Shown here: in pieces, positions 1 through 64,000 of the stretch | Layout of the letters: each line of letters opens with the position of its first letter | Numbering within the stretch: the stretch's first letter is position 1 | Assembly: GCA_016783355.1 (NCBI GenBank) | Contig: JADHWR010000001.1 | Span: 6,072 to 70,071, forward strand | Origin: Candidatus Omnitrophota bacterium | GTDB taxonomy: Bacteria > Omnitrophota > Gorgyraeia > Gygaellales > JAHJCI01 | Reading direction: 5' to 3' | DNA: 64,000 bases | Program-made: the position numbers and the translations under genes | The notes under the pieces: generated by a model | Databases searched by the model: none | Told to the model about the DNA's origin: nothing | The model's input: the letters and a program-made list of their open reading frames with translations, nothing else

Positions 1-91
1 CGCTAATCTCTACAACAGTCACCGGCAAGAACTTCCCACTCTCAGAATAAATATGCGTCATCCCTAATTTTTTCCCCGATAAGTCTGGCAT
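1..91 (-). CDS. rplC: 50S ribosomal protein L3, N-terminal fragment (runs off window)
   Basis: The minus-strand ATG at 91 translates to MPDLSGKKLGMTHIYSESGKFLPVTVVEIS, a typical L3 N-terminus. It starts 2 nt after the rpsJ stop, as in the S10 operon. It is not in the ORF track because it is truncated. Confidence 0.85.
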   Translation of the reverse strand, partial: MPDLSGKKLGMTHIYSESGKFLPVTVVEIS

Positions 92-92
92 T

Positions 93-392
93 TTATTTAA
101 TCTCTACATCCACCCCTGCCGACAGATTCAATTTTCTTAATGCATCGATTGTTCTGGCTGTCGGTTCTAAAATCTCTAAAAGCCTTTTATGCACGCATAA
201 CTGAAATTGCTCGCGCGATTTTTTATCAATAACCGGCGAGCGTAAAACCGTATAAATCTCTCTCTTTGTCGGAAGAGGAATCGGCCCAACCAAGTTTGCG
301 CCAGAGCTCTGGACAGTAGCGATAATATCCTTTACCGCCTGATCCAAAAGACGATAATCATAGGCCTTTAGCTTAATGCGTATCTTTTGCAT
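93..392 (-). CDS. rpsJ: 30S ribosomal protein S10
   Basis: 99 aa. IRIKLKAYD...LD..V and the [21 protein letters not shown] motifs are typical of S10. Confidence 0.95.
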
Positions 393-435
393 TTACCCTC
401 GTTTCACTCGGGAGAAACCAGACTCTGGTTACTAT

Positions 436-1638
436 TTATAGAGCAACTTCAGAAACTACACCTGCACCGACAGTACGTCCGCCTTCACGAATAGCAAAGC
501 GCGATTCTTTCTCCATAGCAATCGGTATAATCAGCTCTATCTCTAAGCTGACATTATCTCCGGGCATAACCATCTCTACGCCATCAGGTAACTTTGCTAT
601 TCCGGTAACATCGGTGGTGCGGAAATAAAACTGTGGACGATAACCGCTGAAGAACGGCGTATGTCTTCCTCCCTCTTCCTTGGTTAAAATATATACCTCT
701 GCTTTAAATTTAGTATGTGGAGTAATTGAACCAGGATGTGCAATGACCATTCCGCGCTCCAGGGCTTTTTTCTCCACGCCTCTCAGAAGCAGTCCAACAT
801 TATCCCCTGCTTGTGCCTCATCAAGAATCTTTCTAAACATCTCCACGCCTGTAACAACAGACTTAAATGGCTCGGCTCGTAATCCAACAATCTCTATCTC
901 GCTGCCAGTCTTTACCCTGCCACGCTCAACCCTGCCTGTGCCAACAGTTCCCCGGCCCTCAATGGAAAAAACATCCTCCACTGCCATCAGAAATGGTTTG
1001 TCCAATTGACGAACAGGCATAGGAATAAAATCATCTACAGTCTTCATTAACTCTAAAATTGGCGCACATTTGGGACAGTCATCTTTGGCACAACCACAGC
1101 TCATCGCGTTTAAAGCACTCCCCTTTACAATTGGAATTTTATCCCCGGGAAAATTATATTTAGTCAGCAGCTCCCTAACTTCCATCTCTACCAATTCAAT
1201 CAATTCCTTATCCTCAACCGTATCTACCTTATTTAGAAACACAACTATTGCCGGAACATTTACCTGGCGCGCCAGAAGAATATGTTCACGTGTCTGAGGC
1301 ATCGGTCCATCAGCAGCAGAAACCACAAGGATTGCTCCATCCATCTGTGCAGCGCCGGTAATCATATTCTTAATGTAGTCGGCATGTCCCGGACAGTCAA
1401 TGTGAGCGTAATGCCGATTTTCTGTCTGATATTCAACGTGGGCGATATTAATTGTTACTCCTCTTTCTTTTTCCTCAGGTGCATTATCAATCGAATCAAA
1501 TGTCCTTACGGATGCCAATCCCTTTTTATTGAGCACCATCGTCATTGCTGAAGTCAATGTCGTCTTTCCATGATCAACATGACCAATGGTCCCAATATTT
1601 AAATGTGGCTTTGTCCGGATAAACTTTTCTTTTGCCAT
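436..1638 (-). CDS. tuf: elongation factor Tu
   Basis: 400 aa with G-domain motifs [18 protein letters not shown] and NKVD. It carries an unusual CGC-x4-CPKC cluster at aa 181-191. Confidence 0.97.
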
Positions 1639-1650
1639 TATTTACCTCCT

Positions 1651-3729
1651 TTATCCAGAAACCTCTGTTTTTCTTCCAATAATCTTCTCTGCTATATATG
1701 AAGGCACCTGCGCATAATGCGAGGGCTCCATTGTATAAGAACCGCGACCTGTCGTCAAGGATCTTAGTGTGGTTGCGTAGTCAAAGATCTCTGCCAGAGG
1801 AGTAAAAACGTTAATTATTCTCAAATTCTTCCGTTGATGAAGAGCATTGATTCTCGCTCGCCGACTATTCAAATCTCCAATTACCACACCCATAGATTCC
1901 TCAGGAACAACAATCTCCATATCCATAATCGGTTCTAAGAGTATAGGCCCTGCCTTCTTTATTCCGTCACAAAAGGCAAGACTTGCTGCCATTTGAAAAG
2001 CTAAGTCAGAAGAATCCACCTCATGAGAAGAGCCATCCATTAATGTCACGACCACATCTATCACCGGGAAACCTGCAAGTGCTCCGCTTTTCGCTGCAGA
2101 CATTATTCCTTCTTTGACTGAAGAAATAAACTCCCGCGGTATTGCTCCACCCTTCATTTTATTAACAAAACTCAATCCCGCTCCCGGGGTCTCTTGCGGC
2201 TCCATTTCTATCACCACATGGCCATACTGGCCCCGACCGCCGGTTTGCTGAATAAACTTACCAGTAGAGACCACCTTTTTCGTAATTGTCTCCCGATAAG
2301 AAACAAAGGGCCGGCCCATCCTGGTTTCAACATTAAACTCGCGCAATAACCGCTCAGCCATAATCTCTAAGTGAAGTTGACCCATTCCTGAAATTAGTGT
2401 CTGGCCAGTATCTTCATTGTGAGTTAATATGAAGGTTGGGTCTTCGTCTTGTAATTTTCGTAAAACCAAACCTAATTTATCCTGTTCATCCTTTTTTACG
2501 GGCTCTATACTCATCGATATAACCGGTTGAGGAAAACGAATCTTCTCCAAAAGAATCGGTGCCTCTTTTTCACAAAGGCTATTTCCTGTTCGTGTCTCCT
2601 TTAAGCCGACTAATACACCAATGTCTCCCGCCTGCAACTCCTCTACAACCTCCTGGCGATTGGCATGCATACGAACAATCTTGCTTACCCTTTCCTTTGT
2701 TCTTTGCGTAGCATTATAAATATAGGAACCAGTAGATACTCTTCCAGAATAGACGCGCACAAAGTGTAATTTTCCGACATAAGAATCAATCATTACCTTA
2801 AAACACAAAGCGCAAAAAGGTGCATCAGTCGAGGCCACCCTCTCTTCATAATCATCAGTCCGAGGCTGTATTCCTTTTACTGGCGGGACCTCTAATGGAG
2901 AAGGAAGATACTCGCAGATTGCATTTAACAAAGGTGCTATCCCTTTATTTTGTAGAGAGGAACCGCAGAGGACCGGCACAAATTTATTTTTAACTATTGT
3001 ACGCCGCAACGCTTTCTTAATCTCATCCTTTTTTATAGGTTTATTATGAATAAATTTATCCATAATTATATCGTCTGCTTCTGCCAAATGCTCAATAAGA
3101 ATTGTGTGGTACCGATTGGCCTCTTCTCTTATATCTTGAGGAATAGGCTGCTGTTTTTCTTCTTTACTCGATTCATCTCCATAGACAATCAATTTCTCTT
3201 CCAATAAATCAATGATGCCTTTAAATTCATTCTCCTTGCCATAAGGCAACTGAATGGGGGCTATATTCGCTCCTAACCTGCTCTGCATCTGTTTAATCAC
3301 AGCAAAAAAATCTGCCCCGGTTCTGTCCATCTTATTGACAAAGGCAATACGTGCAACTTCATATTTATCTGCCTGGCGCCAGACAGTCTCTGATTGCGGC
3401 TCAACTCCGCCCACGGCACAAAAAACAACCACACATCCATCAAGAATCTTTAAAGACCTTTCCACTTCAGCAGTAAAATCAACATGTCCGGGTGTATCAA
3501 TAATGTTTATCCGATGATTAACCCATTGACAAGTCGTTGCCGCAGCAGTAATCGTAATACCCCGTTCCTGTTCTTGCTCCATCCAATCCATTACTGCTGT
3601 ACCCTCATTAACCTCTCCTAACTTATAAGTCCTTCCTGTAATATACAGAATACGCTCTGTAGTTGTTGTCTTGCCTGCGTCGATGTGGGCAATCAGACCA
3701 ATATTGCGAATATTCTTTAGTTTATGCAT
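1651..3729 (-). CDS. fusA: elongation factor G
   Basis: 692 aa with [23 protein letters not shown] and NKMDR, in the str-operon position. Confidence 0.96.
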
Positions 3730-3733
3730 TTAT

Positions 3734-4204
3734 TTACCATTTAAAATGGGCAAATGCCCGATTTGCCTCAGCCATCTTATGCAAATCGTCTCGCTTTTTA
3801 ATCACTGCCCCTTCTCCCCGGAAACTTGCTACTATTTCATCAGCCAGCTTCTCTTGCATTGACTTTCCCTTTCTTCCCCGCGCAATATTTCTCATCCAAC
3901 GCAAGGCTAAAACAATACCCCTCTCCCTCCTTACCTCTGTGGGTACCTGGTAAGTAGCGCCTCCAATGCGACGAGACTTAACTTCTAATCGTGGACGAGT
4001 ATTATCTAAGACCTTAGAAAAAATCTTTAAAGCATCTGATTCGCCAAGGCGCTCTTTTGCCAACTCAAAGGCACCATAGACAATACGTTGGGCAGTGGAT
4101 TTTTTGCCATCAAGCATAACCATATTGATAAATTTACTTACTACCTTATTCTTGAACCTTGGGTCTAATTGAATTTTCTTCTCTGGTACTCTTCGCCTTC
4201 TCAT
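3734..4204 (-). CDS. rpsG: 30S ribosomal protein S7
   Basis: 156 aa. Has the DGKKS.A..IVY and [16 protein letters not shown] motifs. Confidence 0.95.
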
Positions 4205-4572
4205 TTCGGCCTCTTTGCCCCATACTTGGAGCGTGACCTCATCCTCTTCTCCACCCCTGCTGTATCTGATGTCCCACGAATAATATGATAGCGCACGCCG
4301 GGTAAATCCTTAACCCGGCCGCCTCTAATCAAAACAATAGAATGTTCTTGTAAATTATGACCCTCGCCAGGTATATATGCCGTAATCTCCATGCCTGAAG
4401 TTAACCGCACACGTGCAATTTTGCGCAAAGCAGAATTTGGCTTTTTGGGAGTCATTGTACGTACCTGCACACATACACCCCGCCTTTGCGGACATCGGCC
4501 CAATGCGGGGGATTTGGTTTTTTTCGTCTTTCTCTTCCTTCCCAATCTGATTAGCTGTACAATTGTAGGCAT
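4201..4572 (-). CDS. rpsL: 30S ribosomal protein S12
   Basis: 123 aa. Has [18 protein letters not shown] and [13 protein letters not shown]. Confidence 0.96.
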
Positions 4573-4579
4573 AATTTTA

Positions 4580-7500
4580 CTAAGTTACCTTTTCCATCTG
4601 CGCCTCTCGATGTGCAATAAAGCCGGTTCCTGCAGGAATTAAATGTCCAACAATCACATTTTCCTTCAATCCATATAAAACATCCCGTGCACCACGAGAA
4701 GCAGCATCGGTCAAAACCCGTGTTGTCTCCTGGAAGCTTGCTGCAGAAATAAAGCTATCTGTGCTCAATGATGCCCTGGTAATACCTTGCAACTGTGGTG
4801 TGGCTGAAGCAGGAGTGCCGCCCTTTTTCATCACACGCTCATTCTCGGTTTTAAATCTCAATTTATCCACTAATTCTCCAGGTAAAAATTCTGTATCTCC
4901 AGAGTCTTCTATACGCACTTTCTTCAGAATCTGTCGAATAATCAATTCAACGTGCTTATCACTAATCTGCACCCCTTGTAAACGATAGACTTCCTGAATC
5001 TCATTCAAAAGATACTCTGCAAGTCTTTTGTCTCCACAAATACGCAAGATTTCCTGAAGCACAACTGGTCCATCTGTAAGCTGGTCGCCGGCGCTGACGC
5101 GGTCCCCTTTATAAACGTTGGGGTGCTTACCATGGGGCATAATATACTCACGCTCCATGCCTGTCGGTGAACGGACAATAATTATTCGTTCGCCTTTCTT
5201 GCCTTCTCCAAATTCTACAAATCCATCAATCTCACTAATTATTGCCGGATTCTTTGGTCGGCGTATCTCAAATAATTCGGCAACGCGCGGCAGACCTCCT
5301 GTAATATCATGGGTTTTGGCAATGATGCGTGGGGTCTTCGCTAAACAGGCTCCTGCATTAATCTGCTCGGTATCCTTAACTAAAACATGGGCGCCTACGG
5401 GGAGCGGATAAAGACTGAGCACATCTTCTTTCTCATCTAAAATAACAATCTGAGGATGATATTCTTGTTTATGCTCCATCACTACTCGCTCAGTAACCTT
5501 GGTTACAGGATTAAACTCATCCTCAATACTAACTCCTGGAATTAAATCCTCAAATCTAACCCGGCCAGCTACTTCTGTCAAAATCGGAGAGTTATAAGGA
5601 TCCCAATGGACAAAAGCCATTCCCTTCTCAGTCAAAGTCTTATCAGCAAAAGCAACCAGCCCTCCATAGGGTACGGTATAACGTTCAAGTTCCCGGCCTT
5701 CCTGATCATTAATACTAATTACGCCATTACGATTAAGCACAAGAAATTCTTTGCCCACCCTTACTATTTTTAAGTTATGGTAGGTTAATATGCCTTTGTT
5801 TCTTGATTTTATCGAAGAGCGCTCAATCACACGAGAAGCTGTTCCGCCAATATGAAATGTGCGCATAGTAAGTTGTGTGCCGGGTTCGCCGATACTCTGA
5901 GCAGCAATTATTCCTACTGCCTCGCCTAATTCAACCTGCTTTCCCCGGGCAAGGTCCCGGCCATAACAGGTGGCGCAAATCCCCCTTTCTGCCTCGCAGA
6001 TAAGAACACTGCGTATCCTTATCTTCTCAATACCTAAACGCTCAATAATATCTGCCTTCTCTTCAGTAATCTCTTTGCCTGCCTCAACAATAACCTCATC
6101 AGTAATAATATCAACAATGTTATCGAGGGCAGTCCTTCCCACGATACGCTCGCGAAGAGGTATAACCACCTCATCTCCTTCAATAAGTGCGCTAACTGTA
6201 ATTCCATTAAGTGTACCGCAATCCTTCCTGGTTACAATTATATCCTGAGCAACATCTACCAATCGGCGAGTAAGATATCCTGCATCAGCTGTCTTTAGGG
6301 CTGTATCAGCGAGTCCTTTTCTTGCGCCATGTGTGGAGATAAAATATTCAAGAACGGTTAAACCCTCACGAAAATTTGCTGTAATAGGAGTTTCGATAAT
6401 CTCGCCTGATGGTTTTGCCATCAATCCACGCATTCCGCAAAGCTGCCTCACCTGCAGGCGCGAACCTCTTGCACCAGAATCAGCCATCATAAAGATTGGG
6501 TTAAAGGGTGTCATTTGCGAAAAGAGATAGTCAGTAACCCTATCTGTAGCATGTGTCCAGATATCAACAACACGATTAGATTTTTCTCTCTCTGTAATTA
6601 TGCCGTCTTTATAAAGCGTATCTACTTTGTCAACCTCGTTCTGTGCCTTCTTTATAACCTCTGCTTTTTGTGAGGGAATATGCAAATCCCCAATGGCAAT
6701 CGTGATACCCCCTAAGGTGGCAAATTCAAAGCCTTGTTCTTTTATTTCATCTAACAACTGAATTGTTCGTGCGTGACCAAAGCGTTTGTAGCATTCATCG
6801 ATTATATCGGCAACCAAGAATCTATTTAATTCCCTATTTACAAATCCAAAACCCTCCGGCAGCACTTGATTGAAGATGATTCTTCCCACTGTTGTTGTAA
6901 TTAGCCCTGTTGAGTCTTTAGCCTTTCTCTCATCCAGATCATATACCTTATTGACTTTCGTCTTTATCAATTCATGTAGGTCAATTATCTTATCGTTGTA
7001 CGCAGAGAGTGCCGCCGCAGGCGTGCTAAAGATTAAATCCTTTATCTTGCCGGCAGAGCCTTGCTTGGTAAAATAATTGCAACCCAGAATGATATCCTGT
7101 GTAGGCGATGTAATCGGCCGGCCATTGGCAGGAGAAAACATATTATTAATCGAAAGCATTAAAAGCTTTGCCTCCATCTGTGATTCCAACGACAGGGGGA
7201 CATGCACAGCCATCTGGTCACCATCAAAATCAGCATTAAAAGCGGCACATACCAAGGGATGGATCTTGATTGCCTTGCCCTCAATAAGTCTTGGTTGAAA
7301 TGCCTGCATACTTAAACGATGCAAGGTTGGTGCGCGATTCAAAAGCACGGGATGGTCACTTACAACTTCCTCGAGAATATCCCAAACCTCAACCTTTCCC
7401 CGCTCAACCATTCGGCGTGCCCCCTTAATTGTATGAACAAAGCCTTTCTGGCATAACCTCTTAATAATAAATGGCTCAAATAACTCAACCGCCATCTGCT

Positions 7501-10500
7501 TGGGAAGACCGCACTCTTGCATTTTCAGTTTTGGCTCAACAACAATTACCGAACGACCAGAGTAATCTACACGTTTACCTAAAAGATTCTGCCTGAAACG
7601 ACCCTGCTTTCCTTTAAGCATATCCGCAAGGGATTTTAGGGGTCGATTATTCGCCGTCAAGACTGCGCGGCCATGTCTTCCGTTATCAAAAAGCGCATCC
7701 ACTGCCTCTTGAAGCATTCTTTTTTCATTGCGAATAATAATATCCGGAGAATTTAACTCAATCAGTTTTTTTAGACGGTTGTTGCGATTAATCACCTGAC
7801 GATATAAATCATTCAAATCAGAAGTAGCAAATCTACCGCCATCTAAAGGAACCAGAGGCCTTAGGTCTGGCGGTATAACAGGAAGAACCTCCAAAACCAT
7901 CCATTCAGGCTTGTTGCCTGACTTTTTATAATCCTCGACAAACTTAAGATTTTTTAATAACTTTCGACGAGAAAGATTATCTTTAGACTGAGCGAGGGTT
8001 TTTTTCATTCTGGCAATCAGCTCATCTAAATCTGCTTCCTTCAATAAATCCTGAATTGCCCCTGCTCCAATTTTAGAGACAAAACCTTTATGTTTTTGTC
8101 GTGCTTGTGTATTTTCCTCTTCTGGAAGAAGTTGGCCCCTTTTATACGGCGAATCGCCTGGCTCGCTCACAACGTATGCCTCATAATAAATTATCTTTTC
8201 CAACTCACGCAGCCCCAAACCCAATATGGCCGAAAGCCTGCCGGAGACAACCTTAAAAAACCAGACATGTGTTACGGGTGCGGCTAATTCTATCTGTCCC
8301 ATGCGCTGACGGCGCACCATCGAATGCGCCACGGTTACGCCGCAACGGTCACAGGTAATTCCCTTAAACTTTATACCCTTATATTTGCCGCAGTGACACT
8401 CCCAGTCCTTCGCTGGCCCAAAAATCCTTTCGCAAAAGAGTCCATCTTTTTCCGGCTTAAGCGTACGATAATTAATTGTTTCTGCCTTTCTCACCTCGCC
8501 GCTTGACCAGCTGCGAATAACCTGTGGCGAGGCGATCTTTATACCTAAACTTTCAAATTGATTTGGGTTCTCCTCCCTTAGCTCCTGCTTTTCTATACGA
8601 ATATCAAGACATAAAGCTTGTAATTCTTTCATCAATACATGAAATGACTCGGGAATTCCGGGAAAAATCCTTTGTTCTCCTTTGACAATTGCCTCGTAAA
8701 TTTTTGTCCGGCCGCTAACATCGTCGCTTTTCACGGTAAGCATCTCTTGTAAAATAAAGGCAGCGCCATAGGCCTCTAAAGCCCAAACCTCCATCTCTCC
8801 TAAGCGCTGACCCCCAAACTGTGCCTTTCCTCCTAAAGGCTGCTGAGTAACTAAAGAATAGGGGCCTATAGAGCGGGCATGAATCTTCTCCTCAACAAGA
8901 TGAATCAACTTCATCATATAAATATATCCCACAGAGATATTTTGGGCAAAGGGCTCGCCTGTATAGCCGTCAAAGAGTGTAATTTTACTATCCTCAGGTA
9001 GCCGTGCTTCTTTAAGCATTTGCCTTATTTCTTCCTCGCTTGCTCCATCAAATACAGGAGAGGCAACTTTTATACCCAGACTATGCGCTGCCCAACCAAG
9101 ATGAGTCTCTAAAATCTGGCCGACATTCATGCGCGAAGGAACGCCTAAAGGATTTAAAACAATCTCGACTGGTTCCCCCGATGGCAAAAAGGGCATATCT
9201 TCTTCTGGTAAAATTCTTGCAACTATCCCCTTATTGCCATGACGGCCGGATAACTTATCTCCCTCTTGAAGCCTGTGCTTTGTAGCAATATAGACGATAA
9301 CCTGCTTAAGAACACCGCTCGGTAATTCATCGCCCCGACGCACTGCTTCAATCTCCTGCTTCATCTGAATATCCAATGCCTTGATCTGTTCTACATAAGG
9401 CTGGTTTATCTGGTTTGTTTCAGGATACGTACTTAAATCTAAGTCTGTTAATTCCTCTCTATCTACTTTTAAAACGTCGCACAGCCGCCTCATTCTTTCT
9501 TTATTAAGGAATTCCCTCTCTTCCTTATAATATTGTTTTATCTCCTTAATTCTTTTCTGCTGGCGCAACTTCTCTTCTTTAGACTTCCTCCCTCGCTCTC
9601 GACGACTAAATTCATCAATATGCACGACGATACCTTCGATACCGGGCGGAACAACTAACGAGGTATCGCGCACATCTTCAGCTTTTTTACCAAATATTGC
9701 GCGCAAGAGTCTCTCTTCCGCAGAAAGCTCTGATTCAGTGGTCGGTGTAACCTTGCCAACAAGAATATCCCCTGGCTCAGCCCAGGCGCCAATGCGCACA
9801 ATACCATTTTCGCCAAGACTAAGCAATGCCTCTTCGCTAACATTAGGAATATCCCGCGTAATCTCCTCGTTGCCTAAGCGCGTCTCTGTGGCTTCGATTT
9901 CCAACTTCTCGATATGAATAGAAGTAAAGGCATCTTCCTTGACTATCTTTTCAGAAATCAAGATTGCATCTTCAAAATTGTATCCTCGCCAGGGCATAAA
10001 GGCCACCAATAGGTTTCTGCCCAAAGCAAGTTCTCCATCTTGGGTTGCTATCCCATCGGCAATGATCTGACCTTCTTCTACAAAATCCCCTAACAAAACC
10101 AGCGGTCTTTGATTTATGCAAGTATCGGCATTGGTGCGCAGGAATTTCTTCAATCGATAAGTCTTTTTTCCAATGATGATTGTGGAGGCATCAACAAAGG
10201 TTACCTTGCCGGCCTCTTCGGCAATCACAACTGCACCAGAATCCTCTGCTATCTTCCTTTCCATCATTGTTCCTACAAGAGGTGCCTGCGGATTAAGCAG
10301 TGGCACTGCTTGACGCTGCATATTGGCTCCCATCAATGCGCGATTGGCATCATCGTGCTCTAAAAAAGGAATTAAGGAAGCGGATATCGAAATCAATTGC
10401 TTACAAGACACATCCATAAACTCCACCTTTTTGGCCGCAAGCTTGGGAAAATCAGCTTTAAAACGACAAGATACATCCTTCTCTAAAAGATGACCCCCCT

Positions 10501-11980
10501 TATCCAAGGCAGCATTAGCCTGCGCAATCACCTTTTGCTCATCCAGATCAGCAGTTAGGTATTCAATCTGCTTGGTTGCTTTTGCGTCTTTTACTTTGCG
10601 ATAAGGTGTCTCTAATAAACCGAGGGGGTTAATCCGGGCATATGTAGTCAAGGAAGTAATCAAGCCGATGTTTGGACCCTCGGGGGTTTCTATGGGACAG
10701 AGACGGCCATAATGTGAAGAATGTATATCTCTTACCTCAAAACTGGCGCGCTCGCGCGAGAGGCCACCCGGACCCAAAGCACTCAGCCGGCGTTTATGGG
10801 TTAACTCCGCTAATGGATTTACCTGATCCATAAACTGCGAGAGTTGACCGCGTGTAAAAAAATCATGGATTTGATTGGAAAAAATTTTGAAATTTATGAG
10901 ATGGTAAATGGTTAAGTCTTCTGTCTCGCCCATCAATGTCAATCTTTCTCGAATATTACGTTCAATTCGCGCAAGCCCAATGCGCACCTGATTCTGAGCT
11001 AATTCTGCTACAGTACGTACCCGCCGATTACCCAAATGGTCGATATCATCAATCTTTCCTTTTCCCTCTTTTAAACCGATAAGATAGTTAATAACCTTAA
11101 TTACTGTTTCGTAATCAAGAACTCTTTTATCCAGAGGGGTATCCATTCCTAATTTGCGGTTGAGGATAAATCTGCCGCAGCGACTGAGGTCATACCGGCG
11201 CACATCAAAAAATAAGCGGTAAAATAACTCGGCTGCTGCCTCGGGCGTAACCGGCTCACCCGGCCGCATCTTACGGAAAAAGTCTAATAGAGCTTCTTCT
11301 TTACTCTTTGTGTAATCCCTTTGCAGTGTATTGTTAATTACTGTATTATCTTTTCCAAAAAAACTTTGAATTTCTTCATCAGAGCTTAAACCTAATATAC
11401 GCAGGATCTGTGTGACGGGAAATGTCCGTCGACGATCAATAACTGCCAATATGGCTTCTGAAATATCATATTTAAATTCCAACCATGTTCCCCGATAAGG
11501 AATAATCCTTCCATAAAAAATGCGCTTTCCTGTTATATGCGTTTCCTCTTCAAAAGAAACACCGGGAGAACGATGAAGTTGAAAGATGACAACACGCTCA
11601 TCGCCATTAATAATAAAAGAGGCAGTAGGGGTCATCAAAGGAACCTCACCAAAAAACACATCCTGTTCTAATGTCCTGCTGGCAGAGATAAATCTAAATC
11701 TTACCCATAGTGGTGCAGCATAAGTCATTCCTCTTGTTTTACATTCCTCAATATCATATTTTGGATTACCCAATACATAATTGATAAACTCAAGCCGTAT
11801 GTGCCGGCTCGGTGTTTCAATAGGAAAGAAATTAAGAAACTCTTCCTGTAATCCTGAGCATCGCCTCTCTGAAAAAGGAACATCTTTTTGCAAAAAATCC
11901 TTATAGGCCTTGAGCTGATGCCTCAGAAGATTGGGTACTGAATATACTTCCTTTAGTTTTGCAAAACTCTTTCTCTTCAA
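4580..11980 (-). CDS. rpoBC: fused DNA-directed RNA polymerase beta-beta' subunit (RpoB-RpoC in one 2466-aa ORF)
   Basis: The N-terminal ~1130 aa carry RpoB motifs (GRHGNKG, the [10 protein letters not shown] region, C-terminal [15 protein letters not shown]). The ORF continues without a stop into the RpoC N-terminus ([36 protein letters not shown], zinc motif [21 protein letters not shown]). The junction is near 8545-8600. Confidence 0.9.
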
Positions 11981-11993
11981 CTTATGTCCTCAC

Positions 11994-12383
11994 TTATTTC
12001 AATTCTACGGTTGCTCCTGTTGCTTCTAATTTCTTCTTTAATTCCTCTGCTTCTTCTTTGGATACGTCCTCTTTTATTGGTTTAGGCGCAGAATCCACTA
12101 AATCCTTAGCCTCCTTCAGGCCAAGACTGGTTACCGCACGAACCTCTTTTATGACAGATATCTTATTGCTGCCTACACTGCTCAATACTACTGTAAATGT
12201 TGTCTTCTCTTCCTCTGCCGCAGCGCCTGCAGTAGTTGCTGCACCAGTATCTGCTGCGCCTGCAACAAGAGGGATATTTCCTGATACACCGAATTTCTCC
12301 TCCAGTGCCTTTACCAACTCGGAAAGCTCTAAAACACTCATTCCTCCAATTGATTCCATCAACTCTTCTACTTTTGTGGCCAT
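11994..12383 (-). CDS. rplL: 50S ribosomal protein L7/L12
   Basis: 129 aa. Has an Ala/Gly-rich hinge and C-terminal [16 protein letters not shown]....[24 protein letters not shown]. Confidence 0.95.
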
Positions 12384-12397
12384 TTTTTACCCCCTTT

Positions 12398-12492
12398 AAT
12401 GAGTCCGCCAAAGTTCGTTGGCGGACGAATTAATCCCGCTGAGTGTGCCAAAATTATAAAATAGAATTTTGGCACATATTACGAAGCGGGAT
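12398..12492 (-). promoter_or_regulatory. Two-hairpin leader element, copy 1 (rplJ-rplL spacer, ends just before the rplL SD)
   Basis: The minus-strand RNA reads AUCCCGCUUCGUAAUAUGUGCCAAAAUUCUAUUUUAUAAUUUUGGCACACUCAGCGGGAUUAAUUCGUCCGCCAACGAACUUUGGCGGACUCAUU, followed by AAAGGGGG-N7-AUG. The architecture matches 56938-57031 and 62985-63085. Confidence 0.7.
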
Positions 12493-12496
12493 AAGT

Positions 12497-13042
12497 TTAA
12501 CCCTTTACAGGTCTATGCTTCATTTTGATCTCTTTCAACACATAGACTAATTTACTCAATAATTGTCTTAAGCCGAACGCAAGCCCAAATATGGGCAGAT
12601 TTAGCCCCCCGGCTATACGGGCATAAAGAGAAGCTAAAGATGGGACCAAAGAAAGAGAATTTAAATCCTCTGCTGTGATAATTCTCTTTTTACTAATCAA
12701 CCATCCTCCCTTTATTTCCAAATTGCTGTTAACTTTCCTAAATTGCGAGATTATGTGCGAAACAGCAATAATGTCGAATTCTGTAAAAATCAAACCAATC
12801 GGCCCCTTGATTAAAGAAAGGAATTTATGCTCACAATCTCTCTCTTTTAAAATTCTGCGCAAAACAGAATTCTTACTTACCAGAAAAGAGGCATCCGTTT
12901 TTCTTAATGACTTTCTTAAATCGTTTAAACCTGTGGCCTTCACGCCTGAATAATCAACAACAAAGAAGTTATCTGCTTTATCGAGTCTTTCGTTAATTGC
13001 CTTGGTTATCTCTTCTTTTATCAGTAGGCCTATCTTTTTCAT
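12497..13042 (-). CDS. rplJ: 50S ribosomal protein L10
   Basis: 181 aa, located between rplA and rplL. The N-terminal region (F.V.DY.G....L..LR..L) is L10-like. Confidence 0.88.
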   Translation of the reverse strand: MKKIGLLIKEEITKAINERLDKADNFFVVDYSGVKATGLNDLRKSLRKTDASFLVSKNSVLRRILKERDCEHKFLSLIKGPIGLIFTEFDIIAVSHIISQFRKVNSNLEIKGGWLISKKRIITAEDLNSLSLVPSLASLYARIAGGLNLPIFGLAFGLRQLLSKLVYVLKEIKMKHRPVKG

Positions 13043-13045
13043 CTT

Positions 13046-13726
13046 TTAAATAATAATACTTAAGCCCGGATTCATTGTTGAGCTCAAAATTGCCCTCTTA
13101 ATAAATTTCACCCTTAGCCCCTCTGGTTGAGCAAGCTTCACTGCTTCAATTACAGAAGATATATTAGCCAGAAGTTTCTCTGGAGCAAAAGAAATTCTGC
13201 CAACAGACAAATGAATCCCGCTAAGTTTGTCAACTTTAAACTCAACCTTGCCCTTTTTTAATTCTTCGATGGCGCCAGCCACATTATTGGTAACAGTGCC
13301 TGTTTTTGGACTGGGCATAAGTCCGCGCGGACCGAGTATTTTTCCTAAGCGAGAAACAGTCTTCATCATTTCGGGCGTAGCAATAACACGCTCAAAATCC
13401 AGGAAGCCGGCAGCCACCTTCTGTATTAAATCTTCTGCCCCTACAAAATCTGCACCTTTATCCTTTGCTGCTGCTGCTTCTTCGCCTTTAGCAAAAACAG
13501 CAATTCTCACTTTTTTCCCTGTTCCATGCGGCAACAATACTGTGCCGCGAACCATCTGCTCTGACCTCTTTGGGTCAACGCCTAAATGCAAATGTAAATC
13601 CAGAGAGGTATCAAAATTTGCCTTTGTTACTTCTTTTAAAAGCGCAACAGCTTCCTTTAAAGAATACAATTTCTCTTTATCGATGAGCTTCTCTATTTCT
13701 TTGTATCTTCTACTGCGTCTTCTCAT
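13046..13726 (-). CDS. rplA: 50S ribosomal protein L1
   Basis: 226 aa. Has [22 protein letters not shown] and [15 protein letters not shown]. Confidence 0.95.
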
Positions 13727-14150
13727 CTGAACCTACCTTAATCCCCATGCTTCGCGCTGTTCCTTCGACAATCTTCATTGCTTTATCCAGATTCTCCGTG
13801 TTTAAATCGCCCAATTTCTTTTTGGCAATTTCCTCAACTTGTTTTTTTGAAACCACGCCGATTGAATCTCGGCCTGCTGTCGCTGAGGCCTTGGCTAAAT
13901 TAGCCGCACGCTTTAAAAGGATAGAAGTAGGGGGGCTTTTTATAATAAAAGTAAAAGATCTGTCTTTATAAACACTGATCACAACGGGTAAAATCAGGTT
14001 TTCTTTGTCCTTTGTTTGTTCATTGAACTGCTTACAGAATTGCATGATATTAACACCGTGTTGGCCGAGGGTCGGACCCACAGGAGGCGCAGGATTTGCC
14101 GCACCTGCGGGAACATGCAATTTTATCTGCGCTTTAATTTGTTTTGCCAT
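13710..14150 (-). CDS. rplK: 50S ribosomal protein L11
   Basis: 146 aa. Has [28 protein letters not shown]. Confidence 0.95.
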
Positions 14151-14677
14151 TATATCTTTTCAACCTGCCAATACTCCAGCTCTATGGGCGTTGCTCTTCC
14201 AAATATAGAAACAGTAACTTTGATCTTTCCCCGCTCAGGATTAGCCTCATCAACTGCTCCATTAAAATTCACGAACGGTCCTTCTGTTATGCGTACCTGC
14301 TCTCCTTGCTCAAAAGTAATCTTGGGGCTTGGCTTGACTTGAGTACTGGCCATTCTTTTTAGAATATTATCTACTTCTTCTTGTGAAACCGGTGTAGGCT
14401 TTTTGCCCGTGCCAATAAAACCAGTCACACCCGCTGACTTTCTAATCAAGGAATAAAGAGTATTGTTCAACTCTATCTTTAGCAGGAGGTAACCAGGAAA
14501 AAGCTTTCTCTGAGTTACCCTCTTTTTGCCTCCACGAATCTCAGATACCAGCTCTGTCGGTATAATAATTTCCGACATAAGATCCTCTACGCCCGCCTCT
14601 TTTGTTCTATATTCTAAGGTGCGCTTAACCTTTTCTTCGCTTCCTGCCTGACTATGAATGATATACCATTCTTTCAT
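14150..14677 (-). CDS. nusG: transcription termination/antitermination factor NusG
   Basis: 175 aa. Has the WY..H...G.E.KV start and a C-terminal KOW region (G..V.I..GPF..F.G.V), in secE-nusG-rplK synteny. Confidence 0.93.
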
Positions 14678-14683
14678 TTGAAA

Positions 14684-14875
14684 TTAACGAAACAGCCAGC
14701 TTAAAATCCGTGACAAAAACAAATCAATGCTCCCAATAAAAGTAGCAACAATAAGAATAATGATAATCAAAGCGATTGTTGTGGCAATCAGCTCCTGACG
14801 AGTTGACCAGGAAACCTGTATCAATTCTGCCTTTACCTCTTTGAAAAAAATACCCGTTTTTTTAAATAAATTCAT
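14684..14875 (-). CDS. secE: preprotein translocase subunit SecE
   Basis: 63 aa with a single C-terminal TM helix, the FFKEVKAEL..V.W motif and the correct syntenic position. Confidence 0.85.
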   Translation of the reverse strand: MNLFKKTGIFFKEVKAELIQVSWSTRQELIATTIALIIIILIVATFIGSIDLFLSRILSWLFR

Positions 14876-14885
14876 CTCAGCAAAA

Positions 14886-14956
14886 CAGGAGCGGCAGGAA
14901 TCGAACCCGCAGTCACGGTTTTGGAGACCGTTGGTTTACCGTTAACCGACGCTCCT
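14886..14956 (-). tRNA. tRNA-Trp(CCA)
   Basis: The minus-strand sequence AGGAGCGTCGGTTAACGGTAAACCAACGGTCTCCAAAACCGTGACTGCGGGTTCGATTCCTGCCGCTCCTG folds as a cloverleaf. The anticodon loop is CTCCAAA. Confidence 0.9.
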
Positions 14957-14970
14957 TCAATGGGGCTCAC

Positions 14971-15120
14971 TTATTTTCTCTCCCGATGGACTGTATGCTT
15001 TCTACAAAACCGACAAAACTTTCTTAACTCCAAACGCTCAGTATGCTTCTTCTTATTTTTGGTTGTGGTAAAATTTTTATTACCACACTCTTTACATGCC
15101 AAGGTTATAATCTCACGCAT
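14971..15120 (-). CDS. rpmG: 50S ribosomal protein L33
   Basis: A 49-aa ORF absent from the track (too short): [49 protein letters not shown]. It has the CxxC...CxxC L33 pattern and the classic position between tRNA-Thr and tRNA-Trp/secE. Confidence 0.9.
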
Positions 15121-15134
15121 AATTCTCAAACCTC

Positions 15135-15206
15135 AGCTGCTGATGGGGATTGAACCCATGGCCTCATCATTACCAATGATGTGCTCTACCACTGAGCTAC
15201 AGCAGC
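15135..15206 (-). tRNA. tRNA-Thr(GGT)
   Basis: The minus-strand sequence GCTGCTGTAGCTCAGTGGTAGAGCACATCATTGGTAATGATGAGGCCATGGGTTCAATCCCCATCAGCAGCT folds as a cloverleaf. The anticodon loop is TTGGTAA. Confidence 0.9.
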
Positions 15207-15224
15207 ATATGGACATAAAAAATT

Positions 15225-15252
15225 AGTTTAACATCAAAAGTTATTTTGTCAA
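15225..15252 (-). promoter_or_regulatory. Candidate sigma70-type promoter for the tRNA-Thr/rpmG/secE/nusG/r-protein/rpoBC transcription unit
   Basis: The minus strand reads TTGACA (15252-15247), then 16 nt, then TAAACT (15230-15225) preceded by TGT (extended -10). It lies about 18 nt upstream of the tRNA-Thr 5' end. Confidence 0.45.
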
Positions 15253-15302
15253 ATCTTTTTTGAAGATTTTTAAGGGACCTTTTAAAAATATTTTTAGGGG
15301 GA

Positions 15303-15656
15303 TTAAGCGGAAGTAATACGATTGTTCTCGCAAACAAAGACAGTCTGTGGTTTTATTGTTTTTGCCTCATTTTCATCTACTAAGGCATAAGCAAGAATAA
15401 CTATTTCATCCCCTACATAACCAGAACGTGCAGCAGGGCCATTAAGGCAGACCTTTCCTGAATTCTCGGCTGCAGGGATAGCATATGTTTCAATACGTGA
15501 ACCATTATTAAGATTCAAAACTTCAACCTTTTCACCCTCCATAATATTAGCTGCCCGAAGAAGCGCCTTATCAACAGTAATGCTGCCTGAATAAAAAAGC
15601 GCAACCTCAGTTACCTTTACTCTATGTATTTTTGACTTTAATACTGTAATTAACAT
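15303..15656 (-). CDS. panD: aspartate 1-decarboxylase
   Basis: 117 aa. Has MLITVLKSKIHRVKVTE..L.Y.GSITVD, the self-processing G-S site. Confidence 0.92.
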   Translation of the reverse strand: MLITVLKSKIHRVKVTEVALFYSGSITVDKALLRAANIMEGEKVEVLNLNNGSRIETYAIPAAENSGKVCLNGPAARSGYVGDEIVILAYALVDENEAKTIKPQTVFVCENNRITSA

Positions 15657-15672
15657 TATGTTTAGCCCAACC

Positions 15673-16326
15673 TTATTCTAAGGCCTTTAAAAGCTCCTCA
15701 CCGAACTCTTTAGCTGCAAATGGACCAGCGGCAGTAATAATATTGCCATCTCTTACTACAGCTCCCCCTGTATAGTTAGCTCCTGCTTGTTGTAACTTCC
15801 CTGCTTCACTTGACCAAACAGTGGCAGATTTACCTTTAAGTAAGCCTGCCTTCGCCAGGATTACAGGAGCAATACAAATTGCGCCAACGATTTTATTTGC
15901 GGCAGAGGCATCCAATGCAATCTTATGGGCTTTGGCATTATCCCAATAAACGCTTGCACCACTGCCACCTATAAAAACCACAGCATCAAAATCAAAAGGA
16001 CTTAGCTCTTCAATCGTTAAATCAGGCTTTATTTTTGCTCCTAACATGCCCTGGGCATAATCTTGCGTAAAAGCAGCAACCTTAACTTCACAGCCTGCAT
16101 CCTCTAAAACCTGTTTGGGAATAAGTAGCTCTTCATCTCTGAAATTTTTCTGCGCAATAATCATCACTACTTTTTTCATCTCTTGGCCTCCTGCCTGCCC
16201 CGTTAGAAACTTTGTTTTTAACGGGGCCTGCGCCCAAACAACCTTTAAGAAAAAGGCACAAAAAAATCCAACCATTAAGCAAAAAACTGTTGTCCATTTC
16301 TGAAGTAGAACAAGATTCTTATTCAA
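15673..16326 (-). CDS. DJ-1/PfpI family protein (N-terminal hydrophobic extension; alternative start at MKKVVMII)
   Basis: Has the DJ-1 core VMIIAQKNFRDEEL and the nucleophile-elbow-like AICIAP. The N-terminal 50 aa contain the 29-bp TIR element. Confidence 0.8.
   Translation of the reverse strand: MNKNLVLLQKWTTVFCLMVGFFCAFFLKVVWAQAPLKTKFLTGQAGGQEMKKVVMIIAQKNFRDEELLIPKQVLEDAGCEVKVAAFTQDYAQGMLGAKIKPDLTIEELSPFDFDAVVFIGGSGASVYWDNAKAHKIALDASAANKIVGAICIAPVILAKAGLLKGKSATVWSSEAGKLQQAGANYTGGAVVRDGNIITAAGPFAAKEFGEELLKALE
16198..16226. mobile_element. 29-bp minimal TIR element (CCCCGTTAGAAAC-ttt-GTTTTTAACGGGG) flanked by cctg/cctg
   Basis: The sequence reads cctg|ccccgttagaaactttgtttttaacgggg|cctg. 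It translates as PLKTKFLTG inside the DJ-1 ORF. Confidence 0.7.
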
Positions 16327-17389
16327 CGCGCTTTTTCGTAATTAAATTGTAGGTCTTGCAGGCAATCATTAATTCCTCATTTGTTGCCACAACTAAAATT
16401 TTTGGTATTTCTTTAAAATAAGAAAAGAGGTCTTGGCAGATTTTTTCTCGAAGATTAGCCTCATTTTCACCTATGCCTGCGGTAAATATTACTGCATCGC
16501 AACCACCCATAATCCCTGCGTAGGCACTAATATACTTTCTGATACGATAAACAAAAACATCAATTGCCAAACGTGCGCGTTTGTTGCCATTTTGGGCTTC
16601 CTTTTCTATGATGCGCATATCATTGCTCAGGCCGGAAATTCCCTTTAATCCACTTTTTTTATTGAGAACATTTTCTACCTTTTTGCTATCCCAATGTCTT
16701 TCATGTTGCAAATAAGTAATTATTGCCGGGTCAATATCCCCGCAGCGTGTACCCATAATTAAACCCTCTAATGGCGTAAAACCCATACTTGTATCAATGA
16801 CCTTACCAAACTTTATTGCGGTGATACTACAACCATTGCCTAAATGACAGGTAATCAGCTTTAATTTTGCCAAAGACCGGCCTAATCTCCTCGCTGCCTC
16901 CTGGGCAACATACTCATGACTCGATCCGTGAAAACCATATCTTCTTATTGCATACTGCTGATAAAAGCGATAAGGCAAACCGTAGATATAGGCGTATTCT
17001 GGCAATGTTTGATGATAAGCAGTATCAAAAACAGCGACCTGAGGAACAGCACCCATTAGTTTCTTACAAGCACGGACACCAGCTAAATTTGCTGGATTAT
17101 GCAAAGGTGCAAGCAAACAACAACGCCGGATATCAAGAATAACCTCCTTGTTAATCAAAACCGGCTTTTTAAACTGCTCGCCACCGTGAACAACACGATG
17201 ACCAATACCGTCAACCTTGTGTTTAATCGAAGATAAAACCACCTTAAGCCCGGCGTAATGATTCTTTGTCTTTGCGTCCTTTTCTCCAATATGGTCGATT
17301 AGACCTCTTTCTAATACCTCTTGCTTAGGCATGGAAAAGAGCTCATATTTAATAGAAGAGCTGCCACAATTAATAACCAAAATATTCAT
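16319..17389 (-). CDS. ackA: acetate kinase
   Basis: MNILVINCGSSSIKYELF is the AckA N-terminus. The likely start is the 12th codon (17389), which forms an ATGA overlap with the pta stop. Confidence 0.9.
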   Translation of the reverse strand: MNILVINCGSSSIKYELFSMPKQEVLERGLIDHIGEKDAKTKNHYAGLKVVLSSIKHKVDGIGHRVVHGGEQFKKPVLINKEVILDIRRCCLLAPLHNPANLAGVRACKKLMGAVPQVAVFDTAYHQTLPEYAYIYGLPYRFYQQYAIRRYGFHGSSHEYVAQEAARRLGRSLAKLKLITCHLGNGCSITAIKFGKVIDTSMGFTPLEGLIMGTRCGDIDPAIITYLQHERHWDSKKVENVLNKKSGLKGISGLSNDMRIIEKEAQNGNKRARLAIDVFVYRIRKYISAYAGIMGGCDAVIFTAGIGENEANLREKICQDLFSYFKEIPKILVVATNEELMIACKTYNLITKKRVE

Positions 17390-18321
17390 TTTTGTGCCCG
17401 TATTGCTGTTACTGCCACACAATCAACAATATCTTCAACACTACAACTACGCGAAAGATCAGAACACGGCCTTTTCAGACCCAAAAGCAAGGGTCCTAAT
17501 GCACGAGCTCGAGCTAAACGCTGCACCAATTTATAACTAATGTTTCCTGCTTCTAAATCAGGAAAGATAAGTACGTTTGCCCTTCCGGCTAAAACCTTAT
17601 CTGCCTGTTTTATACGCGCAAACTCAGGGATGATTGCTGCATCAACCTGCAGCTCTCCATCAATTAAAAGTTGTGGTCTTATCGAACAAGCAATATTTAG
17701 TGCCTCTTTTATCCGATCAATCTCCCAGCCACTTGCTGAATTTTTAGTAGAATAACTTAAGAAAGCCACTCGTGGCTCTATAGCCAGAACCTTCTCGGTG
17801 AATTGCGCTGCTTCTATTGCAATATAGGCAAGCTGCTCAGGGCTTGGTTGAGGAATAATGCCGCAGTCCGCAAAAACAAAAACTCCCTCTTCGCCGTAAG
17901 AGCAATTTGGCACAATCATAACAAAGCAACTTGAGGCAATACCCATTTGCTCATCAATTCCTAAACAGTGAATTGCTGCCCGGGCAACCTCTGAAGTTGA
18001 ATGAGAAGCACCCGCAACAAAGCCATCTGCTTGCGCCTCTCTAACCATCATTGCTGCATAATAGAGTAGCGAAGATAGTGCTTTGCGGCTGTCTTCAAGG
18101 CTATCCCCCTTAGCTTTACGCAAAGAAAAAAAATCCTCTGTATATCTTTTTTGCTTTTCTTTATCAATATTCTCTGGTGTTAAAAGACAAATCTTGGCAA
18201 TCCCTTCTTTTTCAATAATCTGCGCTGCCTGCTTTACCCGCTGATCATCATATTCAGGCAGAACAATCCTCTTTCTTGTTGCTTTCGCACGTTCTCTTAT
18301 CTTGCTAATTATATCAGACAT
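17386..18321 (-). CDS. pta: phosphate acetyltransferase (short, PTA-PTB domain only)
   Basis: 311 aa. Has IVLPE..D.RV..AA, the SHST..V.RAA-like motif and LLLG...P..DLSR.CS...I. Confidence 0.88.
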   Translation of the reverse strand: MSDIISKIRERAKATRKRIVLPEYDDQRVKQAAQIIEKEGIAKICLLTPENIDKEKQKRYTEDFFSLRKAKGDSLEDSRKALSSLLYYAAMMVREAQADGFVAGASHSTSEVARAAIHCLGIDEQMGIASSCFVMIVPNCSYGEEGVFVFADCGIIPQPSPEQLAYIAIEAAQFTEKVLAIEPRVAFLSYSTKNSASGWEIDRIKEALNIACSIRPQLLIDGELQVDAAIIPEFARIKQADKVLAGRANVLIFPDLEAGNISYKLVQRLARARALGPLLLGLKRPCSDLSRSCSVEDIVDCVAVTAIRAQK

Positions 18322-18384
18322 AATTACTTAAGATACTATAGATTTTATCTATATGCAAGCAAGAAAATCACTTCGTGATATCTT

Positions 18385-19005
18385 TTATCCTTTTATCTTC
18401 CTCATAAACTGCTTGAGCTTAATCGGGTCTTTCTTGCCCGGATATATCTCAAGCGAGCTTGAGGCATCTATCCACTGAGGATGAACAATCTCTATTGCCC
18501 TTTTTATATTGTCGGGGTTAAGTCCGCCAGAAAGAAACAGGCACTTGCCTGTCACCCTAAAAAAACCTTTGAGGGCCTGCCAATTAAATGTCTTGCCTGT
18601 TCCGCCAAATTGACAAGGAGTGAAACTATCAAATAAGTATGCCCACACATCTTTATATTTAAATATGCTTTTGGGTTTTATTTTATCTTTTATGCGAAAT
18701 GCCTTGATTACTTTATAATCCTTAAAACAAGAGCAGAATTCGGCAGATTCTTTTCCATGGAATTGCAAGACATCTAATTTTAGGTCTTTAGCAATCCTCC
18801 TAATTGTTGACTTTCGTGTATTCACAAATACTCCAATTCTTAATATCCTGCGGGGTAGCTTTTGTAAAATCTGTTTTGCTTTGACAGGATTTATATAGCG
18901 TGGGCTCTTTCTGTAAAAGATAAAACCCAGAGCATCTGCGCCAAACTTAGTGGCGCTTAAGGCATCTTCTAAGTTGGTTATTCCGCAAATCTTAACCTTT
19001 GTCAT
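18385..19005 (-). CDS. trpF: phosphoribosylanthranilate isomerase
   Basis: MTKVKICGIT...A...GADALGFIF motif. The start is taken at the internal Met; the ORF-track N-terminal extension overlaps trpC. Confidence 0.88.
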   Translation of the reverse strand: MTKVKICGITNLEDALSATKFGADALGFIFYRKSPRYINPVKAKQILQKLPRRILRIGVFVNTRKSTIRRIAKDLKLDVLQFHGKESAEFCSCFKDYKVIKAFRIKDKIKPKSIFKYKDVWAYLFDSFTPCQFGGTGKTFNWQALKGFFRVTGKCLFLSGGLNPDNIKRAIEIVHPQWIDASSSLEIYPGKKDPIKLKQFMRKIKG

Positions 19006-19018
19006 GGATGGAAGGTGG

Positions 19019-19804
19019 TCAGACTCTAAAGATTTCCTGAATCTTTGACTTGATATCTTCGGCAGCCATAAATGTCTCACCAATTAAAACAGCTTTTACC
19101 CCTAAGACTTTTAGGAATAATATATCCTGATGGCTCTTAATTCCGCTCTCAATAACGACAATCTTTCCGCTGGGAACAAGAGGAAATAACCTTTCCACAG
19201 TCCGCGGGTCCATCTCCAGGGTATGTAAATTGCGGTTATTTATCCCAATCAAGTCTGCGCCTGCCTTCAGTGCCTTTTTTAAATCCTTTTCTGAACTTAC
19301 CTCAACAAGGCAGTCTAAATTGAGGTCCTTTGCTAATCCGAGAAACTCTCCCAATAAAGCCTGCGGTAATAAATCGGCAATTAAGAGTATTGCATCAGCG
19401 CCAAATGCCCTTGATTCATAAATCTGATAAGGGTCAAAGATGAAGTCTTTTCTTAAGAGAGGTAAATCTACGGTATCGCGTATCTGACTGAGATAATTTA
19501 TATCACCTTGAAAATAATCCTCCTCTGTTAAAACAGATATACAAGAGACGCCAGCCTCTTCATAGATCAAGGCAATCTCTTTTGCATCAAAATCTTTACG
19601 GATAAGCCCTGCACTGGGAGAGGCCTTTTTGATTTCAGCAATAAGGGATAATTTGTGGGGTTTATTTATCGCCTTAATAAATGGTCGCCGCGGCCCAGAA
19701 TTCCTGGCTCTTGCTAATAACTCATTTTCCTTAATCGCAAGTTTAGCCTGAGTAAGTCTTTCCCTTTTCTTGGCAACAATTTCATAGAGAATATCTTTTT
19801 TCAT
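19019..19804 (-). CDS. trpC: indole-3-glycerol phosphate synthase
   Basis: 261 aa. Has IAEIKKASPS.G.I and SVLTEE..F.G....L...R. The KDFI-type motif is present. Confidence 0.92.
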   Translation of the reverse strand: MKKDILYEIVAKKRERLTQAKLAIKENELLARARNSGPRRPFIKAINKPHKLSLIAEIKKASPSAGLIRKDFDAKEIALIYEEAGVSCISVLTEEDYFQGDINYLSQIRDTVDLPLLRKDFIFDPYQIYESRAFGADAILLIADLLPQALLGEFLGLAKDLNLDCLVEVSSEKDLKKALKAGADLIGINNRNLHTLEMDPRTVERLFPLVPSGKIVVIESGIKSHQDILFLKVLGVKAVLIGETFMAAEDIKSKIQEIFRV

Positions 19805-19807
19805 CTT

Positions 19808-20896
19808 CTATCGCGAATATTGACGTAACAACTCCAATTTTTCCAACGCCTTGCCAGAATCAATTGTCTCTTTAGCTAAATTTAGTGCCTCTTTCAGGTC
19901 TCCTGCCTTTCCTCCTAAATAAAGACCAGCAGCAGCATTAAAAACAACAATATCCCTTTTTGCCCCTTTCTCTTTACCTGTTAGTATATCGGTTAGAATC
20001 TTACTGTTTCCCTTGATTGTCTTACCAGATAACTCCTCAGGATGGACTAATCTAAGGCCGAAATCCCGGGGATCTATGAAGTAGTTCTTAATCCTGCCCT
20101 CAAGGGTTAACTCAGAGACCTTGGTTTTGCCTAAAGTTGAAATCTCATCCATTCCACGTTTCGCTTCTCTATCATACCCATAGACAACCATTGCTCTACT
20201 TGCACCTAAAAGCTTAAGGGCTTGGGCAAGCATTGGTGTCAACTGCGGTTGATTTACCCCTAATAACTGAATTACCTGCGGCTGTCTCAGTTTCTTGCCT
20301 TGCTTTCTTAAGGAAGAAAAAACAGGATTAACCAGCGGCCCAAGAATATTAAACACAGTAGGAATACCTAATTCCCGACGAACCTTTTGCACATTCTTAA
20401 AGGCCTGATGATATAAAGGTGCAAAGATAAAGGAAATACCTATCTCCTTTAAAGCCACAACTGCCTTTATCGGCTCCATATAGATATTAATCCCTAAGTT
20501 TTCTAATATATCCGCACTTCCGCATCTGGAGGTGATGGCACGATTTCCGTGTTTGGCAACCGTTATCCCATTAGCAGCTAAAATAAACATGACTGTTGTC
20601 GAAATGTTGAAAGTATTAATTGTTCCTCCTCCTGTGCCACAGGTGTCCCCTAATATTGATACCTCTTTTATCTGTCGCGTGGGGATCTGACGGGCCATGC
20701 TTCTTAATCTAAAAGCAAAACTGGCAAGCTCCCTTGCATTTACTTGCTTTATTTGCAGGGCAGTCAAAAAGGCAGCCTGCTCGGCCTCTTTGACCTTGCC
20801 GGACATAAGTGTTGTCATTGCCAAAGACGCATCCCTGGGCGATAAATCCCTTCCCTCCATAAGTTGCTCAATATAAATTGTTAATGATTGCTTCAT
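19808..20896 (-). CDS. trpD: anthranilate phosphoribosyltransferase
   Basis: 362 aa. Has the DTCGTGG...NTFNISTT and KHGNRA.TS..GSAD motifs. Confidence 0.93.
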   Translation of the reverse strand: MKQSLTIYIEQLMEGRDLSPRDASLAMTTLMSGKVKEAEQAAFLTALQIKQVNARELASFAFRLRSMARQIPTRQIKEVSILGDTCGTGGGTINTFNISTTVMFILAANGITVAKHGNRAITSRCGSADILENLGINIYMEPIKAVVALKEIGISFIFAPLYHQAFKNVQKVRRELGIPTVFNILGPLVNPVFSSLRKQGKKLRQPQVIQLLGVNQPQLTPMLAQALKLLGASRAMVVYGYDREAKRGMDEISTLGKTKVSELTLEGRIKNYFIDPRDFGLRLVHPEELSGKTIKGNSKILTDILTGKEKGAKRDIVVFNAAAGLYLGGKAGDLKEALNLAKETIDSGKALEKLELLRQYSR

Positions 20897-21456
20897 AGCT
20901 TTAAAAAGTTTCCTAGGATATCCTTACCAACCTTTGTCAATATTGACTCAGGATGAAATTGCACACCCCATAGAGGAAATTTGCGGTGTTTTAGAGCCAT
21001 AATCTCTTTATCTTTTGTCCGGGCAATCACCTTCAAGACACGAGGTAAGTTCTTATTACTTACGCTCAAAGAATGATACCGCGTCGCCTCAAAAGGAGAG
21101 GGAATATTCTTAAAGATATCCTTGCCATTATGGAAAATTTGTGAGGTTTTTCCGTGCATCAGTCTCCTTGCCTGCACAATCTTTGCTCCAAAAACATATC
21201 CTAAGCATTGATGGCCAAGACAGACTCCTAAAACAGGAATTTTACCGGCAAATTCTTTAATTAGATGAGTCGATATCCCCGCATTTTCTGGTCTTCCTGG
21301 ACCAGGAGAGATAACAATCTGCTGAGGTTTCAGTTGTCTAATCTGTGTTATGCTAATTTTGTCATTTCTAAATACCCTTAATCTTGCGCCCAGCTCGCCC
21401 AGGTATTGAACAAGATTATAGGTAAAGGAGTCGTAGTTGTCAATTACTAATATCAA
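20893..21456 (-). CDS. trpG: anthranilate/aminodeoxychorismate synthase glutamine amidotransferase component
   Basis: 187 aa. Has MILVIDNYDSFTYNLVQYL, the catalytic GVCLGHQ and the FHPES triad. Confidence 0.93.
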   Translation of the reverse strand: MILVIDNYDSFTYNLVQYLGELGARLRVFRNDKISITQIRQLKPQQIVISPGPGRPENAGISTHLIKEFAGKIPVLGVCLGHQCLGYVFGAKIVQARRLMHGKTSQIFHNGKDIFKNIPSPFEATRYHSLSVSNKNLPRVLKVIARTKDKEIMALKHRKFPLWGVQFHPESILTKVGKDILGNFLKL

Positions 21457-22715
21457 ACTTTGTGCCTCCGGATTTTTGCTCCAACGCTTCTTAATTTTCC
21501 CTCCAGATTATCATAGCCCCGCTCAAGATGATAAATACGCAAAATTTGCGTCTTTGCGCGTGCTGCCAATCCAGCTAAGATAAGGCTTGCCGAAGCCCTC
21601 AGGTCTGAAGCCATAACCTTTGCGCCTGAGAGCCTCTTTACCCCTTCGACAATCGCATAGGGTCCTTCGCGTTTAATTCGTGTCCCCATTCGATTAAGTT
21701 CAGCGATATGCATAAATCGATCAGGATAAACCTTCTCTGTAATTATGCTTACTCCCGGTGTCACAGCCATCAGAGCCATCATCTGTGCCTGCATATCAGT
21801 GGGAAATCCAGGATAAGGGAGGGTGGTAATATTTACTGGTTTTAACTGAGCGCGGGCTTTAATTACAAGGCAATGCTCAGACTTCTTAATCCACGCTCCT
21901 GCCTGTTCCAATTTATCAATTACTGCACCAAAATGACGCCAATTAACGTTCTTAAGTTTCAGTTCGCCCTTCGTAATCAAACTGGCAATCATAAATGTCC
22001 CTGCCTCGATACGGTCAGGGATAATCTTATGTGTTGCGCCATAGAGTAACTTTTTTCCTCTGATCTCTATAATTGGCGTGCCTGCTCCCTTAATTTCTGC
22101 CCCCATCTTAATCAGAAACTCTGCCAAATCAACAACCTCTGGTTCACAGGCAGCGCCTTCAATAGTAGTCGTGCCAGAAGCTAATGTCCCTGCCATCATC
22201 ACATTTGCTGTTGCCAGAACAGAAGAGCCAAATTCGCCCTCTAAAAATATGTGATTACCGCAAAGTCCCTTTGTCTTTCCCAAAACATAGCCGCTATTAA
22301 TATCAATATCTGCACCCAGAGAAGATAATCCCTTAAGATGTAAGTCAACTGGCCGCACACCAATAACACAACCACCAGGCAAAGAGACCTTTGCCTTTTT
22401 TAACTTTGCTAAAAGAGGCCCGAGCACGCAAAAGGAGGCGCGCATTGTCGAAACCAACCGATAATCGGCAATCCACCGGGTCTTCTTTGTGTGTCTTACG
22501 CAGATTCTGCCATCTTGAAAATCTACGGATTTGCCCAGACTGCGCAATATCTTGATCATTGTCTGGGTATCGCGAAGCCTGGGTGCACCCTCTATATTAC
22601 AGGGCTCCTCAGTCAGAAGTGTTGCTGCTAAAATTGGCAGGAGGGCATTCTTTGCGCCAGAAATTGTAACTTCGCCTTTTAATCTGTGGTCGCCTTCAAT
22701 AATCAACTTATCCAT
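21453..22715 (-). CDS. murA: UDP-N-acetylglucosamine 1-carboxyvinyltransferase
   Basis: 420 aa. Has G.V.ISGAKNA.LPILAA.LL, the catalytic-loop region LPGGCVIG.RPVDLH and FPTD.QAQ. Confidence 0.95.
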   Translation of the reverse strand: MDKLIIEGDHRLKGEVTISGAKNALLPILAATLLTEEPCNIEGAPRLRDTQTMIKILRSLGKSVDFQDGRICVRHTKKTRWIADYRLVSTMRASFCVLGPLLAKLKKAKVSLPGGCVIGVRPVDLHLKGLSSLGADIDINSGYVLGKTKGLCGNHIFLEGEFGSSVLATANVMMAGTLASGTTTIEGAACEPEVVDLAEFLIKMGAEIKGAGTPIIEIRGKKLLYGATHKIIPDRIEAGTFMIASLITKGELKLKNVNWRHFGAVIDKLEQAGAWIKKSEHCLVIKARAQLKPVNITTLPYPGFPTDMQAQMMALMAVTPGVSIITEKVYPDRFMHIAELNRMGTRIKREGPYAIVEGVKRLSGAKVMASDLRASASLILAGLAARAKTQILRIYHLERGYDNLEGKLRSVGAKIRRHKV

Positions 22716-23529
22716 TTTGTGCCACGATTACCCTGTCTATCCCCTGATAATCCTTAACCACATCTATTATCTTAAACTTCTTTGACTTCTTTATCAATTC
22801 TTTTATCGGCTCGCATTGGCCAAATCCCATTTCCATTATTAAAAAACCATGCTTTTTTAAATAACAACCTGCCTGCGCAATTATGCGAGGATAGAATTCT
22901 AATCCATCTCTGCCACCGTCTAAGGCAACCCTTGGCTCGCAGCACACCTCTGACGATAATGCTTCTATCTCAGCAGTAGGAACATAGGGAGGATTGCTTA
23001 CAATCAAAGTGAAAGGTGAAAAGTGAAAGGTGAAAAGTGAAAATAAATCCCCTTGAATAAATTTAACATTATCGAGGTTATTTAGTCTTGCATTATCCTC
23101 TGCTATTTCTAATGCTTCACCTGAGATATCTATACCGATTACTGCACAATGAGGTAAGAATTTTGCCAAAGATATGGCAATATTTCCGCTGCCTGTTCCC
23201 AAATCTAATACCCTTAACCTTTTACCTTTTACCTTTTCCCGCCTCTTCCCGCCTCTGGCGGGAAACCCTTTACCTATATTTAACGCTGTTTCTACCAAAA
23301 TCTCTGTTTCGGGCCGCGGTATAAAAACATCAGGGGTCAATCGTAATTTTGAATCCATAAATTCTATTTGACCTAAGATATAGTGAATCGGTCTTCCCTT
23401 GCATCTTTGCCTCAAAACACTGGCAATAAACCGACCTTGCTCCCGGCTAATCTTTTTTTGACGATTAAGATAAACCTCGGTTCGGTTATAATTCAAAAGG
23501 TCTGTAAATAATAGCTCTGCTTCATTCAT
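22708..23529 (-). CDS. prmC: release-factor glutamine methyltransferase PrmC/HemK, with repeat-derived inserts
   Basis: Has VLDLGTGSG, the NPPY motif (IVSNPPYV) and the FIPRPETE motif. It contains in-frame heptamer arrays and a GC-rich insert. Confidence 0.9.
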
Positions 23530-24575
23530 CCTTCGATTCCTTTCAGTAAGGCATCGGAAATCCTATCCAAATCTCCATCCAGGATTGCTTCTAATTTATG
23601 GAGGGTTAAACCAATGCGATGGTCTGTCACGCGCTGACCAGGAAAATTATATGTGCGAATCTTCTCACTGCGTTCACCACTGCCCACCTGAGTTTTTCTT
23701 TCGGAAGAACGCAAACGTGCAGTCTTCTCTTTCTCTTTCTGGAGGAGCCTCGCTCTTAATACCCTTAAGGCCTTATTTTTGTTTTTTAACTGCGAGCGTT
23801 CATCCTGGCAAGTAACAACAATGCCTGAAAACAGGTGAGTAATCCTTACTGCTGAGTCGGTAGTATTTACGCTCTGACCGCCATGACCCCTGGAGCGGAA
23901 AACATCAATCTTTAAATCATCAGGTTTAATCTCTAATTCTATCTCCTTGGGCTCTTCCAAAACAACAACTGTTGCCGTAGAGGTGTGAATACGGCCGCCT
24001 GTTTCTGTCTGAGGGATGCGCTGAACACGATGAACACCACTTTCCCATTTAAGCCGATCATAGACTCCCCTCCCACGCACAGAAAATATAATCTCTTTAA
24101 ACCCTCCTAATTCTGTAGGATGAGATGAAAGTATCTCCACCGCCCAGCTTTTCTTGAGTGCATATTTCGTATACATTCGGTATAGATCTGCGCTAAACAG
24201 CCCTGCTTCATCGCCTCCTGTTCCTGCACGTATCTCTATAATAATATTTTTCTCTATCTTCTCTTTCTCTTTCTCCTGCAGCGAATCATTGAGTTTAGAT
24301 AAGCAATGCTGGTTTTTTTTCTCTAAATCTTCGATCTCGGAATTTATCAAAGAAAGAAACTCAGGTTCATGTTTCTCCCGAAGAAGATTAATAAGCTTTG
24401 AAATCTCTTTTTTTCTTTTTTTATATTCCCGAAAAAGATACACTATGGGAGAAAGAAGACTTAACTCTTTTGCATAAAGATTGTAGCTTTGGCGATCCGC
24501 AATCACCTCATGGCTACTCATTAATTGCTCTAATTCTTCGTAGCGCTTTTCTATCTCCTCAAATTTTTTATTCAT
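23526..24575 (-). CDS. prfA: peptide chain release factor 1
   Basis: 349 aa. Has the GGQ motif ([21 protein letters not shown]) and a PxT-type tripeptide region (RIPQTE). Confidence 0.94.
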
Positions 24576-24777
24576 TTACTTTCTTTTTATATTTCTTCAT
24601 AAATTTCTCGACCCTCCCTGCAGAATCAAGAAATTTCTGCTTACCTGTAAAAAACGGATGACAGGCAGAACAAACCTCCACATGAATACTTGGTTTTGTC
24701 GAACGGGTATGTATGGTATTACCGCAAGAACAAACAATTGTACAATCTTGATATTTTGGATGAATCTTGTCTTTCAT
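24568..24777 (-). CDS. rpmE: 50S ribosomal protein L31
   Basis: 69 aa. Has MK..IHP.Y...I.CSCG and [14 protein letters not shown]. Confidence 0.93.
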
Positions 24778-24819
24778 AATTCCCCCTTTCGTATAATCTG
24801 TCTATTAGCCTTGCTAAAT

Positions 24820-24945
24820 TCCAATATACAAACCACAAATTACAAACAATATACAATTCCGAATACCAAAATTACAAACAGAACCTGAAGTCTTGGTCAT
24901 TGTGATTTTGGATTTGTGATTTGTTTGTGATTTGGAATTTGTAAT
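24820..24945. repeat. Long imperfect low-complexity inverted repeat (CA-rich arm / GT-rich arm) in the rho-rpmE spacer
   Basis: ccaaaattacaaacagaacc...ggtcattgtgattttgg forms the apex. The flanking arms are acaaaccacaaattacaaaca / tgtttgtgatttggaatttgt. Confidence 0.6.
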
Positions 24946-24965
24946 TTCATCTTTCACCTTTCACC

Positions 24966-26267
24966 TTATTGGTTCATTGTATTTAAAAACTCCTTATTGT
25001 TCTTTGTCTTGGATAACTTCTCAATCAGTAACCCCATTGCCTCTACATTGTTTAACTCATTAAGGACCTTTCTTAAAATCCAAATCTTTTGTAACTGTTC
25101 GCCAGGAACAAGAAGCTCTTCATGGCGCGTATTGGACCTTTTAATATCGATTGCTGGATATATCCTTCTTTGAAATAAGCTTCTGTCTAATTGTAGCTCC
25201 ATATTGCCTGTTCCTTTAAACTCTTCGAATATTACCTCATCCATACGGCTGCCTGTATCTACTAAAGCAGTAGCAATTATTGTCAGACTCCCTCCTTCTT
25301 CCACTGTGCGTGCAGCTCCAAAAAAATGCTTGGGTTTCTGAAGAGCATTGGAATCTATACCGCCGGAAAGAACCCTGCCGCTGTGTGGAACAACTGCATT
25401 ATAAGCACGCGCAAGACGCGTGATACTGTCCAATAATATTACTACATCCTTTTTATGTTCGACCAATCTTTTGGCCTTTTCCAAAACCATCTCCGCTACC
25501 TGAACATGCCTCTCTGGCGGTTCATCAAAGGTAGATGAGATTACTTCACCTTTAATATTGCGCTCCATATCTGTAACCTCCTCGGGTCTTTCGTCGATTA
25601 AAAGAACGATTAAAATTGTCTCCGGATAATTACAAACGATTGCATTGCCAATCTTCTGCAATATAACTGTCTTGCCGCTGTAGGGAGGAGCAACAATCAA
25701 AGCCCGCTGTCCCCTACCAATAGGCGTAAGTAAATCCATAATACGAGTAGAAGCATCCTGGGGAGAATTTTCTAAAACAAAACGTTCATAGGGATATACC
25801 GGAGTAAGATTATCAAACAACACCCTATCTCTTGCTTCTTCAGGATGTCCGAAGTTAACAACTTCAATTTTAAGAAGGGCAAAGTATTTCTCTCCTTCTT
25901 TTGGTGGCCGGATTTGCCCGCTTACTGTATCGCCGGTTTTTAAATCGAATTTTCTGATTTGTGAAGGAGAGATATAAACATCATCCGGGCAAGGTAGATA
26001 ATTATAATTTGGAGAACGTAAAAAACCAAAGCCTTCTGGTAAAATCTCTAAAACCCCCTCCCCAAACATTAAGCCTTCCTTTTCTGCCTGTGCCTGGAGA
26101 ATTTTAAAAATAAGGTCTTGTTTTTTCAAGCCGCTTAATCCATTAACCTTAAGCTCCTTAGCAAGCTTGAGAAGCTGAGTAATCTTTAACTCCTGTAAAT
26201 GCTTGATATCTAATTTTTCTATCCTTTTATTTATGGCTTGTGTCTTTTCCATTTCTCCCCTCCTCAT
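24966..26267 (-). CDS. rho: transcription termination factor Rho
   Basis: 433 aa. Has an RNA-binding N-domain (GFGFLR), Walker A (APPYSGKT) and the [10 protein letters not shown] motif. Confidence 0.95.
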
Positions 26268-26913
26268 TTAAAACATCCCAAATCATCTTAACCTGTTTTT
26301 TTGTCTCAGATTTCGTCCCACTATTATCAATAACAAAATCAGCTAAATTTAGCTTCTTTTTTAATGGCATCTGCAAATTTATGCGCTTTTTAATTTCCGA
26401 AAGGCAAAATCCCTTTTTTTTAAGGCGCAATTTTTGAATGTCTGACCTTGCCCTTACGGCAATTATCTTATCCACGATTCTCGCCAGTCCTGCTTCGATT
26501 AATAAGGGTGCATCAATTATAATAAACTTAAAATTTCGGGCCTGCTGAATCTGTATTTTAATTTCCTTAATTATTCCTGGATGCAGAATTTCGTTGAGCT
26601 TCTTTAGGGAATGCTTATTTCTGAAAGCACTCTTAGCTAACCTTTTTCGATTAATCTGTTGATTCCTGGAAAGTATCCTTTCCCCAAATGCCGCAAGAAC
26701 CCGCCTGTAAGCCCCGTTCGAAGTAAGGCGCCCAAGGCGACTGCCCCGCCAAATTCCGTGGCGGGGACTTCTAACGGGGTAAGCCTTTTTCTTGGGCTCG
26801 ATTAACTGATGCGCAATCCTATCTGCATCAATAATCTGAGCGCCTAATTGTTTAAAATAGTGCGCGCACGTCGTCTTCCCTGTGCCAAAACTGCCGGTAA
26901 TACCAACAATCAT
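26227..26913 (-). CDS. coaE: dephospho-CoA kinase, carrying a 24-codon element insertion
   Basis: [15 protein letters not shown] has the P-loop at the likely start (26913, an ATGA overlap with the glgA stop). The [11 protein letters not shown] and LHP-type motifs are present. Confidence 0.88.
26712..26779. mobile_element. 68-bp TIR element in frame inside coaE, flanked by taag/taag
   Basis: The sequence reads taag|ccccgttcgaagt aaggcgcccaaggcgactg ccccgccaaattccgtggcgggg acttctaacgggg|taag. It encodes [23 protein letters not shown]. Confidence 0.85.
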
Positions 26914-28295
26914 TTTAAAAGGTGGTGGTAAAGCCCAATATAATTCCGGGCGGCAGTGGTCCAAGAAAAATTACAACCCATACCTCGCTTCATTAAAGAA
27001 AGCCGCCTGTTTTTATCTTTAAAAACTAAAAGCATCTCTTTGATCTTTGCCACGAGGGCCGATGGCGAATACTGATCAAAAATAAAACCATTCTTTTTAT
27101 CAATTGTATCAGTAAGGCCGCCTGTCTTAAAAACCAATGGAATTGTACCATATTTCAGGCTAATCATCTGCCCCAAGCCGCAGGGTTCGTATTTGGAAGG
27201 CATCAGGAATATGTCGCAGCCAGCATATATCTTATGAGCTAATACGTTGTCGAACTTAAGAAAGGTGCGTAACTTTTTAGGAAACTTTCTGGCTAATCTT
27301 TCTAAAATTCGGTGATAATTCAGCTCTCCTGTTCCCAGAATAACCAATTGAAGCGGAAGTGAACATATCTCCTCCATTGCCTCACTTAAGATATCAAAGC
27401 CCTTCTGCTGAGTGAGTCGAGAGACAATACCCAAAAGAGGAATATCGGACCTTGAAGGCAGCTTTGATAATTTGCATAGGGCCTCCTTATTTTTAACTTT
27501 GCCTTCAATATTGTCTTTGTCATAATTCTTGAGAATAAATTTATCGGTCTTTGGATTCCAAAGCTGATAATCTAAACCATTCAATATACCAAATAGATTA
27601 TCTCGCCGCCTGATCAAGACCCCTTCCAAGCCACAACCAAACTCCTTCGTTTGTATTTCTTTGGCATAAGTAGGACTTACTGTATTTATAGCGTCAGAAA
27701 AAACAATCCCGGCCTTTAATAGATTGACCTTACCGTAAAACTCCAATGCCTCCATATTAAAAAGCGACCAATCTAAGCCTAATTTAGGAAATTCCTCTTT
27801 ATTAAATAGTCCCTGATAGGCAAGATTATGAATTGTCAATAGTGTCTTTATTCCTTTATAAAATTCATCACCTTGAGCGGTTGTTTTTAAATATACGGGA
27901 ACAAGCGAACTCTGCCAGTCATGACAATGAAGTATCTGAGGCCTGAATTCTATTTCTTTTAAAAGTTTTAATGCCTCTCGGCAAAAATAAGAGAATCGGT
28001 TGAGATTATCGGGAAAGTCACCTTCTTTTTCTCCGTAGAGTCCTGGGCGATTAAAAAACTCTTCTTTCTTAATAAAATAAACCTTAATCTTTTTTCCTAT
28101 GGTTGTTGTAGAAATTTTCGAATTTAAGTCCTCAATTTTAAATCCTGCTGCCTTTGTCTTTTTGTAAAAGGGCATAATCACGATAATCTCATGTTTTAAT
28201 CTCTCCAAAGGCAAAGGCAGAGCCCCGACTACATCAGCAAGACCGCCGGTCTTGGCAAAAGGCACAACCTCTGATGCAAACATTGCGATTCTCAC
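26910..28295 (-). CDS. glgA: glycogen/starch synthase (ADP-glucose type)
   Basis: 461 aa. MRIAMFASEVVPFAKTGGLADVVGALP is the canonical GlgA N-terminus (KTGGL). Confidence 0.93.
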   Translation of the reverse strand: MRIAMFASEVVPFAKTGGLADVVGALPLPLERLKHEIIVIMPFYKKTKAAGFKIEDLNSKISTTTIGKKIKVYFIKKEEFFNRPGLYGEKEGDFPDNLNRFSYFCREALKLLKEIEFRPQILHCHDWQSSLVPVYLKTTAQGDEFYKGIKTLLTIHNLAYQGLFNKEEFPKLGLDWSLFNMEALEFYGKVNLLKAGIVFSDAINTVSPTYAKEIQTKEFGCGLEGVLIRRRDNLFGILNGLDYQLWNPKTDKFILKNYDKDNIEGKVKNKEALCKLSKLPSRSDIPLLGIVSRLTQQKGFDILSEAMEEICSLPLQLVILGTGELNYHRILERLARKFPKKLRTFLKFDNVLAHKIYAGCDIFLMPSKYEPCGLGQMISLKYGTIPLVFKTGGLTDTIDKKNGFIFDQYSPSALVAKIKEMLLVFKDKNRRLSLMKRGMGCNFSWTTAARNYIGLYHHLLK

Positions 28296-30964
28296 TTAAT
28301 CTCCTCCATCTCTAACCAATTCTTACCCTTCTTTATTACTACCTTTATGGGAACAGAAAGGGCTAAGGCATTCTCCATCTCATAAGATATCATCTCAATT
28401 GCCCTCTGCAATTGCCCGTTCGGTATCTCAAAAATAAGTTCATCGTGAATTTGCAGGAGGAGCTTCGCCGAAAGCGTTCTTTCCTCAATCTTCTGATATA
28501 TCTTAATCATCGCCATCTTAATTAAATCTGCTGCCGAGCCTTGGATGGATGAATTTACTGCCTGCCTTTCGGCAAATGCACGAACTGCGGCATTCTGATG
28601 ATTAATGTCAGGGAGATAGCGATGGCGACCTAAAATAGTTGTTACAAAATTGTCTTTTTTTGCCTTTTCAATCTGCCTGGCGATATAATCTTTTACTCTG
28701 GGATACCTTAAAAAATAGGCATCAATAAAGCGAGTTGCCTCCTCCCTTGAAATTCCTAATTCCCTTGCTAAACCAAAGGAAGATAGACCATAAATAATTC
28801 CAAAATTTATGCGCTTTGCTACTTCTCGCATCTGATCATTGACAATAGAATCCTCTGTGCCATAAACTAAAGAGGCAGTGGCACGATGTATGTCTTTGCC
28901 TTGCGAAAAAGCATCAATCAGCACCTTCTCGCCTGATAAATGTGCCAGAACCCTTAATTCTACCTGAGAATAATCAAAAGAGACCAAAAAATTATCCTCG
29001 CAACTCGTGATGAAAGCCTTTCGTATCTTGCGCCCTAACTCTGTCTTAATCGGTAGATTTTGCAAATTAGGATTAGAGGAGCTCAGTCTTCCCGTCTGTG
29101 TTCCTGTTTGATTGAAGAATGTATGAATGCGCAGGGTTTTTTTATCTGCCAGTTCCATTAAGGCATCGATATAAGTAGATTTTATTTTACAAAGCATACG
29201 ATATTCCAATAAAATTTTTGGTAAGGGATGCTGGCTTGCTAAGACAGCAAGAACCTCCTCATCGGTAGAGGCGCCTGTCTTTTTCTTTTTTATCACCGGC
29301 AGTTTTAATTTCTCAAAAAGAACCTGACGTAGCTGTAAGGGTGAGTTGATATTAAACGGCCCACCAGCAAGATGATAAATTTTACTGACCAGGCCTTTGC
29401 GCTTTTCTTCAATTTCAATGCCCAAGGCTTTAAGAAACTCTAAATCAAGCTTTATACCCTCTAATTCCATCTGCGCTAAAACAGGAATCAAGCGAATCTC
29501 TAAGTCGCAAAAGATGCGAAAGCTATCTTTAAGCTTTAGTTCTTTCTCTAAAACCGACTTAAGTGTTCCAATAACAACACAAACCTCAAGTGGACTTATC
29601 TTTCCTGCCCCGTTCGAAGTCCCCGCCGTAGGCGGGGCAGTCGCCCCGGGCGTCTTACTTCGAACGGGGCCTGCATCCAAAATTCTCTTCAGATAATCCC
29701 AGCACAGGCTCTCAAGACTATAATCAGACCGGGACGGATTCAAAAGATAAGCAGCAATCATCGTATCAAAACCTAACCCTTCTAGGGCGATATTATGCCG
29801 GGCTAATCGCAAAAAGATATCTTTTAGATTGTGGCCGATTTTCTTAATCTTTGGGTCTCTAAGGACAGGTTCAATGCTCTTTAAGGAGCCTTTCTCTAAT
29901 TCTAAAAAAGAATCACTCTCTGGAAGATAAACTGTCAACCCCTCCTCATTCATATAGAGAATCAACTCACCTGCCTGCCTAAACTGATCAATCCCGGCAA
30001 CCTGCCTGTTGGCACTTCGACGGAGTTTATCCCGAGCGAAGTCGAGGGACTCAGTGCTAGCACTCCGACTTCGCTCAGTGCCAACCCTGAGCTTGTCGAA
30101 GGGTTGCTCAGGTAAATCTTTAAGAAATTTTTTAAATTCTAACTCACGAAAGATTTCATAAAGATTTCTATAGTCAGGCTTCTTTATCTTTAAACTTTGC
30201 GCATCAAATTCTATATCTAAATCTGTCCTTAATTGTGCAAGATAATGACATAGTTTTATTTGCTCAATCTTTTCTTTCAAGCGAGAACGAAGCTTTTGTT
30301 CTTTTATCTGATCCAAATTCAATAAGAGATTTTCCAGAGACTTAAATTTATCCAGGAGCTTGGTGGCGGTCTTTTCTCCTATGCCAGGAACACCCGGGAT
30401 ATTATCAGCTGTATCTCCGGCAAGAGCAATAAAGTCAGCAATTCTGCCGGGTAAAAATCCGTATTGGCGCTTAACCCCTGCCACATCATAAATTATCTTT
30501 TTGTCTTTATGAGGATGCAGAACAATAACTCCCTCATCCACTAATTGCAAGATATCCTTATCAGCGCTGACAATCATTATTGTAAAATCCTTCTCTTTTG
30601 CCTTCCTGGTTAATGTCGCAATAACATCGTCTGCTTCAAAGCCCTCCTTCTCAAATATATTAATTCCAAAGGCCTTGATTATCTTTTTAATGTAAGGCAG
30701 TTGAGTCACTAAATCCGCAGGCATAGGAGGACGTTGTATCTTGTAACGCGCAAATTCTTTTTGGCGAAATGTGTGCCTTGAGACATCAAAACATACACCC
30801 ATATACTGCGGATTTATCTCTTTTAAAACCTTATTCAGAAAATTCACAAAGCCATAAATAGCATTGGTACAAAGACCGTAAGAGGTCGCAAGCCCCCTTA
30901 TGGCATAATAGGCGCGGTAACAGATGCCGTTGGCATCAATAAGTACTACTTGGGCTTTATCCAT
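28292..30964 (-). CDS. polA: DNA polymerase I, carrying two different in-frame repeat insertions
   Basis: 890 aa. Has a 5' nuclease domain (GIPGVPGIGEKTA), pol motif A (SFDYSQVELRVLAH), motif B (RR.AK..NFGIIYG) and motif C (QIHDELIFE). Confidence 0.95.
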   Translation of the reverse strand: MDKAQVVLIDANGICYRAYYAIRGLATSYGLCTNAIYGFVNFLNKVLKEINPQYMGVCFDVSRHTFRQKEFARYKIQRPPMPADLVTQLPYIKKIIKAFGINIFEKEGFEADDVIATLTRKAKEKDFTIMIVSADKDILQLVDEGVIVLHPHKDKKIIYDVAGVKRQYGFLPGRIADFIALAGDTADNIPGVPGIGEKTATKLLDKFKSLENLLLNLDQIKEQKLRSRLKEKIEQIKLCHYLAQLRTDLDIEFDAQSLKIKKPDYRNLYEIFRELEFKKFLKDLPEQPFDKLRVGTERSRSASTESLDFARDKLRRSANRQVAGIDQFRQAGELILYMNEEGLTVYLPESDSFLELEKGSLKSIEPVLRDPKIKKIGHNLKDIFLRLARHNIALEGLGFDTMIAAYLLNPSRSDYSLESLCWDYLKRILDAGPVRSKTPGATAPPTAGTSNGAGKISPLEVCVVIGTLKSVLEKELKLKDSFRIFCDLEIRLIPVLAQMELEGIKLDLEFLKALGIEIEEKRKGLVSKIYHLAGGPFNINSPLQLRQVLFEKLKLPVIKKKKTGASTDEEVLAVLASQHPLPKILLEYRMLCKIKSTYIDALMELADKKTLRIHTFFNQTGTQTGRLSSSNPNLQNLPIKTELGRKIRKAFITSCEDNFLVSFDYSQVELRVLAHLSGEKVLIDAFSQGKDIHRATASLVYGTEDSIVNDQMREVAKRINFGIIYGLSSFGLARELGISREEATRFIDAYFLRYPRVKDYIARQIEKAKKDNFVTTILGRHRYLPDINHQNAAVRAFAERQAVNSSIQGSAADLIKMAMIKIYQKIEERTLSAKLLLQIHDELIFEIPNGQLQRAIEMISYEMENALALSVPIKVVIKKGKNWLEMEEIK
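29608..29669. mobile_element. 62-bp TIR element in frame inside polA, flanked by cctg/cctg
   Basis: The sequence reads cctg|ccccgttcgaagt ccccgccgtaggcgggg cagtcgccccgggcgtctt acttcgaacgggg|cctg. It encodes PVRSKTPGATAPPTAGTSNGA. Confidence 0.85.
30011..30108. repeat. Palindromic 'FDKLRV'-type repeat inserted in frame in polA
   Basis: It contains gagcgaagtcg...agtgctagcact...cgacttcgctc and accctgagcttgtcgaaggg. The same words occur in the tandem arrays at 31007-31200. It encodes PFDKLRVGTERSRSASTESLDFARDKLRRS. Confidence 0.75.
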
Positions 30965-31006
30965 TTAGAAAATCAAGCATAAAATAAAAATAGGAATGGG
31001 TTGACA

Positions 31007-31071
31007 CCTCGACTTCGTCCCTCGACTTCGTCCCTCGACTTCGTCCCTCGACTTCGTCCCTCGACTTCGCT
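31007..31071. repeat. 13-bp tandem repeat x5 (cctcgacttcgtc)
   Basis: Four perfect copies plus one variant, read directly from the sequence. Confidence 0.9.
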
Positions 31072-31200
31072 CGGGACGACCCTGAGCTTGTCGAAGGGTC
31101 GCTCGGGACGACCCTGAGCTTGTCGAAGGGTCGCTCGGGACGACCCTGAGCTTGTTGTCGAAGGGTCGCTCAGTGTCAATCCTGAGCTTGTCGAACGGAT
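31072..31200. repeat. 32-bp tandem repeat x3 plus a partial copy (cgggacgaccctgagcttgtcgaagggtcgct); each unit has a GACCCT...AGGGTC hairpin
   Basis: Units lie at 31072, 31104 and 31136 (the third has a 3-bp tgt insertion). A partial copy follows as cctgagcttgtcgaacgg. Confidence 0.9.
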
Positions 31201-31207
31201 TGAATTA

Positions 31208-32152
31208 TTAGTTTTTAGGGGTTAATTCCGTGGCTATCTTTTCTAAAGTCTGCTTTGCAGTTACAATATCATCCTGCTCATAGAATCTGATCGCATCTTG
31301 AAACTTGGCCTGCATAATAGCGATGTGTTCTTGTTTTTGTTTTTCTTTAATCTCTTTATTTATTTTATCTATTAAGGTCAAAAATGAGTCTCTGTCTGAC
31401 GGGTCCAAAGAAATGGCTAACACCAGTGCATTTTTTGCTTCCTCTATTTTGTGCTCTTCATATAAATCATCAGCCAGTTCCTTAAGTTTTTGAATCTCTT
31501 TTAACTCTGTTAATCTGACTGCCTTTTTATGAATGGCGAGCTCACGCACTAAACTAAGCGTCTCTTCCTCTATCAACTCCTGCTGAAGAGAAGGCTGAGT
31601 CTCTGCGATGGCCTGGCGTCTGCGTTTCGCCCACTCCACCCAAGACTCACCGGGAATTCCCAATTCTATACGTTTTTTCCAATAATCAAAAGCCTTCTTT
31701 AGTTCTCTTTTTTGCTCATAAAGCATAGCTAAATTTGAATATAAATTATGATACTGGGGATTTAATTTTAGTCCAACTAAATAAATCTTCTCTGCCCTAT
31801 CAAGTAAACCCTTGGCCTCAAACATAATTCCTAAATCATTGTAAGCAATAACATAAGCAGGGTCTAACTCAATTGCCTTCTGATAACAGACTGTGGCACT
31901 ATCTAAATCACCGCGCTGCTGAAACTGCAAACCTTGACTTCGAAGAAGACGTGCCTCTTTTTGAAAAGTAGTTTGTTTCTGCGCAAAAAGTGAGGTTGGG
32001 AAACAGAATAAGTTAATTGTTATAAATAAATTAATTGCTACAAAAGAGATAATTCCCTTTGTAAACCCCGTTCGAAATTCCTCCAATCTTTGCTTAAGGC
32101 TTAATGATACATAAGTAGCCGAGGCTTTTGAATCTATCTTAAATCTATGCAT
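31208..32152 (-). CDS. TPR-repeat protein with signal-peptide-like N-terminus; current start codon lies inside a TIR element
   Basis: TPR-like repeats (A...Y.KAIELDP..., NLG..FE..G....A...Y...L.L.P). The hydrophobic segment IISFVAINLFITINLFCFPTSLFA follows. Confidence 0.75.
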   Translation of the reverse strand: MHRFKIDSKASATYVSLSLKQRLEEFRTGFTKGIISFVAINLFITINLFCFPTSLFAQKQTTFQKEARLLRSQGLQFQQRGDLDSATVCYQKAIELDPAYVIAYNDLGIMFEAKGLLDRAEKIYLVGLKLNPQYHNLYSNLAMLYEQKRELKKAFDYWKKRIELGIPGESWVEWAKRRRQAIAETQPSLQQELIEEETLSLVRELAIHKKAVRLTELKEIQKLKELADDLYEEHKIEEAKNALVLAISLDPSDRDSFLTLIDKINKEIKEKQKQEHIAIMQAKFQDAIRFYEQDDIVTAKQTLEKIATELTPKN

Positions 32153-32171
32153 ATCTAAATTTCGAACGGGG
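32066..32171. mobile_element. 106-bp TIR element (no ORF of its own) inserted in the 5' end of the TPR gene, flanked by taaa/taaa
   Basis: The sequence reads taaa|ccccgttcgaaat...80 bp...atttcgaacgggg|taaa. It supplies the ATG (32152) and the first 29 codons of the present TPR ORF. Confidence 0.85.
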
Positions 32172-32433
32172 TAAACCCCGTTCGAAATAGGAAACGCTTT
32201 AATCTATCGTTCAAATAGCGTTTACCCTTTCCAGACTTCAGGTGTTTTTCTCTACTCATTGCATCATATTTATTTAGACAGGCTTCATAATAAATAAGCT
32301 TAAAGGGGCCTCTATTCTTAGTAGAAGACACCTTTCCTGAATTATGCTCACTAAAGCGTTTCCGTAAATCATTCGTTAAGCCTGTATACCATTTTTTATC
32401 TTTCTGGCTTTGAATTACATAAACATAATGCAT
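32155..32433 (-). CDS. small GIY-YIG nuclease family protein (YhbQ/UPF0213-like)
   Basis: 92 aa. MHYVYVIQS....WYTGLTNDL.KR..EHN.GK matches the GIY...YIG-type motifs (YVY / WYTG), a conserved Arg and E..HN. The C-terminal FRTGFTPFEI is encoded by the TIR junction. Confidence 0.85.
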   Translation of the reverse strand: MHYVYVIQSQKDKKWYTGLTNDLRKRFSEHNSGKVSSTKNRGPFKLIYYEACLNKYDAMSREKHLKSGKGKRYLNDRLKRFLFRTGFTPFEI

Positions 32434-32454
32434 TGCTTGTTATTTCGAACGGGG
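32176..32454. mobile_element. 279-bp TIR element whose cargo is the complete GIY-YIG gene, flanked by taaa/taaa
   Basis: The sequence reads taaa|ccccgttcgaaat...253 bp...atttcgaacgggg|taaa. The 13-bp TIR is perfect. The GIY-YIG ATG sits 8 nt inside the right TIR. Confidence 0.85.
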
Positions 32455-32511
32455 TAAATTGAGGCATCTTGATTTTAAGATACATTAAAAAAGCAAAAAG
32501 TCAAGAAAATA

Positions 32512-33384
32512 TTAAACGAGCTCTGCCCGGCGTATTAACTCTGGCACCAAATTGCTCAAGCCCAAAGGCATAATGTGGACTCCCGCGCACATTGGCTTCA
32601 ATTCTTTAATCAATCCAACAGCAATCTTCATTGACATCTGCCGCCGATCCGAGGCCTTCTCCATTTCCTTTATTAGATTATCAGGAACCTTTATACCGGA
32701 AATATTCTTATTCATATAACGTGCCATTTGAGCAGATTTTAATGGAATTATACCGGTTAATATAGTTGTTTTTAAATGTTTTATCTTTGATAAAAAGACA
32801 ACGAATTTTTCTATATCGAAAATTGCCTGGGTCTGGAAAAACTGGGCACCGTGCTCAATCTTTTTCTCCATCTTCATAATTTCAGGTTCAAAAGGCTCGG
32901 CGCCCGGATTTACTACGGCGCCAGCACAGAACTGGGGACTCCTTCCTTCCAGGGGGGCGCCACTCATATCAAAGCCCTCCTCTAATTTCTTTATTACACT
33001 TAAAAGCTCTATTGAATTTAAGTCAAATACTGCTTTTGCTTGCGGATGATCTCCTTTATCCGGAGAATCTCCTGTTAAAATCAAGATATTCTTAATACCA
33101 AAGGCTGCGGCGGCTAAAATATCTGATTGGAGGGCAAGCCGATTCCGGTCACGACAGGTAACTTGAAAAATAGGCTCAAAACCATTTTGTTTTAAGATGA
33201 TTGAACCGGCAAGAGAACTCAAGCGCATTACGGCACTCTGTAGGTCTGTAACATTTATGGCATCGATGCTTGCACCTAAAATCTTTGCCTCCTCTAAAAT
33301 TAGAGCCGAATCTGCGCCTTTTGGTGGCCCAATTTCTGAAGTGATTAAAAATTTTCCTGAGTGAATTTTTTCTTGAAAAGTCAT
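32512..33384 (-). CDS. metF: methylenetetrahydrofolate reductase
   Basis: 290 aa. Has SSEIGPPKG, INVTD and the MetF-type motifs TCRDRNR.ALQSD.L and ILILTGD. Confidence 0.88.
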   Translation of the reverse strand: MTFQEKIHSGKFLITSEIGPPKGADSALILEEAKILGASIDAINVTDLQSAVMRLSSLAGSIILKQNGFEPIFQVTCRDRNRLALQSDILAAAAFGIKNILILTGDSPDKGDHPQAKAVFDLNSIELLSVIKKLEEGFDMSGAPLEGRSPQFCAGAVVNPGAEPFEPEIMKMEKKIEHGAQFFQTQAIFDIEKFVVFLSKIKHLKTTILTGIIPLKSAQMARYMNKNISGIKVPDNLIKEMEKASDRRQMSMKIAVGLIKELKPMCAGVHIMPLGLSNLVPELIRRAELV

Positions 33385-34226
33385 TTTTTCCTTTGTATCT
33401 TTGCTGCCTCAACAAGATTGCGCAAAAGCATCATTACAGTAAGGGGGCCTACGCCTCCAGGAACTGGTGTAATCCAGGAGGCCCTCTTTGCTGCTTCTTC
33501 AAACTCAACATCTCCCACAATTTTACCATTAGCCCTGTTTATCCCGACGTCAATCACAACGGCACCTTCTTTAATCCATTTACCCTTAATTAATCCTGCT
33601 CTACCCACAGCAGAAATAAGAACCTGCGCTCTCTCTACATGCTTGGCTAAATTACCCTTTTCGCTGGTTGCAATATGGCAGACCGCAACTGTAGCAAACT
33701 TCTCAAGAAGCATCAATGCCAGGGGCTTACCGACAATCCTGCTGTGTCCAACAATAACCACCTCTTTACCATATAAGTCAATACCAGTTACCTCCAGTAA
33801 CTGCATTACTGCTGCTGTAGTAGTAGGTAAAATCAAGGCATCCCCAACAATAAGACTCCCCAAATTACTCAGAGACACCCCTTCTATATCCTTTTGGGGC
33901 GAAAGTATACTGCTTATCTTTTTATGATCAATATGGACAGGTAAAGGGAACATTACAACTATCCCGTTTACGTGTTTATCCTGATTTAATCTCTGAATCA
34001 GACCGCTGAGGTCTTTTTCTGTTATAACTTGAGACAATTTATGCAATTGACACTCAATTCCTAAAGCAGAGGATTCTTTTTTCTGTGCTTTAATGTAGGA
34101 ATCACAACCGGGATTATCTCCTACCTGAATAGTTGCCAAAACCGGCCTGATCTTAAAATCAGAGATTTCTTTTGCTAAAGAATTCTTAATCCTGCGCGCA
34201 ATTGGTCCTGCCTCTAATAATCTCAT
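33381..34226 (-). CDS. folD: bifunctional methylene-THF dehydrogenase / methenyl-THF cyclohydrolase
   Basis: 281 aa. Has LATIQVGDNPGCDSYIKAQKK, VVIVGHSRIVGKPLA.ML and TPVPGGVGPLTV.MLL.N. Confidence 0.94.
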   Translation of the reverse strand: MRLLEAGPIARRIKNSLAKEISDFKIRPVLATIQVGDNPGCDSYIKAQKKESSALGIECQLHKLSQVITEKDLSGLIQRLNQDKHVNGIVVMFPLPVHIDHKKISSILSPQKDIEGVSLSNLGSLIVGDALILPTTTAAVMQLLEVTGIDLYGKEVVIVGHSRIVGKPLALMLLEKFATVAVCHIATSEKGNLAKHVERAQVLISAVGRAGLIKGKWIKEGAVVIDVGINRANGKIVGDVEFEEAAKRASWITPVPGGVGPLTVMMLLRNLVEAAKIQRKK

Positions 34227-34334
34227 TGTTTCATTTCAGAAGTCCTGACTTGCGAACTATTCAAGCGGGTCCTGGCAGCCCACCGCCTCGCCACCCGCTT
34301 GGTATGCAACCTTACGAAACCTTCTCTGTGTCCA

Positions 34335-34868
34335 TTATTTGGTAGACAATACATCGTTACATTTTTCCTCAATAAAAGCTCTTCTGTTTCTAACATAGCG
34401 ATAACTTAGCTGAAGTTCTTTAATAATCTTTGCGCTTCTTTTTTTCTCTAAATTCCTTAGATTTATCTTAACATTAAAATAAGCACTCCCAAATCCTGCC
34501 TCAAGCAAAACCGCGGCTACAGCGACATCACTAATTAAGTTTTTATTTGCCTTCGGGAAAAGCAGGGCACATAGTTTTATTCCTTGCTTAGAAAGCCGGG
34601 CTACCTTCAAGGGTACATTTAATACTAAGTTTTTCTTTCCGCTTTTAAAAGCAAAAATGTCCAGATCCACCAGTTTTAAAAATTCCTTTCTTAGGCTTTC
34701 GGATTTGCGAAGTCCCCCCCTCATCTCTCCTTTACTAAAATTAATGACCATGCTGATTAAAGCCATACCCATCGCCGAGGTTAATGCCGCAGCTGCTCCA
34801 CCGCCTGGAGTGGACTTCCTTGCCGATAAATCATCCAGATAACTTTTGAGTGATTTATTATAATACAT
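34335..34868 (-). CDS. fchA: cyclodeaminase/cyclohydrolase family protein (FtcD C-domain / FchA-like)
   Basis: 177 aa. YLDDLSARKSTPGGGAAAALTSAMGMAL is the hallmark of this family. It sits between fhs and folD. Confidence 0.8.
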   Translation of the reverse strand: MYYNKSLKSYLDDLSARKSTPGGGAAAALTSAMGMALISMVINFSKGEMRGGLRKSESLRKEFLKLVDLDIFAFKSGKKNLVLNVPLKVARLSKQGIKLCALLFPKANKNLISDVAVAAVLLEAGFGSAYFNVKINLRNLEKKRSAKIIKELQLSYRYVRNRRAFIEEKCNDVLSTK

Positions 34869-36402
34869 TTTTTAGCCGGGGCTTCTTTGGCAAGCCGGGC
34901 ATAGTCTGAATATTGCCACAGTAAACCAGGATAAATCCTGCGCCCGCAGCAATCCTTAAATCACGCACAGATAAAGTAAATTTTGAAGGCGCGCCTTTCA
35001 ATTTCGGATTATGAGATAAAGAAAGATGTGTTTTTACCATGCAAACAGGTAAATTGTTAAGGCGCTTTAACCTCTTTAATTTCTCTCTAGCCATCGAACT
35101 AAATTTTACTCTCCCTGCTCCATAGATGAGTTTTGCAATCGTCTCAATCTTTTTTTCTAAAGGCATCGCCAATGGATATAAAAATCTAAAATTATTCCTC
35201 TTTTGTTGCGCTGCCTCAATTACTGCCTCTGCTAAAGAAAGGCCTCCACGGGAGCCTAACTGATGAACCTGGCAAATTTCAGCCTTTAGGGCACCAAACT
35301 CGATCGCCTTTTGTTTAATTAAAGCCAACTGGCTTTGTGAGTCTCCCTGGAAGCGATTGATTGCCACAATCACAGGAATTCCAAAAATACGGACATTCTC
35401 AATCTGTTTTTTCAGGTTCTCTAAACCATGCACTCTTAATGCCCGCATAGAACAAACCAACACAGCTACATCGGGCTTGAGATGTCCTTGTCGGCATTTA
35501 ATGTTAAAAAACTTCTCTGCGCCGCAATCTGCACCAAAACCTGCTTCGGTGATAACAAAATCAGAAAGCGAAAGTGCAATCTTATCGGCAATAATGGAAT
35601 TTGCCCCGTGGGCAATATTGCCGAAGGGGCTTGTATGGACAAAACAGGGCGTCCCTTGCGCTGTCTGCACTAAATTTGGCTTTATTGCATCTTTCAGTAA
35701 ATCGGCTATTAATGAGTCGAGCTTTAAATCTTTTAAGGTGATACCGTTGCCGCTAAGATCATTACCAATCTCTATTCTTTTTACGCGCCGCTTTAACTCA
35801 TTAAAATCATTACACAAAGAAAGCACAGCCATAATCTCAGAAGCAGCTGTAATATCAAAGCCTGTAATATAGGAAAGCGATTTGTTATTCACTGCTTTTA
35901 TTTTTCTTAAAAAACGGTCGCTTATCTCTAATGTCCTGTGCCAATAAATTCTCTTTGCATCTATATTTAAAGGATTGCCGCGATAGACTAAATTGTCAAT
36001 GAATGCAGCAATGAAATTATTGGCCGTCTCAATAGCGAAACTGTCACCTGTAAAATATAGATTGATGTCTCTGTAGGGAAAAACCTGTGAATAGCCGCTA
36101 CCTGTGCCTGGGCCCTTGCGTCCGAAAAGAAGCGCAACGGAAGGCTGACGAATACAAACAAAGCTTTTTTTCTTCAGGCTATTTAAGGCCATTGATAAAC
36201 CAATAGCAATGGTAGTTTTTCCCTCACCAAGAACCGTAGGGGTCATTGCTGTAACCAAAATATACTTACCCTGCTTCCTTTTTTTTATTTCATCAAGAAT
36301 ACCTAAGTCTACCTTAGCAATATATGGCCCGAAATGAGTAAGGTAAATTTTGCCAATATTTGCCTTGGCTGCTATTTTTTCGATTGGCTGTAATTTTAAC
36401 AT
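34858..36402 (-). CDS. fhs: formate--tetrahydrofolate ligase
   Basis: 514 aa. Has TPT.LGEGKTT..IGL and the FTHFS signatures SPFGNIAHGANS and VTEAGFGAD.GAEKF. Confidence 0.92.
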   Translation of the reverse strand: MLKLQPIEKIAAKANIGKIYLTHFGPYIAKVDLGILDEIKKRKQGKYILVTAMTPTVLGEGKTTIAIGLSMALNSLKKKSFVCIRQPSVALLFGRKGPGTGSGYSQVFPYRDINLYFTGDSFAIETANNFIAAFIDNLVYRGNPLNIDAKRIYWHRTLEISDRFLRKIKAVNNKSLSYITGFDITAASEIMAVLSLCNDFNELKRRVKRIEIGNDLSGNGITLKDLKLDSLIADLLKDAIKPNLVQTAQGTPCFVHTSPFGNIAHGANSIIADKIALSLSDFVITEAGFGADCGAEKFFNIKCRQGHLKPDVAVLVCSMRALRVHGLENLKKQIENVRIFGIPVIVAINRFQGDSQSQLALIKQKAIEFGALKAEICQVHQLGSRGGLSLAEAVIEAAQQKRNNFRFLYPLAMPLEKKIETIAKLIYGAGRVKFSSMAREKLKRLKRLNNLPVCMVKTHLSLSHNPKLKGAPSKFTLSVRDLRIAAGAGFILVYCGNIQTMPGLPKKPRLKNVL

Positions 36403-36403
36403 C

Positions 36404-36787
36404 TTAATAAATGTAACCTGTGTCGAGACTAAAGGCGTTCTTAAACAAATCTATTTGCGGATTTTCTTCGAGTAAAATCGAGATAACATCGAAACGCGCC
36501 GGCTTAGTTAACAGTGCATTTCTCTTGAGAAAACCTAAAGCAGTCTTTGCTATCTTTCTCTGTTTGTTCCTGCCCACGGCCTCATAGGGCAGGCCAAAGT
36601 GAACGCTGCGCCTAAGTTTAACTTCAATAAAACAAACTATGCCTTTATCCCTGGCAATAATATCAATCTGGCCAAGTTTTGTATGGTAATCCGTAGTAAT
36701 AATCTTATAACCCCTCTTTTTCAAAAAAGCCACTGCCATTCCTTCTCCTGTCTTTCCTAATTCTAAATTGTTCCGCCTAGTTATCAT
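36404..36787 (-). CDS. yraN: YraN-family endonuclease (UPF0102)
   Basis: 127 aa. Has G..GE..A..FL...GY.I......T..G.IDIIA.D......FIEVK.R. Confidence 0.85.
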   Translation of the reverse strand: MITRRNNLELGKTGEGMAVAFLKKRGYKIITTDYHTKLGQIDIIARDKGIVCFIEVKLRRSVHFGLPYEAVGRNKQRKIAKTALGFLKRNALLTKPARFDVISILLEENPQIDLFKNAFSLDTGYIY

Positions 36788-37412
36788 TCCAGGAAAACGT
36801 TAGGCGATGTATTACCGATGAGCCAAAATTACAAAGAGCCTGACGGTGCCCCACTGTACCATAGCCCTTATGGCGGCTGAAGCCATATTCTGGCCAGCGT
36901 AAATCATATAGACTCATCAGGTGGTCACGAACGACTTTGGCTAAAATAGAAGCGCAAGCAATACTCTTTGATTTTGCATCACCCTTAATAATATTAACTA
37001 CAGGATAATCCACGGATAACCTTAGATTACCATCAAGGAGAATGCCGATGCGTCTTCTTCTCTTATCTAATTTCTCGATTAAATTCTTTAGTGCCTCCTC
37101 CATTGCCCTTTTTGTCGCCACAAGAATGTTCACTCTGTCAATCGTCCTCGCTTTAATCATCCCCAGGCCAAAGATAGACTTTTGCATAATTTCCGGAAAG
37201 GCATCAGTTCTCCTTTTTGAACTTAACCTTTTGGAGTCATCAATTTTGTTTTTAAAAGTCCAACTGGTCAAACACACAGCAGCAGCAACCACTGCCCCTG
37301 CCAAACAACCCCTGCCTACCTCATCTATTCCGATAATTGTATCAAATCCTTGCCTCTTTAGTTTTTTCTCATAATAAAGCATCCTATCTATAAACCTCTC
37401 TTCTGTGGGCAA
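36777..37412 (-). CDS. rnhB: ribonuclease HII (true start possibly Met12 at 37379)
   Basis: Has IIGIDEVGRGCLAGAVVAAAV (the DEVGRG active site) and DSK.LS..RR. Confidence 0.92.
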   Translation of the reverse strand: MPTEERFIDRMLYYEKKLKRQGFDTIIGIDEVGRGCLAGAVVAAAVCLTSWTFKNKIDDSKRLSSKRRTDAFPEIMQKSIFGLGMIKARTIDRVNILVATKRAMEEALKNLIEKLDKRRRRIGILLDGNLRLSVDYPVVNIIKGDAKSKSIACASILAKVVRDHLMSLYDLRWPEYGFSRHKGYGTVGHRQALCNFGSSVIHRLTFSWNDN

Positions 37413-37644
37413 TGTCTAAAATATAGACAGTTATTTCTTGCTTTTCAATAGAATAAATAATTCTGTATACGCCAACCCTGAAAGAATATTTGCCTTTCAA
37501 TCTATCCTTCAGGGTTTTACCTAAAAAGGGATTGGTTTTAAGGAGCTCTAAGGCATTATCAATGCGTTGAAATAATTCTTTATTGCTAATAAATAACTTA
37601 CGATAGAATTTCTCCGCGTCTCTAAGTAAGATTATTTTATACAA
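37384..37644 (-). CDS. relE: type II toxin, RelE/ParE family
   Basis: 86 aa. Has L.....PF.G..LK..L.G.YS.RVG.YRIIY.I......V.IL.I.HR..VY, the typical RelE/ParE fold signature. It overlaps the upstream antitoxin by 8 nt. Confidence 0.85.
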   Translation of the reverse strand: MYKIILLRDAEKFYRKLFISNKELFQRIDNALELLKTNPFLGKTLKDRLKGKYSFRVGVYRIIYSIEKQEITVYILDIAHRREVYR

Positions 37645-37912
37645 GGCCGAGCTCTTTTTTTATGTCATCTAAAGAGTGTCCGCGGCTGGATTTTTTTTCT
37701 TTCTCAGCCTTCGAGAGACGACGCATAAGAACCTTATCAGATTGAATATCCATAGTCTCCAAAATGCTCTCATAATCATCGATGCTCATAATTACTGCCT
37801 CAGGATTACCTCTCTTGGTTATTATATATCTGGCAAACCTCTCACTGACGCTCTTTAGAACTTTAGCTAATTTAGGCCTTAACTCTCTTACTGATATTGT
37901 TGCTATACTCAT
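37637..37912 (-). CDS. type II antitoxin, Phd/YefM family
   Basis: 91 aa. Has the N-terminal ...ISVRELR..LAKVL..V......I.TKRG.P.AV.MS.DDYES..ET. Confidence 0.82.
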   Translation of the reverse strand: MSIATISVRELRPKLAKVLKSVSERFARYIITKRGNPEAVIMSIDDYESILETMDIQSDKVLMRRLSKAEKEKKSSRGHSLDDIKKELGLV

Positions 37913-37977
37913 CTCTTTTTCCTCCCTGTTAAAAGTGTACCATAATGTGTAAACTTTGTCAAGGATATCCTGTAGCC

Positions 37978-38313
37978 TCAGGCTCTCATTGCTCGTCTTC
38001 CTACTCTTTTTCTTAAATAATAAAGTTTTGCCCTTTTTTTCTTTGTTGCCCGGCGTAAAATATCAATGTGTTTAATCTGAGGTGAATATAATGGGAAAAC
38101 ATACTCCACCCCTTCGCCGTATGAAATCTTGCGCACCGTAAAAGCGCTCGCCATACCTTTTCCCTTTTTTGCAATAACAATACCCTCAAAGGGATGCAAG
38201 CGAGCTCTCTCACCCTCAGCAATCTTTGTCAAAACCTTAACAGTATCACCCACAGCAAAGTCTGGCATTTTATTTTTGGTATAATCTTGTTCGATCAGCT
38301 TAATCTTATCCAT
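37978..38313 (-). CDS. rplS: 50S ribosomal protein L19
   Basis: 111 aa. Has P.F.VGDTVKV......EG.R.R...FEG.VIA.KG.G....FTVRKIS.G.GVE..FPL.SP.I. Confidence 0.94.
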   Translation of the reverse strand: MDKIKLIEQDYTKNKMPDFAVGDTVKVLTKIAEGERARLHPFEGIVIAKKGKGMASAFTVRKISYGEGVEYVFPLYSPQIKHIDILRRATKKKRAKLYYLRKRVGRRAMRA

Positions 38314-38377
38314 TTTCTTCGCTCCTTCCTCACTCGGAGTGTAAAGTATTTAAGTTTTAACTTACACACTTATAAAC

Positions 38378-39148
38378 TTACACACTAAAAAGATCTGGTC
38401 TTTTCTTCTTTGTTACTTTAATTGCTTGTTTTCTTCTCCATTCTTCTATTTTCTTATGATTGCCGGATAAAAGAACAGAGGGTACCTTCATTCCCCTGTA
38501 ATCCGCTGGACGCGTATATTGTTCGTATTCTAACAAGTTATCTTTAAATGACTCGATTTGCAAGGATTTTTTTTCTCCGAGAACCCCAGGAATAAGTCTA
38601 ATTACACAATCGATAACAACCATAGCCGGAAGCTCTCCACCAGTAAGAACGTAATCTCCAATAGAAATTTCAAAATCCACTAAATATCTTCTTACACGCT
38701 CATCAATTCCCTCATAATGCCCGCAGATTAAAATCAGATGTTTGTATTTTGCCAATCTCTGGGCAATCTTTTGGTTTAATCTCATACCCTGTGGGCTTAA
38801 TAAAATAATCTTTCCCCGGCTTCGGCGGGATCCCACTTTAGCAAGAGACCTTTGACCTTTGCTTGCCCCGTAGGCCCTGCCTTTTTCAGAAAAAGCGCGG
38901 GGTCCTTCGGGGAGCTTTGAGATTATGTCTCTAATTGCATTGAAAATGGGCTCCGGTCCTAAAATCATCCCTGGACCGCCGCCAAAAGGCCGATCATCGA
39001 CCTTGCGATGTTTATCAGGAGAATAATCTCTAAGATTATGTACATTTATCATAATCTTTCTTTTCTCTCTGGCGCGCTTAATAATTGACTCATTTAAAAC
39101 AGCATCAAACATCTCGGGAAATATTGTCAGGATATCAATACGCATCAT
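38378..39148 (-). CDS. trmD: tRNA (guanine37-N1)-methyltransferase TrmD, with a ~25-30-aa GC-rich insert
   Basis: Has MRIDILTIFPEMF, DDRPFGGGPGM, CGHYEGIDERV and IGDYVLTGGELPAMV. The extra segment PEGPRAFSEKGRAYGASKGQRSLAKVGSRRSRG precedes KIILLSPQG. Confidence 0.93.
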   Translation of the reverse strand: MMRIDILTIFPEMFDAVLNESIIKRAREKRKIMINVHNLRDYSPDKHRKVDDRPFGGGPGMILGPEPIFNAIRDIISKLPEGPRAFSEKGRAYGASKGQRSLAKVGSRRSRGKIILLSPQGMRLNQKIAQRLAKYKHLILICGHYEGIDERVRRYLVDFEISIGDYVLTGGELPAMVVIDCVIRLIPGVLGEKKSLQIESFKDNLLEYEQYTRPADYRGMKVPSVLLSGNHKKIEEWRRKQAIKVTKKKRPDLFSV

Positions 39149-39168
39149 AGTAATCTAAAAATCAGAAA

Positions 39169-39282
39169 AGTGTAAGGTGTAAAGCGAAAGGCGTAAAACT
39201 AATGTCTAAAGTTCAAAGTTTTTTTAAGAAAGTTTTGAGTTTTTAGTTTCAGTTTTGCGCTTTACGCCTTGCGCTTTGCACT
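39169..39282. repeat. Inverted pair of heptamer-periodic arrays (GTGTAAG GTGTAAA GCGAAAG GCGTAAA ... inverted partner) in the tgt-trmD spacer
   Basis: The left arm is 39169-39199 and the right arm 39252-39282. They are about 23/31 complementary, and most mismatches allow G-U pairing in RNA. Confidence 0.7.
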
Positions 39283-40440
<1,158 letters not shown>

Positions 40441-40531
40441 TCAGCGGAGGGAAAATAGCCAAAATATAAATGAAAGAATAATGCTTAATAATATGCAGGA
40501 AGCGACAGGAAAATAAAAACTAAAATTTTTC

Positions 40532-41623
40532 TTAAAGAAACTCCTCTTGTTTTTCTCTGTGATAAGGCAAACCTAGTCGCTTATATGCCATCTCTGTTGC
40601 CATCCGACCCCGTGCTGTTCGCTTTAAATATCCTGCCTTTAAAAGATAGGGTTCGATCGTATCCATAATTGTCTGCCTATCCTCATTGAGACTTGCTGCT
40701 AATGCCTCTATGCCCACCGGCCCACCGGAATAAGTATCAATAATGATCCGTAAAAGGCGGCGGTCAATCTGATTAAGACCATTAGAATCAATACCCAATG
40801 CTTCTCTGGTCAACGTGACGAGATCTGCATCAATGACTTCTTTATTTTTTACTTGGGCGTAATCACGGACACGTCGCAGCATCCGATTGGCAATTCGTGG
40901 TGTTCCGCGACAACAGCGAGCAATCTCCATACTTGCTTCTTTCTCAATATTGATATCAAGCCTGTTTGCAGAATGGTGAATTATTAAAGATAAATCCTCT
41001 GGATTATAAAAATCAAGGTGGTAAAAAATTCCAAATCTACTGTGCAACGGTCCAGATAAAAGGCCTGCACGCGTCGTTGCACCGATTAAGGTAAAAGGCT
41101 TAAGATTGAATTTGATTGTCTTTGCATAGGGGCCTTTATCGATCAGAAAATCGATCTGAAAATTCTCCATTGCAGGATACAAAAATTCCTCCACTACTTT
41201 CGAGAGCCGGTGAATCTCATCAATAAACAAAATATCCCCTATTTCTAAATTGGTAAGAATCCCGATTAAATCTCCGGCACGTTCAATTGCCGGGCCTGCG
41301 GTAGCTGTAATCTTAGCCTGCATTGTCATCGTAATAACATGAGCGAGGCTGGTCTTGCCCAAACCAGGAGGACCGTTTAAAAGTATATGCTCTAATGGCT
41401 CTTTTCTCTGTTTTGCGGCTGCGATCACAACTTTAAGATTCTCAATAGTCTCCCCCTGCCCAACAAACTCAGCTAAACTACGTGGTCGAAGGCTAAGATT
41501 GAGGACATTATCTTCCTCTGTCTCCTTAAGATTAATGACTGACTTGTGTTGAGTCGGTTTGCCTTTCATCTTTCTCGTAAGGTAAAATATTGTTTGTATT
41601 GCGGGAAATCTTAATCTCCTCAA
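40532..41623 (-). CDS. ruvB: Holliday junction branch-migration helicase RuvB (start probably at MKGK, 41569)
   Basis: Has LRP..L.EFVGQ, Walker A GPPGLGKTSLA, Walker B LFIDEIHRL and TRAGLLS.PL.SRFG. Confidence 0.94.
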   Translation of the reverse strand: MRRLRFPAIQTIFYLTRKMKGKPTQHKSVINLKETEEDNVLNLSLRPRSLAEFVGQGETIENLKVVIAAAKQRKEPLEHILLNGPPGLGKTSLAHVITMTMQAKITATAGPAIERAGDLIGILTNLEIGDILFIDEIHRLSKVVEEFLYPAMENFQIDFLIDKGPYAKTIKFNLKPFTLIGATTRAGLLSGPLHSRFGIFYHLDFYNPEDLSLIIHHSANRLDINIEKEASMEIARCCRGTPRIANRMLRRVRDYAQVKNKEVIDADLVTLTREALGIDSNGLNQIDRRLLRIIIDTYSGGPVGIEALAASLNEDRQTIMDTIEPYLLKAGYLKRTARGRMATEMAYKRLGLPYHREKQEEFL

Positions 41624-42296
41624 ATAGCCGGTTTTGATAAATCACTATCTCTTTAAGGCGGATCAATTCAAGAACAGCTAAAAATATAGAAATTATCTCT
41701 AATTTATTCTTTGCTGATTGGAAAAGTTGATTTAAAACAATGAGATCTTGCTTAAGTAAAAAATGAAGAATCTCATGTATCTTTGCCTCCACGCTAAATT
41801 CATCTCTGACAACCTCATAAAATAAATCCTTAGGCACTTCACGCAAAGCTTCTGTGAATGCACAAATTAAATCAAATACCGATGCTTCAAAATATGGTTC
41901 TTTCCCTTCCTCTTTATGGGGTATTTGATGTGCCCGTCTTGTAAACTGAAGATCTCTTGCTTTTTCTCTCTCCCCTAAATGCTGGGCAACTTCTTTAAAC
42001 TTCTCATATTCCAATAACTTCTCTACTAATTCCTGGCGCGGGTCCATTTCATCCTTAATTTCCTCTTTCTTTGCCTGTGGAAGCAGCATCCGTGATTTAA
42101 TCTGTGTAAGCGTTGCTGCCATAACGAGAAACTCGCCCGCAATATTTAAATCCAAAAGGCGCATTAAATCTAAATATTCTAAATACTGCTGGGTTATTCT
42201 TGCGATGGGAATATCGTAGATGTTGATATGGTCTTTTTTTACTAAATAAAAAAGTAAATCCAAAGGACCTTCGAATATCTCAAGCTTAATTCTCAT
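41532..42296 (-). CDS. scpA: segregation and condensation protein A
   Basis: 254 aa. Has FEGPLDLLFYLVKK..I.IYDIPIA.IT.QYL.YL. Confidence 0.88.
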   Translation of the reverse strand: MRIKLEIFEGPLDLLFYLVKKDHINIYDIPIARITQQYLEYLDLMRLLDLNIAGEFLVMAATLTQIKSRMLLPQAKKEEIKDEMDPRQELVEKLLEYEKFKEVAQHLGEREKARDLQFTRRAHQIPHKEEGKEPYFEASVFDLICAFTEALREVPKDLFYEVVRDEFSVEAKIHEILHFLLKQDLIVLNQLFQSAKNKLEIISIFLAVLELIRLKEIVIYQNRLFEEIKISRNTNNILPYEKDERQTDSTQVSH

Positions 42297-42297
42297 C

Positions 42298-43281
42298 TCA
42301 CCACAGCCCTACCTTCTCTTTAACAGCGGCTAAAGTTTTCTCCGTAATAGGACGGACTGCCACTGCTCCCTTTTGAAGGATAGAATCAATCTGGCCTGAG
42401 TCCTCCATTAATTTCTGATAACGGGATTGTAAAGGCCGCAAATGCTCAATGATTACCTCTATCAACTCTTTTTTCAAAGCAACATAGCCTTTACCTTCGA
42501 ATCGGCGTTCTATATCTGGCCTGGGGTATTTGGTGAAGAGTTCATAAATAACCAAAAGGTTATAAATTCCTGGCCGGCTCTGATCAAAATGAATATCACG
42601 GCCTGAATCTGTAACGGCAGCCATAATCTTTGCCCGAATCTGATCAGGTGAATCAAGTAAATAAATTGCATGACCGAAACGCTCTTTGCTCTTACTCATC
42701 TTCTTTGTGGGCTCATCCAATCCCATAATACGTGCCCCTACTTCGGGAATAAGCACTTCCGGAATTTTAAAGGTTGGGCCATATATTGAGTTAAACCGCT
42801 TGGCAATATCCCGGGCAAACTCTACATGCTGCTTCTGGTCTTCTCCGACAGGAACTAAGTCTGTTTCGTAAAGCAGAATATCGGCAGCCATAAGAACAGG
42901 GTAATCAAAAAGACCAGTACTAACTTCATTTTTACACTCCTTTGATTTCTCTTTAAACTGTGTCATGCGATTCAACCACCCCATCGGAGTAAAACAGTTC
43001 AGGATCCAAGCAAGCTGTGCGTGTGCACTAACCTGAGATTGGACGAACACGAAGGATTTTTGGGGATCGATGCCGGAAGCTATAAGAAGAGCAGCTAATT
43101 GCCGTATCTGTCTTTTTAAAATCCTGGGATCCTGGTAAATAGTAATTGCGTGCAGGTCAACAATGCAAAAGATATTCTCAAATTCATCCTGCCGCAGCAC
43201 CCAATTTTGAACTGCTGCCAGGTAATTGCCAATGTGAATGTTACCTGTTGGTTGTATTCCAGAAAGTACTCGTTTTCTCAT
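42298..43281 (-). CDS. trpS: tryptophan--tRNA ligase
   Basis: 327 aa. Has SGIQPTG..HIGNY (HIGH) and KMSKS (KKMSKS). Confidence 0.94.
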   Translation of the reverse strand: MRKRVLSGIQPTGNIHIGNYLAAVQNWVLRQDEFENIFCIVDLHAITIYQDPRILKRQIRQLAALLIASGIDPQKSFVFVQSQVSAHAQLAWILNCFTPMGWLNRMTQFKEKSKECKNEVSTGLFDYPVLMAADILLYETDLVPVGEDQKQHVEFARDIAKRFNSIYGPTFKIPEVLIPEVGARIMGLDEPTKKMSKSKERFGHAIYLLDSPDQIRAKIMAAVTDSGRDIHFDQSRPGIYNLLVIYELFTKYPRPDIERRFEGKGYVALKKELIEVIIEHLRPLQSRYQKLMEDSGQIDSILQKGAVAVRPITEKTLAAVKEKVGLW

Positions 43282-43287
43282 TATTTT

Positions 43288-45378
43288 CTATAGTTTTCTT
43301 GCTATCTTCTCAATTTTATAGCCTTCCATTATATCGCCTATTTTATAATCAGAAAAATTACCTATGGATATGCCGCACTCATAACCTTCAGATACCTGAG
43401 AAACCTCATCTTTAAAACGCCGAAGATTGCTAATCTTTCCGCTAAAGATAGTAGTGTTGTCTCTGATTATATCTATATTGAGCGTGCGCAAGATCTTACC
43501 CTTAGTTATAGTACACCCCGCCACAACACCACTTCGCGAGAGATTAAAAACCTGCTTCACGCGTGCCTGTCCAAAAGATACCTTTTTTATCTTTGGGCTT
43601 AACAACCCTTCTAAAGCCGCCTTTATCTCCTCGACTAATTCATAAATTATATTGTATGTCCTTACCTCCACCTGCTCTTTTTTAATTAATTCCTTTGCTC
43701 GCTCTTCTATATTTATATGAAAACCCAAGATTAGCGCATCAGAGACAGACGCCAGCATTACATCTGAAGTGTTAATTAAGCCCACTCCTTTATGGGTTAT
43801 CTTAAATTTTACCTCTTTTGTCTCTAATTTTATTAGAGAATCCCGCACCGCCTCTAATGAGCCGAATGTGTCTGCTTTAATAATAATCTTCAGCTCTTTA
43901 AGAACACCGTTTTTTATTTCCTGATGTAAATCCTCCAGCGAAAACCGATGTGGTGAAATATTCCTTTTTTCCTTTGTCTCGCGCAGCGAGATAAGTGCTC
44001 TTGCCCCTTTCTCGTCCTTGACAACAAAAAATCTCTCTCCTGCCTCAGGCACGGATTCAAAACCTAAAATTCCCACAGGCTGACTGGCAGTAGCTTCCTC
44101 AACTCTCTGGCCACAGTCATTAAATATTGCCTTTACCTTTGCTAAGTTCTTCCCCGCAACAAGTAGATCATTAAGATGTAATTTTCCATTCTGCACCAAT
44201 AAAGTTGCCAGAGGACCCCTGTTTGGGTCCTGTCTTGCCTCAATAACAACACCCCTTGCTATCTGATTATAATCTGCTTTCAATTCTAACATTTCTGCCT
44301 CTAAAAGAATCATCTCTAATAATTCATCTATGCCCTGACCGGTTTTGGCAGAAACCTCTACCGTTACGGTCTTGCCTTGCCACTCCTCAGGAACTAAACC
44401 AATATCAGCAAGTTGCTTCTTTACCCTATCTACGTTAGCCTGAACTCGATCAACTTTATTTATGGCGACAATTATAGGAACCTCAGCATCTCGGGCATGG
44501 TTAATTGCCTCAATTGTCTGAGGCATAACACCATCATCAGCAGCAACCACTAAAACAACAATATCTGTAATCTGTGCGCCCCGTGCACGCATTGCCGTAA
44601 ATGCCTCATGACCGGGTGTATCCAAAAATGCAATCTTACCCTTATCTAAATTAACCTCATATGCACCGATGTGCTGGGTTATGCCTCCATGTTCAAAATC
44701 AACGACCTTTGTCTTTCTAATCATATCCAAAAGGGAGGTCTTACCATGGTCAACATGACCCATAAATGTTACTACGGGTGGACGAACATTTAAATCCTGA
44801 GGCTGGCTTGATACCTCATGTAAGGAAAGCAGGCGTTCTTCTAAAGAGGGAGCCTGCTTGACTTTAAAGCCAAAATTCTCACAAACCTGCTCTACTTCAT
44901 CTTTTCCTAAAGATTGGTTAATGTTGGCTAGGATTTTTAACTTTAAAAGTTCCTGCATTAGCTGCGAGAGTTTAATTTGAAGCTTAACCGCTAAATTCTT
45001 AACAGAAATAGGGAAATCTAATTCTAATACCTTAGCTTGTGGCGCCTCTTCAACCAAAATTGCTTGTAGCTGCTGGGGTTGAGGCTCTAAGGTCTTTGCT
45101 TGAATTTTAGACTTGCGGGAGACTCTTCTCTTTGGTTTAGGGGCTATTTCTTTCCTCTTGATTTGCTTTTTGCCTGGCTCTTTTCGTAGGACCGCAGGCT
45201 TTTTTGCTTTCCTTGCCCCGTTTGAAATCCCTCGCCTAACGGCGGGGGCAGCTACCTTTGGTGTCTTACTTCGAACGGGGTTTGGCTTTGTAGAGGAAGC
45301 CCTTAAGCGAGTCTTTGAAGCCTTTCTCACTTTAGTTTTTAATGCTTTTGGTTTCTTAGGTTTTTTTATCTTTTTCAT
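43288..45378 (-). CDS. infB: translation initiation factor IF-2, carrying a 23-codon element insertion in the basic N-terminal region
   Basis: 696 aa. Has the G domain [21 protein letters not shown] and NKVD. Confidence 0.94.
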   Translation of the reverse strand: MKKIKKPKKPKALKTKVRKASKTRLRASSTKPNPVRSKTPKVAAPAVRRGISNGARKAKKPAVLRKEPGKKQIKRKEIAPKPKRRVSRKSKIQAKTLEPQPQQLQAILVEEAPQAKVLELDFPISVKNLAVKLQIKLSQLMQELLKLKILANINQSLGKDEVEQVCENFGFKVKQAPSLEERLLSLHEVSSQPQDLNVRPPVVTFMGHVDHGKTSLLDMIRKTKVVDFEHGGITQHIGAYEVNLDKGKIAFLDTPGHEAFTAMRARGAQITDIVVLVVAADDGVMPQTIEAINHARDAEVPIIVAINKVDRVQANVDRVKKQLADIGLVPEEWQGKTVTVEVSAKTGQGIDELLEMILLEAEMLELKADYNQIARGVVIEARQDPNRGPLATLLVQNGKLHLNDLLVAGKNLAKVKAIFNDCGQRVEEATASQPVGILGFESVPEAGERFFVVKDEKGARALISLRETKEKRNISPHRFSLEDLHQEIKNGVLKELKIIIKADTFGSLEAVRDSLIKLETKEVKFKITHKGVGLINTSDVMLASVSDALILGFHINIEERAKELIKKEQVEVRTYNIIYELVEEIKAALEGLLSPKIKKVSFGQARVKQVFNLSRSGVVAGCTITKGKILRTLNIDIIRDNTTIFSGKISNLRRFKDEVSQVSEGYECGISIGNFSDYKIGDIMEGYKIEKIARKL
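45216..45280. mobile_element. 65-bp TIR element in frame inside infB (flanks cttg / tttg)
   Basis: The sequence reads cttg|ccccgtttgaaat ccctcgcctaacggcggggg cagctacctttggtgtctt acttcgaacgggg|tttg. It encodes PVRSKTPKVAAPAVRRGISNGA. Confidence 0.8.
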
Positions 45379-46549
45379 TTAATGGAATTGTCTTTTTTGC
45401 CTCACTAATTAATTTCTTTGCTTTCTTCTGCCCCATTCCTTTGACCTTGCATAAATCATCTATAGCCGCCCCTGCCAGATCAATAACACTCTTAAAACCT
45501 GCAGCATTTAAATTTTCTAAGAGTTTTTCTCCAACGCCGGAAAGATTTATTAAATCATCCTTGGGAGGTGCCTCCTTTAATCTCTGCTTTTCCACGTCTT
45601 CTGGGCTGCGAATATCTAACTCCCAGCCAACAAGACGACTGGCTAAACGAACATTTTGACCGTTTCTGCCAATTGCTAAAGATAACTGATCTCTATTAAC
45701 AATAACCTCCGCTCTCTGATTTGCTTTATCTAAGCATACCTCTATAATCTGGGCAGGAGAAAGGGCAGCAATAATATAATCTTTCATATTTTCACTATAG
45801 CGAACAATATCAATCTTTTCCCCTCTTAATTCATTAACAACGTTTTTCACGCGGCTACCCCGCATTCCTACGCAGGCACCGACAGAATCGACCCTCTCAT
45901 CCTTTGAATAAACAGTTATCTTCGTGCGTTCGCCTGGCTGGCGAGCAATTGCTCTGATTTCAACAATGCCCTCATAAATCTCAGGAACCTCCAATTCAAA
46001 GATTTTCTTTACAAAATTAGAGTGACTACGGGAAAGAATAATTTGTGCACCCCTGACTTGCTTACTCACCTCTAAAACATAAGTCCGGATACGTTCGCCT
46101 TGACGAAATGTCTCGTTTGGACACTGATGGCGACGTGGCAAAATGCCCTCACCTTTACCTAAGAGATCGATAATGATGCTATTTCTTTCAAAGCGGTACA
46201 CTGTTCCACTAACAATCTCACCTACCCTGTCTTGGAATTCAATAAATATGTTCTCTTTTTCTGCCTCACGAATCTTCTGAATAATAACCTGTTTTGCTGT
46301 CTGAGCAGCAATGCGCCCAAAATCGAGGTCCGTGATTTTCTTACCTTCATATGTTGCCTGAATCTCTCCATTGTTTGGGTTAATGACAACTTGAATGTCA
46401 TGACTCGATTCAAGATTCAATGTTTTCCTAATCGCACTGACCATTGCCGTCTCCACCGCATTAATTAAAACCTCTTTCTTTATTCCTTTTTCTCGTTCAA
46501 TCTGTTCTAATATTGCCAATAATTCCTTAGACATCTCTCTATTCTCCAT
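45356..46549 (-). CDS. nusA: transcription termination/antitermination factor NusA
   Basis: 397 aa. Has the N-terminal L..L..IE.EKGI, S1 and KH domains (ACVG.RGSRV..V..EL.GEKIDIV) and IG..GQNVRLAS.L.GW..DI. Confidence 0.94.
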   Translation of the reverse strand: MENREMSKELLAILEQIEREKGIKKEVLINAVETAMVSAIRKTLNLESSHDIQVVINPNNGEIQATYEGKKITDLDFGRIAAQTAKQVIIQKIREAEKENIFIEFQDRVGEIVSGTVYRFERNSIIIDLLGKGEGILPRRHQCPNETFRQGERIRTYVLEVSKQVRGAQIILSRSHSNFVKKIFELEVPEIYEGIVEIRAIARQPGERTKITVYSKDERVDSVGACVGMRGSRVKNVVNELRGEKIDIVRYSENMKDYIIAALSPAQIIEVCLDKANQRAEVIVNRDQLSLAIGRNGQNVRLASRLVGWELDIRSPEDVEKQRLKEAPPKDDLINLSGVGEKLLENLNAAGFKSVIDLAGAAIDDLCKVKGMGQKKAKKLISEAKKTIPLNEKDKKT

Positions 46550-46637
46550 GTTCTTTGTCTAAATATGGGTAAATATGGGGACGGTTCTCGCTATCTTATT
46601 GTAATACAACAAGATAAAAATAAATTTTCGCCACAAA

Positions 46638-46797
46638 GTCGCCACAAAAACGTTGACGACCCGCCAAAGTATTGTGGCGGGATTTGCACCAGAAAGTCGC
46701 CACAAAGCGTTGGCGACCCGCCAAAGTATTATGGCGGGATTTGCACCAGAAAGTCGCCACAAAGCGTTGGCGACCCGCCAAAGTATTATGGCGGGAT
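46638..46797. repeat. 57/58-bp tandem repeat x3, each unit made of two hairpins (GTCGCCA-N8-TGGCGAC and CCGCCA-N8-TGGCGG), in the rimP-nusA spacer
   Basis: Units start at 46638, 46696 and 46753. Further CCGCCAA...TTGGCGG hairpins follow to about 46850. One inverted copy lies at 63563-63607. Confidence 0.9.
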
Positions 46798-46853
46798 TGG
46801 CGCATCCGCCGGTTCTTATTGGAGGCGAATCCGCCAATTATTTTGGCGGAAGC

Positions 46854-47312
46854 TCAAAATTCCAACTTCGCCTTACTAATATTATCCCAGGGTGTCTCTA
46901 GGACCCCCTTTTCGGTTTCCATAATCAATAAATTCTGCTCCACACAAGAAATCACACCTCTAGCCTCCCACTTTCCTTGCTCAGGCTGTTTGAAAAAGAC
47001 CTTTATCTTCTTTTTGATACATCGTCTAAAATCATCTAAATTTAGCAAAGGCCGATCCAAACCAGGAGAGGCAACTTCTAATGTATAAGCATCCTCAATA
47101 ATATTCTCTTCATCTAAAATCTGAGCTATTTCATTATTTAAAGATGCGCACTTATTTAAAGTTACCCCACCCTCTGCCTTATCTACTAAAATACGAAGGG
47201 TTGAGTCTTTTCTTCTGTATTGATAACTCAGATCCACAAGAAAGAGATTTTGCCCTGCCAAATAATTGCTAACTATCTCTCGTAATCTGGACTCTATCTC
47301 GTGTTTGTCCAT
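46854..47312 (-). CDS. rimP: ribosome maturation factor RimP
   Basis: 152 aa. It sits upstream of nusA and has the DUF150-like pattern L.V.VD...G.V.L..C...N..I...LD......Y.LEVASPGLDRPL. Confidence 0.88.
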   Translation of the reverse strand: MDKHEIESRLREIVSNYLAGQNLFLVDLSYQYRRKDSTLRILVDKAEGGVTLNKCASLNNEIAQILDEENIIEDAYTLEVASPGLDRPLLNLDDFRRCIKKKIKVFFKQPEQGKWEARGVISCVEQNLLIMETEKGVLETPWDNISKAKLEF

Positions 47313-48565
47313 TAAATCGGCCCTATATCCTTCATTGTAGTTGTGATGACCTCATCTATCTTGTCTGATTTTAAAATGCGTCTTTCGCCTGTGCGACGAA
47401 TCTTTAGCTCTATTTTATTTTCTCTTAAGAGCCTGCTGCTAATGATAATCTGCAAAGGTATGCCAATTAAATCTGCATCTTTAAATTTAATCCCGGCATA
47501 TTCATCGCGCTCATCCATTAAGAGCTCGAAATCTTCTTTTAGGCTATTGTAAATACCCAAAGCCACTTCATAAACCCTGCCATTTCTCTCTAATGGCAAA
47601 ATAATAATTTTGTAGGGGCTGACCTCTGTTGGCCAGATAATTCCATCTTCATCATTATTTTGTTCAATTATTGCTGAGATTATTCGTGAAACCCCCATAC
47701 CGTAACATCCCATAATCAGCGGCTTTTCTTTTCCCTCTGCATTAAGAAAATGTGCTTCCTGAATACCGCTATACTTCGTACCTAACTGAAAAATATGTCC
47801 GATCTCAATTGCATTTATCTTCTCTAAAGACCTACTGCAGTTTGGACAACGAGAAGTCGCAACGCTTGAGCTTACGCTATATTTACAACTCTTACAATAT
47901 TTAACAATATCCTCACCCGCCGCGGCTACTGCCATAAATTCATGAGAGATGCCTCCACCCATCAGCCCAGGGTCAGCCTCAACCTCAACAAAGGTCAAAC
48001 CCAGCCTTTTAAATATACGCGCGTAAGTCTGACGCATCTTCTTGTAGCTCATCTTTAATCCCTCTTCATTACAATCAAAGCTATAAGCATCCTTCATAAT
48101 AAACTCGCAGGAGCGCAGAAGACCAAACCGCGGACGGATTTCATCACGAAATTTAACCTGAATCTGGTAAAGAATAAGGGGTAGTTGCCGGTAAGAAAAA
48201 ATATTCTTTTTTGCCAAATCAGTAATAATCTCTTCGTGTGTTGGCCCAAGACAAAGGTTGCGGCCACGGCGGTCAGCAAAGCGAAACATAACCTGGCCTA
48301 TTTCTTTGTTGCGCCCCGAATTTATCCATAACTCTTGCGGCTGTAAGGCAGAAAGTAACAACTCTTGCGCCCCGGAAGCATCCATTTCCTGGCGAATAAT
48401 CTTCTCGATATTATTTAAAACCTTCCAGCCTAAAGGCAGATAAGTATAGACTCCTGCAATGAGCATACGGATAAAGCCCCCGCGCACAAGCAAGCTATGA
48501 CTCGCTGTCTGTGCTCCTTCAGGTATTTCTTTTAAGGTTGGAATAAATGCCTTCGTCCAGAACAT
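47312..48565 (-). CDS. proS: proline--tRNA ligase, bacterial type but lacking the INS editing domain
   Basis: 417 aa. Has SH.LLVRGGFIR, class II motifs (FRDE.RPRFGL.R..EF.MKDAYSF; GIEVGH-like AIEIGHIFQLGTKYS) and a CKSC-x12-CPNC segment where INS normally sits. Confidence 0.9.
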   Translation of the reverse strand: MFWTKAFIPTLKEIPEGAQTASHSLLVRGGFIRMLIAGVYTYLPLGWKVLNNIEKIIRQEMDASGAQELLLSALQPQELWINSGRNKEIGQVMFRFADRRGRNLCLGPTHEEIITDLAKKNIFSYRQLPLILYQIQVKFRDEIRPRFGLLRSCEFIMKDAYSFDCNEEGLKMSYKKMRQTYARIFKRLGLTFVEVEADPGLMGGGISHEFMAVAAAGEDIVKYCKSCKYSVSSSVATSRCPNCSRSLEKINAIEIGHIFQLGTKYSGIQEAHFLNAEGKEKPLIMGCYGMGVSRIISAIIEQNNDEDGIIWPTEVSPYKIIILPLERNGRVYEVALGIYNSLKEDFELLMDERDEYAGIKFKDADLIGIPLQIIISSRLLRENKIELKIRRTGERRILKSDKIDEVITTTMKDIGPI

Positions 48566-48575
48566 CCGTTGAATA

Positions 48576-49643
48576 TTATCTAATTTTACTTAACTCTTCT
48601 AGCAATACATCCACGCATTTTTCAACTGGAACTTTTTTTACGGGTTTACCTTTCTTGAATAATAAGCCCTCACTTTTTCCAAAGGCTATTCCTATATTTG
48701 CTTCTTTTGCCTCTCCAGGCCCATTAACCTCACAGCCCATCAGAGCTAATTTCATTGGCCGGGTTGACGCTTGAAAGTTAAGAGTTGAGAGTTTTTCTTG
48801 TAACTCTTTAACAATTTTAATTAAATCTACCCGGCACCTGCCGCAAGTCGGACAACTGATAATCTCTGGGCTAAATTTCCTTAATCCCAATACATTAAGG
48901 ATATCCTTTGCTACCCTTATTTCTTGCGCTGCCGTGTCAGTCAGAGACACTCTTATTGTATCACCGATACCCTCACAAAGCAAACTCCCCAGGCTAATCG
49001 CTGACTTTATTGTCCCTATTCTGGAAGGACCTGCAGCAGTCAGGCCTAAATGAAAAGGATAATCGCAAAGCTTGGCCATCTTTTGATATGCCTTGATTGT
49101 CTCAAAGATATCGGATGATTTTAACGAGACAACAATATCACAAAAACCAAAATCTTCTAATATCCTGATATAACCCAAAGCGCTCTTTACTAAAAGCGCG
49201 CTCTGCCTAAGGCGCGATGCCTGAGATCCAAAAGATTTTATGGAACCTGAATTTACCCCAACTCTAATGGGAATATGCCTGCGCTTCGCCTGACAGATAA
49301 TCTCATAAATATCATTCTTTTTATAGATATTACCCGGATTAAGTCTGATTTTGTCAGCCCCTGCCTCTATTGCTCCAAGCGCCAAGTTTTTATCAAAATG
49401 TATATCTGCCACCAGGGGCATCCGGGTCTGGGTTCTGATAACTTTTAAGGCCAAAATATCCTTATTGTCCTTAATTGCTAAACGTAAGATTTCACATCCT
49501 GCCTTATCTAATGCCTCTATTTCCTTTAAGGCAGCAGATACAAATTCAGTCTTTGTCTTGAGCATTGACTGAATGGCAACAGGGGTATTTCCACCGATAA
49601 TCAGACGACCTACTTTAATTCTTTTGGTCTTGCGCCGCATCAT
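48576..49643 (-). CDS. ispG: 4-hydroxy-3-methylbut-2-enyl diphosphate synthase
   Basis: Has RRKT..I.VG...IGG..PV.IQSM, RI.V...A, RINPGN-like RLNPGN and CPTCGR. The start is taken at Met12 to avoid overlap with rseP. Confidence 0.92.
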   Translation of the reverse strand: MMRRKTKRIKVGRLIIGGNTPVAIQSMLKTKTEFVSAALKEIEALDKAGCEILRLAIKDNKDILALKVIRTQTRMPLVADIHFDKNLALGAIEAGADKIRLNPGNIYKKNDIYEIICQAKRRHIPIRVGVNSGSIKSFGSQASRLRQSALLVKSALGYIRILEDFGFCDIVVSLKSSDIFETIKAYQKMAKLCDYPFHLGLTAAGPSRIGTIKSAISLGSLLCEGIGDTIRVSLTDTAAQEIRVAKDILNVLGLRKFSPEIISCPTCGRCRVDLIKIVKELQEKLSTLNFQASTRPMKLALMGCEVNGPGEAKEANIGIAFGKSEGLLFKKGKPVKKVPVEKCVDVLLEELSKIR

Positions 49644-49644
49644 T

Positions 49645-50727
49645 CTATCCTGACCACCATGCCGATATCTTTTCAAACACGCCGTATCTTAACAAATCAT
49701 TATAAAAAACAAAGGTTATCAACAGCAGAATAAAACTGAGCCCAATCTGAGTAATTATCTTCTCTGTGCGCACGCTAAGCCGTTTCTTTCGTATCTTTTC
49801 CAAAAACAGAAATAAAAGATGCCCCCCATCTAATACCGGCAGAGGCAGAAGATTAAAAATAGCCAAACTCATACTCAATAGGGCAACTACATTCAAAAGT
49901 GGCACAATGCCCAAATCAGCAGCTTCTTTGGTAATAAAAAATATCCCTAAGGGACCGGTTACTGATTCTTTAATCGATGTCCTGCCTATAATCATCCATC
50001 CGAGAGACCTAAGTATCAATCCAGTAAGAGATAATAACCTTGCGCCTCCCTGCCAAAATGACTGTATTGGCCCATACTTTGTGATAATAAAGTCCTCTTT
50101 GGGTTTTATGCCGATTAAGCCCACACTTTTTCTCTCTCCGAAAATGGTCTCTAACTCCTTCTGTTTGATTCTCACAGGCATATTCAACTGAGTGCTTCCT
50201 CGCATAACAGTTAAATGAACTGTCTCGGTCTCCTTTCTGCAATGAATTAATCTTTGCAGATCAGTCCAAAATTCTACCCTTTGATTATCCACAGCAACAA
50301 TCTTATCTTTCGGCATCAGTCCTGCATCTTTCGCCCCAAAACCATCAATAACCTCACCAATAGAAGAACCAAGCCTCGGAAAGCCTATAAAAAAGATTAA
50401 ACAGAAGCAAAAATAGGCCAAAACATAGTTCAATAATGGCCCATAGAAAATTATCCTTGCACGCGTCCGAATAGATTTTGAAAGATATTCATCCGGTTGA
50501 TTTTTAAATTCAGAGGGTGAATCACCAGCTAACTTTACATAACCGCCTAAGGGAATAGCGCATATTAAATATTCTGTTGTTCCTCTTCTCCAGCTAAATA
50601 TTTTTGGGCCAAACCCCAAAGAGAACTCATCAACACGCACTCCCATTCTCTTGGCAACAATAAAATGGCCAAATTCATGAACGATGATTAAAATGCTAAG
50701 AACGATGATAAAGATTATAATAGACAT
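49645..50727 (-). CDS. rseP: RIP metalloprotease RseP (site-2 protease)
   Basis: 360 aa. Has the HEFGHF zinc motif, a PDZ segment and NLLPLPVLDGGH. Confidence 0.92.
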   Translation of the reverse strand: MSIIIFIIVLSILIIVHEFGHFIVAKRMGVRVDEFSLGFGPKIFSWRRGTTEYLICAIPLGGYVKLAGDSPSEFKNQPDEYLSKSIRTRARIIFYGPLLNYVLAYFCFCLIFFIGFPRLGSSIGEVIDGFGAKDAGLMPKDKIVAVDNQRVEFWTDLQRLIHCRKETETVHLTVMRGSTQLNMPVRIKQKELETIFGERKSVGLIGIKPKEDFIITKYGPIQSFWQGGARLLSLTGLILRSLGWMIIGRTSIKESVTGPLGIFFITKEAADLGIVPLLNVVALLSMSLAIFNLLPLPVLDGGHLLFLFLEKIRKKRLSVRTEKIITQIGLSFILLLITFVFYNDLLRYGVFEKISAWWSG

Positions 50728-51863
50728 CTTTCTGCCTCCGCGCGCGCCCAGGCATTACAAGCAAGAACATCCTCTAAAGAGGGCTTCCCAATCTTTTTGT
50801 GTCTGCCTAACACCCTTTGAATAATCTTAGGTATTTTTAAGAAATCTATTCTTTGTCTTAAAAAGGCATCCACAGCTACCTCATTAGCGGCATTCAATAC
50901 ACAAGGCAAACTTCCCCTTTCCTTTGCTACATTAATTGCCAACCTCAGACAAGGAAATCTTCCCAAATCAGGCTTTTCAAAAGTAAGCTTTTTTAATTTA
51001 AAAAAATCCACCCCTCCTGCATAAGTCTTTCTTCGCTGGGGCCAGGTAAGGGCATACTGTATAGGAATACGCATATCAGCCCGGGAAAGCAAAGCAATCA
51101 CTACTCCATCAATAAATTCAACCATAGAATGAATAATAGCTTCGGGATGGATAATAACCTCTATTTGAGAAAAAGATAAGCCGAATAAACTCATTGTTTC
51201 CATAATCTCAAATCCCTTGTTCATTAATGTGGCTGAGTCCACTGTAATCTTTCTGCCCATATTCCAACGAGGGTGACAGAGAACCTGTTTGCGAGTTACC
51301 TGTTTTAACTCTTCAAAGGGCAGGTGATGAAACGGGCCGCCGGAACAGGTCAAATAAATTTGCTTAAGATTAAGTTTATCTTGACCCTCAAGACACTGCC
51401 AGATTGCTGACTGCTCACTATCTACCGGTAAAATTTTGGCTTTCGTTCTTTTTGCCTCCTCGATAATTAAATCCCCGGCCATAACAAGGGCTTCTTTATT
51501 GGCTAAAATAATTATCTTTTTTTTCTTAATTGCAGCTAAAAGAGGTAGTAGTCCAGCTGAGCCTGTGATTGCCAAAACCACAAGATCAACATCTTTATCT
51601 TCTACTATAGACAAGAGTCCTTCCTCTTCGACGCAGATTCTACAAGAAAAGGGGCCTTTCTCCTTCTTTAATTTCCGGAAAGCAGCTTCGTTAACAACGC
51701 AGGCTCTTTTCGGCCTGAATTGCCTAATCTGTCTTGCCAATGAATTTACATCTGAATATGTGCTTAAAGCAAAAACTTCAAAACCATCCCCCAGTGATTC
51801 GATCACCCCTAAGGTGTTTTTGCCTACAGAACCTGTTGAACCAAGAATAGCAACCCGTCTCAT
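50715..51863 (-). CDS. dxr: 1-deoxy-D-xylulose 5-phosphate reductoisomerase
   Basis: MRRVAILGSTGSVGKNTL is at the internal Met. NKE-type ANKEALV and HPEAIIHSMVEF are present. The track's N-terminal extension overlaps cdsA. Confidence 0.93.
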   Translation of the reverse strand: MRRVAILGSTGSVGKNTLGVIESLGDGFEVFALSTYSDVNSLARQIRQFRPKRACVVNEAAFRKLKKEKGPFSCRICVEEEGLLSIVEDKDVDLVVLAITGSAGLLPLLAAIKKKKIIILANKEALVMAGDLIIEEAKRTKAKILPVDSEQSAIWQCLEGQDKLNLKQIYLTCSGGPFHHLPFEELKQVTRKQVLCHPRWNMGRKITVDSATLMNKGFEIMETMSLFGLSFSQIEVIIHPEAIIHSMVEFIDGVVIALLSRADMRIPIQYALTWPQRRKTYAGGVDFFKLKKLTFEKPDLGRFPCLRLAINVAKERGSLPCVLNAANEVAVDAFLRQRIDFLKIPKIIQRVLGRHKKIGKPSLEDVLACNAWARAEAERCLL

Positions 51864-51864
51864 T

Positions 51865-52668
51865 TTATACCCCAAAATGCAACACCCAAAAATAAAACGC
51901 CGGTGCAGTAAAGAGAACGCTATCAATACAATCCAAAAATCCACCCAGGCCCGGAAAGATAGTTCCTGAATCCTTAACTTGGCAGTCTCGCTTCATTAAA
52001 GATTCGGATAAATCTCCGAGTTCCCCCATGATGCCCAAAAAAATTCCCAGTATAAAAAGATGTAAATAAGAAAAATTGAGGCCTCCCATAAGGGATTTGC
52101 AACTTAAACTTGTCAGGACAGCAAATAAAATTCCTCCTAATAGACCCTCAAGAGATTTTGTTGGACTTATCCGGGAGAAAGGTCGCCTTTTGCCAAATCG
52201 ATGACCTAACAAATATGCGCCAATATCGCCCGCTTTAGTAATTAATAAAACACTGGCTAATAATCCTGCTCCACCTGGTAAATACCTCAGTTTAATCAAA
52301 AAGGTCGTAAACCAGATAACATAAAAAATCCCAAACATCGTCACAGAAATACCGACAATTACACCTGAATTTTCTCCGCGCTTAAAGTGGATCAAGATTA
52401 GAACTACTAAAACAAAACTTATGAGCAGCAATTCCCAGCCTTTTGTCAATTCAAAATGTAAAGATGTAGAAACTAAAACAACTGCACCAACTGCCATGCC
52501 GAAATATTTAAAGATTTCAATCCCTTTTTTCTCAATCATCGTAAAAAATTCATATAAAGCACCGAGGGCAAAAATACCAATCACTAATGCAGAAAGCCAG
52601 TTGATACTTACAGCAAAGCCAATAATTGAAATTAAGATTAAAGAGCTAATTATGCGTCGAATAAGCAT
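51865..52668 (-). CDS. cdsA: phosphatidate cytidylyltransferase
   Basis: 267 aa and multi-TM. The C-terminal signature is SLMKRDCQVKDSGTIFPGLGGFLDCIDS. Note Leu and Cys where I recall His and Arg/Lys in the family signature. Confidence 0.85.
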   Translation of the reverse strand: MLIRRIISSLILISIIGFAVSINWLSALVIGIFALGALYEFFTMIEKKGIEIFKYFGMAVGAVVLVSTSLHFELTKGWELLLISFVLVVLILIHFKRGENSGVIVGISVTMFGIFYVIWFTTFLIKLRYLPGGAGLLASVLLITKAGDIGAYLLGHRFGKRRPFSRISPTKSLEGLLGGILFAVLTSLSCKSLMGGLNFSYLHLFILGIFLGIMGELGDLSESLMKRDCQVKDSGTIFPGLGGFLDCIDSVLFTAPAFYFWVLHFGV

Positions 52669-52669
52669 T

Positions 52670-53422
52670 TTATTCCTTAATCCTTCGTCTTCGTCCTTCG
52701 CTTCGCTCAGGACTAATCTCTCCGAAGCGGCGATGCCTTTCTTGGTAATCCTTGATTGCCTCGCTCAAATCCTCTTTTTTAAAATCAGGCCAGTAAATTT
52801 TAGTAAAATAAAGCTCGGCGTAAGATGCCTGCCAGAGTAAAAAATTGCTCAACCGTAGCTCTGCGCCTGTGCGGATTAAAAGGTCAAGCTCAGGCAAGTT
52901 ACGAGTATAAAGGAATTGAGAAAAGACCCTCTCATTTAAGGTCTTTATCCAATCAGGGGATTTAGTTGCTAATTCAATAATCTGACGACAGGCATCAACA
53001 ATCTCTTGCCGGGCTCCATAATTTAATGCCAGAACCAGAGTCATCCCCGTGTTTTTTGCAGTGAGCTCTTGCGCTTTCTTAATCTTAAATAAAAGCCGCT
53101 CTGAGAGAGACACGCTTCGGCCAATAACGCGAAAACGCAGGTTATCTTTATTTAATTCCTTAATGTCATTATCTAAAAAATGAGAAAAAGCCCTCATTAA
53201 CATATCTACTTCTTTTTTTGGTCTTTGCCAATTCTCGCAGGAAAAGGCAAACAATGTCAGAGTCTCAATCCCTAACTGATTTGCTGCCCTGGTAATCTCC
53301 TTTATTCGCTTCATGCCTTTTCTGTGACCTGCACTGCGCATAAGCCTTCTCATCTTCGCCCAACGGCCATTACCATCCATTATTATAGCAACGTGTTTAG
53401 GAATGTTGTTTTTATCTAACAT
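52670..53422 (-). CDS. uppS: undecaprenyl diphosphate synthase
   Basis: Has HVAIIMDGNGRWA, LTLFAFS.ENW.RP and the DLLIRTG-like motif. The start is taken at the ATG (MLDKNN); the track start is a GTG five codons upstream. Confidence 0.93.
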   Translation of the reverse strand: MLDKNNIPKHVAIIMDGNGRWAKMRRLMRSAGHRKGMKRIKEITRAANQLGIETLTLFAFSCENWQRPKKEVDMLMRAFSHFLDNDIKELNKDNLRFRVIGRSVSLSERLLFKIKKAQELTAKNTGMTLVLALNYGARQEIVDACRQIIELATKSPDWIKTLNERVFSQFLYTRNLPELDLLIRTGAELRLSNFLLWQASYAELYFTKIYWPDFKKEDLSEAIKDYQERHRRFGEISPERSEGRRRRIKE

Positions 53423-53452
53423 TGAAACGCCTTGCACTTTACGCCTTGCGCT

Positions 53453-55030
53453 TTATTGATGGACTCGATAATCTATATTGGCAAATATATTATCCCTATA
53501 TTCGATCTCAGAAAGCCAATGTTCATCAATAGAGTTTCCCTTTATCTCCTCAAAAAGCCGATTAAATCTTAAAAGATGCTGCTTTGTGCGAAGCACAGCA
53601 TAATCAACATGCGTACCTGTTGCCATAATAAAAGCCCAATCAGAGCTCTGCGAAAGCAATAATTCTCGCAGCGCCTGATTTAAGGCTCTTTTTAATAATC
53701 CAGATGCTTGAGGGTGGAACTTTACCAATTCAGTCATACGCTCTGAGGCTTCGTCTAAATGCCGGTAAATCCAGTCGTTTGTGCCTTGTAACCAAACCTC
53801 AGAATAACCCTTCCAGCCCCAACTGGAAAAAGAAGGGCTAACTTTCTGATGGCGGGGATTCTCTCTAAGATATTCGGATGGGGTAACCATTTTAATAATG
53901 TCCTGATCAAAATAGAGTTTGCGAATAAGAAAATCAAGCCATTGTGGGCCTTCAAACCACCAATGTCCAAATAATTCTGCATCATAGGGAGAAACAATAA
54001 TCGGCTTCTTTTGCAAAAAATCATAAAGATACTCTATTTGCTTCTGGCGATTAAAGATGAAATTGCCTGCATGCTCTGCTGCTTTATCTGTGGCCCTGCT
54101 TGGAATATAAACCTGCTTATCATTTGTTGCTGCAGTTATGCGATAATATTTTATTCCTGTAGCTATACGCGCGCCATCAAGATGAATATAATCTTTTATA
54201 TACTCAAGATCTAAATCAAAACCAATGTCCCGGTAGAAATCACGGTAGAAATAATCGCCAGGATACCCCTCGATTGAAGACCAAACCTGCTTCGAAGATT
54301 CAAGGTCCCGGCCAAAACAGGCAACGCCGGATTTACAATAAACAGGAGCAAATGCCCCATATTTAGGCCGTGGCTGGCCATGTAAAAGGCCATGAGCATC
54401 GACAAAGAAGTAATTTATGCCTTCGTCTTTTAGGAGTTGGTCATCGCCGGGCTGATAGCCACATTCAGGAAGCCAGATACCTTTAGGATCCCTGCCAAAG
54501 CTCTCTTTATAATGCTGACAGGCAACCTTAAGCTGGGCACGCACAGAAGGTTTTGTTGCCTCCATCAAGGGAAAGTAACCATGGGTTGCAGCAGAGGTGA
54601 TAATTTCAAGGTTACCGATGTCCTGAAAATATTTAAAGGCATTGATCAGGTTCTTTTGATAACGCAAAAATGTCTCTTTTGCTCGTTTAAAAATCTCTAG
54701 GTACATATGAGCCAGTTGATTAAACTCCGGTTGCCAACGAGTGCGCTCTGTCTCCTTAGAAGCCAACTCAATCAGGTTATTTATATGTTTTAGATACCGC
54801 TCTTGAAGCAAGGAATCAGAAAACATACTTAGAAGTGTAGGGCTCAAAGACAAAGTCATGCGAAAATCTACGTTGTCTCTTAATAAACCTTCGAATACCC
54901 GGATTAAAGGAATATAGGTTTCAGTTATTGCCTCATAAAGCCACCTCTCCTCTAAAAATTTTTCATGCTCAGGGTGCCGCACATAAGGAAGGTGACTGTG
55001 TAAAATTAAACATAAATAACCTTTATTCAT
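53453..55030 (-). CDS. glycoside hydrolase family 57 protein (GH57 alpha-glucan branching-enzyme type)
   Basis: 525 aa. Has LILHSHLPYVRHPE, YDAELFGHWWFEG and a C-terminal DUF1957-like region. Confidence 0.82.
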   Translation of the reverse strand: MNKGYLCLILHSHLPYVRHPEHEKFLEERWLYEAITETYIPLIRVFEGLLRDNVDFRMTLSLSPTLLSMFSDSLLQERYLKHINNLIELASKETERTRWQPEFNQLAHMYLEIFKRAKETFLRYQKNLINAFKYFQDIGNLEIITSAATHGYFPLMEATKPSVRAQLKVACQHYKESFGRDPKGIWLPECGYQPGDDQLLKDEGINYFFVDAHGLLHGQPRPKYGAFAPVYCKSGVACFGRDLESSKQVWSSIEGYPGDYFYRDFYRDIGFDLDLEYIKDYIHLDGARIATGIKYYRITAATNDKQVYIPSRATDKAAEHAGNFIFNRQKQIEYLYDFLQKKPIIVSPYDAELFGHWWFEGPQWLDFLIRKLYFDQDIIKMVTPSEYLRENPRHQKVSPSFSSWGWKGYSEVWLQGTNDWIYRHLDEASERMTELVKFHPQASGLLKRALNQALRELLLSQSSDWAFIMATGTHVDYAVLRTKQHLLRFNRLFEEIKGNSIDEHWLSEIEYRDNIFANIDYRVHQ

Positions 55031-55044
55031 ATTTAGTTAATTTG

Positions 55045-55731
55045 TTAATCGGGTATGACTTGTTTGCTGTCAGGCAGGAAAATCGGCTTTCCCCTTTTTA
55101 CCGGACTAGCGCCGACACCTACTCCATAAAGCCGGGCAAACATATCCTCCGTAACCATCCACTCTTGATCATTAATGCAAGAGGGGCCGGCAATTGGAGT
55201 AGAGACTATATTTGAACGCACAATCGTAAGAAATCTATTATCAGGCAAAAGTAATCCTAAATCAACACACCAGCTGCGCGCTGGTGTCTTTGTCTCAATA
55301 TGCCAATTATTGGCAAAAGAGTTAACTACAATATCAAAGAAAGAATGAGCGTTACTGCCATCAAAGATAGTATCCGTGGTATCATAAACACGTAAGATTA
55401 TCTTTGTCTTCTCATCCAAAGATGGCGTTTCCCTCCTCAACTTTTCCCACGTGGATTCGGTAATTTCCCAATAGGCATAAATCCAGTAGGGGTCACGCAC
55501 CCGTAAAACAATCTTATCCTTGCCATAACCTGTGGGTAGCTGTTGGGGCTTATCAATCTTTTGCACTTCCCGCTTCGGCTCTCTATAAAACCTGGGTTGA
55601 GTAACCTTCTCTTGCACTGCAATCTTGCTTCTAACGGCCTGCTTTTTCCCTCTTGTCCATTTTGCTATTGAGCCCGCCTTTCTGATTACTTCTTTAAAAG
55701 CATCTTTAACGCGTTGTGCTAACCGTCTCAT
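55045..55731 (-). CDS. DUF4912 domain protein (frequent GH57 neighbour)
   Basis: Has DKIVLRVRDPYWIYAYWEI...W. The start is taken at MRRLAQ (55731). The upstream part of the track ORF is the translated hairpin repeat. Confidence 0.7.
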   Translation of the reverse strand: MRRLAQRVKDAFKEVIRKAGSIAKWTRGKKQAVRSKIAVQEKVTQPRFYREPKREVQKIDKPQQLPTGYGKDKIVLRVRDPYWIYAYWEITESTWEKLRRETPSLDEKTKIILRVYDTTDTIFDGSNAHSFFDIVVNSFANNWHIETKTPARSWCVDLGLLLPDNRFLTIVRSNIVSTPIAGPSCINDQEWMVTEDMFARLYGVGVGASPVKRGKPIFLPDSKQVIPD

Positions 55732-55746
55732 ATCTCTGCCCTCCCG

Positions 55747-55800
55747 CCCTGTACCATACGGTACAGGGCCCGCTCCGTACCATACGGTACAGGGCCCGCT
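55747..55800. repeat. Tandem (27+26 bp) GC-rich hairpin repeat just upstream of the DUF4912 SD
   Basis: Reads ccctgtaccatacggtacagggcccgct / ccgtaccatacggtacagggcccgct. The first unit has a perfect 9-bp stem (CCCTGTACC/GGTACAGGG). Confidence 0.85.
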
Positions 55801-55826
55801 TGTTGTCAAATGTGGAGACCTGACCC

Positions 55827-56225
55827 CTATTTTTCTTGGGCAACTTCAGCGGTTTCTTTAAGCAATGACTCTTTTAAATCTTCCTCTAATTTTTCTTTTA
55901 ATCTTTTTGTCTTTTCTAAATCTTCTTTTAATGTCTTGTTTTCTGAAATTAACTGATTTAATTTATCAACTGTCAGTTGATGTTGTATTTTTTCCTGATT
56001 AAATTCTTCTCGAATTTTTGCTAAAGCCTGTTTTAATTCTGGAATTTCTTTTGTGAAGCTCAATTTCTCTTCCTCTAAAGTCATACGACTTGCTCTTTCT
56101 TGATTGACTAAGTGTCTCTGTCTTTTTGCCCCCAAACAAGAATGAATGGTAGAAAGAAAAAAGATTATAGCTAATATCCCGAGAATTAAAATTAATCTAT
56201 TTTTTAGATCTTCATTCATAACCAT
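55827..56225 (-). CDS. membrane-anchored coiled-coil protein, function unknown
   Basis: 132 aa. An N-terminal TM helix (LILILGILAIIFFL) is followed by a heptad-rich K/E/L sequence. Confidence 0.6.
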   Translation of the reverse strand: MVMNEDLKNRLILILGILAIIFFLSTIHSCLGAKRQRHLVNQERASRMTLEEEKLSFTKEIPELKQALAKIREEFNQEKIQHQLTVDKLNQLISENKTLKEDLEKTKRLKEKLEEDLKESLLKETAEVAQEK

Positions 56226-56232
56226 ACCTCCC

Positions 56233-56922
56233 CTATTTTATATTCTCCACCGGCTCTTCAAGTTCGATAATTTCAATTTCCTCCTCCCCTTCTAAAACTG
56301 TTGCTGGTTCTTCTAAATCTTTTGTCTCTTTGACCTTAATCATCTTCGGCAGAATTACTACTTCCACACGACGATTTAGCTGCTTACCTTCTTTTGTGTC
56401 ATTAGAGGCTACAGGCTGATACTCACCGTAGCCAACTGCCGAAGCACGCTGGGGCGAAATTCCCTTTTTATCAACAAGATAATGCAATGTACTTAAAGCT
56501 CGCGCTGTGGATAATTCCCAATTCGACTTCCAACCAGAATATCTAATTGGTTCGTTATCAGTATGTCCTTCAATACCAATAAGATATTGCGACACATTTT
56601 CTTTTAAAACACGGGCGACCTTATCTAAAATTGGAAAGGATTCTGAGCGTAGCTTCGCTTTGCCCGAATCATACAAGATATCTGCCAAAAAGGTAATCAC
56701 CAAACCTCTTTCAGCCATCTCCAACCGTACTTCTTTACGAGCAATCTCCTCTTTGAGACGCTGCTGAAGCAACTGGTGGACGTTTCTTAAATATCCTATT
56801 TCTTGCGAAAGTTCATCGATCTTCTCAATATCTGAACGTCTACCCGCTTGAAATTTAAACATGCAGCCCGCTAAACTTACTGTCATAAAAAATACAGCCA
56901 ATACTAATGCTTTTTTCTTCAT
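56233..56922 (-). CDS. OmpA/MotB-domain lipoprotein
   Basis: 229 aa. Has a lipobox-like LAGC and an OmpA C-like domain (F..G.A.L......L..VA..L.......I.IEGHTDN.P........NWELS.ARA......L......NRRVEVVI). Confidence 0.85.
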   Translation of the reverse strand: MKKKALVLAVFFMTVSLAGCMFKFQAGRRSDIEKIDELSQEIGYLRNVHQLLQQRLKEEIARKEVRLEMAERGLVITFLADILYDSGKAKLRSESFPILDKVARVLKENVSQYLIGIEGHTDNEPIRYSGWKSNWELSTARALSTLHYLVDKKGISPQRASAVGYGEYQPVASNDTKEGKQLNRRVEVVILPKMIKVKETKDLEEPATVLEGEEEIEIIELEEPVENIK

Positions 56923-56937
56923 CGCTCCTACCTCCTC

Positions 56938-57031
56938 AATGAGTCCGCCAAAGTTCGTTGGCGGACGAATTGATCCCGCCGAATGCTCTAAAATTATCAG
57001 GGAGAATTTTAGAGCAGTTTATGAGGCGGGG
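56938..57031 (-). promoter_or_regulatory. Two-hairpin leader element, copy 2 (immediately upstream of the OmpA-like gene SD)
   Basis: The plus strand reads aatgagtccgccaaagttcgttggcggacgaattgatcccgccgaatgctctaaaattatcagggagaattttagagcagtttatgaggcgggg. On the minus strand it is followed by CUCAUUGAGGAGG-N8-AUG. Confidence 0.7.
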
Positions 57032-57116
57032 TATGTACATTATTTGGGTCATTCCATAAGTCTCGTCCTTACTTATTTTAAATTATATCTATACCTTCGT
57101 CAATATCTATAAATTT

Positions 57117-58388
57117 CTATATTCTGACTGTCTGGTTACGCTGCGAACCCAAAGAAATCATGAATATCTTTATCCGAAGTAAATCTTGAATGGCTTTAAT
57201 ATAAACCTTCGTATTTTTTGGTAATTTGCGATATTCTGTAATAGTAGAAATATCTTCTTGCCAACTGGGATATTCCTGCCAGATAAGCCTTCCTTTCTCT
57301 AATACGTCTAAATCATCATAAGGGTAATTTCTAAACATCTTGCCCTTATATTTATAAGCAATACAGATCTTAATCTTTTTTAACCCTCCCAAAACATCAA
57401 GCTTTGTAATGGCAAGTTCAGAAACCCTATTAACTGAAGCGGCTGTGGATACCATTACTGCATCAAACCAACCACAACGCCGTGGTCTGCCTGTGGTTGC
57501 GCCAAATTCATTTCCTTTTTTACGCATAAATTCACTAAATTTTTTGGATAATTCTGTAGGAAAAGGACCTTCACCTACTCGCGTCGTATAACTCTTTGCT
57601 ACGCCAATTATTTTATCTATAGAAGTTGGCGCAATGCCGCAACCACTGGCAGCCCCGCCAGCAGTAGTAGTTGAGGATGTTACATAAGGATAAGTTCCAA
57701 AGTCAATATCAAGAAATGTTCCTTGGGCGCCTTCAAAAAGCAAAGACTTTTTTTTCTTTATCGCCTCGTTTAAAAAACGACTGACATCAATAATATATGG
57801 CTTTATTGCTTTGCCGTAGTCTAAATATGTTTTATATATTGAATTAAAAGAAAAACCGCCAAAGCCATAGACCTTACGAAAAATTTCATTCTTCTCTTTA
57901 AGATTATCCTTGAGCTTGCGAGAAAAAACATCGGGGTTTATGAGGTCAATTACCCTTATGCCACAACGATTAATCTTATCAGCATAGCAGGGGCCAATGC
58001 CTCTGCCTGTTGTACCAATCCGGCGAATTCTTCTTTTTTCCCGAAGAACATCCATTATCTTATGATACGGAAATATTATGTGCGAAAGAGAAGATATCTT
58101 TAATCTGCTATTAATATTGTAGCCCTTATCCTTAAAGGCCTCAATCTCTTTAAATAAAATCTCTGGGTCAACAACTACCCCATTGCCAATAACACAAATT
58201 TTGCCTTTATGCAGAATTCCGGAAGGAAGAAGATGAAAGATATGCGCCTGCGTATCAACGACAACTGTATGACCGGCGTTACTGCCTCCTTGAAAACGAA
58301 TGATACAATCAGAATCCTCAGCTAAGAAATCAATTATTTTCCCCTTGCCTTCGTCTCCCCATTGTGTGCCGATAATAACGGTATTCAT
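57117..58388 (-). CDS. purA: adenylosuccinate synthetase
   Basis: 423 aa. Has GTQWGDEGKGKIID, GTTGRGIGP.Y and the GATTGRPRRCGW motifs. Confidence 0.95.
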   Translation of the reverse strand: MNTVIIGTQWGDEGKGKIIDFLAEDSDCIIRFQGGSNAGHTVVVDTQAHIFHLLPSGILHKGKICVIGNGVVVDPEILFKEIEAFKDKGYNINSRLKISSLSHIIFPYHKIMDVLREKRRIRRIGTTGRGIGPCYADKINRCGIRVIDLINPDVFSRKLKDNLKEKNEIFRKVYGFGGFSFNSIYKTYLDYGKAIKPYIIDVSRFLNEAIKKKKSLLFEGAQGTFLDIDFGTYPYVTSSTTTAGGAASGCGIAPTSIDKIIGVAKSYTTRVGEGPFPTELSKKFSEFMRKKGNEFGATTGRPRRCGWFDAVMVSTAASVNRVSELAITKLDVLGGLKKIKICIAYKYKGKMFRNYPYDDLDVLEKGRLIWQEYPSWQEDISTITEYRKLPKNTKVYIKAIQDLLRIKIFMISLGSQRNQTVRI

Positions 58389-58390
58389 TG

Positions 58391-59632
58391 TTAAGGATTC
58401 ATTGTAAATATCTTTTCTGCAATCTCTGGATATTTGGCAACAAATTTTAATTCCTCGTCAATAAGGGGTTTCTGATTATGAACATTGGCATAACGCACAA
58501 GTTCCAGGACACGTATTGCTTGCGCATCATCTTTAAATTTAACCTCTAATTTCTCATAAACATTCCTAAATCCCTTAATTCCTGAATACTCGCCTGCTGT
58601 AATCTTACGGCCTGTTTCAACAACCTCTGGTTCACCCCTACCCAATTCCTCAAAATCATAAAGTTCGTAATTGCGCCTATCCTTCAATGCCCCATCCGCA
58701 TGAATTCCTGACTCGTGGGCAAAGGCATTGCTGCCCACGCCTGGTTGATTAATTGGTATCGGCACACCAAAGGCATAAGAGGCATATTTGCATAATTTCC
58801 AGGTATATTTCAAACTAATGCGCTCATCCAATTTATATTTGTCCTTTAATCTACTCCCATACTTTATTGCTAATATAACCGGAATCAAATCAGCATTTCC
58901 CGCACGCTCGCCCATTCCATTAATACACGTGTTAATATAAGCATCGAACCCTGCATCATTAACTGCCATTGCACCTACCACTGAATTGGCCACAGCCAAA
59001 CCCAGATCATTATGACAGTGTAGTTCAATAGGCATCTGCGCTGCTTGCGTTAATTGCTTAACTCGCTCATAAATACTAAAGGGGGAATCATATCCTAATG
59101 TATCGCAATATCTAATCCTGTCTGCCCCTGCTCCTTTTGCCACAAGAGCAAACTCAATTAAATATTCCATACGCGTCCGCGAAGCATCCTCAGCATTCAC
59201 GCCTATTGATTTTATGCCTTTTTTCTTTGCTTCTTTTACTGCCTTGGCCATCTCAGTAATTACCTTTCTGTGGTCAAGTCTGCCCTTAAATTTATGAATA
59301 ATCATCTGGTCGGATGTAGAAATAGAAAGGTTAAGATGTTCTATCTTTGGCGTTAGCTGAAAGGTAGCCTTCACATCCTGCGCTGTTGCCCGAATCCAGC
59401 CGCTTAAGCGAATTGGCGACAAAACACCCATCCGGGCTAACTCTAAATTGGCATTAATGTAGTTTGTTTCATGATGGGTAAAAGGAAAACCAAACTCAGA
59501 TTGAAATATACCCATCTTATTAAGATAGACATTAATCATTGTTTTTTGTAGTTTGGAAAGGCATATTCGCGAAGTCTGTACTCCATCACGGTTGGTAACA
59601 TCAATTATGTAAATTTTGGGGTTGTTTTCCAT
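58391..59632 (-). CDS. homocitrate/isopropylmalate/citramalate synthase family protein (HMGL-like, no LeuA regulatory domain)
   Basis: 413 aa. Has D.T.RDG.Q, CDT.G and the HCHND.G.A.AN motifs. The exact substrate cannot be called from sequence alone. Confidence 0.75.
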   Translation of the reverse strand: MENNPKIYIIDVTNRDGVQTSRICLSKLQKTMINVYLNKMGIFQSEFGFPFTHHETNYINANLELARMGVLSPIRLSGWIRATAQDVKATFQLTPKIEHLNLSISTSDQMIIHKFKGRLDHRKVITEMAKAVKEAKKKGIKSIGVNAEDASRTRMEYLIEFALVAKGAGADRIRYCDTLGYDSPFSIYERVKQLTQAAQMPIELHCHNDLGLAVANSVVGAMAVNDAGFDAYINTCINGMGERAGNADLIPVILAIKYGSRLKDKYKLDERISLKYTWKLCKYASYAFGVPIPINQPGVGSNAFAHESGIHADGALKDRRNYELYDFEELGRGEPEVVETGRKITAGEYSGIKGFRNVYEKLEVKFKDDAQAIRVLELVRYANVHNQKPLIDEELKFVAKYPEIAEKIFTMNP

Positions 59633-59641
59633 TGCTTCACC

Positions 59642-61225
59642 TCAAAGCTTTATCAATTTTGCTGCCAAAACAAATTCTATCTTCCGTATCTCGTTCATTA
59701 AATCCGGACTTACGGGACTATCCACATTTAAAATGCTGATTGCCTCGCCGCCCCGAATCTTGCGGCCGAAAGTCATGGCAGCAATATTTATATCGTGCTT
59801 GCCTAAGAGTGTGCCAATCCTGCCAATAATCCCGGGTAAGTCCTGGTTCTTCATCACAACAAGATAGCCAAAAGGCGAAACCTCCACATAGAAATCATCA
59901 ATCTTGACAATTCGAGGTTCTCGCTTTGGTGATAAAGTAGCAGCAACAACTTTACTTCCTTTATCTGTATCTATCTTAATAGAAATAAGATTTGTAAATT
60001 CTTCTTCGATTGACGCTTTTGTCTCTTTAATTTTGATCCCTCGTTCTCGTGCGAGAGCAACGGCATTAATAAAGTTAATTGCCTCTTTTAAAATCGGGGT
60101 AAGTAATCCCTTAATTACAGCAGCAGATAAACAAGATACGTCGCGCTTGGTAATCTCACCGCTATATTGAATCTCAATCTTGCTAATCCGGCCCTCTACG
60201 AATTGAGCGCTGAAATTGCCTAACCTCTCTGCCATAATTATATAAGGTTTGAGGAATTTATATTCTTGAGGTTCAATCTTGGGAAAGTTAACAGCATTGC
60301 GAATGCCCAATCCCTTTAAATAATCACGGACACATTCGGCAATCTCAACAGCGACATTAATCTGAGCCTCTTCTGTAGATGCGCCCAAGTGAGGTGTTGT
60401 AATAATATTGTCTAATTTTAGAAGTTCAGATTCTTTCTCCGGAGGCTCCTTCTCAAAAACATCTAAGCTTGCGCCGCTAATCTTGCCCTCTTTAATTGCC
60501 GCGACTAATGCCTTCTCGTCAATAATTCCTCCCCGGGCACAATTGATGACGCAGGCCCCCTTCTTCATTAAAGCGAACTCGCGATCAGAAATGAGATGCC
60601 TTGTCGCATCTGTCAACGGGGTATGCACTGTAATAAAATCTGATATTTTAAGTAAGTCGTCTAACTCTACTAATTCTATCCCGATCGCCTGGGCTGCTTC
60701 ATGAGAAAGATAGGGGTCATAAGCTGTAATCTTTATCCCAAAGGATAGTGCTCGCTTTGCTATCTCTTTTCCAATTCTTCCCAATCCAATAATCCCTAAA
60801 ACCTTACCATAAAGTTCCACCCCCATAAATTTAGAACGCTTCCACTCGCCGCTCTTTACGGAGTTATTTGCCTGAGGGATGTTGCGTGCCAGACTTAAGA
60901 TTAAACTCATTGTATGCTCGCAGGTAGATATGGTATTACCCGCTGGTGCATTCATTACCACAATGCCCTTTTCTGTTGCCGCCGCTAAGTCTATGTTATC
61001 TAACCCCACACCGGCACGGCCAATGACCCGCAAATTCCTGGCTTCGTCAATAACTTCTTTTGTAACTTTGGTTGCACTGCGCACAAACAAAGCAACATAT
61101 TCGCAAATGATTGCCTTTAGCTCCTCTGGTTTTAGTCCTGTTTTCAGATCAACCTTAAATTCGGGCGTATCTTTTAAAATCTTCAGCCCTTCTTCTGATA
61201 ATGGGTCACTAACCAAAATTCTCAT
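59642..61225 (-). CDS. serA: D-3-phosphoglycerate dehydrogenase (long form with ASB/ACT domains)
   Basis: 527 aa. Has the NAD motif GIIGLGRIG, NCARGG..DE.AL, HLGAST and a C-terminal ACT-like region. Confidence 0.92.
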   Translation of the reverse strand: MRILVSDPLSEEGLKILKDTPEFKVDLKTGLKPEELKAIICEYVALFVRSATKVTKEVIDEARNLRVIGRAGVGLDNIDLAAATEKGIVVMNAPAGNTISTCEHTMSLILSLARNIPQANNSVKSGEWKRSKFMGVELYGKVLGIIGLGRIGKEIAKRALSFGIKITAYDPYLSHEAAQAIGIELVELDDLLKISDFITVHTPLTDATRHLISDREFALMKKGACVINCARGGIIDEKALVAAIKEGKISGASLDVFEKEPPEKESELLKLDNIITTPHLGASTEEAQINVAVEIAECVRDYLKGLGIRNAVNFPKIEPQEYKFLKPYIIMAERLGNFSAQFVEGRISKIEIQYSGEITKRDVSCLSAAVIKGLLTPILKEAINFINAVALARERGIKIKETKASIEEEFTNLISIKIDTDKGSKVVAATLSPKREPRIVKIDDFYVEVSPFGYLVVMKNQDLPGIIGRIGTLLGKHDINIAAMTFGRKIRGGEAISILNVDSPVSPDLMNEIRKIEFVLAAKLIKL

Positions 61226-62358
61226 TTCAAGAATACCTCCTGACTAGCCTTTAAGCCAACACCTAATTCAAATTTATAACCCATCTGATTCAATACTTTC
61301 TCAAGACAAGCAATACAGACAATTAGATCGAATTCATCAATATAGCCCATATGGGCAATGCGAATAATCTTACCTTTCAATTGCGCCTGACCTCCGGCAA
61401 TGACCACGCCATAGGCATCGCGCATCGTCTTTACCAGTTTCTGCCCGTCAATACCCACAGGAACACAGATTGCTGTAACTGCATCAGAGGGAGCAGTTGA
61501 TGCAAAGAGCTCCAATCCCAATGCCCTCGCTGCAGCTCGGCTCGCCTGCGCCATTCTCTTATGACGCTGAAAGATATTTTCCAAGCCCTCTTCCTTGAGC
61601 ATCTTTAGTGCTTCATTCAAGGCAACAATCAAAGATATCGCCGAAGTAAATGGTGTATCAGTCTTATCGAGGGCTTTTTTTGCCTGCTTTAAGTCAAAAT
61701 AATACTTGGGAGATTTTGCTTGCTCAATCAATTTCCAGGCTTTAGCACTTACAGAGAGAAAAGCAAGTCCTGGGGCAACCATCAAGCCCTTCTGTGAACC
61801 GGCAACTACTACATCTACACCCCACCTATCAGTCTGCAAATCAACTGCACCTAAACCACTGATTGCATCAACTACTAATACAGCGCCGCTTTCCCTGACA
61901 ATTTTGCCAATTGTTTCGATATCATTAACCACCCCTGTAGAAGTTTCGCAAAGCGTTGTAAATACTGCTTTGATTCTCGATTCTCGATCAATTCTCGATT
62001 TTATTTCCTTCGGCTCCACTGCCTTACCCCACTCAACCTTGATCACCTCACAGTTTACTCCGAAACTTCGACAGATTTCTGTCCAGCGCTGGCCAAATTT
62101 TCCACCCTCAATTGTGACCACCGTATCTCCTGACGAAAGTAAATTACAGACTGCCGCCTCCATTGCACCTGTCCCGGAAGAAGCAAAGATAAATACATCA
62201 TTTTTTGTCTGAAAAATATATCTTAAATCCTCCTCTACTTCTTTCAAAACTGCCTGAAATTGTGGCGTGCGATGGTGAATTATTGGACGCGCTGCAGCTG
62301 CCATTACCTGTGGCGGTAAAGGCGTTGGCCCTGGTGTCAATAAATAACTTTTCTTCAT
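61222..62358 (-). CDS. class V aminotransferase (serine-pyruvate / phosphoserine aminotransferase type)
   Basis: 378 aa. Has LL.PGPT..P..V, GTGAMEA and the SQKGL (PLP-Lys) motif. It is translationally coupled to serA, suggesting a SerC-like role. Confidence 0.8.
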
Positions 62359-62972
62359 GGATTATCTCCTTGTTCCTTAGTGATAATCACCTGATCAACC
62401 AATCCATATTCTTTTGCCTCTTGCGCAGACATAAAATAATCGCGGTCTAAATCCTTTTGAATCTTCTCTATTGGCTGTTTGGTATGTATTGAAAATATCT
62501 TATTTATGCGGTCACGCAACTTCAAAATCTCCTTTGCATGTCGTGAAATATCCTCTGCCGCGCCCTGAATTCCTCCCCACGGTTGATGAATCATCACCCT
62601 CGAATTGGGTAAAACAAGGCGCTTGCCCTTTGTTCCCGCACATAAAAGCAAAGCCGCCATACTTGCTGCCTGGCCAACACAATAAGTAGCGACATCAGGT
62701 TTGACAAACTGCATTGTATCATATATAGCTAAGCCTGCTGTAACAGAACCACCTGGACAATTTATATAGATACTTATCTCTTTATTTACATTTTCCATTT
62801 GCAAGAAAAGCATCTGAGCAATAACAAGGTTAGCAATATTATCATCAATTGGTGAGCCAATAAAAATGATGCGGTCCTTAAGAAGCCGTGAGTAGATATC
62901 ATAAGCGCGTTCATAACCACGGGCTGTCTGTTCAATCACCATGGGAACCAAGGTTTGATTTTTTATCTGCAT
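62355..62972 (-). CDS. clpP: ATP-dependent Clp protease proteolytic subunit
   Basis: 205 aa. Has [28 protein letters not shown], catalytic GQAASMAA and MIHQP. Confidence 0.95.
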
Positions 62973-62984
62973 TGTGACCTCCTC

Positions 62985-63085
62985 AATGAGTCCGCCAAAG
63001 TTCGTTGGCGGACGAATTGATCCCGCCGAATGCTCTAAAATTATCCCCTGCGGGGAGAATTTTAGAGCAGCTTATGAGGCGGGAT
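62985..63085 (-). promoter_or_regulatory. Two-hairpin leader element, copy 3 (between tRNA-Gly and the clpP SD)
   Basis: The minus-strand RNA reads AUCCCGCCUCAUAAGCUGCUCUAAAAUUCUCCCCGCAGGGGAUAAUUUUAGAGCAUUCGGCGGGAUCAAUUCGUCCGCCAACGAACUUUGGCGGACUCAUU, followed by GAGGAGG-N5-AUG. Confidence 0.7.
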
Positions 63086-63116
63086 ATACATTATTATAGT
63101 AATCTCTTAAAACTAA

Positions 63117-63189
63117 AGCGGGAGACGGGCTTCGAACCCGCGACATTCACGTTGGCAACGTGATGCTCTACCAACTGAGCTACTCCCGC
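63117..63189 (-). tRNA. tRNA-Gly(GCC)
   Basis: The minus-strand sequence GCGGGAGTAGCTCAGTTGGTAGAGCATCACGTTGCCAACGTGAATGTCGCGGGTTCGAAGCCCGTCTCCCGCT folds as a cloverleaf. The anticodon loop is TTGCCAA. Confidence 0.9.
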
Positions 63190-63216
63190 ATTCCTTTTCG
63201 CAACCTCTCCTTCTAT

Positions 63217-63302
63217 TGCCGCGGGAGAGACTCGAACTCTCAAGTCTTTGTCAGACATTAGGTCCTAAGCCTAACGCGTATACCAAATTCCGCCACCGCG
63301 GC
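63217..63302 (-). tRNA. tRNA-Leu(TAG), long variable arm
   Basis: The minus-strand sequence is GCCGCGGTGGCGGAATTTGGTATACGCGTTAGGCTTAGGACCTAATGTCTGACAAAGACTTGAGAGTTCGAGTCTCTCCCGCGGCA. The anticodon loop is CTTAGGA. Confidence 0.88.
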
Positions 63303-63371
63303 CAAAACCCCATCAGCAAAAACAAGTTCACTGAGCCACCCGCGACTCGAACGCGGCACACCCGCCTTAAA

Positions 63372-63697
63372 CATTTTTGTTAACTGTATGTCGCCATACA
63401 GATCAGACTATCCCATCCCCCTCACGCTTATCCTTAAAAAAGAAAGCGATGGGGGTCTCGATTATAGTCGTTGAACCTTCCCAGTACTTATTTGCTAAGA
63501 TAATTTCTGATTCAAATAAATGCCGGGCTTGGCTGCAGATTGTCTGCATTTAAGAATTTTTACCCCCGCCACAATACTTTGGCGGGTCGCCAATGCTTTG
63601 TGGCGACAGACATAAAGGGTATCTTAAAATACTCAGACTTTCCCGCAATTTACGAGATTCTCACTATTGATTTCTCAATAATGGCCCCTTTTTCGCG
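63372..63697 (-). ncRNA. Group I-like intron (no ORF), with a repeat module inserted at the P5 tip
   Basis: It starts after an exon U and ends in G. Hand-folded pairings are listed here:
- P1: GCCCU/GGGGC.
- P2: CAUUAUUGA-GAAA-UCAAUAGUG.
- P3: UCUCG/CGAGA, followed by J3/4 UAAAUU.
- P4: GCGGG/UCUGC, followed by J4/5 AAA.
- P5: GUCUG/CAGAC.
- The conserved AGCCAAGCC word.
- P6: CCCGG.../...CUGGG.
- P7: GACUAU/AUAGUC.
- P8: CCCCC.../...GGGGG.
- P9: UGUAUG-GCGA-CAUACA. Confidence 0.72.
63563..63607. repeat. Single inverted copy of the 46.6-kb double-hairpin repeat unit, embedded in the intron
   Basis: The plus strand reads ccccgccacaatactttggcgggtcgccaatgctttgtggcgac. This is the reverse complement of the gtcgccacaaagcgttggcgacccgccaaagtattatggcggg unit at 46696-46738. 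Confidence 0.85.
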
Positions 63698-64000
63698 AGG
63701 GCGGTGCTCTACCAGATGAGCTAGTGGCCCATTTCTATCTTAAATTTGTAATTATTGCCAAAGAACAAAATCTATATCTATTTCTGATAAGATTTTAATA
63801 ATAAATCTAAGATTTTTCTCTTTGAAATTTTTCTTTTCCAAATTCCATTCTTTCTGCTCGCATTTATATAAATTCTAGGCGAAAAATTTATCTCTTTAGC
63901 AAATCTTAATAAGTTTTCCCTTTTGGAGATTTCTATCTCAGTGCCCCTTTTATTAATTCTGCTCTTTATACCAAAACCATTTAATAAATCTTTTATCTGT

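What the first reader, a model, noticed from the sequence alone, without database searches (positions are those of the whole stretch)
29604..29673. 62-bp element adds 22 codons inside DNA polymerase I, with a perfect cctg duplication
The sequence reads cctg|CCCCGTTCGAAGT CCCCGCCGTAGGCGGGG cagtcgccccgggcgtctt ACTTCGAACGGGG|cctg. It encodes GPVRSKTPGATAPPTAGTSNGAG within the region between the 5' nuclease and polymerase domains. The orientation and reading frame match the infB copy, giving closely similar peptides (PVRSKTPGATAPP.. versus PVRSKTPKVAAPA..).
Basis: seen in the sequence. Interest (0 to 1): 0.6.

Follow-up and report, generated by a model that had tools for sequence, protein, structure and literature searches.

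The report
Tiny mobile hairpin inside DNA polymerase I
A 62-bp hairpin-forming mobile DNA element has jumped into the DNA polymerase I gene of an Omnitrophota bacterium, adding 22 amino acids without breaking the gene, and it shares its ends with a 279-bp element nearby that encodes only a small GIY-YIG nuclease.

Summary
Window 29608-29669 is a 62-bp element with perfect 13-bp terminal inverted repeats, flanked by a perfect cctg direct repeat. It sits in frame (66 bp, 22 codons) in an intact 890-aa polA.

All 20 Omnitrophota PolA orthologs aligned lack the segment. Three of them carry peptide inserts with the same signature (PVR...SNG) at other PolA positions. For one, an empty/filled DNA pair shows a 62-bp insertion plus a 4-bp duplication.

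The window holds seven family members. Five lie in frame in housekeeping genes (PolA, IF-2, CoaE, TGT, DJ-1). One is a 279-bp element whose only gene is an 86-92-aa GIY-YIG nuclease bounded by the same repeats.

In 71 of 81 nuclease copies examined (80 species genomes plus the window; Patescibacteria, Omnitrophota, Planctomycetota, Woesearchaeota and others) the gene is bounded by (C/T)CCCGTTAGAGA repeats. In 31 of those the 4-bp flanks are perfect direct repeats.

Best reading: a miniature inverted-repeat element (MITE) derived from a minimal GIY-YIG element. That element resembles the Ssn nuclease/hairpin-repeat system published in 2025, and the in-frame behaviour resembles Rickettsia palindromic elements. 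That the nuclease drives mobility is inferred, not shown. I rate it a new variant of known kinds, moderately interesting.

The parts
29604..29607 (.). Left copy of the 4-bp target-site duplication (cctg)
   Evidence: It is identical to 29670-29673. Removing the element and one copy restores GAT GCA GGA AAG (D-A-G-K) in polA.
29608..29669 (.). 62-bp MITE (the finding): terminal repeat, inner GC hairpin, spacer, terminal repeat
   Evidence: It aligns over its full length with the IF-2 and CoaE copies and with MITEs in L081 and L084.
29608..29620 (.). Left terminal inverted repeat CCCCGTTCGAAGT
   Evidence: It differs at 1 of 13 positions from the repeat of the window's GIY-YIG element. None of the 70 other loci has a closer repeat.
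29621..29637 (.). Inner hairpin CCCCGCC-gta-GGCGGGG
   Evidence: The fold shows a three-way junction. The hairpin is conserved in the CoaE and IF-2 copies.
29657..29669 (.). Right terminal inverted repeat ACTTCGAACGGGG
29670..29673 (.). Right copy of the 4-bp target-site duplication (cctg)
28292..30964 (-). Host gene polA (890 aa, intact)
   Evidence: Pfam finds the 5'-nuclease, exonuclease-like and family A polymerase domains. It is 100% identical to an NCBI Omnitrophica MAG protein. In the AlphaFold model the insert falls in a coil with pLDDT below 50, residues 427-455.
32176..32454 (-). 279-bp element bounded by CCCCGTTCGAAAT repeats and taaa direct repeats; its only gene is a GIY-YIG nuclease. 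Putative autonomous parent.
   Evidence: Pfam PF01541, E = 3e-19. The same architecture appears in 71 of 81 nuclease copies examined, 80 genome loci plus the window.
32155..32433 (-). GIY-YIG nuclease ORF (92 aa). Its last conserved core codons are encoded by the element's own terminal repeat, and the ORF reads on into the neighbouring MITE.
32066..32171 (.). 106-bp family member abutting the GIY-YIG element and sharing the 4-bp taaa. It supplies the annotated start of the TPR gene.
26712..26779 (.). 68-bp copy in frame in coaE (duplication taag; 24 codons; opposite orientation)
   Evidence: The Pfam CoaE match is split into two stretches.
45216..45280 (.). 65-bp copy in frame in infB (flanks cttg/tttg; 23 codons; same orientation as the polA copy)
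39867..39895 (.). 29-bp minimal hairpin copy in frame in tgt (flanks cttg/tttg; 11 codons)
16198..16226 (.). 29-bp minimal hairpin copy in frame in a DJ-1/PfpI gene (duplication cctg; 11 codons)

Best explanation
The 62-bp segment is a non-autonomous miniature inverted-repeat element (MITE). It inserted into polA, duplicated the 4-bp target cctg, and survives because it is harmless there. Element plus duplication is a multiple of three, the frame in use has no stop codon, and the 22 residues (rich in Pro, Gly, Ser, Thr and Ala) sit in a disordered surface loop of the apparently vestigial 3'-5' exonuclease-like domain.

Its parent is a family of about 279-bp elements. Each consists of the same 12-13-bp terminal inverted repeats around a single gene for an 86-aa single-domain GIY-YIG nuclease. 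One copy lies 2.5 kb away, at 32176-32454.

Shown here:
- insertion relative to orthologs;
- a 4-bp target duplication, proved on an empty/filled pair for a same-subfamily 62-bp copy in another genome;
- multi-copy status;
- terminal repeats shared and co-varying with the genome's own nuclease element;
- conservation of the repeat-nuclease-repeat unit across phyla;
- purifying selection on the nuclease;
- the frame filter: all intragenic copies are 3n long.

Inferred: the nuclease mobilises both kinds of element in trans. By analogy with Ssn nucleases (Chenal et al. 2025, PMC11893778), it would recognise the hairpin that the terminal repeats form in single-stranded DNA and cut at its base. How the excised piece is then pasted with a 4-bp duplication is unknown. 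Translation of the insert is assumed, not tested.
For: - **Insertion.** All 20 Omnitrophota PolA orthologs (54-57% identical) lack the 22 residues. P0073, P0071 and P0089 carry peptide inserts with the same signature (PVR...SNG) at other PolA positions. DNA-level elements were located for P0073 and P0089, but not for P0071.
- **Empty/filled proof.** P0073 and P0008 are about 93% identical apart from one 22-aa gap. At DNA level the empty site reads GGAAGGTAAAGCTGG and the filled site reads GGAAGGTAAA + 62 bp + TAAAGCTGG. The L081 element aligns with the window copies over its full length.
- **Copy number.** There are seven family elements in 64 kb. The terminal-repeat 13-mer occurs 12 times against 0.85 expected.
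- **Frame filter.** All 12 copies internal to long ORFs (window plus loci) have (length + 4) divisible by 3. Intergenic copies show no such constraint.
- **Nuclease element.** Pfam identifies a GIY-YIG domain. In 71 of the 81 nuclease copies examined, the gene lies between (C/T)CCCGTTAGAGA repeats in an element with a median length of 278 bp. Repeat positions 1 and 13 vary in step on both arms.
- **Direct flank repeats.** 31 of 71 elements have perfect 4-bp direct flank repeats, against 1 of 255 in a shifted control.
- **Co-variation.** MITE terminal repeats are closer to the nuclease element of their own genome than to those of other genomes (Hamming distance 1.68 vs 2.43, Wilcoxon p = 0.001). 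For the polA copy the distance is 1, and no other locus is closer.
- **Selection on the nuclease.** Median synonymous difference is 0.75 (saturated) and median non-synonymous difference is 0.20. Identity is 65-79% across phyla.
- **Tolerance in PolA.** AlphaFold gives mean pLDDT 81.9, and the insert falls in a coil below 50 (residues 427-455) between helices 417-429 and 458-478.
- **Published analogy.** Small single-domain GIY-YIG nucleases flanked by multi-copy hairpin repeats cut ssDNA next to those hairpins (PMC11893778).
Against: - No enzyme with known strand-transfer activity is encoded, and GIY-YIG nucleases are not known transposases.
- 40 of the 71 nuclease elements lack perfect direct flank repeats.
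- Two window copies share the same imperfect flank pair (cttg/tttg). Simple target duplication followed by random decay does not predict this.
- The published SRM search motif gives no hit in the window.
- Membership of this nuclease clade in CDD cd10448 (the Ssn family) could not be tested.
- No empty site exists for the window's own polA copy, because the nearest ortholog is only about 55% identical.
- Retention of the 22 residues in mRNA and protein is untested.
Confidence: 0.8

Rival explanations
1. It is a genuine MITE insertion, but an unrelated transposase encoded elsewhere in the genome mobilises it. The GIY-YIG gene is then either a passenger inside one copy or a domesticated, Ssn-like host nuclease that merely binds these hairpins, as RAYT relates to REP.
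For: - A 4-bp duplication plus terminal inverted repeats is typical of DDE transposons (established knowledge).
- GIY-YIG enzymes are nucleases without known strand-transfer activity.
- Chenal et al. themselves suggest domestication.
- Only 64 kb of this genome was seen.
Against: - In 71 of 81 nuclease copies examined, across many phyla, the gene is packed tightly between the repeats, and its last conserved codons are encoded by the repeat itself.
- The nuclease is under strong purifying selection and spreads across phyla at 65-79% identity.
- MITE repeats co-vary with those of the genome's own nuclease element.
- None of the roughly 40 window ORFs scanned against Pfam (about two thirds of the genes) is a transposase.
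Confidence: 0.17
2. The inserts are kept because they do something useful. They could act as recognition sites that let an Ssn-like nuclease restrict recombination or transformation near these genes, as mRNA hairpins that tune translation, or as a new functional loop in PolA.
For: - In Neisseria, NTS repeats modulate transformation through SsnA.
- The hairpin is very stable.
- Several essential genes carry copies.
Against: - Orthologs lack the insert, and other lineages carry inserts at different PolA sites, which points to chance insertion rather than a conserved role.
- The insert is predicted to be disordered.
- Neisseria NTS repeats are rarely inside genes (2%).
- Copy sequences drift; the copies show 76% mean column identity.
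Confidence: 0.08
3. The segment is removed after transcription or translation (intron-like or intein-like), so PolA protein lacks it.
For: The window does hold a true group I intron elsewhere.
Against: - No Rfam family matches at the element.
- At 62 bp it is far too small for a self-splicing intron or an intein.
- No intein domain is found in PolA.
- All intragenic copies obey the multiple-of-three, stop-free rule. That rule is only needed if they are translated.
Confidence: 0.02
4. The segment is an assembly artefact, or an ancestral PolA segment lost in other lineages.
For: This is a metagenome-assembled genome, and reads were not available.
Against: - The same protein is on record from three contig records.
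- Seven family copies with clean 4-bp flanks lie in one contig.
- A same-subfamily MITE, also 62 bp, shows an empty/filled pair in another genome.
- All 20 orthologs lack the segment.
Confidence: 0.01

Closest known systems
Ssn nucleases and their Ssn-related hairpin repeats (NTS/SRM), Chenal et al., Nat Commun 2025 (PMC11893778)
   Same: - A roughly 90-aa single-domain GIY-YIG protein.
- Its gene is flanked on both sides by hairpin-forming repeats that also occur many times elsewhere in the genome.
- The authors noted that the repeat-gene-repeat layout looks like an insertion sequence.
   Different: - The repeat sequence is unrelated: CCCCGTT(A/C)GA(A/G)A arms, against the published SRM motif, which gives 0 hits in the window.
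- Here each flank is one arm of a single long inverted repeat, so the gene sits in the loop. There are 4-bp direct repeats outside the arms and a proven insertion event for a derived MITE.
- Copies are common inside genes, whereas NTS repeats are in genes only 2% of the time.
- The hosts are Omnitrophota, Patescibacteria and DPANN archaea, which that study does not mention.
- cd10448 membership and ssDNA cleavage were not tested.
Rickettsia palindromic elements (RPEs; Ogata et al. 2000, summarised in PMC10969869)
   Same: Palindromic repeats that insert in frame into unrelated housekeeping genes and add a peptide segment compatible with the protein fold.
   Different: - RPEs are about 100-150 bp, are found in Rickettsia, and the sources read here name no parent element.
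- This family is 29-106 bp, has clear terminal repeats, a 4-bp duplication and a candidate parent gene, and is found in Omnitrophota and other phyla.
- Sequence relatedness was not tested.
REP sequences and REP-associated tyrosine transposases (RAYT, 'REPtron'), and IS200/IS605
   Same: A small nuclease gene flanked by the same hairpin repeats that are scattered through the genome. Single-stranded hairpin recognition is the likely mode of action.
   Different: - The enzyme is a GIY-YIG nuclease, not a Y1 HuH transposase.
- REPs are extragenic.
- IS200/IS605 make no target duplication and have no terminal inverted repeats (established knowledge).
Classical bacterial MITEs (for example Correia, ERIC, RUP; review PMC10969869)
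   Same: Short, with terminal inverted repeats and a target-site duplication, multi-copy and non-coding for an enzyme. Occasional in-frame insertions are known.
   Different: Their parents are DDE-transposase insertion sequences. Here the only candidate parent encodes a lone 86-aa GIY-YIG nuclease and is itself only about 279 bp.

Membership tests
MITE | Short element without a transposase gene | tested here: met
   The element is 62 bp and has no ORF of its own.
MITE | Terminal inverted repeats | tested here: met
   The arms are 13-14 nt and 100% complementary.
MITE | Target-site duplication created on insertion | tested here: met
   The polA copy has perfect cctg/cctg flanks. An empty/filled DNA pair for a same-subfamily 62-bp MITE in L081/L085 shows one TAAA becoming two.
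MITE | Multiple dispersed copies in the genome | tested here: met
   Seven copies lie in 64 kb, with 12 arm matches against 0.85 expected.
MITE | A longer autonomous element with the same ends that encodes the mobilising enzyme | tested here: inconclusive
   The 279-bp element at 32176-32454 has the same ends (12 of 13 nt) and encodes a GIY-YIG nuclease. Whether that nuclease mobilises anything was not tested.
Ssn nuclease / SRM repeat system (Chenal 2025) | Single-domain GIY-YIG protein of about 90 aa | tested here: met
   PF01541 covers residues 1-71 of 92, and no other domain is found. The conserved core is 86 aa.
Ssn nuclease / SRM repeat system (Chenal 2025) | Belongs to CDD cd10448, or is homologous to N. 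meningitidis SsnA at E < 1e-10 | not testable with these tools
   Neither CDD nor the SsnA sequence was available. NCBIfam gave no family above its cut-off. PDB hits were UPF0213 proteins only. Cluster names were uninformative.
Ssn nuclease / SRM repeat system (Chenal 2025) | Gene flanked on both sides by hairpin-forming repeats that are multi-copy in the genome | tested here: met
   Shown in the window and in 71 of the 81 nuclease copies examined.
Ssn nuclease / SRM repeat system (Chenal 2025) | Repeats match the published SRM motif HGTCWYN(0-2)YYVSBRHN(0-5)WNVSBRGN(0-2)RNCYNB | tested here: not met
   There are 0 matches in the window on either strand.
Ssn nuclease / SRM repeat system (Chenal 2025) | Site-specific cleavage of single-stranded DNA next to the hairpin | not testable with these tools
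   This needs biochemistry.
Rickettsia palindromic elements | Palindromic repeat inserted in frame in housekeeping genes, translated as a tolerated segment | tested here: met
   Five in-frame copies in the window and others in the loci are all 3n long and stop-free. The insert is modelled as a disordered loop. Translation itself was not tested.
Rickettsia palindromic elements | Sequence family and size of RPE-1 to RPE-10 (about 100-150 bp, Rickettsia) | not tested
   No RPE sequences were compared. Size (29-106 bp) and host differ.
REP/RAYT or IS200/IS605 | Y1 HuH transposase flanked by the repeats | tested here: not met
   The flanked gene is a GIY-YIG nuclease.
Self-splicing intron or intein | Catalytic RNA fold or intein splicing domain | tested here: not met
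   Rfam gives no match at the element. Pfam finds no intein domain in PolA.

The most novel reading that the evidence does not exclude
The roughly 279-bp repeat-nuclease-repeat unit is a previously unrecognised class of autonomous prokaryotic transposon whose only protein is an 86-aa GIY-YIG (Ssn-like) single-strand nuclease. As far as I know that would make it the smallest self-mobilising DNA element in bacteria and archaea, and the first insertion-sequence-like family built on a GIY-YIG enzyme. It would spread across Patescibacteria, Omnitrophota, Planctomycetota, DPANN archaea and others, and seed MITEs that rewrite loops of essential proteins such as PolA, IF-2, CoaE, TGT and glycogen synthase. 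It would also give the Ssn family a primary biological role: its own mobility.
Probability: 0.35. Interest if true: 0.85.

Novelty: new variant of a known kind. Interest (0 to 1): 0.6.

Why it matters
In-frame selfish DNA in essential genes has been a curiosity mostly confined to Rickettsia. Here the same behaviour appears in Omnitrophota and Patescibacteria. In those small genomes the inserts inflate and diversify core proteins, and they confound orthology and annotation.

More importantly, the copies point to a candidate parent that is extraordinarily small: 279 bp and one 86-aa nuclease. That parent is conserved across phyla and bounded by co-varying inverted repeats. Its derived MITEs have a demonstrated 4-bp target duplication.

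This turns an open question from the 2025 Ssn paper into a directly testable hypothesis. The paper asked what these nucleases do outside Neisseria and whether repeat-gene-repeat units are mobile.

If the nuclease does drive mobility, it defines a new enzymatic route to transposition. It would also provide a set of compact, hairpin-guided ssDNA nucleases with known cognate sites.

Tried and rejected
- **Published SRM regex on the window:** 0 hits, so the repeats are not SRM by sequence.
- **NCBIfam scan of the nuclease:** only a sub-threshold group I intron endonuclease hit.
- **PDB profile search:** only the UPF0213 NMR structures 1ZG2 and 1YWL. This cannot place the clade in cd10448 as against cd10456.
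- **tblastn against plasmids:** only distant (32-46% identical) UPF0213/YazA-like genes.
- **Viral contigs:** no relative of the nuclease, so there is no evidence for phage carriage.
- **Representative-library profile search:** 3,450 clusters at E <= 1e-10. The library carries no names, and a look-up of ten distant representatives gave only 'Patescibacteria' or 'putative endonuclease'. No bridge to Neisseria SsnA could be made.
- **Metagenome scan for the exact TTCGAAGT-type MITE:** one hit only, an intergenic 56-bp copy with TCAA duplication. This precise variant is rare.
- **Literature searches:** searches for GIY-YIG plus MITE, transposase, Omnitrophota or Patescibacteria found no description of this element family. 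The only related mention is horizontal transfer of a GIY-YIG gene from Patescibacteria.
- **Rfam:** nothing at the element.
- **Empty site for the window's own polA copy:** not attempted by DNA search, because the closest PolA in 5.8 billion proteins is about 55% identical.
- **Pfam scan of about 40 of the window's ORFs:** no transposase. The remaining ORFs, including 53453-55030 and 57117-62358, were not scanned.
Full report
**1. The observation**

Window 29604-29673 reads cctg | CCCCGTTCGAAGT CCCCGCCGTAGGCGGGG CAGTCGCCCCGGGCGTCTT ACTTCGAACGGGG | cctg. The outer arms are 100% complementary. As single-stranded DNA the 70 nt fold into a three-way junction at -30.3 kcal/mol, against -13.9 +/- 2.0 for shuffles (z = -8.3).

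The segment lies in the minus-strand ORF 28292..30964. This is an intact 890-aa DNA polymerase I with 5'-nuclease, exonuclease-like and family A polymerase domains. It encodes ..LDAG-PVRSKTPGATAPPTAGTSNGAG-KISPL... The 62 bp plus the 4-bp repeat make 66 bp, or 22 codons. Removing the element and one repeat restores D-A-G-K.

The terminal 13-mer, allowing up to 2 mismatches, occurs 12 times in the window against 0.85 expected.

**2. It is an insertion**

The protein is 100% identical to a 'Candidatus Omnitrophica' MAG protein. The next-best PolA sequences are 51-55% identical by BLASTP and about 845 aa long.

In an alignment with 20 of them, none has the 22 residues. Three orthologs carry peptide inserts with the same signature at other PolA positions: P0073 NPVRSKTPKVPVASLMQTSNGV, P0071 NPVRSRALEVTAPLLEGTSNGV and P0089 NPVRNTKTLREESKISNGA. 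At DNA level I located the elements for P0073 and P0089, but my finder did not detect one in the P0071 polA.

P0073 has a close relative without the insert. P0008 is about 93% identical to it, apart from a single 22-aa gap. At DNA level the empty site reads GGAAGGTAAAGCTGG. The filled site reads GGAAGGTAAA + 62 bp (CCCCGTTAGGAG...CTTCTAACGGGG) + TAAAGCTGG. This is a clean insertion with a 4-bp target duplication.

That element aligns over its whole length with the window's polA, infB and coaE copies. The same loci hold further copies with perfect 4-bp flanks: upstream of, inside and downstream of polA, and inside glycogen synthase (TAAA, CAAA, TGAA, TTAA).

**3. The family in the window**

A palindrome-aware scan finds seven members:

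| Coordinates | Length | Location | 4-bp flanks |
|---|---|---|---|
| 16198-16226 | 29 bp | DJ-1/PfpI | cctg / cctg |
| 26712-26779 | 68 bp | CoaE | taag / taag |
| 29608-29669 | 62 bp | PolA | cctg / cctg |
| 32066-32171 | 106 bp | 5' end of a TPR gene | taaa / taaa |
| 32176-32454 | 279 bp | carries the GIY-YIG gene | taaa / taaa |
| 39867-39895 | 29 bp | TGT | cttg / tttg |
| 45216-45280 | 65 bp | IF-2 | cttg / tttg |

Every copy internal to a gene has (length + 4) divisible by three. Across the window and 80 other loci this holds for 12 of 12 copies inside long ORFs, while intergenic copies show no constraint. That is the signature of random insertion followed by selection against frameshifts and stop codons.

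Two of the three reading frames through the terminal repeats are open. They give the recurrent peptides xPVR(S/N)...SNGx and xTPLE...SLTGx.

**4. The candidate parent**

The 279-bp member contains one ORF (32155..32433, minus strand). It is a single-domain GIY-YIG nuclease (PF01541, E = 3e-19).

Its homologs are 65-79% identical across Omnitrophota, many Patescibacteria lineages, Planctomycetota, Desulfobacterota, Nitrospirota, Bdellovibrionales, Clostridia and a Woesearchaeota archaeon. Synonymous sites are saturated (median pS 0.75) while non-synonymous differences are low (median pN 0.20). The protein is therefore under strong purifying selection and has evidently moved between phyla.

Of 81 nuclease copies examined (80 species-representative genome loci plus the window), 71 are bounded by (C/T)CCCGTTAGAGA(N)...(N)TCTCTAACGGG(G/A), in an element with a median length of 278 bp. 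Three features point to a cis-acting role for the repeat:
- The non-coding 5' arm is as conserved as the 3' arm.
- Repeat positions 1 and 13 vary in step on both arms.
- The last conserved codons (..L-T-G) are encoded by the 3' arm, and the stop codon often comes from the flank.

Thirty-one of the 71 have perfect 4-bp direct repeats outside the arms, against 1 of 255 in a shifted control. Examples that cannot be read as an extended palindrome include CTGG, TACG, TTTG, TGAG and TGTA.

MITE arms resemble the nuclease element of their own genome more than those of other genomes (Hamming distance 1.68 vs 2.43, p = 0.001). The polA copy carries the rare TTCGAA variant, one mismatch from the window's nuclease element, and none of the 70 other loci is closer.

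**5. How it probably works**

Shown: mobility of the MITEs with a 4-bp duplication; shared, co-varying ends with a nuclease-only element; a frame filter in coding regions.

Inferred: the nuclease acts in trans on any DNA bounded by the repeats. The closest characterised proteins are the Ssn nucleases (Chenal et al. 2025, PMC11893778). These are roughly 94-aa single-domain GIY-YIG enzymes whose genes are flanked by multi-copy hairpin repeats. They bind the hairpin and cut only single-stranded DNA beside it. The authors noted the insertion-sequence-like layout and the REP/RAYT analogy.

In single-stranded form the terminal repeats of the present elements pair. This brings both element ends and the 4-nt flanks together at the stem base, a natural substrate for such an enzyme.

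The pasting step is unknown. Three observations do not fit a simple cut-and-paste picture:
- No strand-transfer enzyme is encoded.
- 40 of the 71 nuclease elements lack perfect flank repeats, although their flanks still follow a T-N-A-A-like consensus.
- Two window copies share the identical imperfect pair cttg/tttg.

The last point hints at strong target preference or at flank carry-over by microhomology.

**6. Why PolA tolerates it**

In an AlphaFold model (mean pLDDT 81.9) the insert falls in a coil with pLDDT below 50 (residues 427-455), between helices 417-429 and 458-478. That loop varies in sequence among the orthologs.

The domain appears to lack the Exo I D-x-E motif. This is my reading against the E. 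coli Klenow motifs as I recall them, so it is an inference. If so, the domain is probably a vestigial proofreading domain, as in Taq polymerase.

**7. Alternatives**

- **An unseen conventional transposase** could mobilise the MITEs, with the nuclease as passenger or domesticated partner. The tight, pan-phylum packaging of the gene between the repeats argues against a passenger but does not exclude domestication. None of the roughly 40 window ORFs scanned against Pfam is a transposase, but that covers only about two thirds of the genes in 64 kb.
- **A host function** for the hairpins is possible, but variable insertion sites and absence in orthologs do not support it.
- **Intron- or intein-like removal** is very unlikely.
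- **Artefact or ancestry** is effectively excluded.

**8. Comparison with what is known**

The behaviour matches Rickettsia palindromic elements (in-frame palindromic inserts in housekeeping genes; PMC10969869). It also matches classical MITEs on all four sequence-level features tested.

The parent resembles the Ssn/SRM system in architecture. It fails the published SRM sequence motif, and its CDD family could not be determined. It is not a REP/RAYT or IS200/IS605 element.

I found no paper describing this repeat family, its 4-bp duplication, or its in-frame spread in Omnitrophota or Patescibacteria. The library does not cover all journals.

**9. Verdict**

It is best classed as a new variant of known kinds: a MITE with RPE-like in-frame behaviour, derived from a minimal Ssn-like GIY-YIG element.

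The ordinary part, a MITE in a gene, is solid. The interesting part, a 279-bp nuclease-only element as the mobile parent, is well supported as an association but unproven as a mechanism.

Noticed in passing
window 30010-30110 (in polA) and 31007-31198 (upstream of polA): polA carries a second, unrelated palindromic repeat. Its peptide is ..FDKLRVGTERSRSASTESLDFARDKLRRSA.., its ssDNA fold is -25.7 kcal/mol (z = -4), and it falls in the region with AlphaFold pLDDT below 50 (residues 287-322). Parts of it recur in tandem arrays just upstream of polA: a 13-bp unit about five times and a 32-bp unit about four times.
   Followed up: partly
window 63300-63735 (minus strand): A group I intron (Rfam RF00028, 88 bits, 63384-63707) appears to interrupt the anticodon loop of a tRNA gene that ARAGORN does not call, next to tRNA-Leu and tRNA-Gly. 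This is my reading of the flanking sequence, not a computed call. The intron itself contains a copy (63565-63607) of the 57-nt hairpin repeat that is tandemly triplicated at 46647-46817.
   Followed up: partly
window 12390-12496, 56930-57036, 62977-63087: A further intergenic hairpin-repeat family (GAGTCCGCC..GGCGGAC core) has three copies, two of them 100% identical over 69 nt. Its relation to the GIY-YIG elements or to SRM repeats is unknown.
   Followed up: no
window 4580-11980 (minus strand): rpoB and rpoC form a single fused 2466-aa ORF, with Rpb2 domains followed by Rpb1 domains in one protein.
   Followed up: no
loci L007, L020, L022, L038, L046, L056, L059, L061, L062, L069, L073, L078 (around the nuclease gene): In many Patescibacteria the nuclease element sits directly after an ATGAA motif that looks like a host start codon..ATGAA|TCCCGTTAGAGA...TCTCTAACGGGA|TGAA... 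The element's last base plus the duplicated TGAA would rebuild the ATG downstream, and TGA stops the nuclease ORF. Host gene starts were not verified. Some nuclease ORFs begin at the duplicated upstream ATG, giving N-termini such as MNPVRE...
   Followed up: partly
window 32066-32171 and TPR gene 31208..32152: The 106-bp family member supplies the annotated ATG and roughly the first 28 codons of the TPR protein. It is separated from the nuclease element only by the shared 4-bp taaa. Such tandem pairs with a 4-bp spacer recur in other loci: L012, L021, L022, L031, L034, L056 and L057.
   Followed up: partly
window 39867-39895 and 45216-45280; 16198-16226 and 29608-29669: Two independent copies share the same imperfect flank pair cttg/tttg, and two others share cctg/cctg. 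De novo duplication followed by random decay does not predict this.
   Followed up: no
window 38812-38913 (in trmD, ORF 38378..39148): TrmD has an extra segment of about 30 aa (PEGPRAFSEKGRAYGASKGQRSLAKVGSRRSRG) that splits the Pfam match. The DNA is GC-rich and contains cttgCCCCGTAGG...CCTTCGGGG, possibly a decayed family copy. The repeat finder reports no clean palindrome.
   Followed up: partly
representative-library hits P0258 (600 aa), P0248 (237 aa), P0253 (223 aa): Some representatives of the nuclease family are much longer than 86 aa, with the nuclease at the N-terminus. This suggests read-through fusions with host genes.
   Followed up: no
L083 1735-5532: The CODH/ACS alpha subunit of a related Omnitrophota genome carries an intein with a LAGLIDADG domain.
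   Followed up: no

What the first reader, a model, noticed from the sequence alone, without database searches (positions are those of the whole stretch)
30005..30112. Second, unrelated palindromic repeat inserted in frame in polA
About 100 bp of GC-rich palindromic sequence lies inside the polA ORF: ggcacttcgacggagtttatcccGAGCGAAGTCGagggactcAGTGCTAGCACTcCGACTTCGCTCagtgccaaccctgagcttgtcgaagggttgctcagg. It is read as EQPFDKLRVGTERSRSASTESLDFARDKLRRSANRQ. It contains an 11-bp inverted repeat around a perfect 12-bp palindrome and shares its words with the array at 31007-31200. polA therefore tolerates two different repeat families in frame (see 29608-29669).
Basis: seen in the sequence. Interest (0 to 1): 0.5.

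Follow-up and report, generated by a model that had tools for sequence, protein, structure and literature searches.

The report
Hairpin repeat cluster translated inside polA
A cluster of three small GC-rich hairpin repeats sits in frame in the flexible linker of DNA polymerase I of an uncultured Omnitrophota bacterium; this kind of selfish DNA inside a gene is already known, but this repeat family, found across many bacterial phyla, seems not to have been described.

Summary
Window 30005-30112 is a 59% GC palindromic block in a ~40% GC genome. It is read in frame as PolA residues 286-321.

It consists of three hairpin units of one design: a 4-7 bp stem around a loop GAGC-N3/4-TCGR. The same units build the tandem array 43 nt upstream of polA. 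A 49-nt stretch is 100% identical to an intergenic copy on another contig of the same population.

The block lies in the variable linker between the 5'-nuclease and the exonuclease-like domain. It is absent from 18 Omnitrophota PolA homologues and from solved Pol I structures. An AlphaFold2 model gives pLDDT <50 at only three segments; two of them coincide with the two repeat inserts.

The same unit pair (A-B dimer) occurs in at least 120 metagenome contigs, and the B-unit 18-mer occurs in more than 20 phyla. Loops stay constant and stems covary. Elsewhere the elements lie in frame in PolX, GltX, a MiaB-like gene (A-B dimer) and MetH, HsdR (18-mer).

Best reading: a non-autonomous, REP-like selfish element tolerated in a disordered linker. 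REPs inside genes, including a polA, were reported in 2013, so the phenomenon is known. The family does not fit the defined GTAG/CGTC classes, Rfam or the searchable literature.

The parts
28292..30964 (-). polA (DNA polymerase I), an intact 890-aa ORF that hosts the repeat
   Evidence: ORF. Pfam domains. PDB hits to Taq Pol I at E=2e-173. The same protein is named DNA polymerase I of a Candidatus Omnitrophica MAG (MBL7080987.1). Motif residues are invariant in alignment A1.
30005..30112 (-). Repeat-derived in-frame block of 36 codons, PolA residues 286-321. It lies in the linker between the 5'-nuclease and the 3'-5'-exonuclease-like domain.
   Evidence: Translation. Absent from homologues. 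Taq alignment ends at residue 283. AF2 pLDDT is below 50 for residues 287-322.
30030..30049 (+). Hairpin unit H3 (A type): TCCC-GAGCGAAGTCGA-GGGA
   Evidence: Unit scan. Covariance model R1 scores 32.3 bits at 30026-30053 on the minus strand. It is an inverted copy of array junction 31051-31076 (pair I1).
30050..30073 (.). 24-nt (8-codon) stretch present in polA but absent from the L121/L122 copy. It is bracketed by 8-bp direct repeats CTCAGTGC (30050-57 and 30074-81) and contains most of the 12-bp palindrome AGTGCTAGCACT (30053-64).
   Evidence: Alignment A3. Sequence. Peptide P0121 lacks 'RSRSASTE'.
30060..30081 (-). Hairpin unit H2 (A type, inverted): GCACT-cCGACTTCGCTC-AGTGC
   Evidence: Unit scan. 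R1 scores 32.7 bits at 30057-30084. The same stem GCACT/AGTGC occurs in metagenome locus L231.
30082..30106 (+). Hairpin unit H1 (B type): CAACCCT-GAGCTTGTCGA-AGGGTTG. It contains the 18-mer core found across phyla. Together with H2 it forms a canonical A-B dimer.
   Evidence: An alternative 7-bp stem CCTGAGC/GCTCAGG (30086-92 and 30106-12) appears in the folds.
30009..30084 (.). Outer 8-bp inverted repeat TTGGCACT / AGTGCCAA (30009-16 and 30077-84) that encloses H3 and H2
   Evidence: Coordinates. Outer stem in the folds.
31007..31200 (+). Intergenic tandem array of the same units, 43 nt upstream of the polA start codon. It has 13-nt CCTCGACTTCGTC x4.8 (truncated A units), one full A unit (31057-31076) and about four 32-nt B units.
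   Evidence: Tandem Repeats Finder.. The copy number differs by one 32-nt unit between assemblies, and one assembly's contig breaks inside the array.
52690..52716 (+). Diverged single A-like unit GTCCT-TCGCTTCGCTC-AGGAC. It encodes the C-terminal tail (...SPERSEGRRRRIKE) of UppS.
   Evidence: R1 scores 23.4 bits, E=5e-4. Sequence and ORF. The Prenyltransf domain ends at residue 239 of 255.
29608..29669 (-). Second, unrelated palindromic repeat in polA (residues 431-454, AGPVRSKTPGATAPPTAGTSNGAG). Listed for context only.
   Evidence: AF2 pLDDT is below 50 for residues 431-454.

Best explanation
The block is a cluster of three copies of a small, non-autonomous, REP-like hairpin repeat.

Each unit has a short stem of 4-7 bp that covaries between copies. 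The stem surrounds a nearly invariant 11-12 nt loop, either GAGCGAAGTCGA (type A) or GAGCTTGTCGA (type B). Units alternate in orientation, as in REP clusters.

Inferred history: the cluster landed in, or expanded within, the DNA that encodes the unstructured linker between the 5'-nuclease and the exonuclease-like domain of PolA. It persisted for three reasons:
- Its length is a multiple of three.
- The element is free of stop codons in this frame. Five of six frames of the conserved cores are open.
- A disordered, length-variable linker can absorb about 36 hydrophilic, Arg/Ser-rich residues without harming either domain.

On this reading the insert is a neutral or near-neutral passenger that is translated into a surface loop, and PolA stays functional.

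Shown:
- the repeat identity of the block;
- its unit architecture;
- its position in the linker;
- an otherwise intact polA;
- stems that covary around constant loops across metagenomes;
- recurrent in-frame copies in other genes and organisms.

Inferred:
- that it arrived by insertion;
- that it is translated;
- that it is selectively tolerated and not useful;
- that spread depends on a factor acting in trans that recognises the conserved loop on a single-stranded hairpin. A RAYT-like HUH transposase is the leading guess, but nothing here identifies it.
For: Identity as a repeat:
- The block contains three units of the generic design, and the only other three in 64 kb are in the array upstream of polA.
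- It shares 21-nt exact words with that array in both orientations.
- 49 nt are 100% identical to an intergenic copy in L121/L122. Those contigs come from the same two samples at matching coverage.

Position and integrity of PolA:
- Taq Pol I aligns up to residue 283, and Klenow-type chains resume after the block.
- 18 homologues have 18-33 variable residues in the linker where this protein has 48.
- The AF2 model has mean pLDDT 82 and drops below 50 only at residues 74-78, 287-322 and 431-454.
- Catalytic-motif residues are invariant in alignment A1.
- The protein is identical in three independent assemblies.

Family behaviour:
- The A-B dimer pattern, 26 specified bases, hits at least 120 metagenome contigs of 34-70% GC.
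- For hairpin A the mean contiguous stem is 4.26 bp against 1.14 +/- 0.13 for shuffled partners.
- The covariation score is 0.582 against 0.259 +/- 0.015 in shuffles, with 0 of 500 reaching it, and at most 0.26 when partners are slid.
- For hairpin B the stem is 4.39 bp against 2.98 +/- 0.09.
- The 18-mer core occurs in at least 120 genome stretches from more than 20 phyla.

In-frame copies in real genes elsewhere:
- A-B dimer in a PolX thumb domain, GltX, a MiaB-like gene, a Glucosamine_iso gene and a PMT_2 gene.
- B-unit 18-mer core in M17 peptidase, MetH, HsdR and a TonB-dependent receptor.
- Loci L271, L275 and L177 use the same reading frame (NPFDKLRVDAERSRS) as PolA (QPFDKLRVGTERSRS).

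Precedent:
- REPs inside genes are 'many within replication and repair genes', including DNA polymerase I. R. palustris RPE_4821 PolA carries a REP dimer at residues 338-367 (PMC3733652).
- Rickettsia palindromic elements are a known case of in-frame insertion (PMC10969869).
Against: - No empty site or close relative is available. The next PolA is 54-57% identical, so the insertion event, its age and its exact borders are inferred.
- No target-site duplication or clear terminal inverted repeats are visible (sequence).
- No transposase or other gene is enriched next to about 240 loci that carry the elements.
- Only four loci of the family were seen in about 82 kb of this population, so high copy number in this genome is not shown.
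- Translation of the block and activity of the protein are untested.
- The remaining native linker of about 12 residues is shorter than in any homologue, so part of the original linker may have been replaced and not simply interrupted.
Confidence: 0.8

Rival explanations
1. Exapted element. The hairpins act in the polA mRNA, or the Arg/Ser-rich loop acts in the protein. RNA roles could be a ribosome pause at the domain boundary, a processing site or a stability determinant. A protein role could be an extra nucleic-acid contact or a linker-length adjustment. On this reading the block is maintained by selection.
For: - The sense RNA folds to -54 kcal/mol (z = -4.5) exactly at a domain boundary.
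- A second array of the same units lies in the polA 5' region.
- Loops are conserved across phyla and stems covary, so the hairpin itself is under some constraint.
- In low-GC contigs the A-to-B strand is mostly antisense to the surrounding genes, 26 against 10, as it is in polA.
Against: - The same units sit in many unrelated genes and in intergenic DNA. This argues against a polA-specific role.
- Homologues function without the block.
- The peptide is predicted with very low confidence.
- The constraint on the hairpin is explained equally well by selection for mobility.
Confidence: 0.1
2. Assembly artefact. A short-read assembler joined reads through a repeat and created a chimeric polA.
For: The neighbouring array is clearly assembly-sensitive. 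It differs by one 32-nt unit between assemblies, and one contig ends inside it.
Against: - Three independent assemblies give the identical 890-aa protein.
- The reading frame is preserved.
- Both flanks are collinear with PolA homologues.
- A 108-nt block is shorter than typical read pairs.
Confidence: 0.03
3. Local origin. The block was copied from the array 1 kb upstream by template switching or gene conversion, with no arrival as an interspersed element.
For: The two loci are 0.9 kb apart. They share a 26-nt inverted segment and a segment of about 41 nt that is direct (pair I1 and family D1).
Against: - The polA copy is more similar to the distant L121 copy (49 of 49 nt) than to the array.
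- Its A-B dimer has the same layout as at least 120 unrelated metagenome copies.
Confidence: 0.07

Closest known systems
Intragenic REPs (GTAG- and CGTC-tagged palindromic repeats; Di Nocera, De Gregorio and Rocco 2013, PMC3733652)
   Same: - Short GC-rich palindromic units occur singly, as dimers in opposite orientation, or in clusters.
- They are mostly intergenic, but a fraction lies in frame inside known genes and encodes 20-80 extra residues.
- Replication and repair genes are over-represented. The list explicitly includes DNA polymerase I (R. palustris RPE_4821, residues 338-367 of 1012).
- CGTC REPs have no dedicated transposase.
   Different: - The units here have 4-7 bp stems and an invariant loop of 11-12 nt. 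CGTC REPs have 8-9 bp stems that begin with AT, loops of 4-5 nt, a CGTC tag and a CCA tail.
- A tag is only occasionally present here: TGTC before the last array unit and CGTC next to the array's A unit.
- The host phylum (Omnitrophota) and the sequence differ from all families listed in that paper, as far as its text and supplement show.
Rickettsia palindromic elements (RPE; Ogata et al. 2000, as summarised in PMC10969869)
   Same: A palindromic element of about 100-150 bp is inserted in frame in unrelated housekeeping genes, is translated as an extra peptide, and is judged compatible with the protein fold.
   Different: - RPEs are Rickettsia-specific families.
- This block is a cluster of 20-25 nt units that also occur individually and as dimers in many phyla.
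- No sequence comparison with RPEs could be made here.
BIMEs / REP clusters of enterobacteria mobilised by RAYT transposases (established knowledge)
   Same: Units alternate in orientation (H3 +, H2 -, H1 +). Intergenic arrays lie between genes transcribed in the same direction. Elements are non-autonomous.
   Different: No GTAG tag is present. No RAYT gene was seen in the window or next to about 240 loci. Here the conserved part is the loop, not the stem.
MITEs
   Same: Small, non-coding, multi-copy, able to create in-frame fusions.
   Different: No terminal inverted repeats at the borders and no target-site duplication are evident.

Membership tests
REP-like repeats (general sense: short interspersed palindromic units) | Short (20-40 bp) imperfect palindromes able to form stem-loops | tested here: met
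   Three units of 20-25 nt lie in the block, and more lie in the array. Folds have z of -4.5 to -5.3.
REP-like repeats (general sense: short interspersed palindromic units) | Multiple dispersed copies in the same genome | tested here: inconclusive
   Four loci were found in about 82 kb of this population: polA, the array, the uppS tail and L121. The rest of the genome could not be fetched.
REP-like repeats (general sense: short interspersed palindromic units) | Units organised as dimers or clusters in alternating orientation | tested here: met
   H3(+), H2(-), H1(+) in polA. A-B dimers occur in at least 120 metagenome contigs.
CGTC-tagged REP superfamily (Di Nocera 2013) | Unpaired CGTC (or TGTC/CCTC) tag at one end | tested here: inconclusive
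   TGTC precedes the last array unit (agTGTCaatcc). CGTC adjoins the array's A unit on the minus strand. The polA units have TGCC or no tag.
CGTC-tagged REP superfamily (Di Nocera 2013) | Stem of 8-9 bp beginning with AT, loop of 4-5 nt, CCA tail | tested here: not met
   Stems are 4-7 bp, loops are 11-12 nt, and there is no CCA tail.
GTAG REP / REPIN-RAYT systems | GTAG tag and an associated RAYT (Y1 HUH transposase) gene | tested here: not met
   The units carry no GTAG. No recurrent neighbouring gene family was found in about 240 loci. The whole genome was not available, so a distant RAYT is not excluded.
Rickettsia palindromic elements | In-frame insertion of a palindromic element into housekeeping genes | tested here: met
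   Also seen in other genes and organisms.
Rickettsia palindromic elements | Sequence membership in one of the RPE families | not tested
The host is Omnitrophota, not Rickettsia.
MITE | Terminal inverted repeats and flanking target-site duplication | tested here: not met
   The flanks 29990-30004 and 30113-30127 share no direct repeat. The 8-bp inverted repeat (30009-16 and 30077-84) is internal.
Described structured RNA families (Rfam 15) | Match to a curated covariance model | tested here: not met
   There is no hit at gathering score in the window or in 20 loci carrying A-B dimers. Only chance-level hits appear at E up to 10.

The most novel reading that the evidence does not exclude
The A and B units belong to an undescribed superfamily of hairpin elements spread across bacteria.

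- Loops of 11-12 nt of the form GAGC-N3/4-TCGA are identical from Patescibacteria to Proteobacteria and also occur in viral contigs.
- The 4-7 bp stems covary freely.
- The A and B loops are near-complements of each other, so a dimer can switch between two small hairpins and one long one.

This pattern would imply a conserved factor acting in trans, such as a nuclease, a transposase or an RNA-binding protein, that reads the loop. That factor would link REP-like DNA across phyla and would explain why the elements enter genes so often in frame.
Probability: 0.3. Interest if true: 0.7.

Novelty: new member of a known kind. Interest (0 to 1): 0.4.

Why it matters
- It adds an uncultured phylum (Omnitrophota) and a new sequence family to the short list of palindromic selfish DNA that is translated inside essential genes. 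One polA here carries two unrelated families at once.
- It gives a natural map of positions in Pol I that tolerate insertions: the 5'-nuclease/exonuclease-like linker and a loop of the exonuclease-like domain.
- The family behind the insert has constant loops, covarying stems and copies in more than 20 phyla. If that pattern reflects a shared recognition factor, it offers a handle on how REP-like elements without a dedicated transposase spread, which is still an open question.
- Practically, these repeats create spurious small ORFs such as P0121. They also lengthen real proteins and break short-read assemblies, so annotators should mask them.

Tried and rejected
- Rfam at gathering and at permissive thresholds found nothing for the block, the array or 20 other loci.
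- Literature searches by DNA words and by repeat-derived peptides (PELVEG, LSLSKG, FDKLR...) gave no relevant paper. A search for Omnitrophica plus palindromic repeats gave only CRISPR-type hits.
- A protein search with the 41-aa peptide returned only one small ORF (P0121). That ORF was useful because it led to the second copy.
- A first metagenome scan with a 29-mer of the composite found nothing. A viral scan for the A-B dimer also found nothing.
- Idea: the 18-mer is the apex of a hairpin with long covarying stems. In the genome-scan set, stem extension beyond the 18-mer equals shuffled partners (1.28 against 1.28). Many of those copies are instead arms of longer inverted repeats; 61 of 134 have an inverted partner within 200 nt. 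Covariation was shown only for the short stems in the A-B dimer set.
- Idea: a link to the GIY-YIG nuclease gene 1 kb away (32155-32433). Only one other locus of 121 (L068) has such a gene, so this was rejected as a general association.
- All-against-all clustering of ORFs from all loci looked for a linked transposase. The large clusters are one group of related high-GC viral contigs or ordinary housekeeping families.
- G-T against A-C mismatch counts in the stems show no strand bias, so they do not decide between an RNA-level and a DNA-level structure.
- Promoter and terminator scans of the region are at chance level.
Full report
**What is there**

polA is the 890-aa ORF 28292-30964 on the minus strand. 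It has the usual Pol I domains and matches Taq Pol I at E=2e-173. The same protein is deposited as DNA polymerase I of a Candidatus Omnitrophica MAG, accession MBL7080987.1.

Bases 30005-30112 are 59% GC in a window of about 40% GC. They are read as EQPFDKLRVGTERSRSASTESLDFARDKLRRSANRQ, residues 286-321. The 11-bp inverted repeat at 30034-44 and 30066-76, the 12-bp palindrome at 30053-64 and the shared words with the array at 31007-31200 are all confirmed.

Chance does not explain the block:
- The fold z-scores are -5.3 for DNA and -4.5 for sense RNA.
- The 18-mer CCTGAGCTTGTCGAAGGG occurs 4 times against 0.04 expected.

**Anatomy**

The block is a trimer of hairpin units of one design: a short stem, a loop GAGC-N3/4-TCGR, and the complementary stem.
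- H3: TCCC-GAGCGAAGTCGA-GGGA, 30030-49, plus strand.
- H2: GCACT-cCGACTTCGCTC-AGTGC, 30060-81, inverted.
- H1: CAACCCT-GAGCTTGTCGA-AGGGTTG, 30082-106, plus strand.

A scan for this generic design finds six units in 64 kb. Three are here and three are in the array; shuffles give 0.08.

The 12-bp palindrome lies in a 24-nt stretch bracketed by 8-bp direct repeats CTCAGTGC. That stretch is missing from the other copy of the composite (alignment A3). It is therefore either a slippage duplication in polA or a deletion in the other copy.

The array lies 43 nt upstream of the polA start codon. It consists of 13-nt truncated A units (x4.8) and 32-nt B units (x3.9). Its length differs by exactly one 32-nt unit between two assemblies, and a third assembly breaks inside it.

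A covariance model of hairpin A recovers the three A units in the window and the L121 copy. It detects B units weakly on the opposite strand. It also finds a diverged unit that encodes the C-terminal tail of UppS at 52690-52716.

**A second copy elsewhere in the same population**

The small ORF P0121 led to contigs L121 and L122. They come from the same two ENA samples as polA, at the same coverage. They share several repeat families with the window.

Their intergenic element is 100% identical to polA over 49 nt (window 30009-30057). It is followed by a decayed B hairpin whose stem shows a compensatory change: AATCC/GGATT against AACCC/GGGTT in polA. The polA block is therefore a member of an interspersed family and not a local oddity.

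**Position in the protein**

Taq Pol I aligns to residue 283 and resumes later. Klenow-type chains start after the block.

In an alignment with 18 Omnitrophota PolA homologues of about 845 aa and 54-57% identity, the block falls in the variable linker after the 5'-nuclease domain. The homologues have 18-33 residues there and this protein has 48. The catalytic-motif residues are invariant.

An AlphaFold2 model has mean pLDDT 82 and pTM 0.72. Its low-confidence segments are residues 74-78, 287-322 and 431-454. The last two coincide with the two repeat-derived inserts.

The second insert (29608-29669) belongs to a different family and shares at most 7-8 nt with this one. The caveat is that, without a close relative, 'insertion' is inferred from absence in distant homologues.

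**The family outside this genome**

Roughly 17 would be expected for a random 18-mer; this figure is my own estimate from the size of the collection. The hits come from more than 20 phyla. These include Patescibacteria, Bacteroidota, Chloroflexota, Acidobacteriota, NC10, Planctomycetota, Actinomycetota, Cyanobacteria and all proteobacterial classes. It often forms one arm of a longer inverted repeat; 61 of 134 copies have an inverted partner within 200 nt.

The A-B dimer pattern CGACTTCGCTC-N5-14-CCTGAGCTTGTCGAA hits at least 120 metagenome contigs of 34-70% GC. The A unit occurs in 35 viral contig stretches.

In the dimer set the loops were fixed by the search but the stems were not, and the stems covary:
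- Hairpin A has a mean contiguous stem of 4.26 bp against 1.14 +/- 0.13 for shuffled partners.
- On alignment A4 the covariation score is 0.582 against 0.259 +/- 0.015. None of 500 shuffles reaches it, and slid partners reach at most 0.26. All five inner pairs change on both sides.
- Hairpin B has a stem of 4.39 bp against 2.98 +/- 0.09.

The A and B loops are near-complements. A dimer can therefore form either two small hairpins or one long one.

**In-frame copies in other genes**

These hosts were confirmed with Pfam.
- A-B dimer in frame: a PolX thumb domain (L265), GltX (L226), a MiaB-like enzyme (L179), a Glucosamine_iso family protein (L268) and a PMT_2 glycosyltransferase (L271).
- B-unit 18-mer core in frame: M17 aminopeptidase (L019), MetH (L058), HsdR (L082) and a TonB-dependent receptor (L021).

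Several of these use the same frame as PolA (NPFDKLRVDAERSRS against QPFDKLRVGTERSRS). Five of the six frames of the conserved cores have no stop codon (and reading of the sequence).

In low-GC contigs the A-to-B strand is antisense to the surrounding genes in 26 of 36 cases, as it is in polA. This is suggestive only.

**Mechanism**

The best-supported reading is a non-autonomous, REP-like selfish element that is tolerated in a disordered linker.

The following points are shown:
- the family identity of the block;
- its hairpin architecture, with covariation;
- its location in the linker;
- an otherwise intact gene;
- recurrent in-frame occurrence elsewhere.

The following points are inferred:
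- the insertion event itself;
- translation of the block;
- neutrality;
- mobilisation in trans by a factor that reads the conserved loop on a single-stranded hairpin.

No linked gene was found. A GIY-YIG link was rejected, and neighbour clustering gave nothing. There is no target duplication and there are no terminal inverted repeats.

**Comparison with what is known**

Di Nocera et al. [quoted passage not shown] They include DNA polymerase I: R. palustris RPE_4821 carries a CGTC-3 dimer at residues 338-367 of 1012. Rickettsia palindromic elements are the classic in-frame case (PMC10969869). The phenomenon is therefore known.

Membership in the defined CGTC or GTAG superfamilies fails on stem length, loop length and tail. 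There is no Rfam family. No paper in the searchable library contains the sequences.

I file the finding as a new member of a known kind. The family-level architecture, with a constant long loop, a short covarying stem and spread across phyla, may be undescribed.

**Verdict**

The mechanism is most likely passive tolerance of selfish hairpin DNA, with confidence about 0.8. Interest is moderate at 0.4. The more novel reading, a superfamily of loop-recognised hairpins across bacteria, is not excluded; I give it a probability of about 0.3.

Noticed in passing
window 26720-26786, 29608-29669, 45217-45281; L121 1769-1809 and 3198-3239: The other palindromic family (CCCCGTTCGAAGT...ACTTCGAACGGGG) is in frame in every copy seen in the window: CoaE ('[24 protein letters not shown]'), the N-terminal region of IF-2 ('NPVRSKTPKVAAPAVRRGISNGA') and PolA residues 431-454, always in the 'PVRS...SNG' frame. 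Two more copies lie inside an AddB-like PDDEXK gene of L121 (frame not checked). PolA homologues P0073, P0089 and P0071 carry similar 'NPVRS...SNG' inserts at other positions.
   Followed up: partly
window 12398-12493, 56932-57044, 62979-63112 (all minus strand); L121 15250-15379: A repeat of about 115 nt with two hairpins, one showing compensatory changes, followed by ATTGAGGAGG. It lies directly upstream of rplL, an OmpA-family gene and clpP, and in L121 upstream of a glutamine synthetase gene. There is no Rfam match. It looks like a shared 5'-UTR or promoter cassette of highly expressed genes.
   Followed up: partly
window 52690-52716: A diverged single hairpin unit (GTCCT-TCGCTTCGCTC-AGGAC) supplies the last ~12 codons of uppS (tail ...SPERSEGRRRRIKE after the Prenyltransf domain ends at residue 239). 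The uppS stop codon at 52670-52672 is immediately followed by the start codon of the next gene at 52668.
   Followed up: partly
window 30965-31207; L278 2790-3000; L279 1-189: The tandem array upstream of polA differs by exactly one 32-nt unit between two assemblies of the same population. A third assembly's contig ends inside it. The copy number is therefore either polymorphic or not reliably assembled.
   Followed up: yes
window 4580-11980 (minus strand): rpoB and rpoC are fused into one 2466-aa ORF. Rpb2 domains are followed by Rpb1 domains in a single frame.
   Followed up: partly
window 63384-63707 (minus strand): A group I intron (RF00028, 88 bits) lies next to a cluster of tRNA genes at 63117-63302. 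Its host gene was not examined.
   Followed up: no
window 32065-32188; L121 12244-12367: A further repeat of about 124 nt (92% identical between the two loci) spans the 3' end of a small GIY-YIG nuclease gene (32155-32433) and the 5' end of the TPR gene. Both proteins contain 'FRTGFT'.
   Followed up: no
L068 2222-2627 (Eremiobacterota MAG): A GIY-YIG-like ORF (2253-2582) is flanked by inverted copies of the 18-mer core: two on the plus strand at its start and two on the minus strand at its end. This resembles a small cassette bounded by the hairpins. It was the only such case among 121 loci.
   Followed up: partly
window 55747-55794: Two tandem copies of a GC-rich palindromic unit (CC(C)TGTACCATACGGTACAGGG...) lie at the 5' end of the DUF4912 ORF 55045-55809. 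The sequence is unrelated to the other families.
   Followed up: no
L123-L157 (IMG/VR contigs): About 17 related high-GC viral contigs carry the A unit at a conserved position, often as an inverted pair 'ccgttcgtgTCGAGCGAAGTCGAgacacg...tCCCTCGACTTCGCTCGGGAcgaacgg'.
   Followed up: no

Follow-up and report, generated by a model that had tools for sequence, protein, structure and literature searches.

Small TIR-bounded elements encoding a single GIY-YIG nuclease, with MITE-like derivatives: a possible new class of autonomous mobile DNA

To our knowledge, all known prokaryotic transposons use enzymes of the DDE/DEDD, HUH, serine, tyrosine or Cas1 type, and the smallest autonomous ones measure about 700 bp. 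Known bacterial MITEs come from, and are moved by, IS elements with DDE-type transposases. In the REP/RAYT system (REPtron), short palindromes scattered genome-wide are accompanied by one small gene placed between inverted repeat copies, which codes for a Y1 HUH (IS200-like) transposase, RAYT, usually single-copy and domesticated. GIY-YIG nucleases are known from homing endonucleases (I-TevI, I-BmoI, Seg) and from the eukaryotic Penelope-like elements, where such a nuclease opens the target. The UPF0213/Slx1 branch of the superfamily is seen as one of vertically inherited repair enzymes, selfish GIY-YIG proteins being assigned to a UvrC-like lineage (PMC1564403). Non-intron insertions encoding GIY-YIG proteins have also been found in CPR rRNA genes, where the insert must leave the RNA (PMC11270868). 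Here we report a widespread and apparently undescribed family of elements bounded by terminal inverted repeats (TIRs) and target-site duplications (TSDs), whose only gene codes for a nuclease of the UPF0213/Slx1-like branch. No description of such an element was found within the literature that could be searched, in agreement with an earlier reading of the letters alone (the sequence-only reading), to which no prokaryotic TIR-plus-TSD element moved by this protein family was known.

The locus lies in a 64-kb stretch of DNA, the whole of which is called the window below. On the plus strand, a taaa direct repeat (32062–32065) is followed by a 106-bp element (32066–32171), a second taaa that is the sole spacer between the two elements (32172–32175), a 279-bp element (32176–32454) and a third taaa (32455–32458); on the gene strand the repeat reads TTTA. 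Both elements start with CCCCGTTCGAAAT (32066–32078 and 32176–32188) and end with ATTTCGAACGGGG (32159–32171 and 32442–32454), and in both the termini are complementary at 13/13 positions (the arms of the 279-bp element are complementary over 15/15 in the inverted-repeat listing). The two elements and the tripled taaa proposed earlier were thus confirmed, as was the presence of ATGCAT at matching ends of the 279- and the 106-bp element, 8 and 6 nt from the TIR. The exact 13-mer TIR occurs four times in the 64-kb window; with up to two mismatches it occurs 13 times, versus 1.25 ± 1.16 in shuffled sequences (13 was reached in 0/100 shuffles).

In the orientation of its gene (minus strand), the 279-bp element of the autonomous type consists of a 13-bp left TIR (32442–32454, CCCCGTTCGAAAT on the minus strand), 8 nt, a GIY-YIG nuclease ORF reaching the final base, and a 13-bp right TIR (32176–32188), which codes for ..F R T G. 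The sequence-only reading had placed a complete ORF within this element. This is wrong, for the element has no stop codon of its own: the frame (32155–32433, minus strand; 92 aa) crosses the right TIR and the 4-bp repeat and stops 17–19 nt into the adjoining 106-bp element (...RFLFRTGFTPFEI, then stop), its final 6 codons and stop lying outside the 279-bp element; the family norm is 86 aa, ending in ..LTG. The gene-less 106-bp element (minus strand) has TIRs identical to those of the GIY element. It had been taken for an internally deleted derivative of the latter, which from the sequence remains possible with weak support only (z about 2): the TIR-proximal ATGCAT is common to both and one stretch agrees with the LIYYEA region of the GIY element at 16/19 positions, but the global alignment is marginal (8/300 shuffles were as good).

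The interrupted host gene codes for a TPR protein (31208–32152, minus strand), and its start now lies within the 106-bp element. Excision of 393 bp joins ATG CCT CAA TTT to ACA AAG GGA in frame with the TPR ORF (predicted empty junction: ATGCCTCAATTTACAAAGGG), so that the reconstruction of an empty site with an ATG, made previously, holds on the sequence. The original start codon is inferred from the sequence and from ortholog N-termini to be that at 32465–32467 (minus strand; ATG CCT CAA TTT/A..). Just 5' of it there is a promoter-like TTGACT-16-TATCTT (32504–32477), which alone is not significant. At present the gene is probably translated from the ATG supplied by the 106-bp copy at 32152, which, as had been stated, lies 2 nt past the GIY stop (TAG, 32157–32155). 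An ancestral MHRFKIDS.. N-terminus would have spoken against the insertion. It was seen in 0 TPR orthologs; in all of them a short n-region precedes a hydrophobic segment, as in the reconstructed MPQFTKGIISFVAINLF.. The ortholog N-termini fit the empty site, but an empty DNA allele was not found: a search of JGI metagenomes for the exact 23-mer had 0 hits, and every other assembly of this region, whether from Logan, ENA or NCBI, is occupied, two of them being N-gapped at the GIY element. As the TPR orthologs are only about 44% identical, no comparison of the empty site at the DNA level was possible. No excision product was found. We rejected the possibilities that ribosomes bypass the insert or that it is spliced out of the TPR mRNA: it measures 393 nt, no intron model matched it, and the short copies described below follow a multiple-of-3 rule that implies read-through.

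The window holds seven elements in 64 kb, gene-less copies outnumbering GIY copies by 6 to 1. Besides the 106-bp element, five gene-less copies (29–68 bp) with 4-bp repeat flanks lie in frame in polA (29608–29669; 62 bp, flanks cctg/cctg), coaE (26712–26779; 68 bp, taag/taag), tgt (39867–39895; a minimal 29-bp palindrome made of TIR, 3 nt and TIR), the N-terminal region of infB, coding for IF-2 (45216–45280; 65 bp, cttg/tttg), and the 5' end of a DJ-1/PfpI (DJ-1-like) gene (16198–16226; a minimal member of 29 bp, cctg/cctg). For the short copies within ORFs, length plus 4 is divisible by 3, a rule that points to read-through. Compared with solved homologs, CoaE has an insertion of exactly 24 aa at the 68-bp member, and solved TGT structures show a 9-aa gap at the 29-bp member; the polA region of the 62-bp member aligns with Klenow without a clear gap. 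With six gene-less copies in 64 kb that have the TIR variant of the GIY copy, and 25 more in other genomes, these forms qualify as MITEs. Their interiors are unrelated to the GIY gene, and the cargo between identical arms is diverse. The TTCGAA TIR variant common to the GIY copy and the window MITEs is genome-specific and seems to be lineage-specific; an exact TIR pair with a gap of 240–270 nt had 0 hits in JGI metagenomes.

The product of the ORF at 32155–32433 belongs to the GIY-YIG superfamily (PF01541, E = 3.3e-19, 69 bits; cutoff 22.6). Its closest solved relative is PDB 1zg2 (UPF0213; E = 9.5e-11), followed by 1ywl (E = 1.4e-4) and Slx1. An AF2 model (pLDDT 89, topology E-E-H-E-H-H) led Foldseek to 1zg2, Slx1 (7cq2, 4xm5) and I-TevI (1ln0), in the same order as by sequence. 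Residues Y3, Y5, Y16, G18, R26 and E62 are invariant among 29 sequences, and the catalytic Tyr/Tyr, Arg and Glu are present together with the beta-beta-alpha-beta-alpha-alpha fold. The assignment to a YhbQ/UPF0213-like GIY-YIG protein, made from the letters, was thus borne out by PF01541, AF2 and Foldseek for both fold and catalytic residues. The nuclease is a minimal stand-alone domain of the UPF0213/Slx1-like branch (86 aa) with no additional domain, DNA-binding or other. It does not reach the cutoff of TIGR01453, the NCBIfam group I intron endonuclease model (20 bits versus 56), and PADLOC defence-system models gave 0 families at E <= 0.1. A domain search found no HUH domain in it, and no transposase of a known class (DDE, DEDD, HUH, Ser, Tyr, Cas1) is encoded, the sole ORF being an 86–92-aa GIY-YIG domain. 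In the family, this ORF finishes with ...LTG on the last base of the element, and the flank gives the stop in 52/83 cases. More distant relatives (about 45% identity) lack the TIR-encoding ..LTG end. A vertically inherited cellular repair gene is not what is seen: identity is 65–77% between unrelated phyla and one archaeal MAG, host context differs, and the gene has TIR and TSD flanks.

More than 579 relatives were found in GTDB species genomes of many phyla, and their identity does not track taxonomy. We examined 83 homologous loci, from Patescibacteria, Omnitrophota, Planctomycetota, Desulfobacterota and one Woesearchaeota MAG. It had been proposed that the interpretation would fall if other GIY-YIG paralogs in the genome were never flanked by the TIR; for relatives elsewhere the opposite was observed, since TIRs of the 13-bp type bound the ~86-aa gene in 69–70 of the 83 loci by a strict criterion, and on inspection most of the others as well. 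With these and the 13/13 termini in the window, the family has the TIRs expected of an insertion sequence or class II transposon (family consensus [C/T]CCCGTT.GA..). The arms show compensatory changes, including one at a Leu wobble position, and the terminal base pair is complementary in 63/69 TIR-bounded loci. A second proposed objection, that the TIR is a generic REP placed at random, holds as regards its being generic in the genome (seven elements in 64 kb) but not as regards its position, because it extends over conserved codons at the C-terminus (..FLSLTG) and changes in step with the opposite arm.

Exact 4-bp direct repeats of the type T-N-N-A/G flank 25–26 of 69 loci, about a fivefold excess over the 5.0 expected, and their first base is T in 26/26; for the short elements, about 19/30 have exact TSDs. 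The fixed duplication length is thus 4 bp, with three copies at the present locus, the remaining family members being non-identical. About 60% of the GIY copies have no identical 4-bp flanks, with TTCA...TAAA and TTTA...TGAA as recurrent pairs; the only explanations we can offer for these are drift, recombination or selection favouring a stop codon. One locus (L015) contains a nested tandem insert, flanked by TTTA, that splits an older GIY ORF, and its removal restores the invariant motif RE(K/R)YLK(S/T)GMGKRYLKNR. Together with the CoaE and TGT comparisons, which amount to empty sites at the protein level, this nested case backs the 4-bp duplication. One genome contains two copies that share 85% DNA identity. 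The host context differs in every genome. Typically an element lies on a host start codon of its own orientation or just 5' of it (ATGA overlaps), or else occupies the G/F(T/S) site of prepilins in frame; 45/79 elements lie within -6 to +30 nt of the start of a co-oriented host ORF, versus 16% of controls. The left arm is separated from the ATG by 0 to 19 nt of unrelated sequence, and gene-less forms measure 27–126 bp. One identical protein occurs in 24 contigs, always at one locus, which gives no sign of very recent transposition. No relative of the nuclease was found in IMG/VR, and all INPHARED phage relatives had 41% identity or less. Larger TIR-bounded cargo (0.4–4 kb) or another enzyme was not found in the window and about 330 kb of loci, except for the nested case above. 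The flanks resemble the element's own TIRs weakly but significantly (3.9 versus 3.2 matches/13, p about 0.004), a likeness that is suggestive only.

An internal helix is formed by GGAAACGCTTTA (32352–32363, minus strand; codons 24–28, RKRF) and TAAAGCGTTTCC (32190–32201, minus strand; codons 78–82), the latter 1 nt from the right TIR; the arms are paired at 12/12 positions and covary in the family. In the family alignment, 96.4% of cells pair, versus 87.4 ± 0.3% in shuffles (0/500 shuffles), and double-change cells number 194 versus 60 ± 7; slid controls gave 26–54%. The covariation is strong and wobble-to-wobble, and RNAalifold recovered the same helix independently. The helix is inferred to stack on the TIR helix, and a hairpin of at least 6 bp, 0–1 nt from the TIR, is kept in 13/29 MITEs. 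For the inner helix, G:U pairs numbered 19 and A:C pairs 7, an excess that points to the sense strand. Neither Rfam gathering nor permissive searches matched a family or an intron model to the element.

The interpretation given in the sequence-only reading is supported overall, and each of the three refuting conditions named there came out in its favour. Our preferred explanation, to which we assign a probability of roughly 0.6, is a new class of autonomous elements of ~275 bp that are mobilised by a structure-specific GIY-YIG nuclease and accompanied by MITE-like derivatives. The form taken as autonomous consists of ~275 bp with a sole gene for an ~86-aa UPF0213/Slx1-like nuclease, the last codons of which (..FLSLTG) are at the same time the right TIR; as it lacks a stop codon, a promoter and a clear ribosome-binding site, it depends on signals of the host. 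Its ends would pair into a 13-bp helix upon which the covarying internal helix would stack; the nuclease would recognise this fold in a single strand or a cruciform, cut at its base, and also cut TNNA targets resembling the element ends with a 4-nt stagger, the move being finished by host repair and ligation. Insertion duplicates 4 bp of a T-N-N-A/G target. Gene-less forms act as MITEs and persist in frame within housekeeping genes. On this reading, a GIY copy and a 106-bp copy entered the same TTTA at TPR codon 4 in the window, successively or together, leaving three TTTA copies. Direct observation covers the architecture, the multi-copy status, the target duplications, insertion relative to homologs, the covariation of the helices, the intact catalytic site and the spread over phyla. 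That the nuclease cleaves both element ends and target, and that movement requires it, is inferred from indirect support only (linkage, active site and fold); cleavage geometry and a single-stranded intermediate are likewise inferences. Against this stands the fact that there is no known way for an 86-aa nuclease to carry out strand transfer. Characterised GIY-YIG enzymes (I-TevI, Eco29kI) leave 2-nt 3' overhangs, not 4-nt staggers. We are more reserved, at somewhat under even odds, about the full proposal that the ~86-aa Slx1-like nuclease alone is a structure-specific transposase. No smaller autonomous DNA transposon than the ~275-bp unit would then be known, and the unit would found a new mechanistic class among prokaryotic mobile elements; it would move through a folded intermediate (TIR helix stacked on internal helix), rely for its expression on translational coupling and on start codons of the host, and have spread among bacterial phyla and to archaea.

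Alternatively, an unlinked transposase of conventional type, for example DDE, could act in trans on the elements as on ordinary MITEs, with the GIY-YIG gene as a long-standing passenger that aids persistence, e.g. through cleavage of empty or donor sites that leads to the element being copied back, by analogy with TnpB/IscB in IS200/IS605. TIRs and 4-bp TSDs are hallmarks of DDE transposition, strand transfer is not an evident capability of the 86-aa protein, and the 6 to 1 ratio of gene-less copies and their unrelated interiors would be accounted for. However, no larger TIR-bounded element or transposase was seen in the window or the ~330 kb of loci, the GIY-TIR unit is kept across phyla with its ORF end in the TIR and its inner helix in coding sequence, and the transposase would have to travel with the element over more than 10 phyla. 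We consider this unlikely, although it cannot be excluded, just 64 kb of the genome being available. It is also conceivable that the gene is a free-standing homing endonuclease that invaded pre-existing palindromes, the 26–29-bp palindrome being a symmetric recognition site with the gene in its middle and the arms as half-sites, not transposon ends. The minimal 29-bp palindromes, with the same arms and a centre of just 3 nt, would fit this, arm covariation would follow from a palindromic target, and palindromes are recognised by GIY-YIG restriction enzymes (PMC2241918). Yet the right arm belongs to conserved coding sequence, the spacing from left arm to ATG varies in length and sequence, the cargo between identical arms is diverse and the nuclease lacks a DNA-binding domain. 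The palindromes moreover have 4-bp TSDs themselves and are found within genes, for which a mobility mechanism would still be needed, and we regard this possibility as improbable.

The excess of G:U over A:C in the inner helix would also fit a purely RNA-level role of the helices. TIR and inner helix would then form a duplex of roughly 25 bp that is processed (e.g. by RNase III, as in rRNA intervening sequences) or regulates translation of the nuclease, DNA mobility using the ends and not the fold; the GIY-YIG-encoding insertions in CPR rRNA genes (PMC11270868) are in line with this. Processing would, however, destroy the in-frame MITEs in essential genes, many of which keep the TIR-adjacent hairpin, and no Rfam family was matched. 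We judge this reading very improbable; it is not exclusive of mobilisation by the nuclease. There remains the question of whether the feature is mobile at all, rather than a conserved gene of the host flanked by regulatory hairpins, or else a repeat assembly artefact. Scaffolds from two samples do have N gaps at the GIY element, and a 659-bp contig contains a duplicated GIY unit, which could itself be a graph artefact. But the occupied arrangement recurs in independent NCBI, Logan and ENA assemblies, and the different host context in each genome, the insertions relative to solved homologs, the TSD excess and the nested insertion effectively refute a non-mobile or artefactual origin.

Should the 275-bp element be shown to move by itself, a new enzyme class would be added to transposition and the size limit of autonomous mobile DNA would be lowered; the elements may be the smallest self-mobilising ones known. 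Proteins annotated as 'GIY-YIG nuclease family protein' in CPR, Omnitrophota and other uncultured lineages, hitherto read as repair genes, would have to be read anew, and small GIY-YIG-encoding insertions in CPR rRNA genes would be accounted for. The family shows several routes to near-harmless parasitism in ultra-compact genomes: insertion exactly on ATGA junctions preserves translational coupling, in-frame insertion at the prepilin G/F cleavage site could let the host peptidase free both proteins, and gene-less copies are translated in frame within essential enzymes. As a potential tool, a very small nuclease that apparently reads a specific fold of DNA is of interest too.

Among known systems, the closest relatives of the nuclease in sequence and structure are UPF0213 proteins (YhbQ, BH0048, EF2693) and eukaryotic Slx1; like it, these are stand-alone GIY-YIG domains of minimal size. 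Slx1 cleaves DNA at branches and stem-loops, an activity in keeping with recognition of a fold here, whereas that branch is regarded as one of vertical repair enzymes (PMC1564403) and the present family is mobile. GIY-YIG homing endonucleases have the same catalytic fold (Foldseek 1ln0) and a selfish lifestyle, but they possess a C-terminal DNA-binding domain, recognise long sites, enter cognate alleles by homologous repair and have neither TIRs nor TSDs; an 86-aa protein without extra domain or intron model match, with a 4-bp TNNA target, does not belong among them. Penelope-like elements are mobile, with a GIY-YIG nuclease and short TSDs, but are kilobases long, encode a reverse transcriptase and lack 13-bp TIRs. 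The resemblance to REP/RAYT noted in the sequence-only reading applies superficially to the layout, not to the enzyme, the TSDs or the position in genes: REPs are extragenic and without TSDs, whereas here a horizontally spread unit encoding a GIY-YIG protein has true termini with 4-bp TSDs, the repeats lying in ORFs, so that it cannot be classed as REP/RAYT. IS200/IS605, the smallest known autonomous IS (about 0.7 kb), which move by single-strand 'peel and paste', are similar in minimal size, DNA structure at the ends and a tetranucleotide-type target, and a strand-specific fold is possible in the present elements too; the IS200/IS605 members use an HUH transposase and have subterminal hairpins and no target duplication, whereas the elements described here, not half as large, lack an HUH domain, have terminal repeats and 4-bp TSDs, and do not belong to that family. 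Bacterial MITEs and palindromic elements (among others Correia of Neisseria, Rickettsia palindromic elements or RPEs, and RUP) are, like the present family, short and multi-copy with TIRs and short target duplications, and RPEs are, like our gene-less copies, translated in frame within protein genes; here, however, the sole coding relative is not an IS element but the 275-bp GIY-YIG unit.

Positions 32062–32458 of the window read, on the forward strand, taaa, CCCCGTTCGAAAT-80 nt-ATTTCGAACGGGG, taaa, CCCCGTTCGAAAT-253 nt-ATTTCGAACGGGG, taaa, so that two elements bounded by terminal inverted repeats (TIRs) share a common 4-mer, as the sequence-only reading had described. With up to 2 mismatches allowed, the window contains 13 copies of the TIR 13-mer, compared with 1.25 ± 1.16 in shuffled sequences. 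The ORF at 32155–32433 (reverse strand), which had been taken for a GIY-YIG gene, indeed matches PF01541 (E = 3.3e-19), and the ORF downstream of it encodes a TPR protein. The former ORF is not complete inside the 279-bp element, as had been supposed: this element lacks a stop codon and the frame crosses the right TIR and the 4-mer into the 106-bp element, where it ends in RFLFRTGFTPFEI. The proposed origin of the 106-bp copy as a deletion derivative has only weak support, its similarity to the GIY-YIG element being slight. The empty site could be reconstructed cleanly: once both elements and all but one of the three 4-mers are deleted, the sequence reads ATG CCT CAA TTT ACA AAG GGA..., with the TPR frame kept. 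A promoter-like TTGACT-16-TATCTT lies immediately 5' of this inferred original ATG (not significant alone). TPR orthologs were too distant for comparison at the DNA level and protein N-termini were compared instead; none carries the present MHRFKIDS.. extension, and their N-termini are short like the reconstructed one.

The MAG carrying the locus is a Candidatus Omnitrophica, and Logan, NCBI and ENA assemblies made independently show the tandem arrangement as well. The collections searched (including an exact-sequence scan of JGI metagenomes) gave no empty allele of the TPR site; in other assemblies the locus either carries the insertion or has a gap where the repeat lies. One 659-bp contig from the TPR locus (L003, ENA ERZ24794679) has two tandem GIY-YIG elements followed by the 106-bp element, with TTTA between each, and the main scaffold of the same sample has a 100-N gap at this locus; the extra copy reflects either genuine copy-number polymorphism or an artefact introduced into the assembly graph by the 30-bp palindromic junction. 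Upstream of the TPR gene, in the window (32512–34868, reverse strand) and in L001, lies a folate/C1 cluster (FTHFS, FTCD_C, FolD and MTHFR) with a terminator-like hairpin at the MTHFR stop.

The nuclease and its TIRs form a unit found far beyond this locus. GIY-YIG homologs with 65–79% identity are typically 86 aa long and end in ..RFLSLTG; some have an N-terminal extension MNPVR(D/E).., and both ends are translated TIR sequence. When one genome was scanned for each GTDB species, more than 579 relatives were found, in Patescibacteria, Omnitrophota, Planctomycetota, Desulfobacterota, Nitrospirota, Bdellovibrionales, Clostridia and one Woesearchaeota MAG, and identity among them does not track taxonomy. 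A profile search matched 3,420 cluster representatives (E ≤ 1e-10), some of which are long fusions in frame with host proteins; no relatives were found in IMG/VR and no close ones in phages. The expectation that such genes would be flanked by the TIR elsewhere was borne out for 69–70 of 83 gene copies, whose arms (at least 11/14 complementary) begin CCCG.../...CGGG and sit directly 5' of the start codon and across the final codons. The other copies mostly show, on inspection, variant, truncated or interrupted TIRs. At the 83-copy loci, complementarity extends over exactly 13 bp and stops sharply beyond. Compensatory changes occur at several positions, including the terminal base pair (C:G 35, T:A 24) and one that is a Leu wobble position (T:A 35, C:G 24, A:T 8). 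More distant relatives (~45% identity) lack the ..LTG end, and therefore the TIR-bearing group is a distinct clade.

The closest solved relatives of the protein are the UPF0213 proteins 1zg2 (E = 9.5e-11) and 1ywl, followed by Slx1 and I-TevI. The predicted fold and active site were confirmed, with a GIY-YIG topology in an AF2 model (pLDDT 89) and invariant catalytic Tyr, Arg and Glu. The protein is neither a defence-system component nor a group I intron endonuclease (that model scores 20 bits, below its cutoff of 56).

Direct evidence for insertion comes from locus L015, in a different Omnitrophica MAG. There (145–907) an older T-type element, located on the host ATG with TGAA duplicated, has its nuclease ORF broken between ...RERYL and KTGMGKRYLKNR... 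by a GIY-YIG element, TTTA and a 124-bp gene-less element, with TTTA on both sides. When the insert is taken out together with two of the three copies of TTTA, the invariant motif of the family reappears, and the insert is identical in architecture and 4-mer to the tandem of the window. The right TIR region of the inner GIY-YIG element is itself interrupted by a mini-palindrome.

The TIR recurs as a genome-wide repeat. Five further elements of the window, all gene-less, lie inside long ORFs (5/5): 16198–16226 (29 bp, flanks cctg/cctg), 26712–26779 (68 bp, taag/taag), 29608–29669 (62 bp, cctg/cctg), 39867–39895 (29 bp, cttg/tttg) and 45216–45280 (65 bp, cttg/tttg). Their hosts are a DJ-1/PfpI gene, coaE, polA, tgt and infB; in 5/5 the length plus 4 is a multiple of 3, and they are translated as ..PVRS...SNGA... 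Compared with solved structures, CoaE has exactly 24 extra residues at the element, i.e. (68 + 4)/3, and TGT shows a 9-residue gap opposite NPVRNDISN. These alignments provide empty sites at the protein level and show that the elements are insertions; the polA region aligns with Klenow without a clear gap. In polA (28292–30964) there is also an in-frame stretch, FDKLRVGTERSRS...DFARDKLR, related to a second repeat family that is unconnected with the TIR elements and is located at 31007–31198, between polA and the TPR gene, as tandem 13-nt (CCTCGACTTCGTC) and 32-nt (TCGCTCGGGACGACCCTGAGCTTGTCGAAGGG) units with FDKLRVVPSEVEGRSRG-like peptides. Elsewhere in the window, a group I intron at 63384–63707 (reverse strand; 88 bits with Rfam RF00028) adjoins tRNA genes at 63117–63189 and 63217–63302 (reverse strand), and a weak GIY-like tblastn match at 63867–63932 (E = 2.5) is probably noise.

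Exact 4-bp direct repeats were found outside the TIRs of 25/69 copies, compared with 5.0 expected from cross-pairing of flanks, and in ~19/30 short elements from the window and other genomes. Within the exact-repeat set the first base of the target-site duplication (TSD) is T (26/26), the last is A or G, and the preceding base is A in 20/26, ATGAA being the commonest context. Element ends fall within −6 to +30 nt of a co-oriented host ATG (ORFs of at least 80 aa) in 45/79 cases versus 16% of random positions, and 21 of these 45 have an ATGA overlap with the host start; in one lineage (24 contigs) such overlaps with neighbouring genes occur at both junctions. The nuclease stop codon is in the flank, directly after ..LTG, in 52/83 copies. 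Tandem arrays in which neighbouring elements share one 4-mer as their spacer are frequent (the window, L003, L015, L024, L035, L046, L056 and L062). Flanks resemble the elements' own ends slightly more than expected by chance.

In about 60% of the GIY-YIG copies the two flanks are not identical and come from one and the same TNNA set (left TTCA/TTTA, right TAAA/TGAA); some of these copies have chimeric terminal bases. We attribute these to age, synonymous drift (e.g. TTC/TTT in G-F-T), recombination between copies and selection for the stop codon, and they remain unexplained. In unrelated genomes (L042, L047, L052, L063, L065, L071, L073 and others) recurrent flanks of the form TTCA...TAAA or TTTA...TGAA, not direct repeats, in effect lengthen the inverted repeat by 3–4 bp; the explanations tested do not account fully for this class. 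Two related Clostridia MAGs (L043 and L053) carry elements 5' of the same host gene (start MFDLI..) with different flanks, a 10-bp direct repeat (GGGGTTATGA) in one and TAA/TAAAG in the other, which suggests that the site was hit twice independently or that the flanks evolve rapidly.

Five copies are inserted in frame at the G|F(T/S)LxE motif of prepilin-like genes. Insertions exactly at this cleavage motif of type IV pilin-like genes are seen in L081 (1984–2258 and 2742–3016), L029, L006, L004 and protein P0178. The resulting ..LTG|F(T/S)L.E regenerates the cleavage site, and the same arrangement is present in a 600-aa fusion. Since the left TIR and 4-mer encode G-F-T-P-L-E, a mimic of the cleavage motif, prepilin peptidase could, judging from sequence alone, free the nuclease and yield a normal mature pilin as well.

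A second helix, absent from the sequence-only reading, pairs CDS nt 70–83 (codons 24–28, RKRF) with nt 230–243 (codons 77–82, LKRFL), its arms in the window being 32363–32352 and 32201–32190. Its three wobble–wobble pairs covary, with A:T 42 and G:C 27; C:G 52 and T:A 17; and T:A 37, C:G 28 and G:C 6. In 66 aligned elements, 96.4% of cells in the TIR and inner helix together are paired (87.4 ± 0.3% in shuffles) and 194 are double changes (60 ± 7; 0/500 shuffles); slid controls gave 26–54% pairing. RNAalifold independently returned precisely this pair of helices and no other notable structure. The 3' arm stops 1 nt short of the right TIR, and therefore the two can stack, with a ~85-nt 5' bulge holding the start codon. 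G:U pairs outnumber A:C pairs (19 versus 7), which suggests that the sense strand forms the fold. Short elements of ~60–126 bp with unrelated interiors (at L006, L012, L013, L024, L056 and L069, and 26712–26779 and 29608–29669 in the window) often have a GC-rich hairpin at the corresponding position, 0–1 nt from one TIR. In 13/29 gene-less elements an unrelated hairpin (≥6 bp) is kept 0–1 nt from a TIR (9/13 individually significant, P ≤ 0.05), which points to a cis-acting requirement for structure rather than sequence.

The family is mobile and has a fixed terminal architecture, a conserved fold and a single conserved gene. Nothing points to very recent movement (identical proteins on 24 contigs at a single locus). 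The reading with the best support is that the element is autonomous and that its own structure-specific nuclease mobilises it, with MITE-like derivatives alongside (probability about 0.6). An alternative that we find unlikely is that the elements are MITEs which an unseen transposase mobilises in trans, the nuclease being a persistence factor. It is more doubtful that a homing endonuclease has invaded palindromic repeats. Least probable of these rivals is a purely RNA-level role of the helices.

No prokaryotic TIR/TSD element with a small GIY-YIG gene was found described in a full-text literature search that included the TIR sequences themselves (subscription journals were outside its scope). 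Prokaryotic Slx1-like proteins have been regarded as vertically inherited repair enzymes, and the selfish GIY-YIG members as deriving from a UvrC-like lineage (PMC1564403). A GIY-YIG protein is listed among genes transferred out of Patescibacteria (PMC12455944). Non-intron insertions in CPR rRNA genes hold GIY-YIG proteins 'outside the context of homing' (PMC11270868); the TIR/TSD architecture was not noted there, and these insertions are probably the same elements as those described here.
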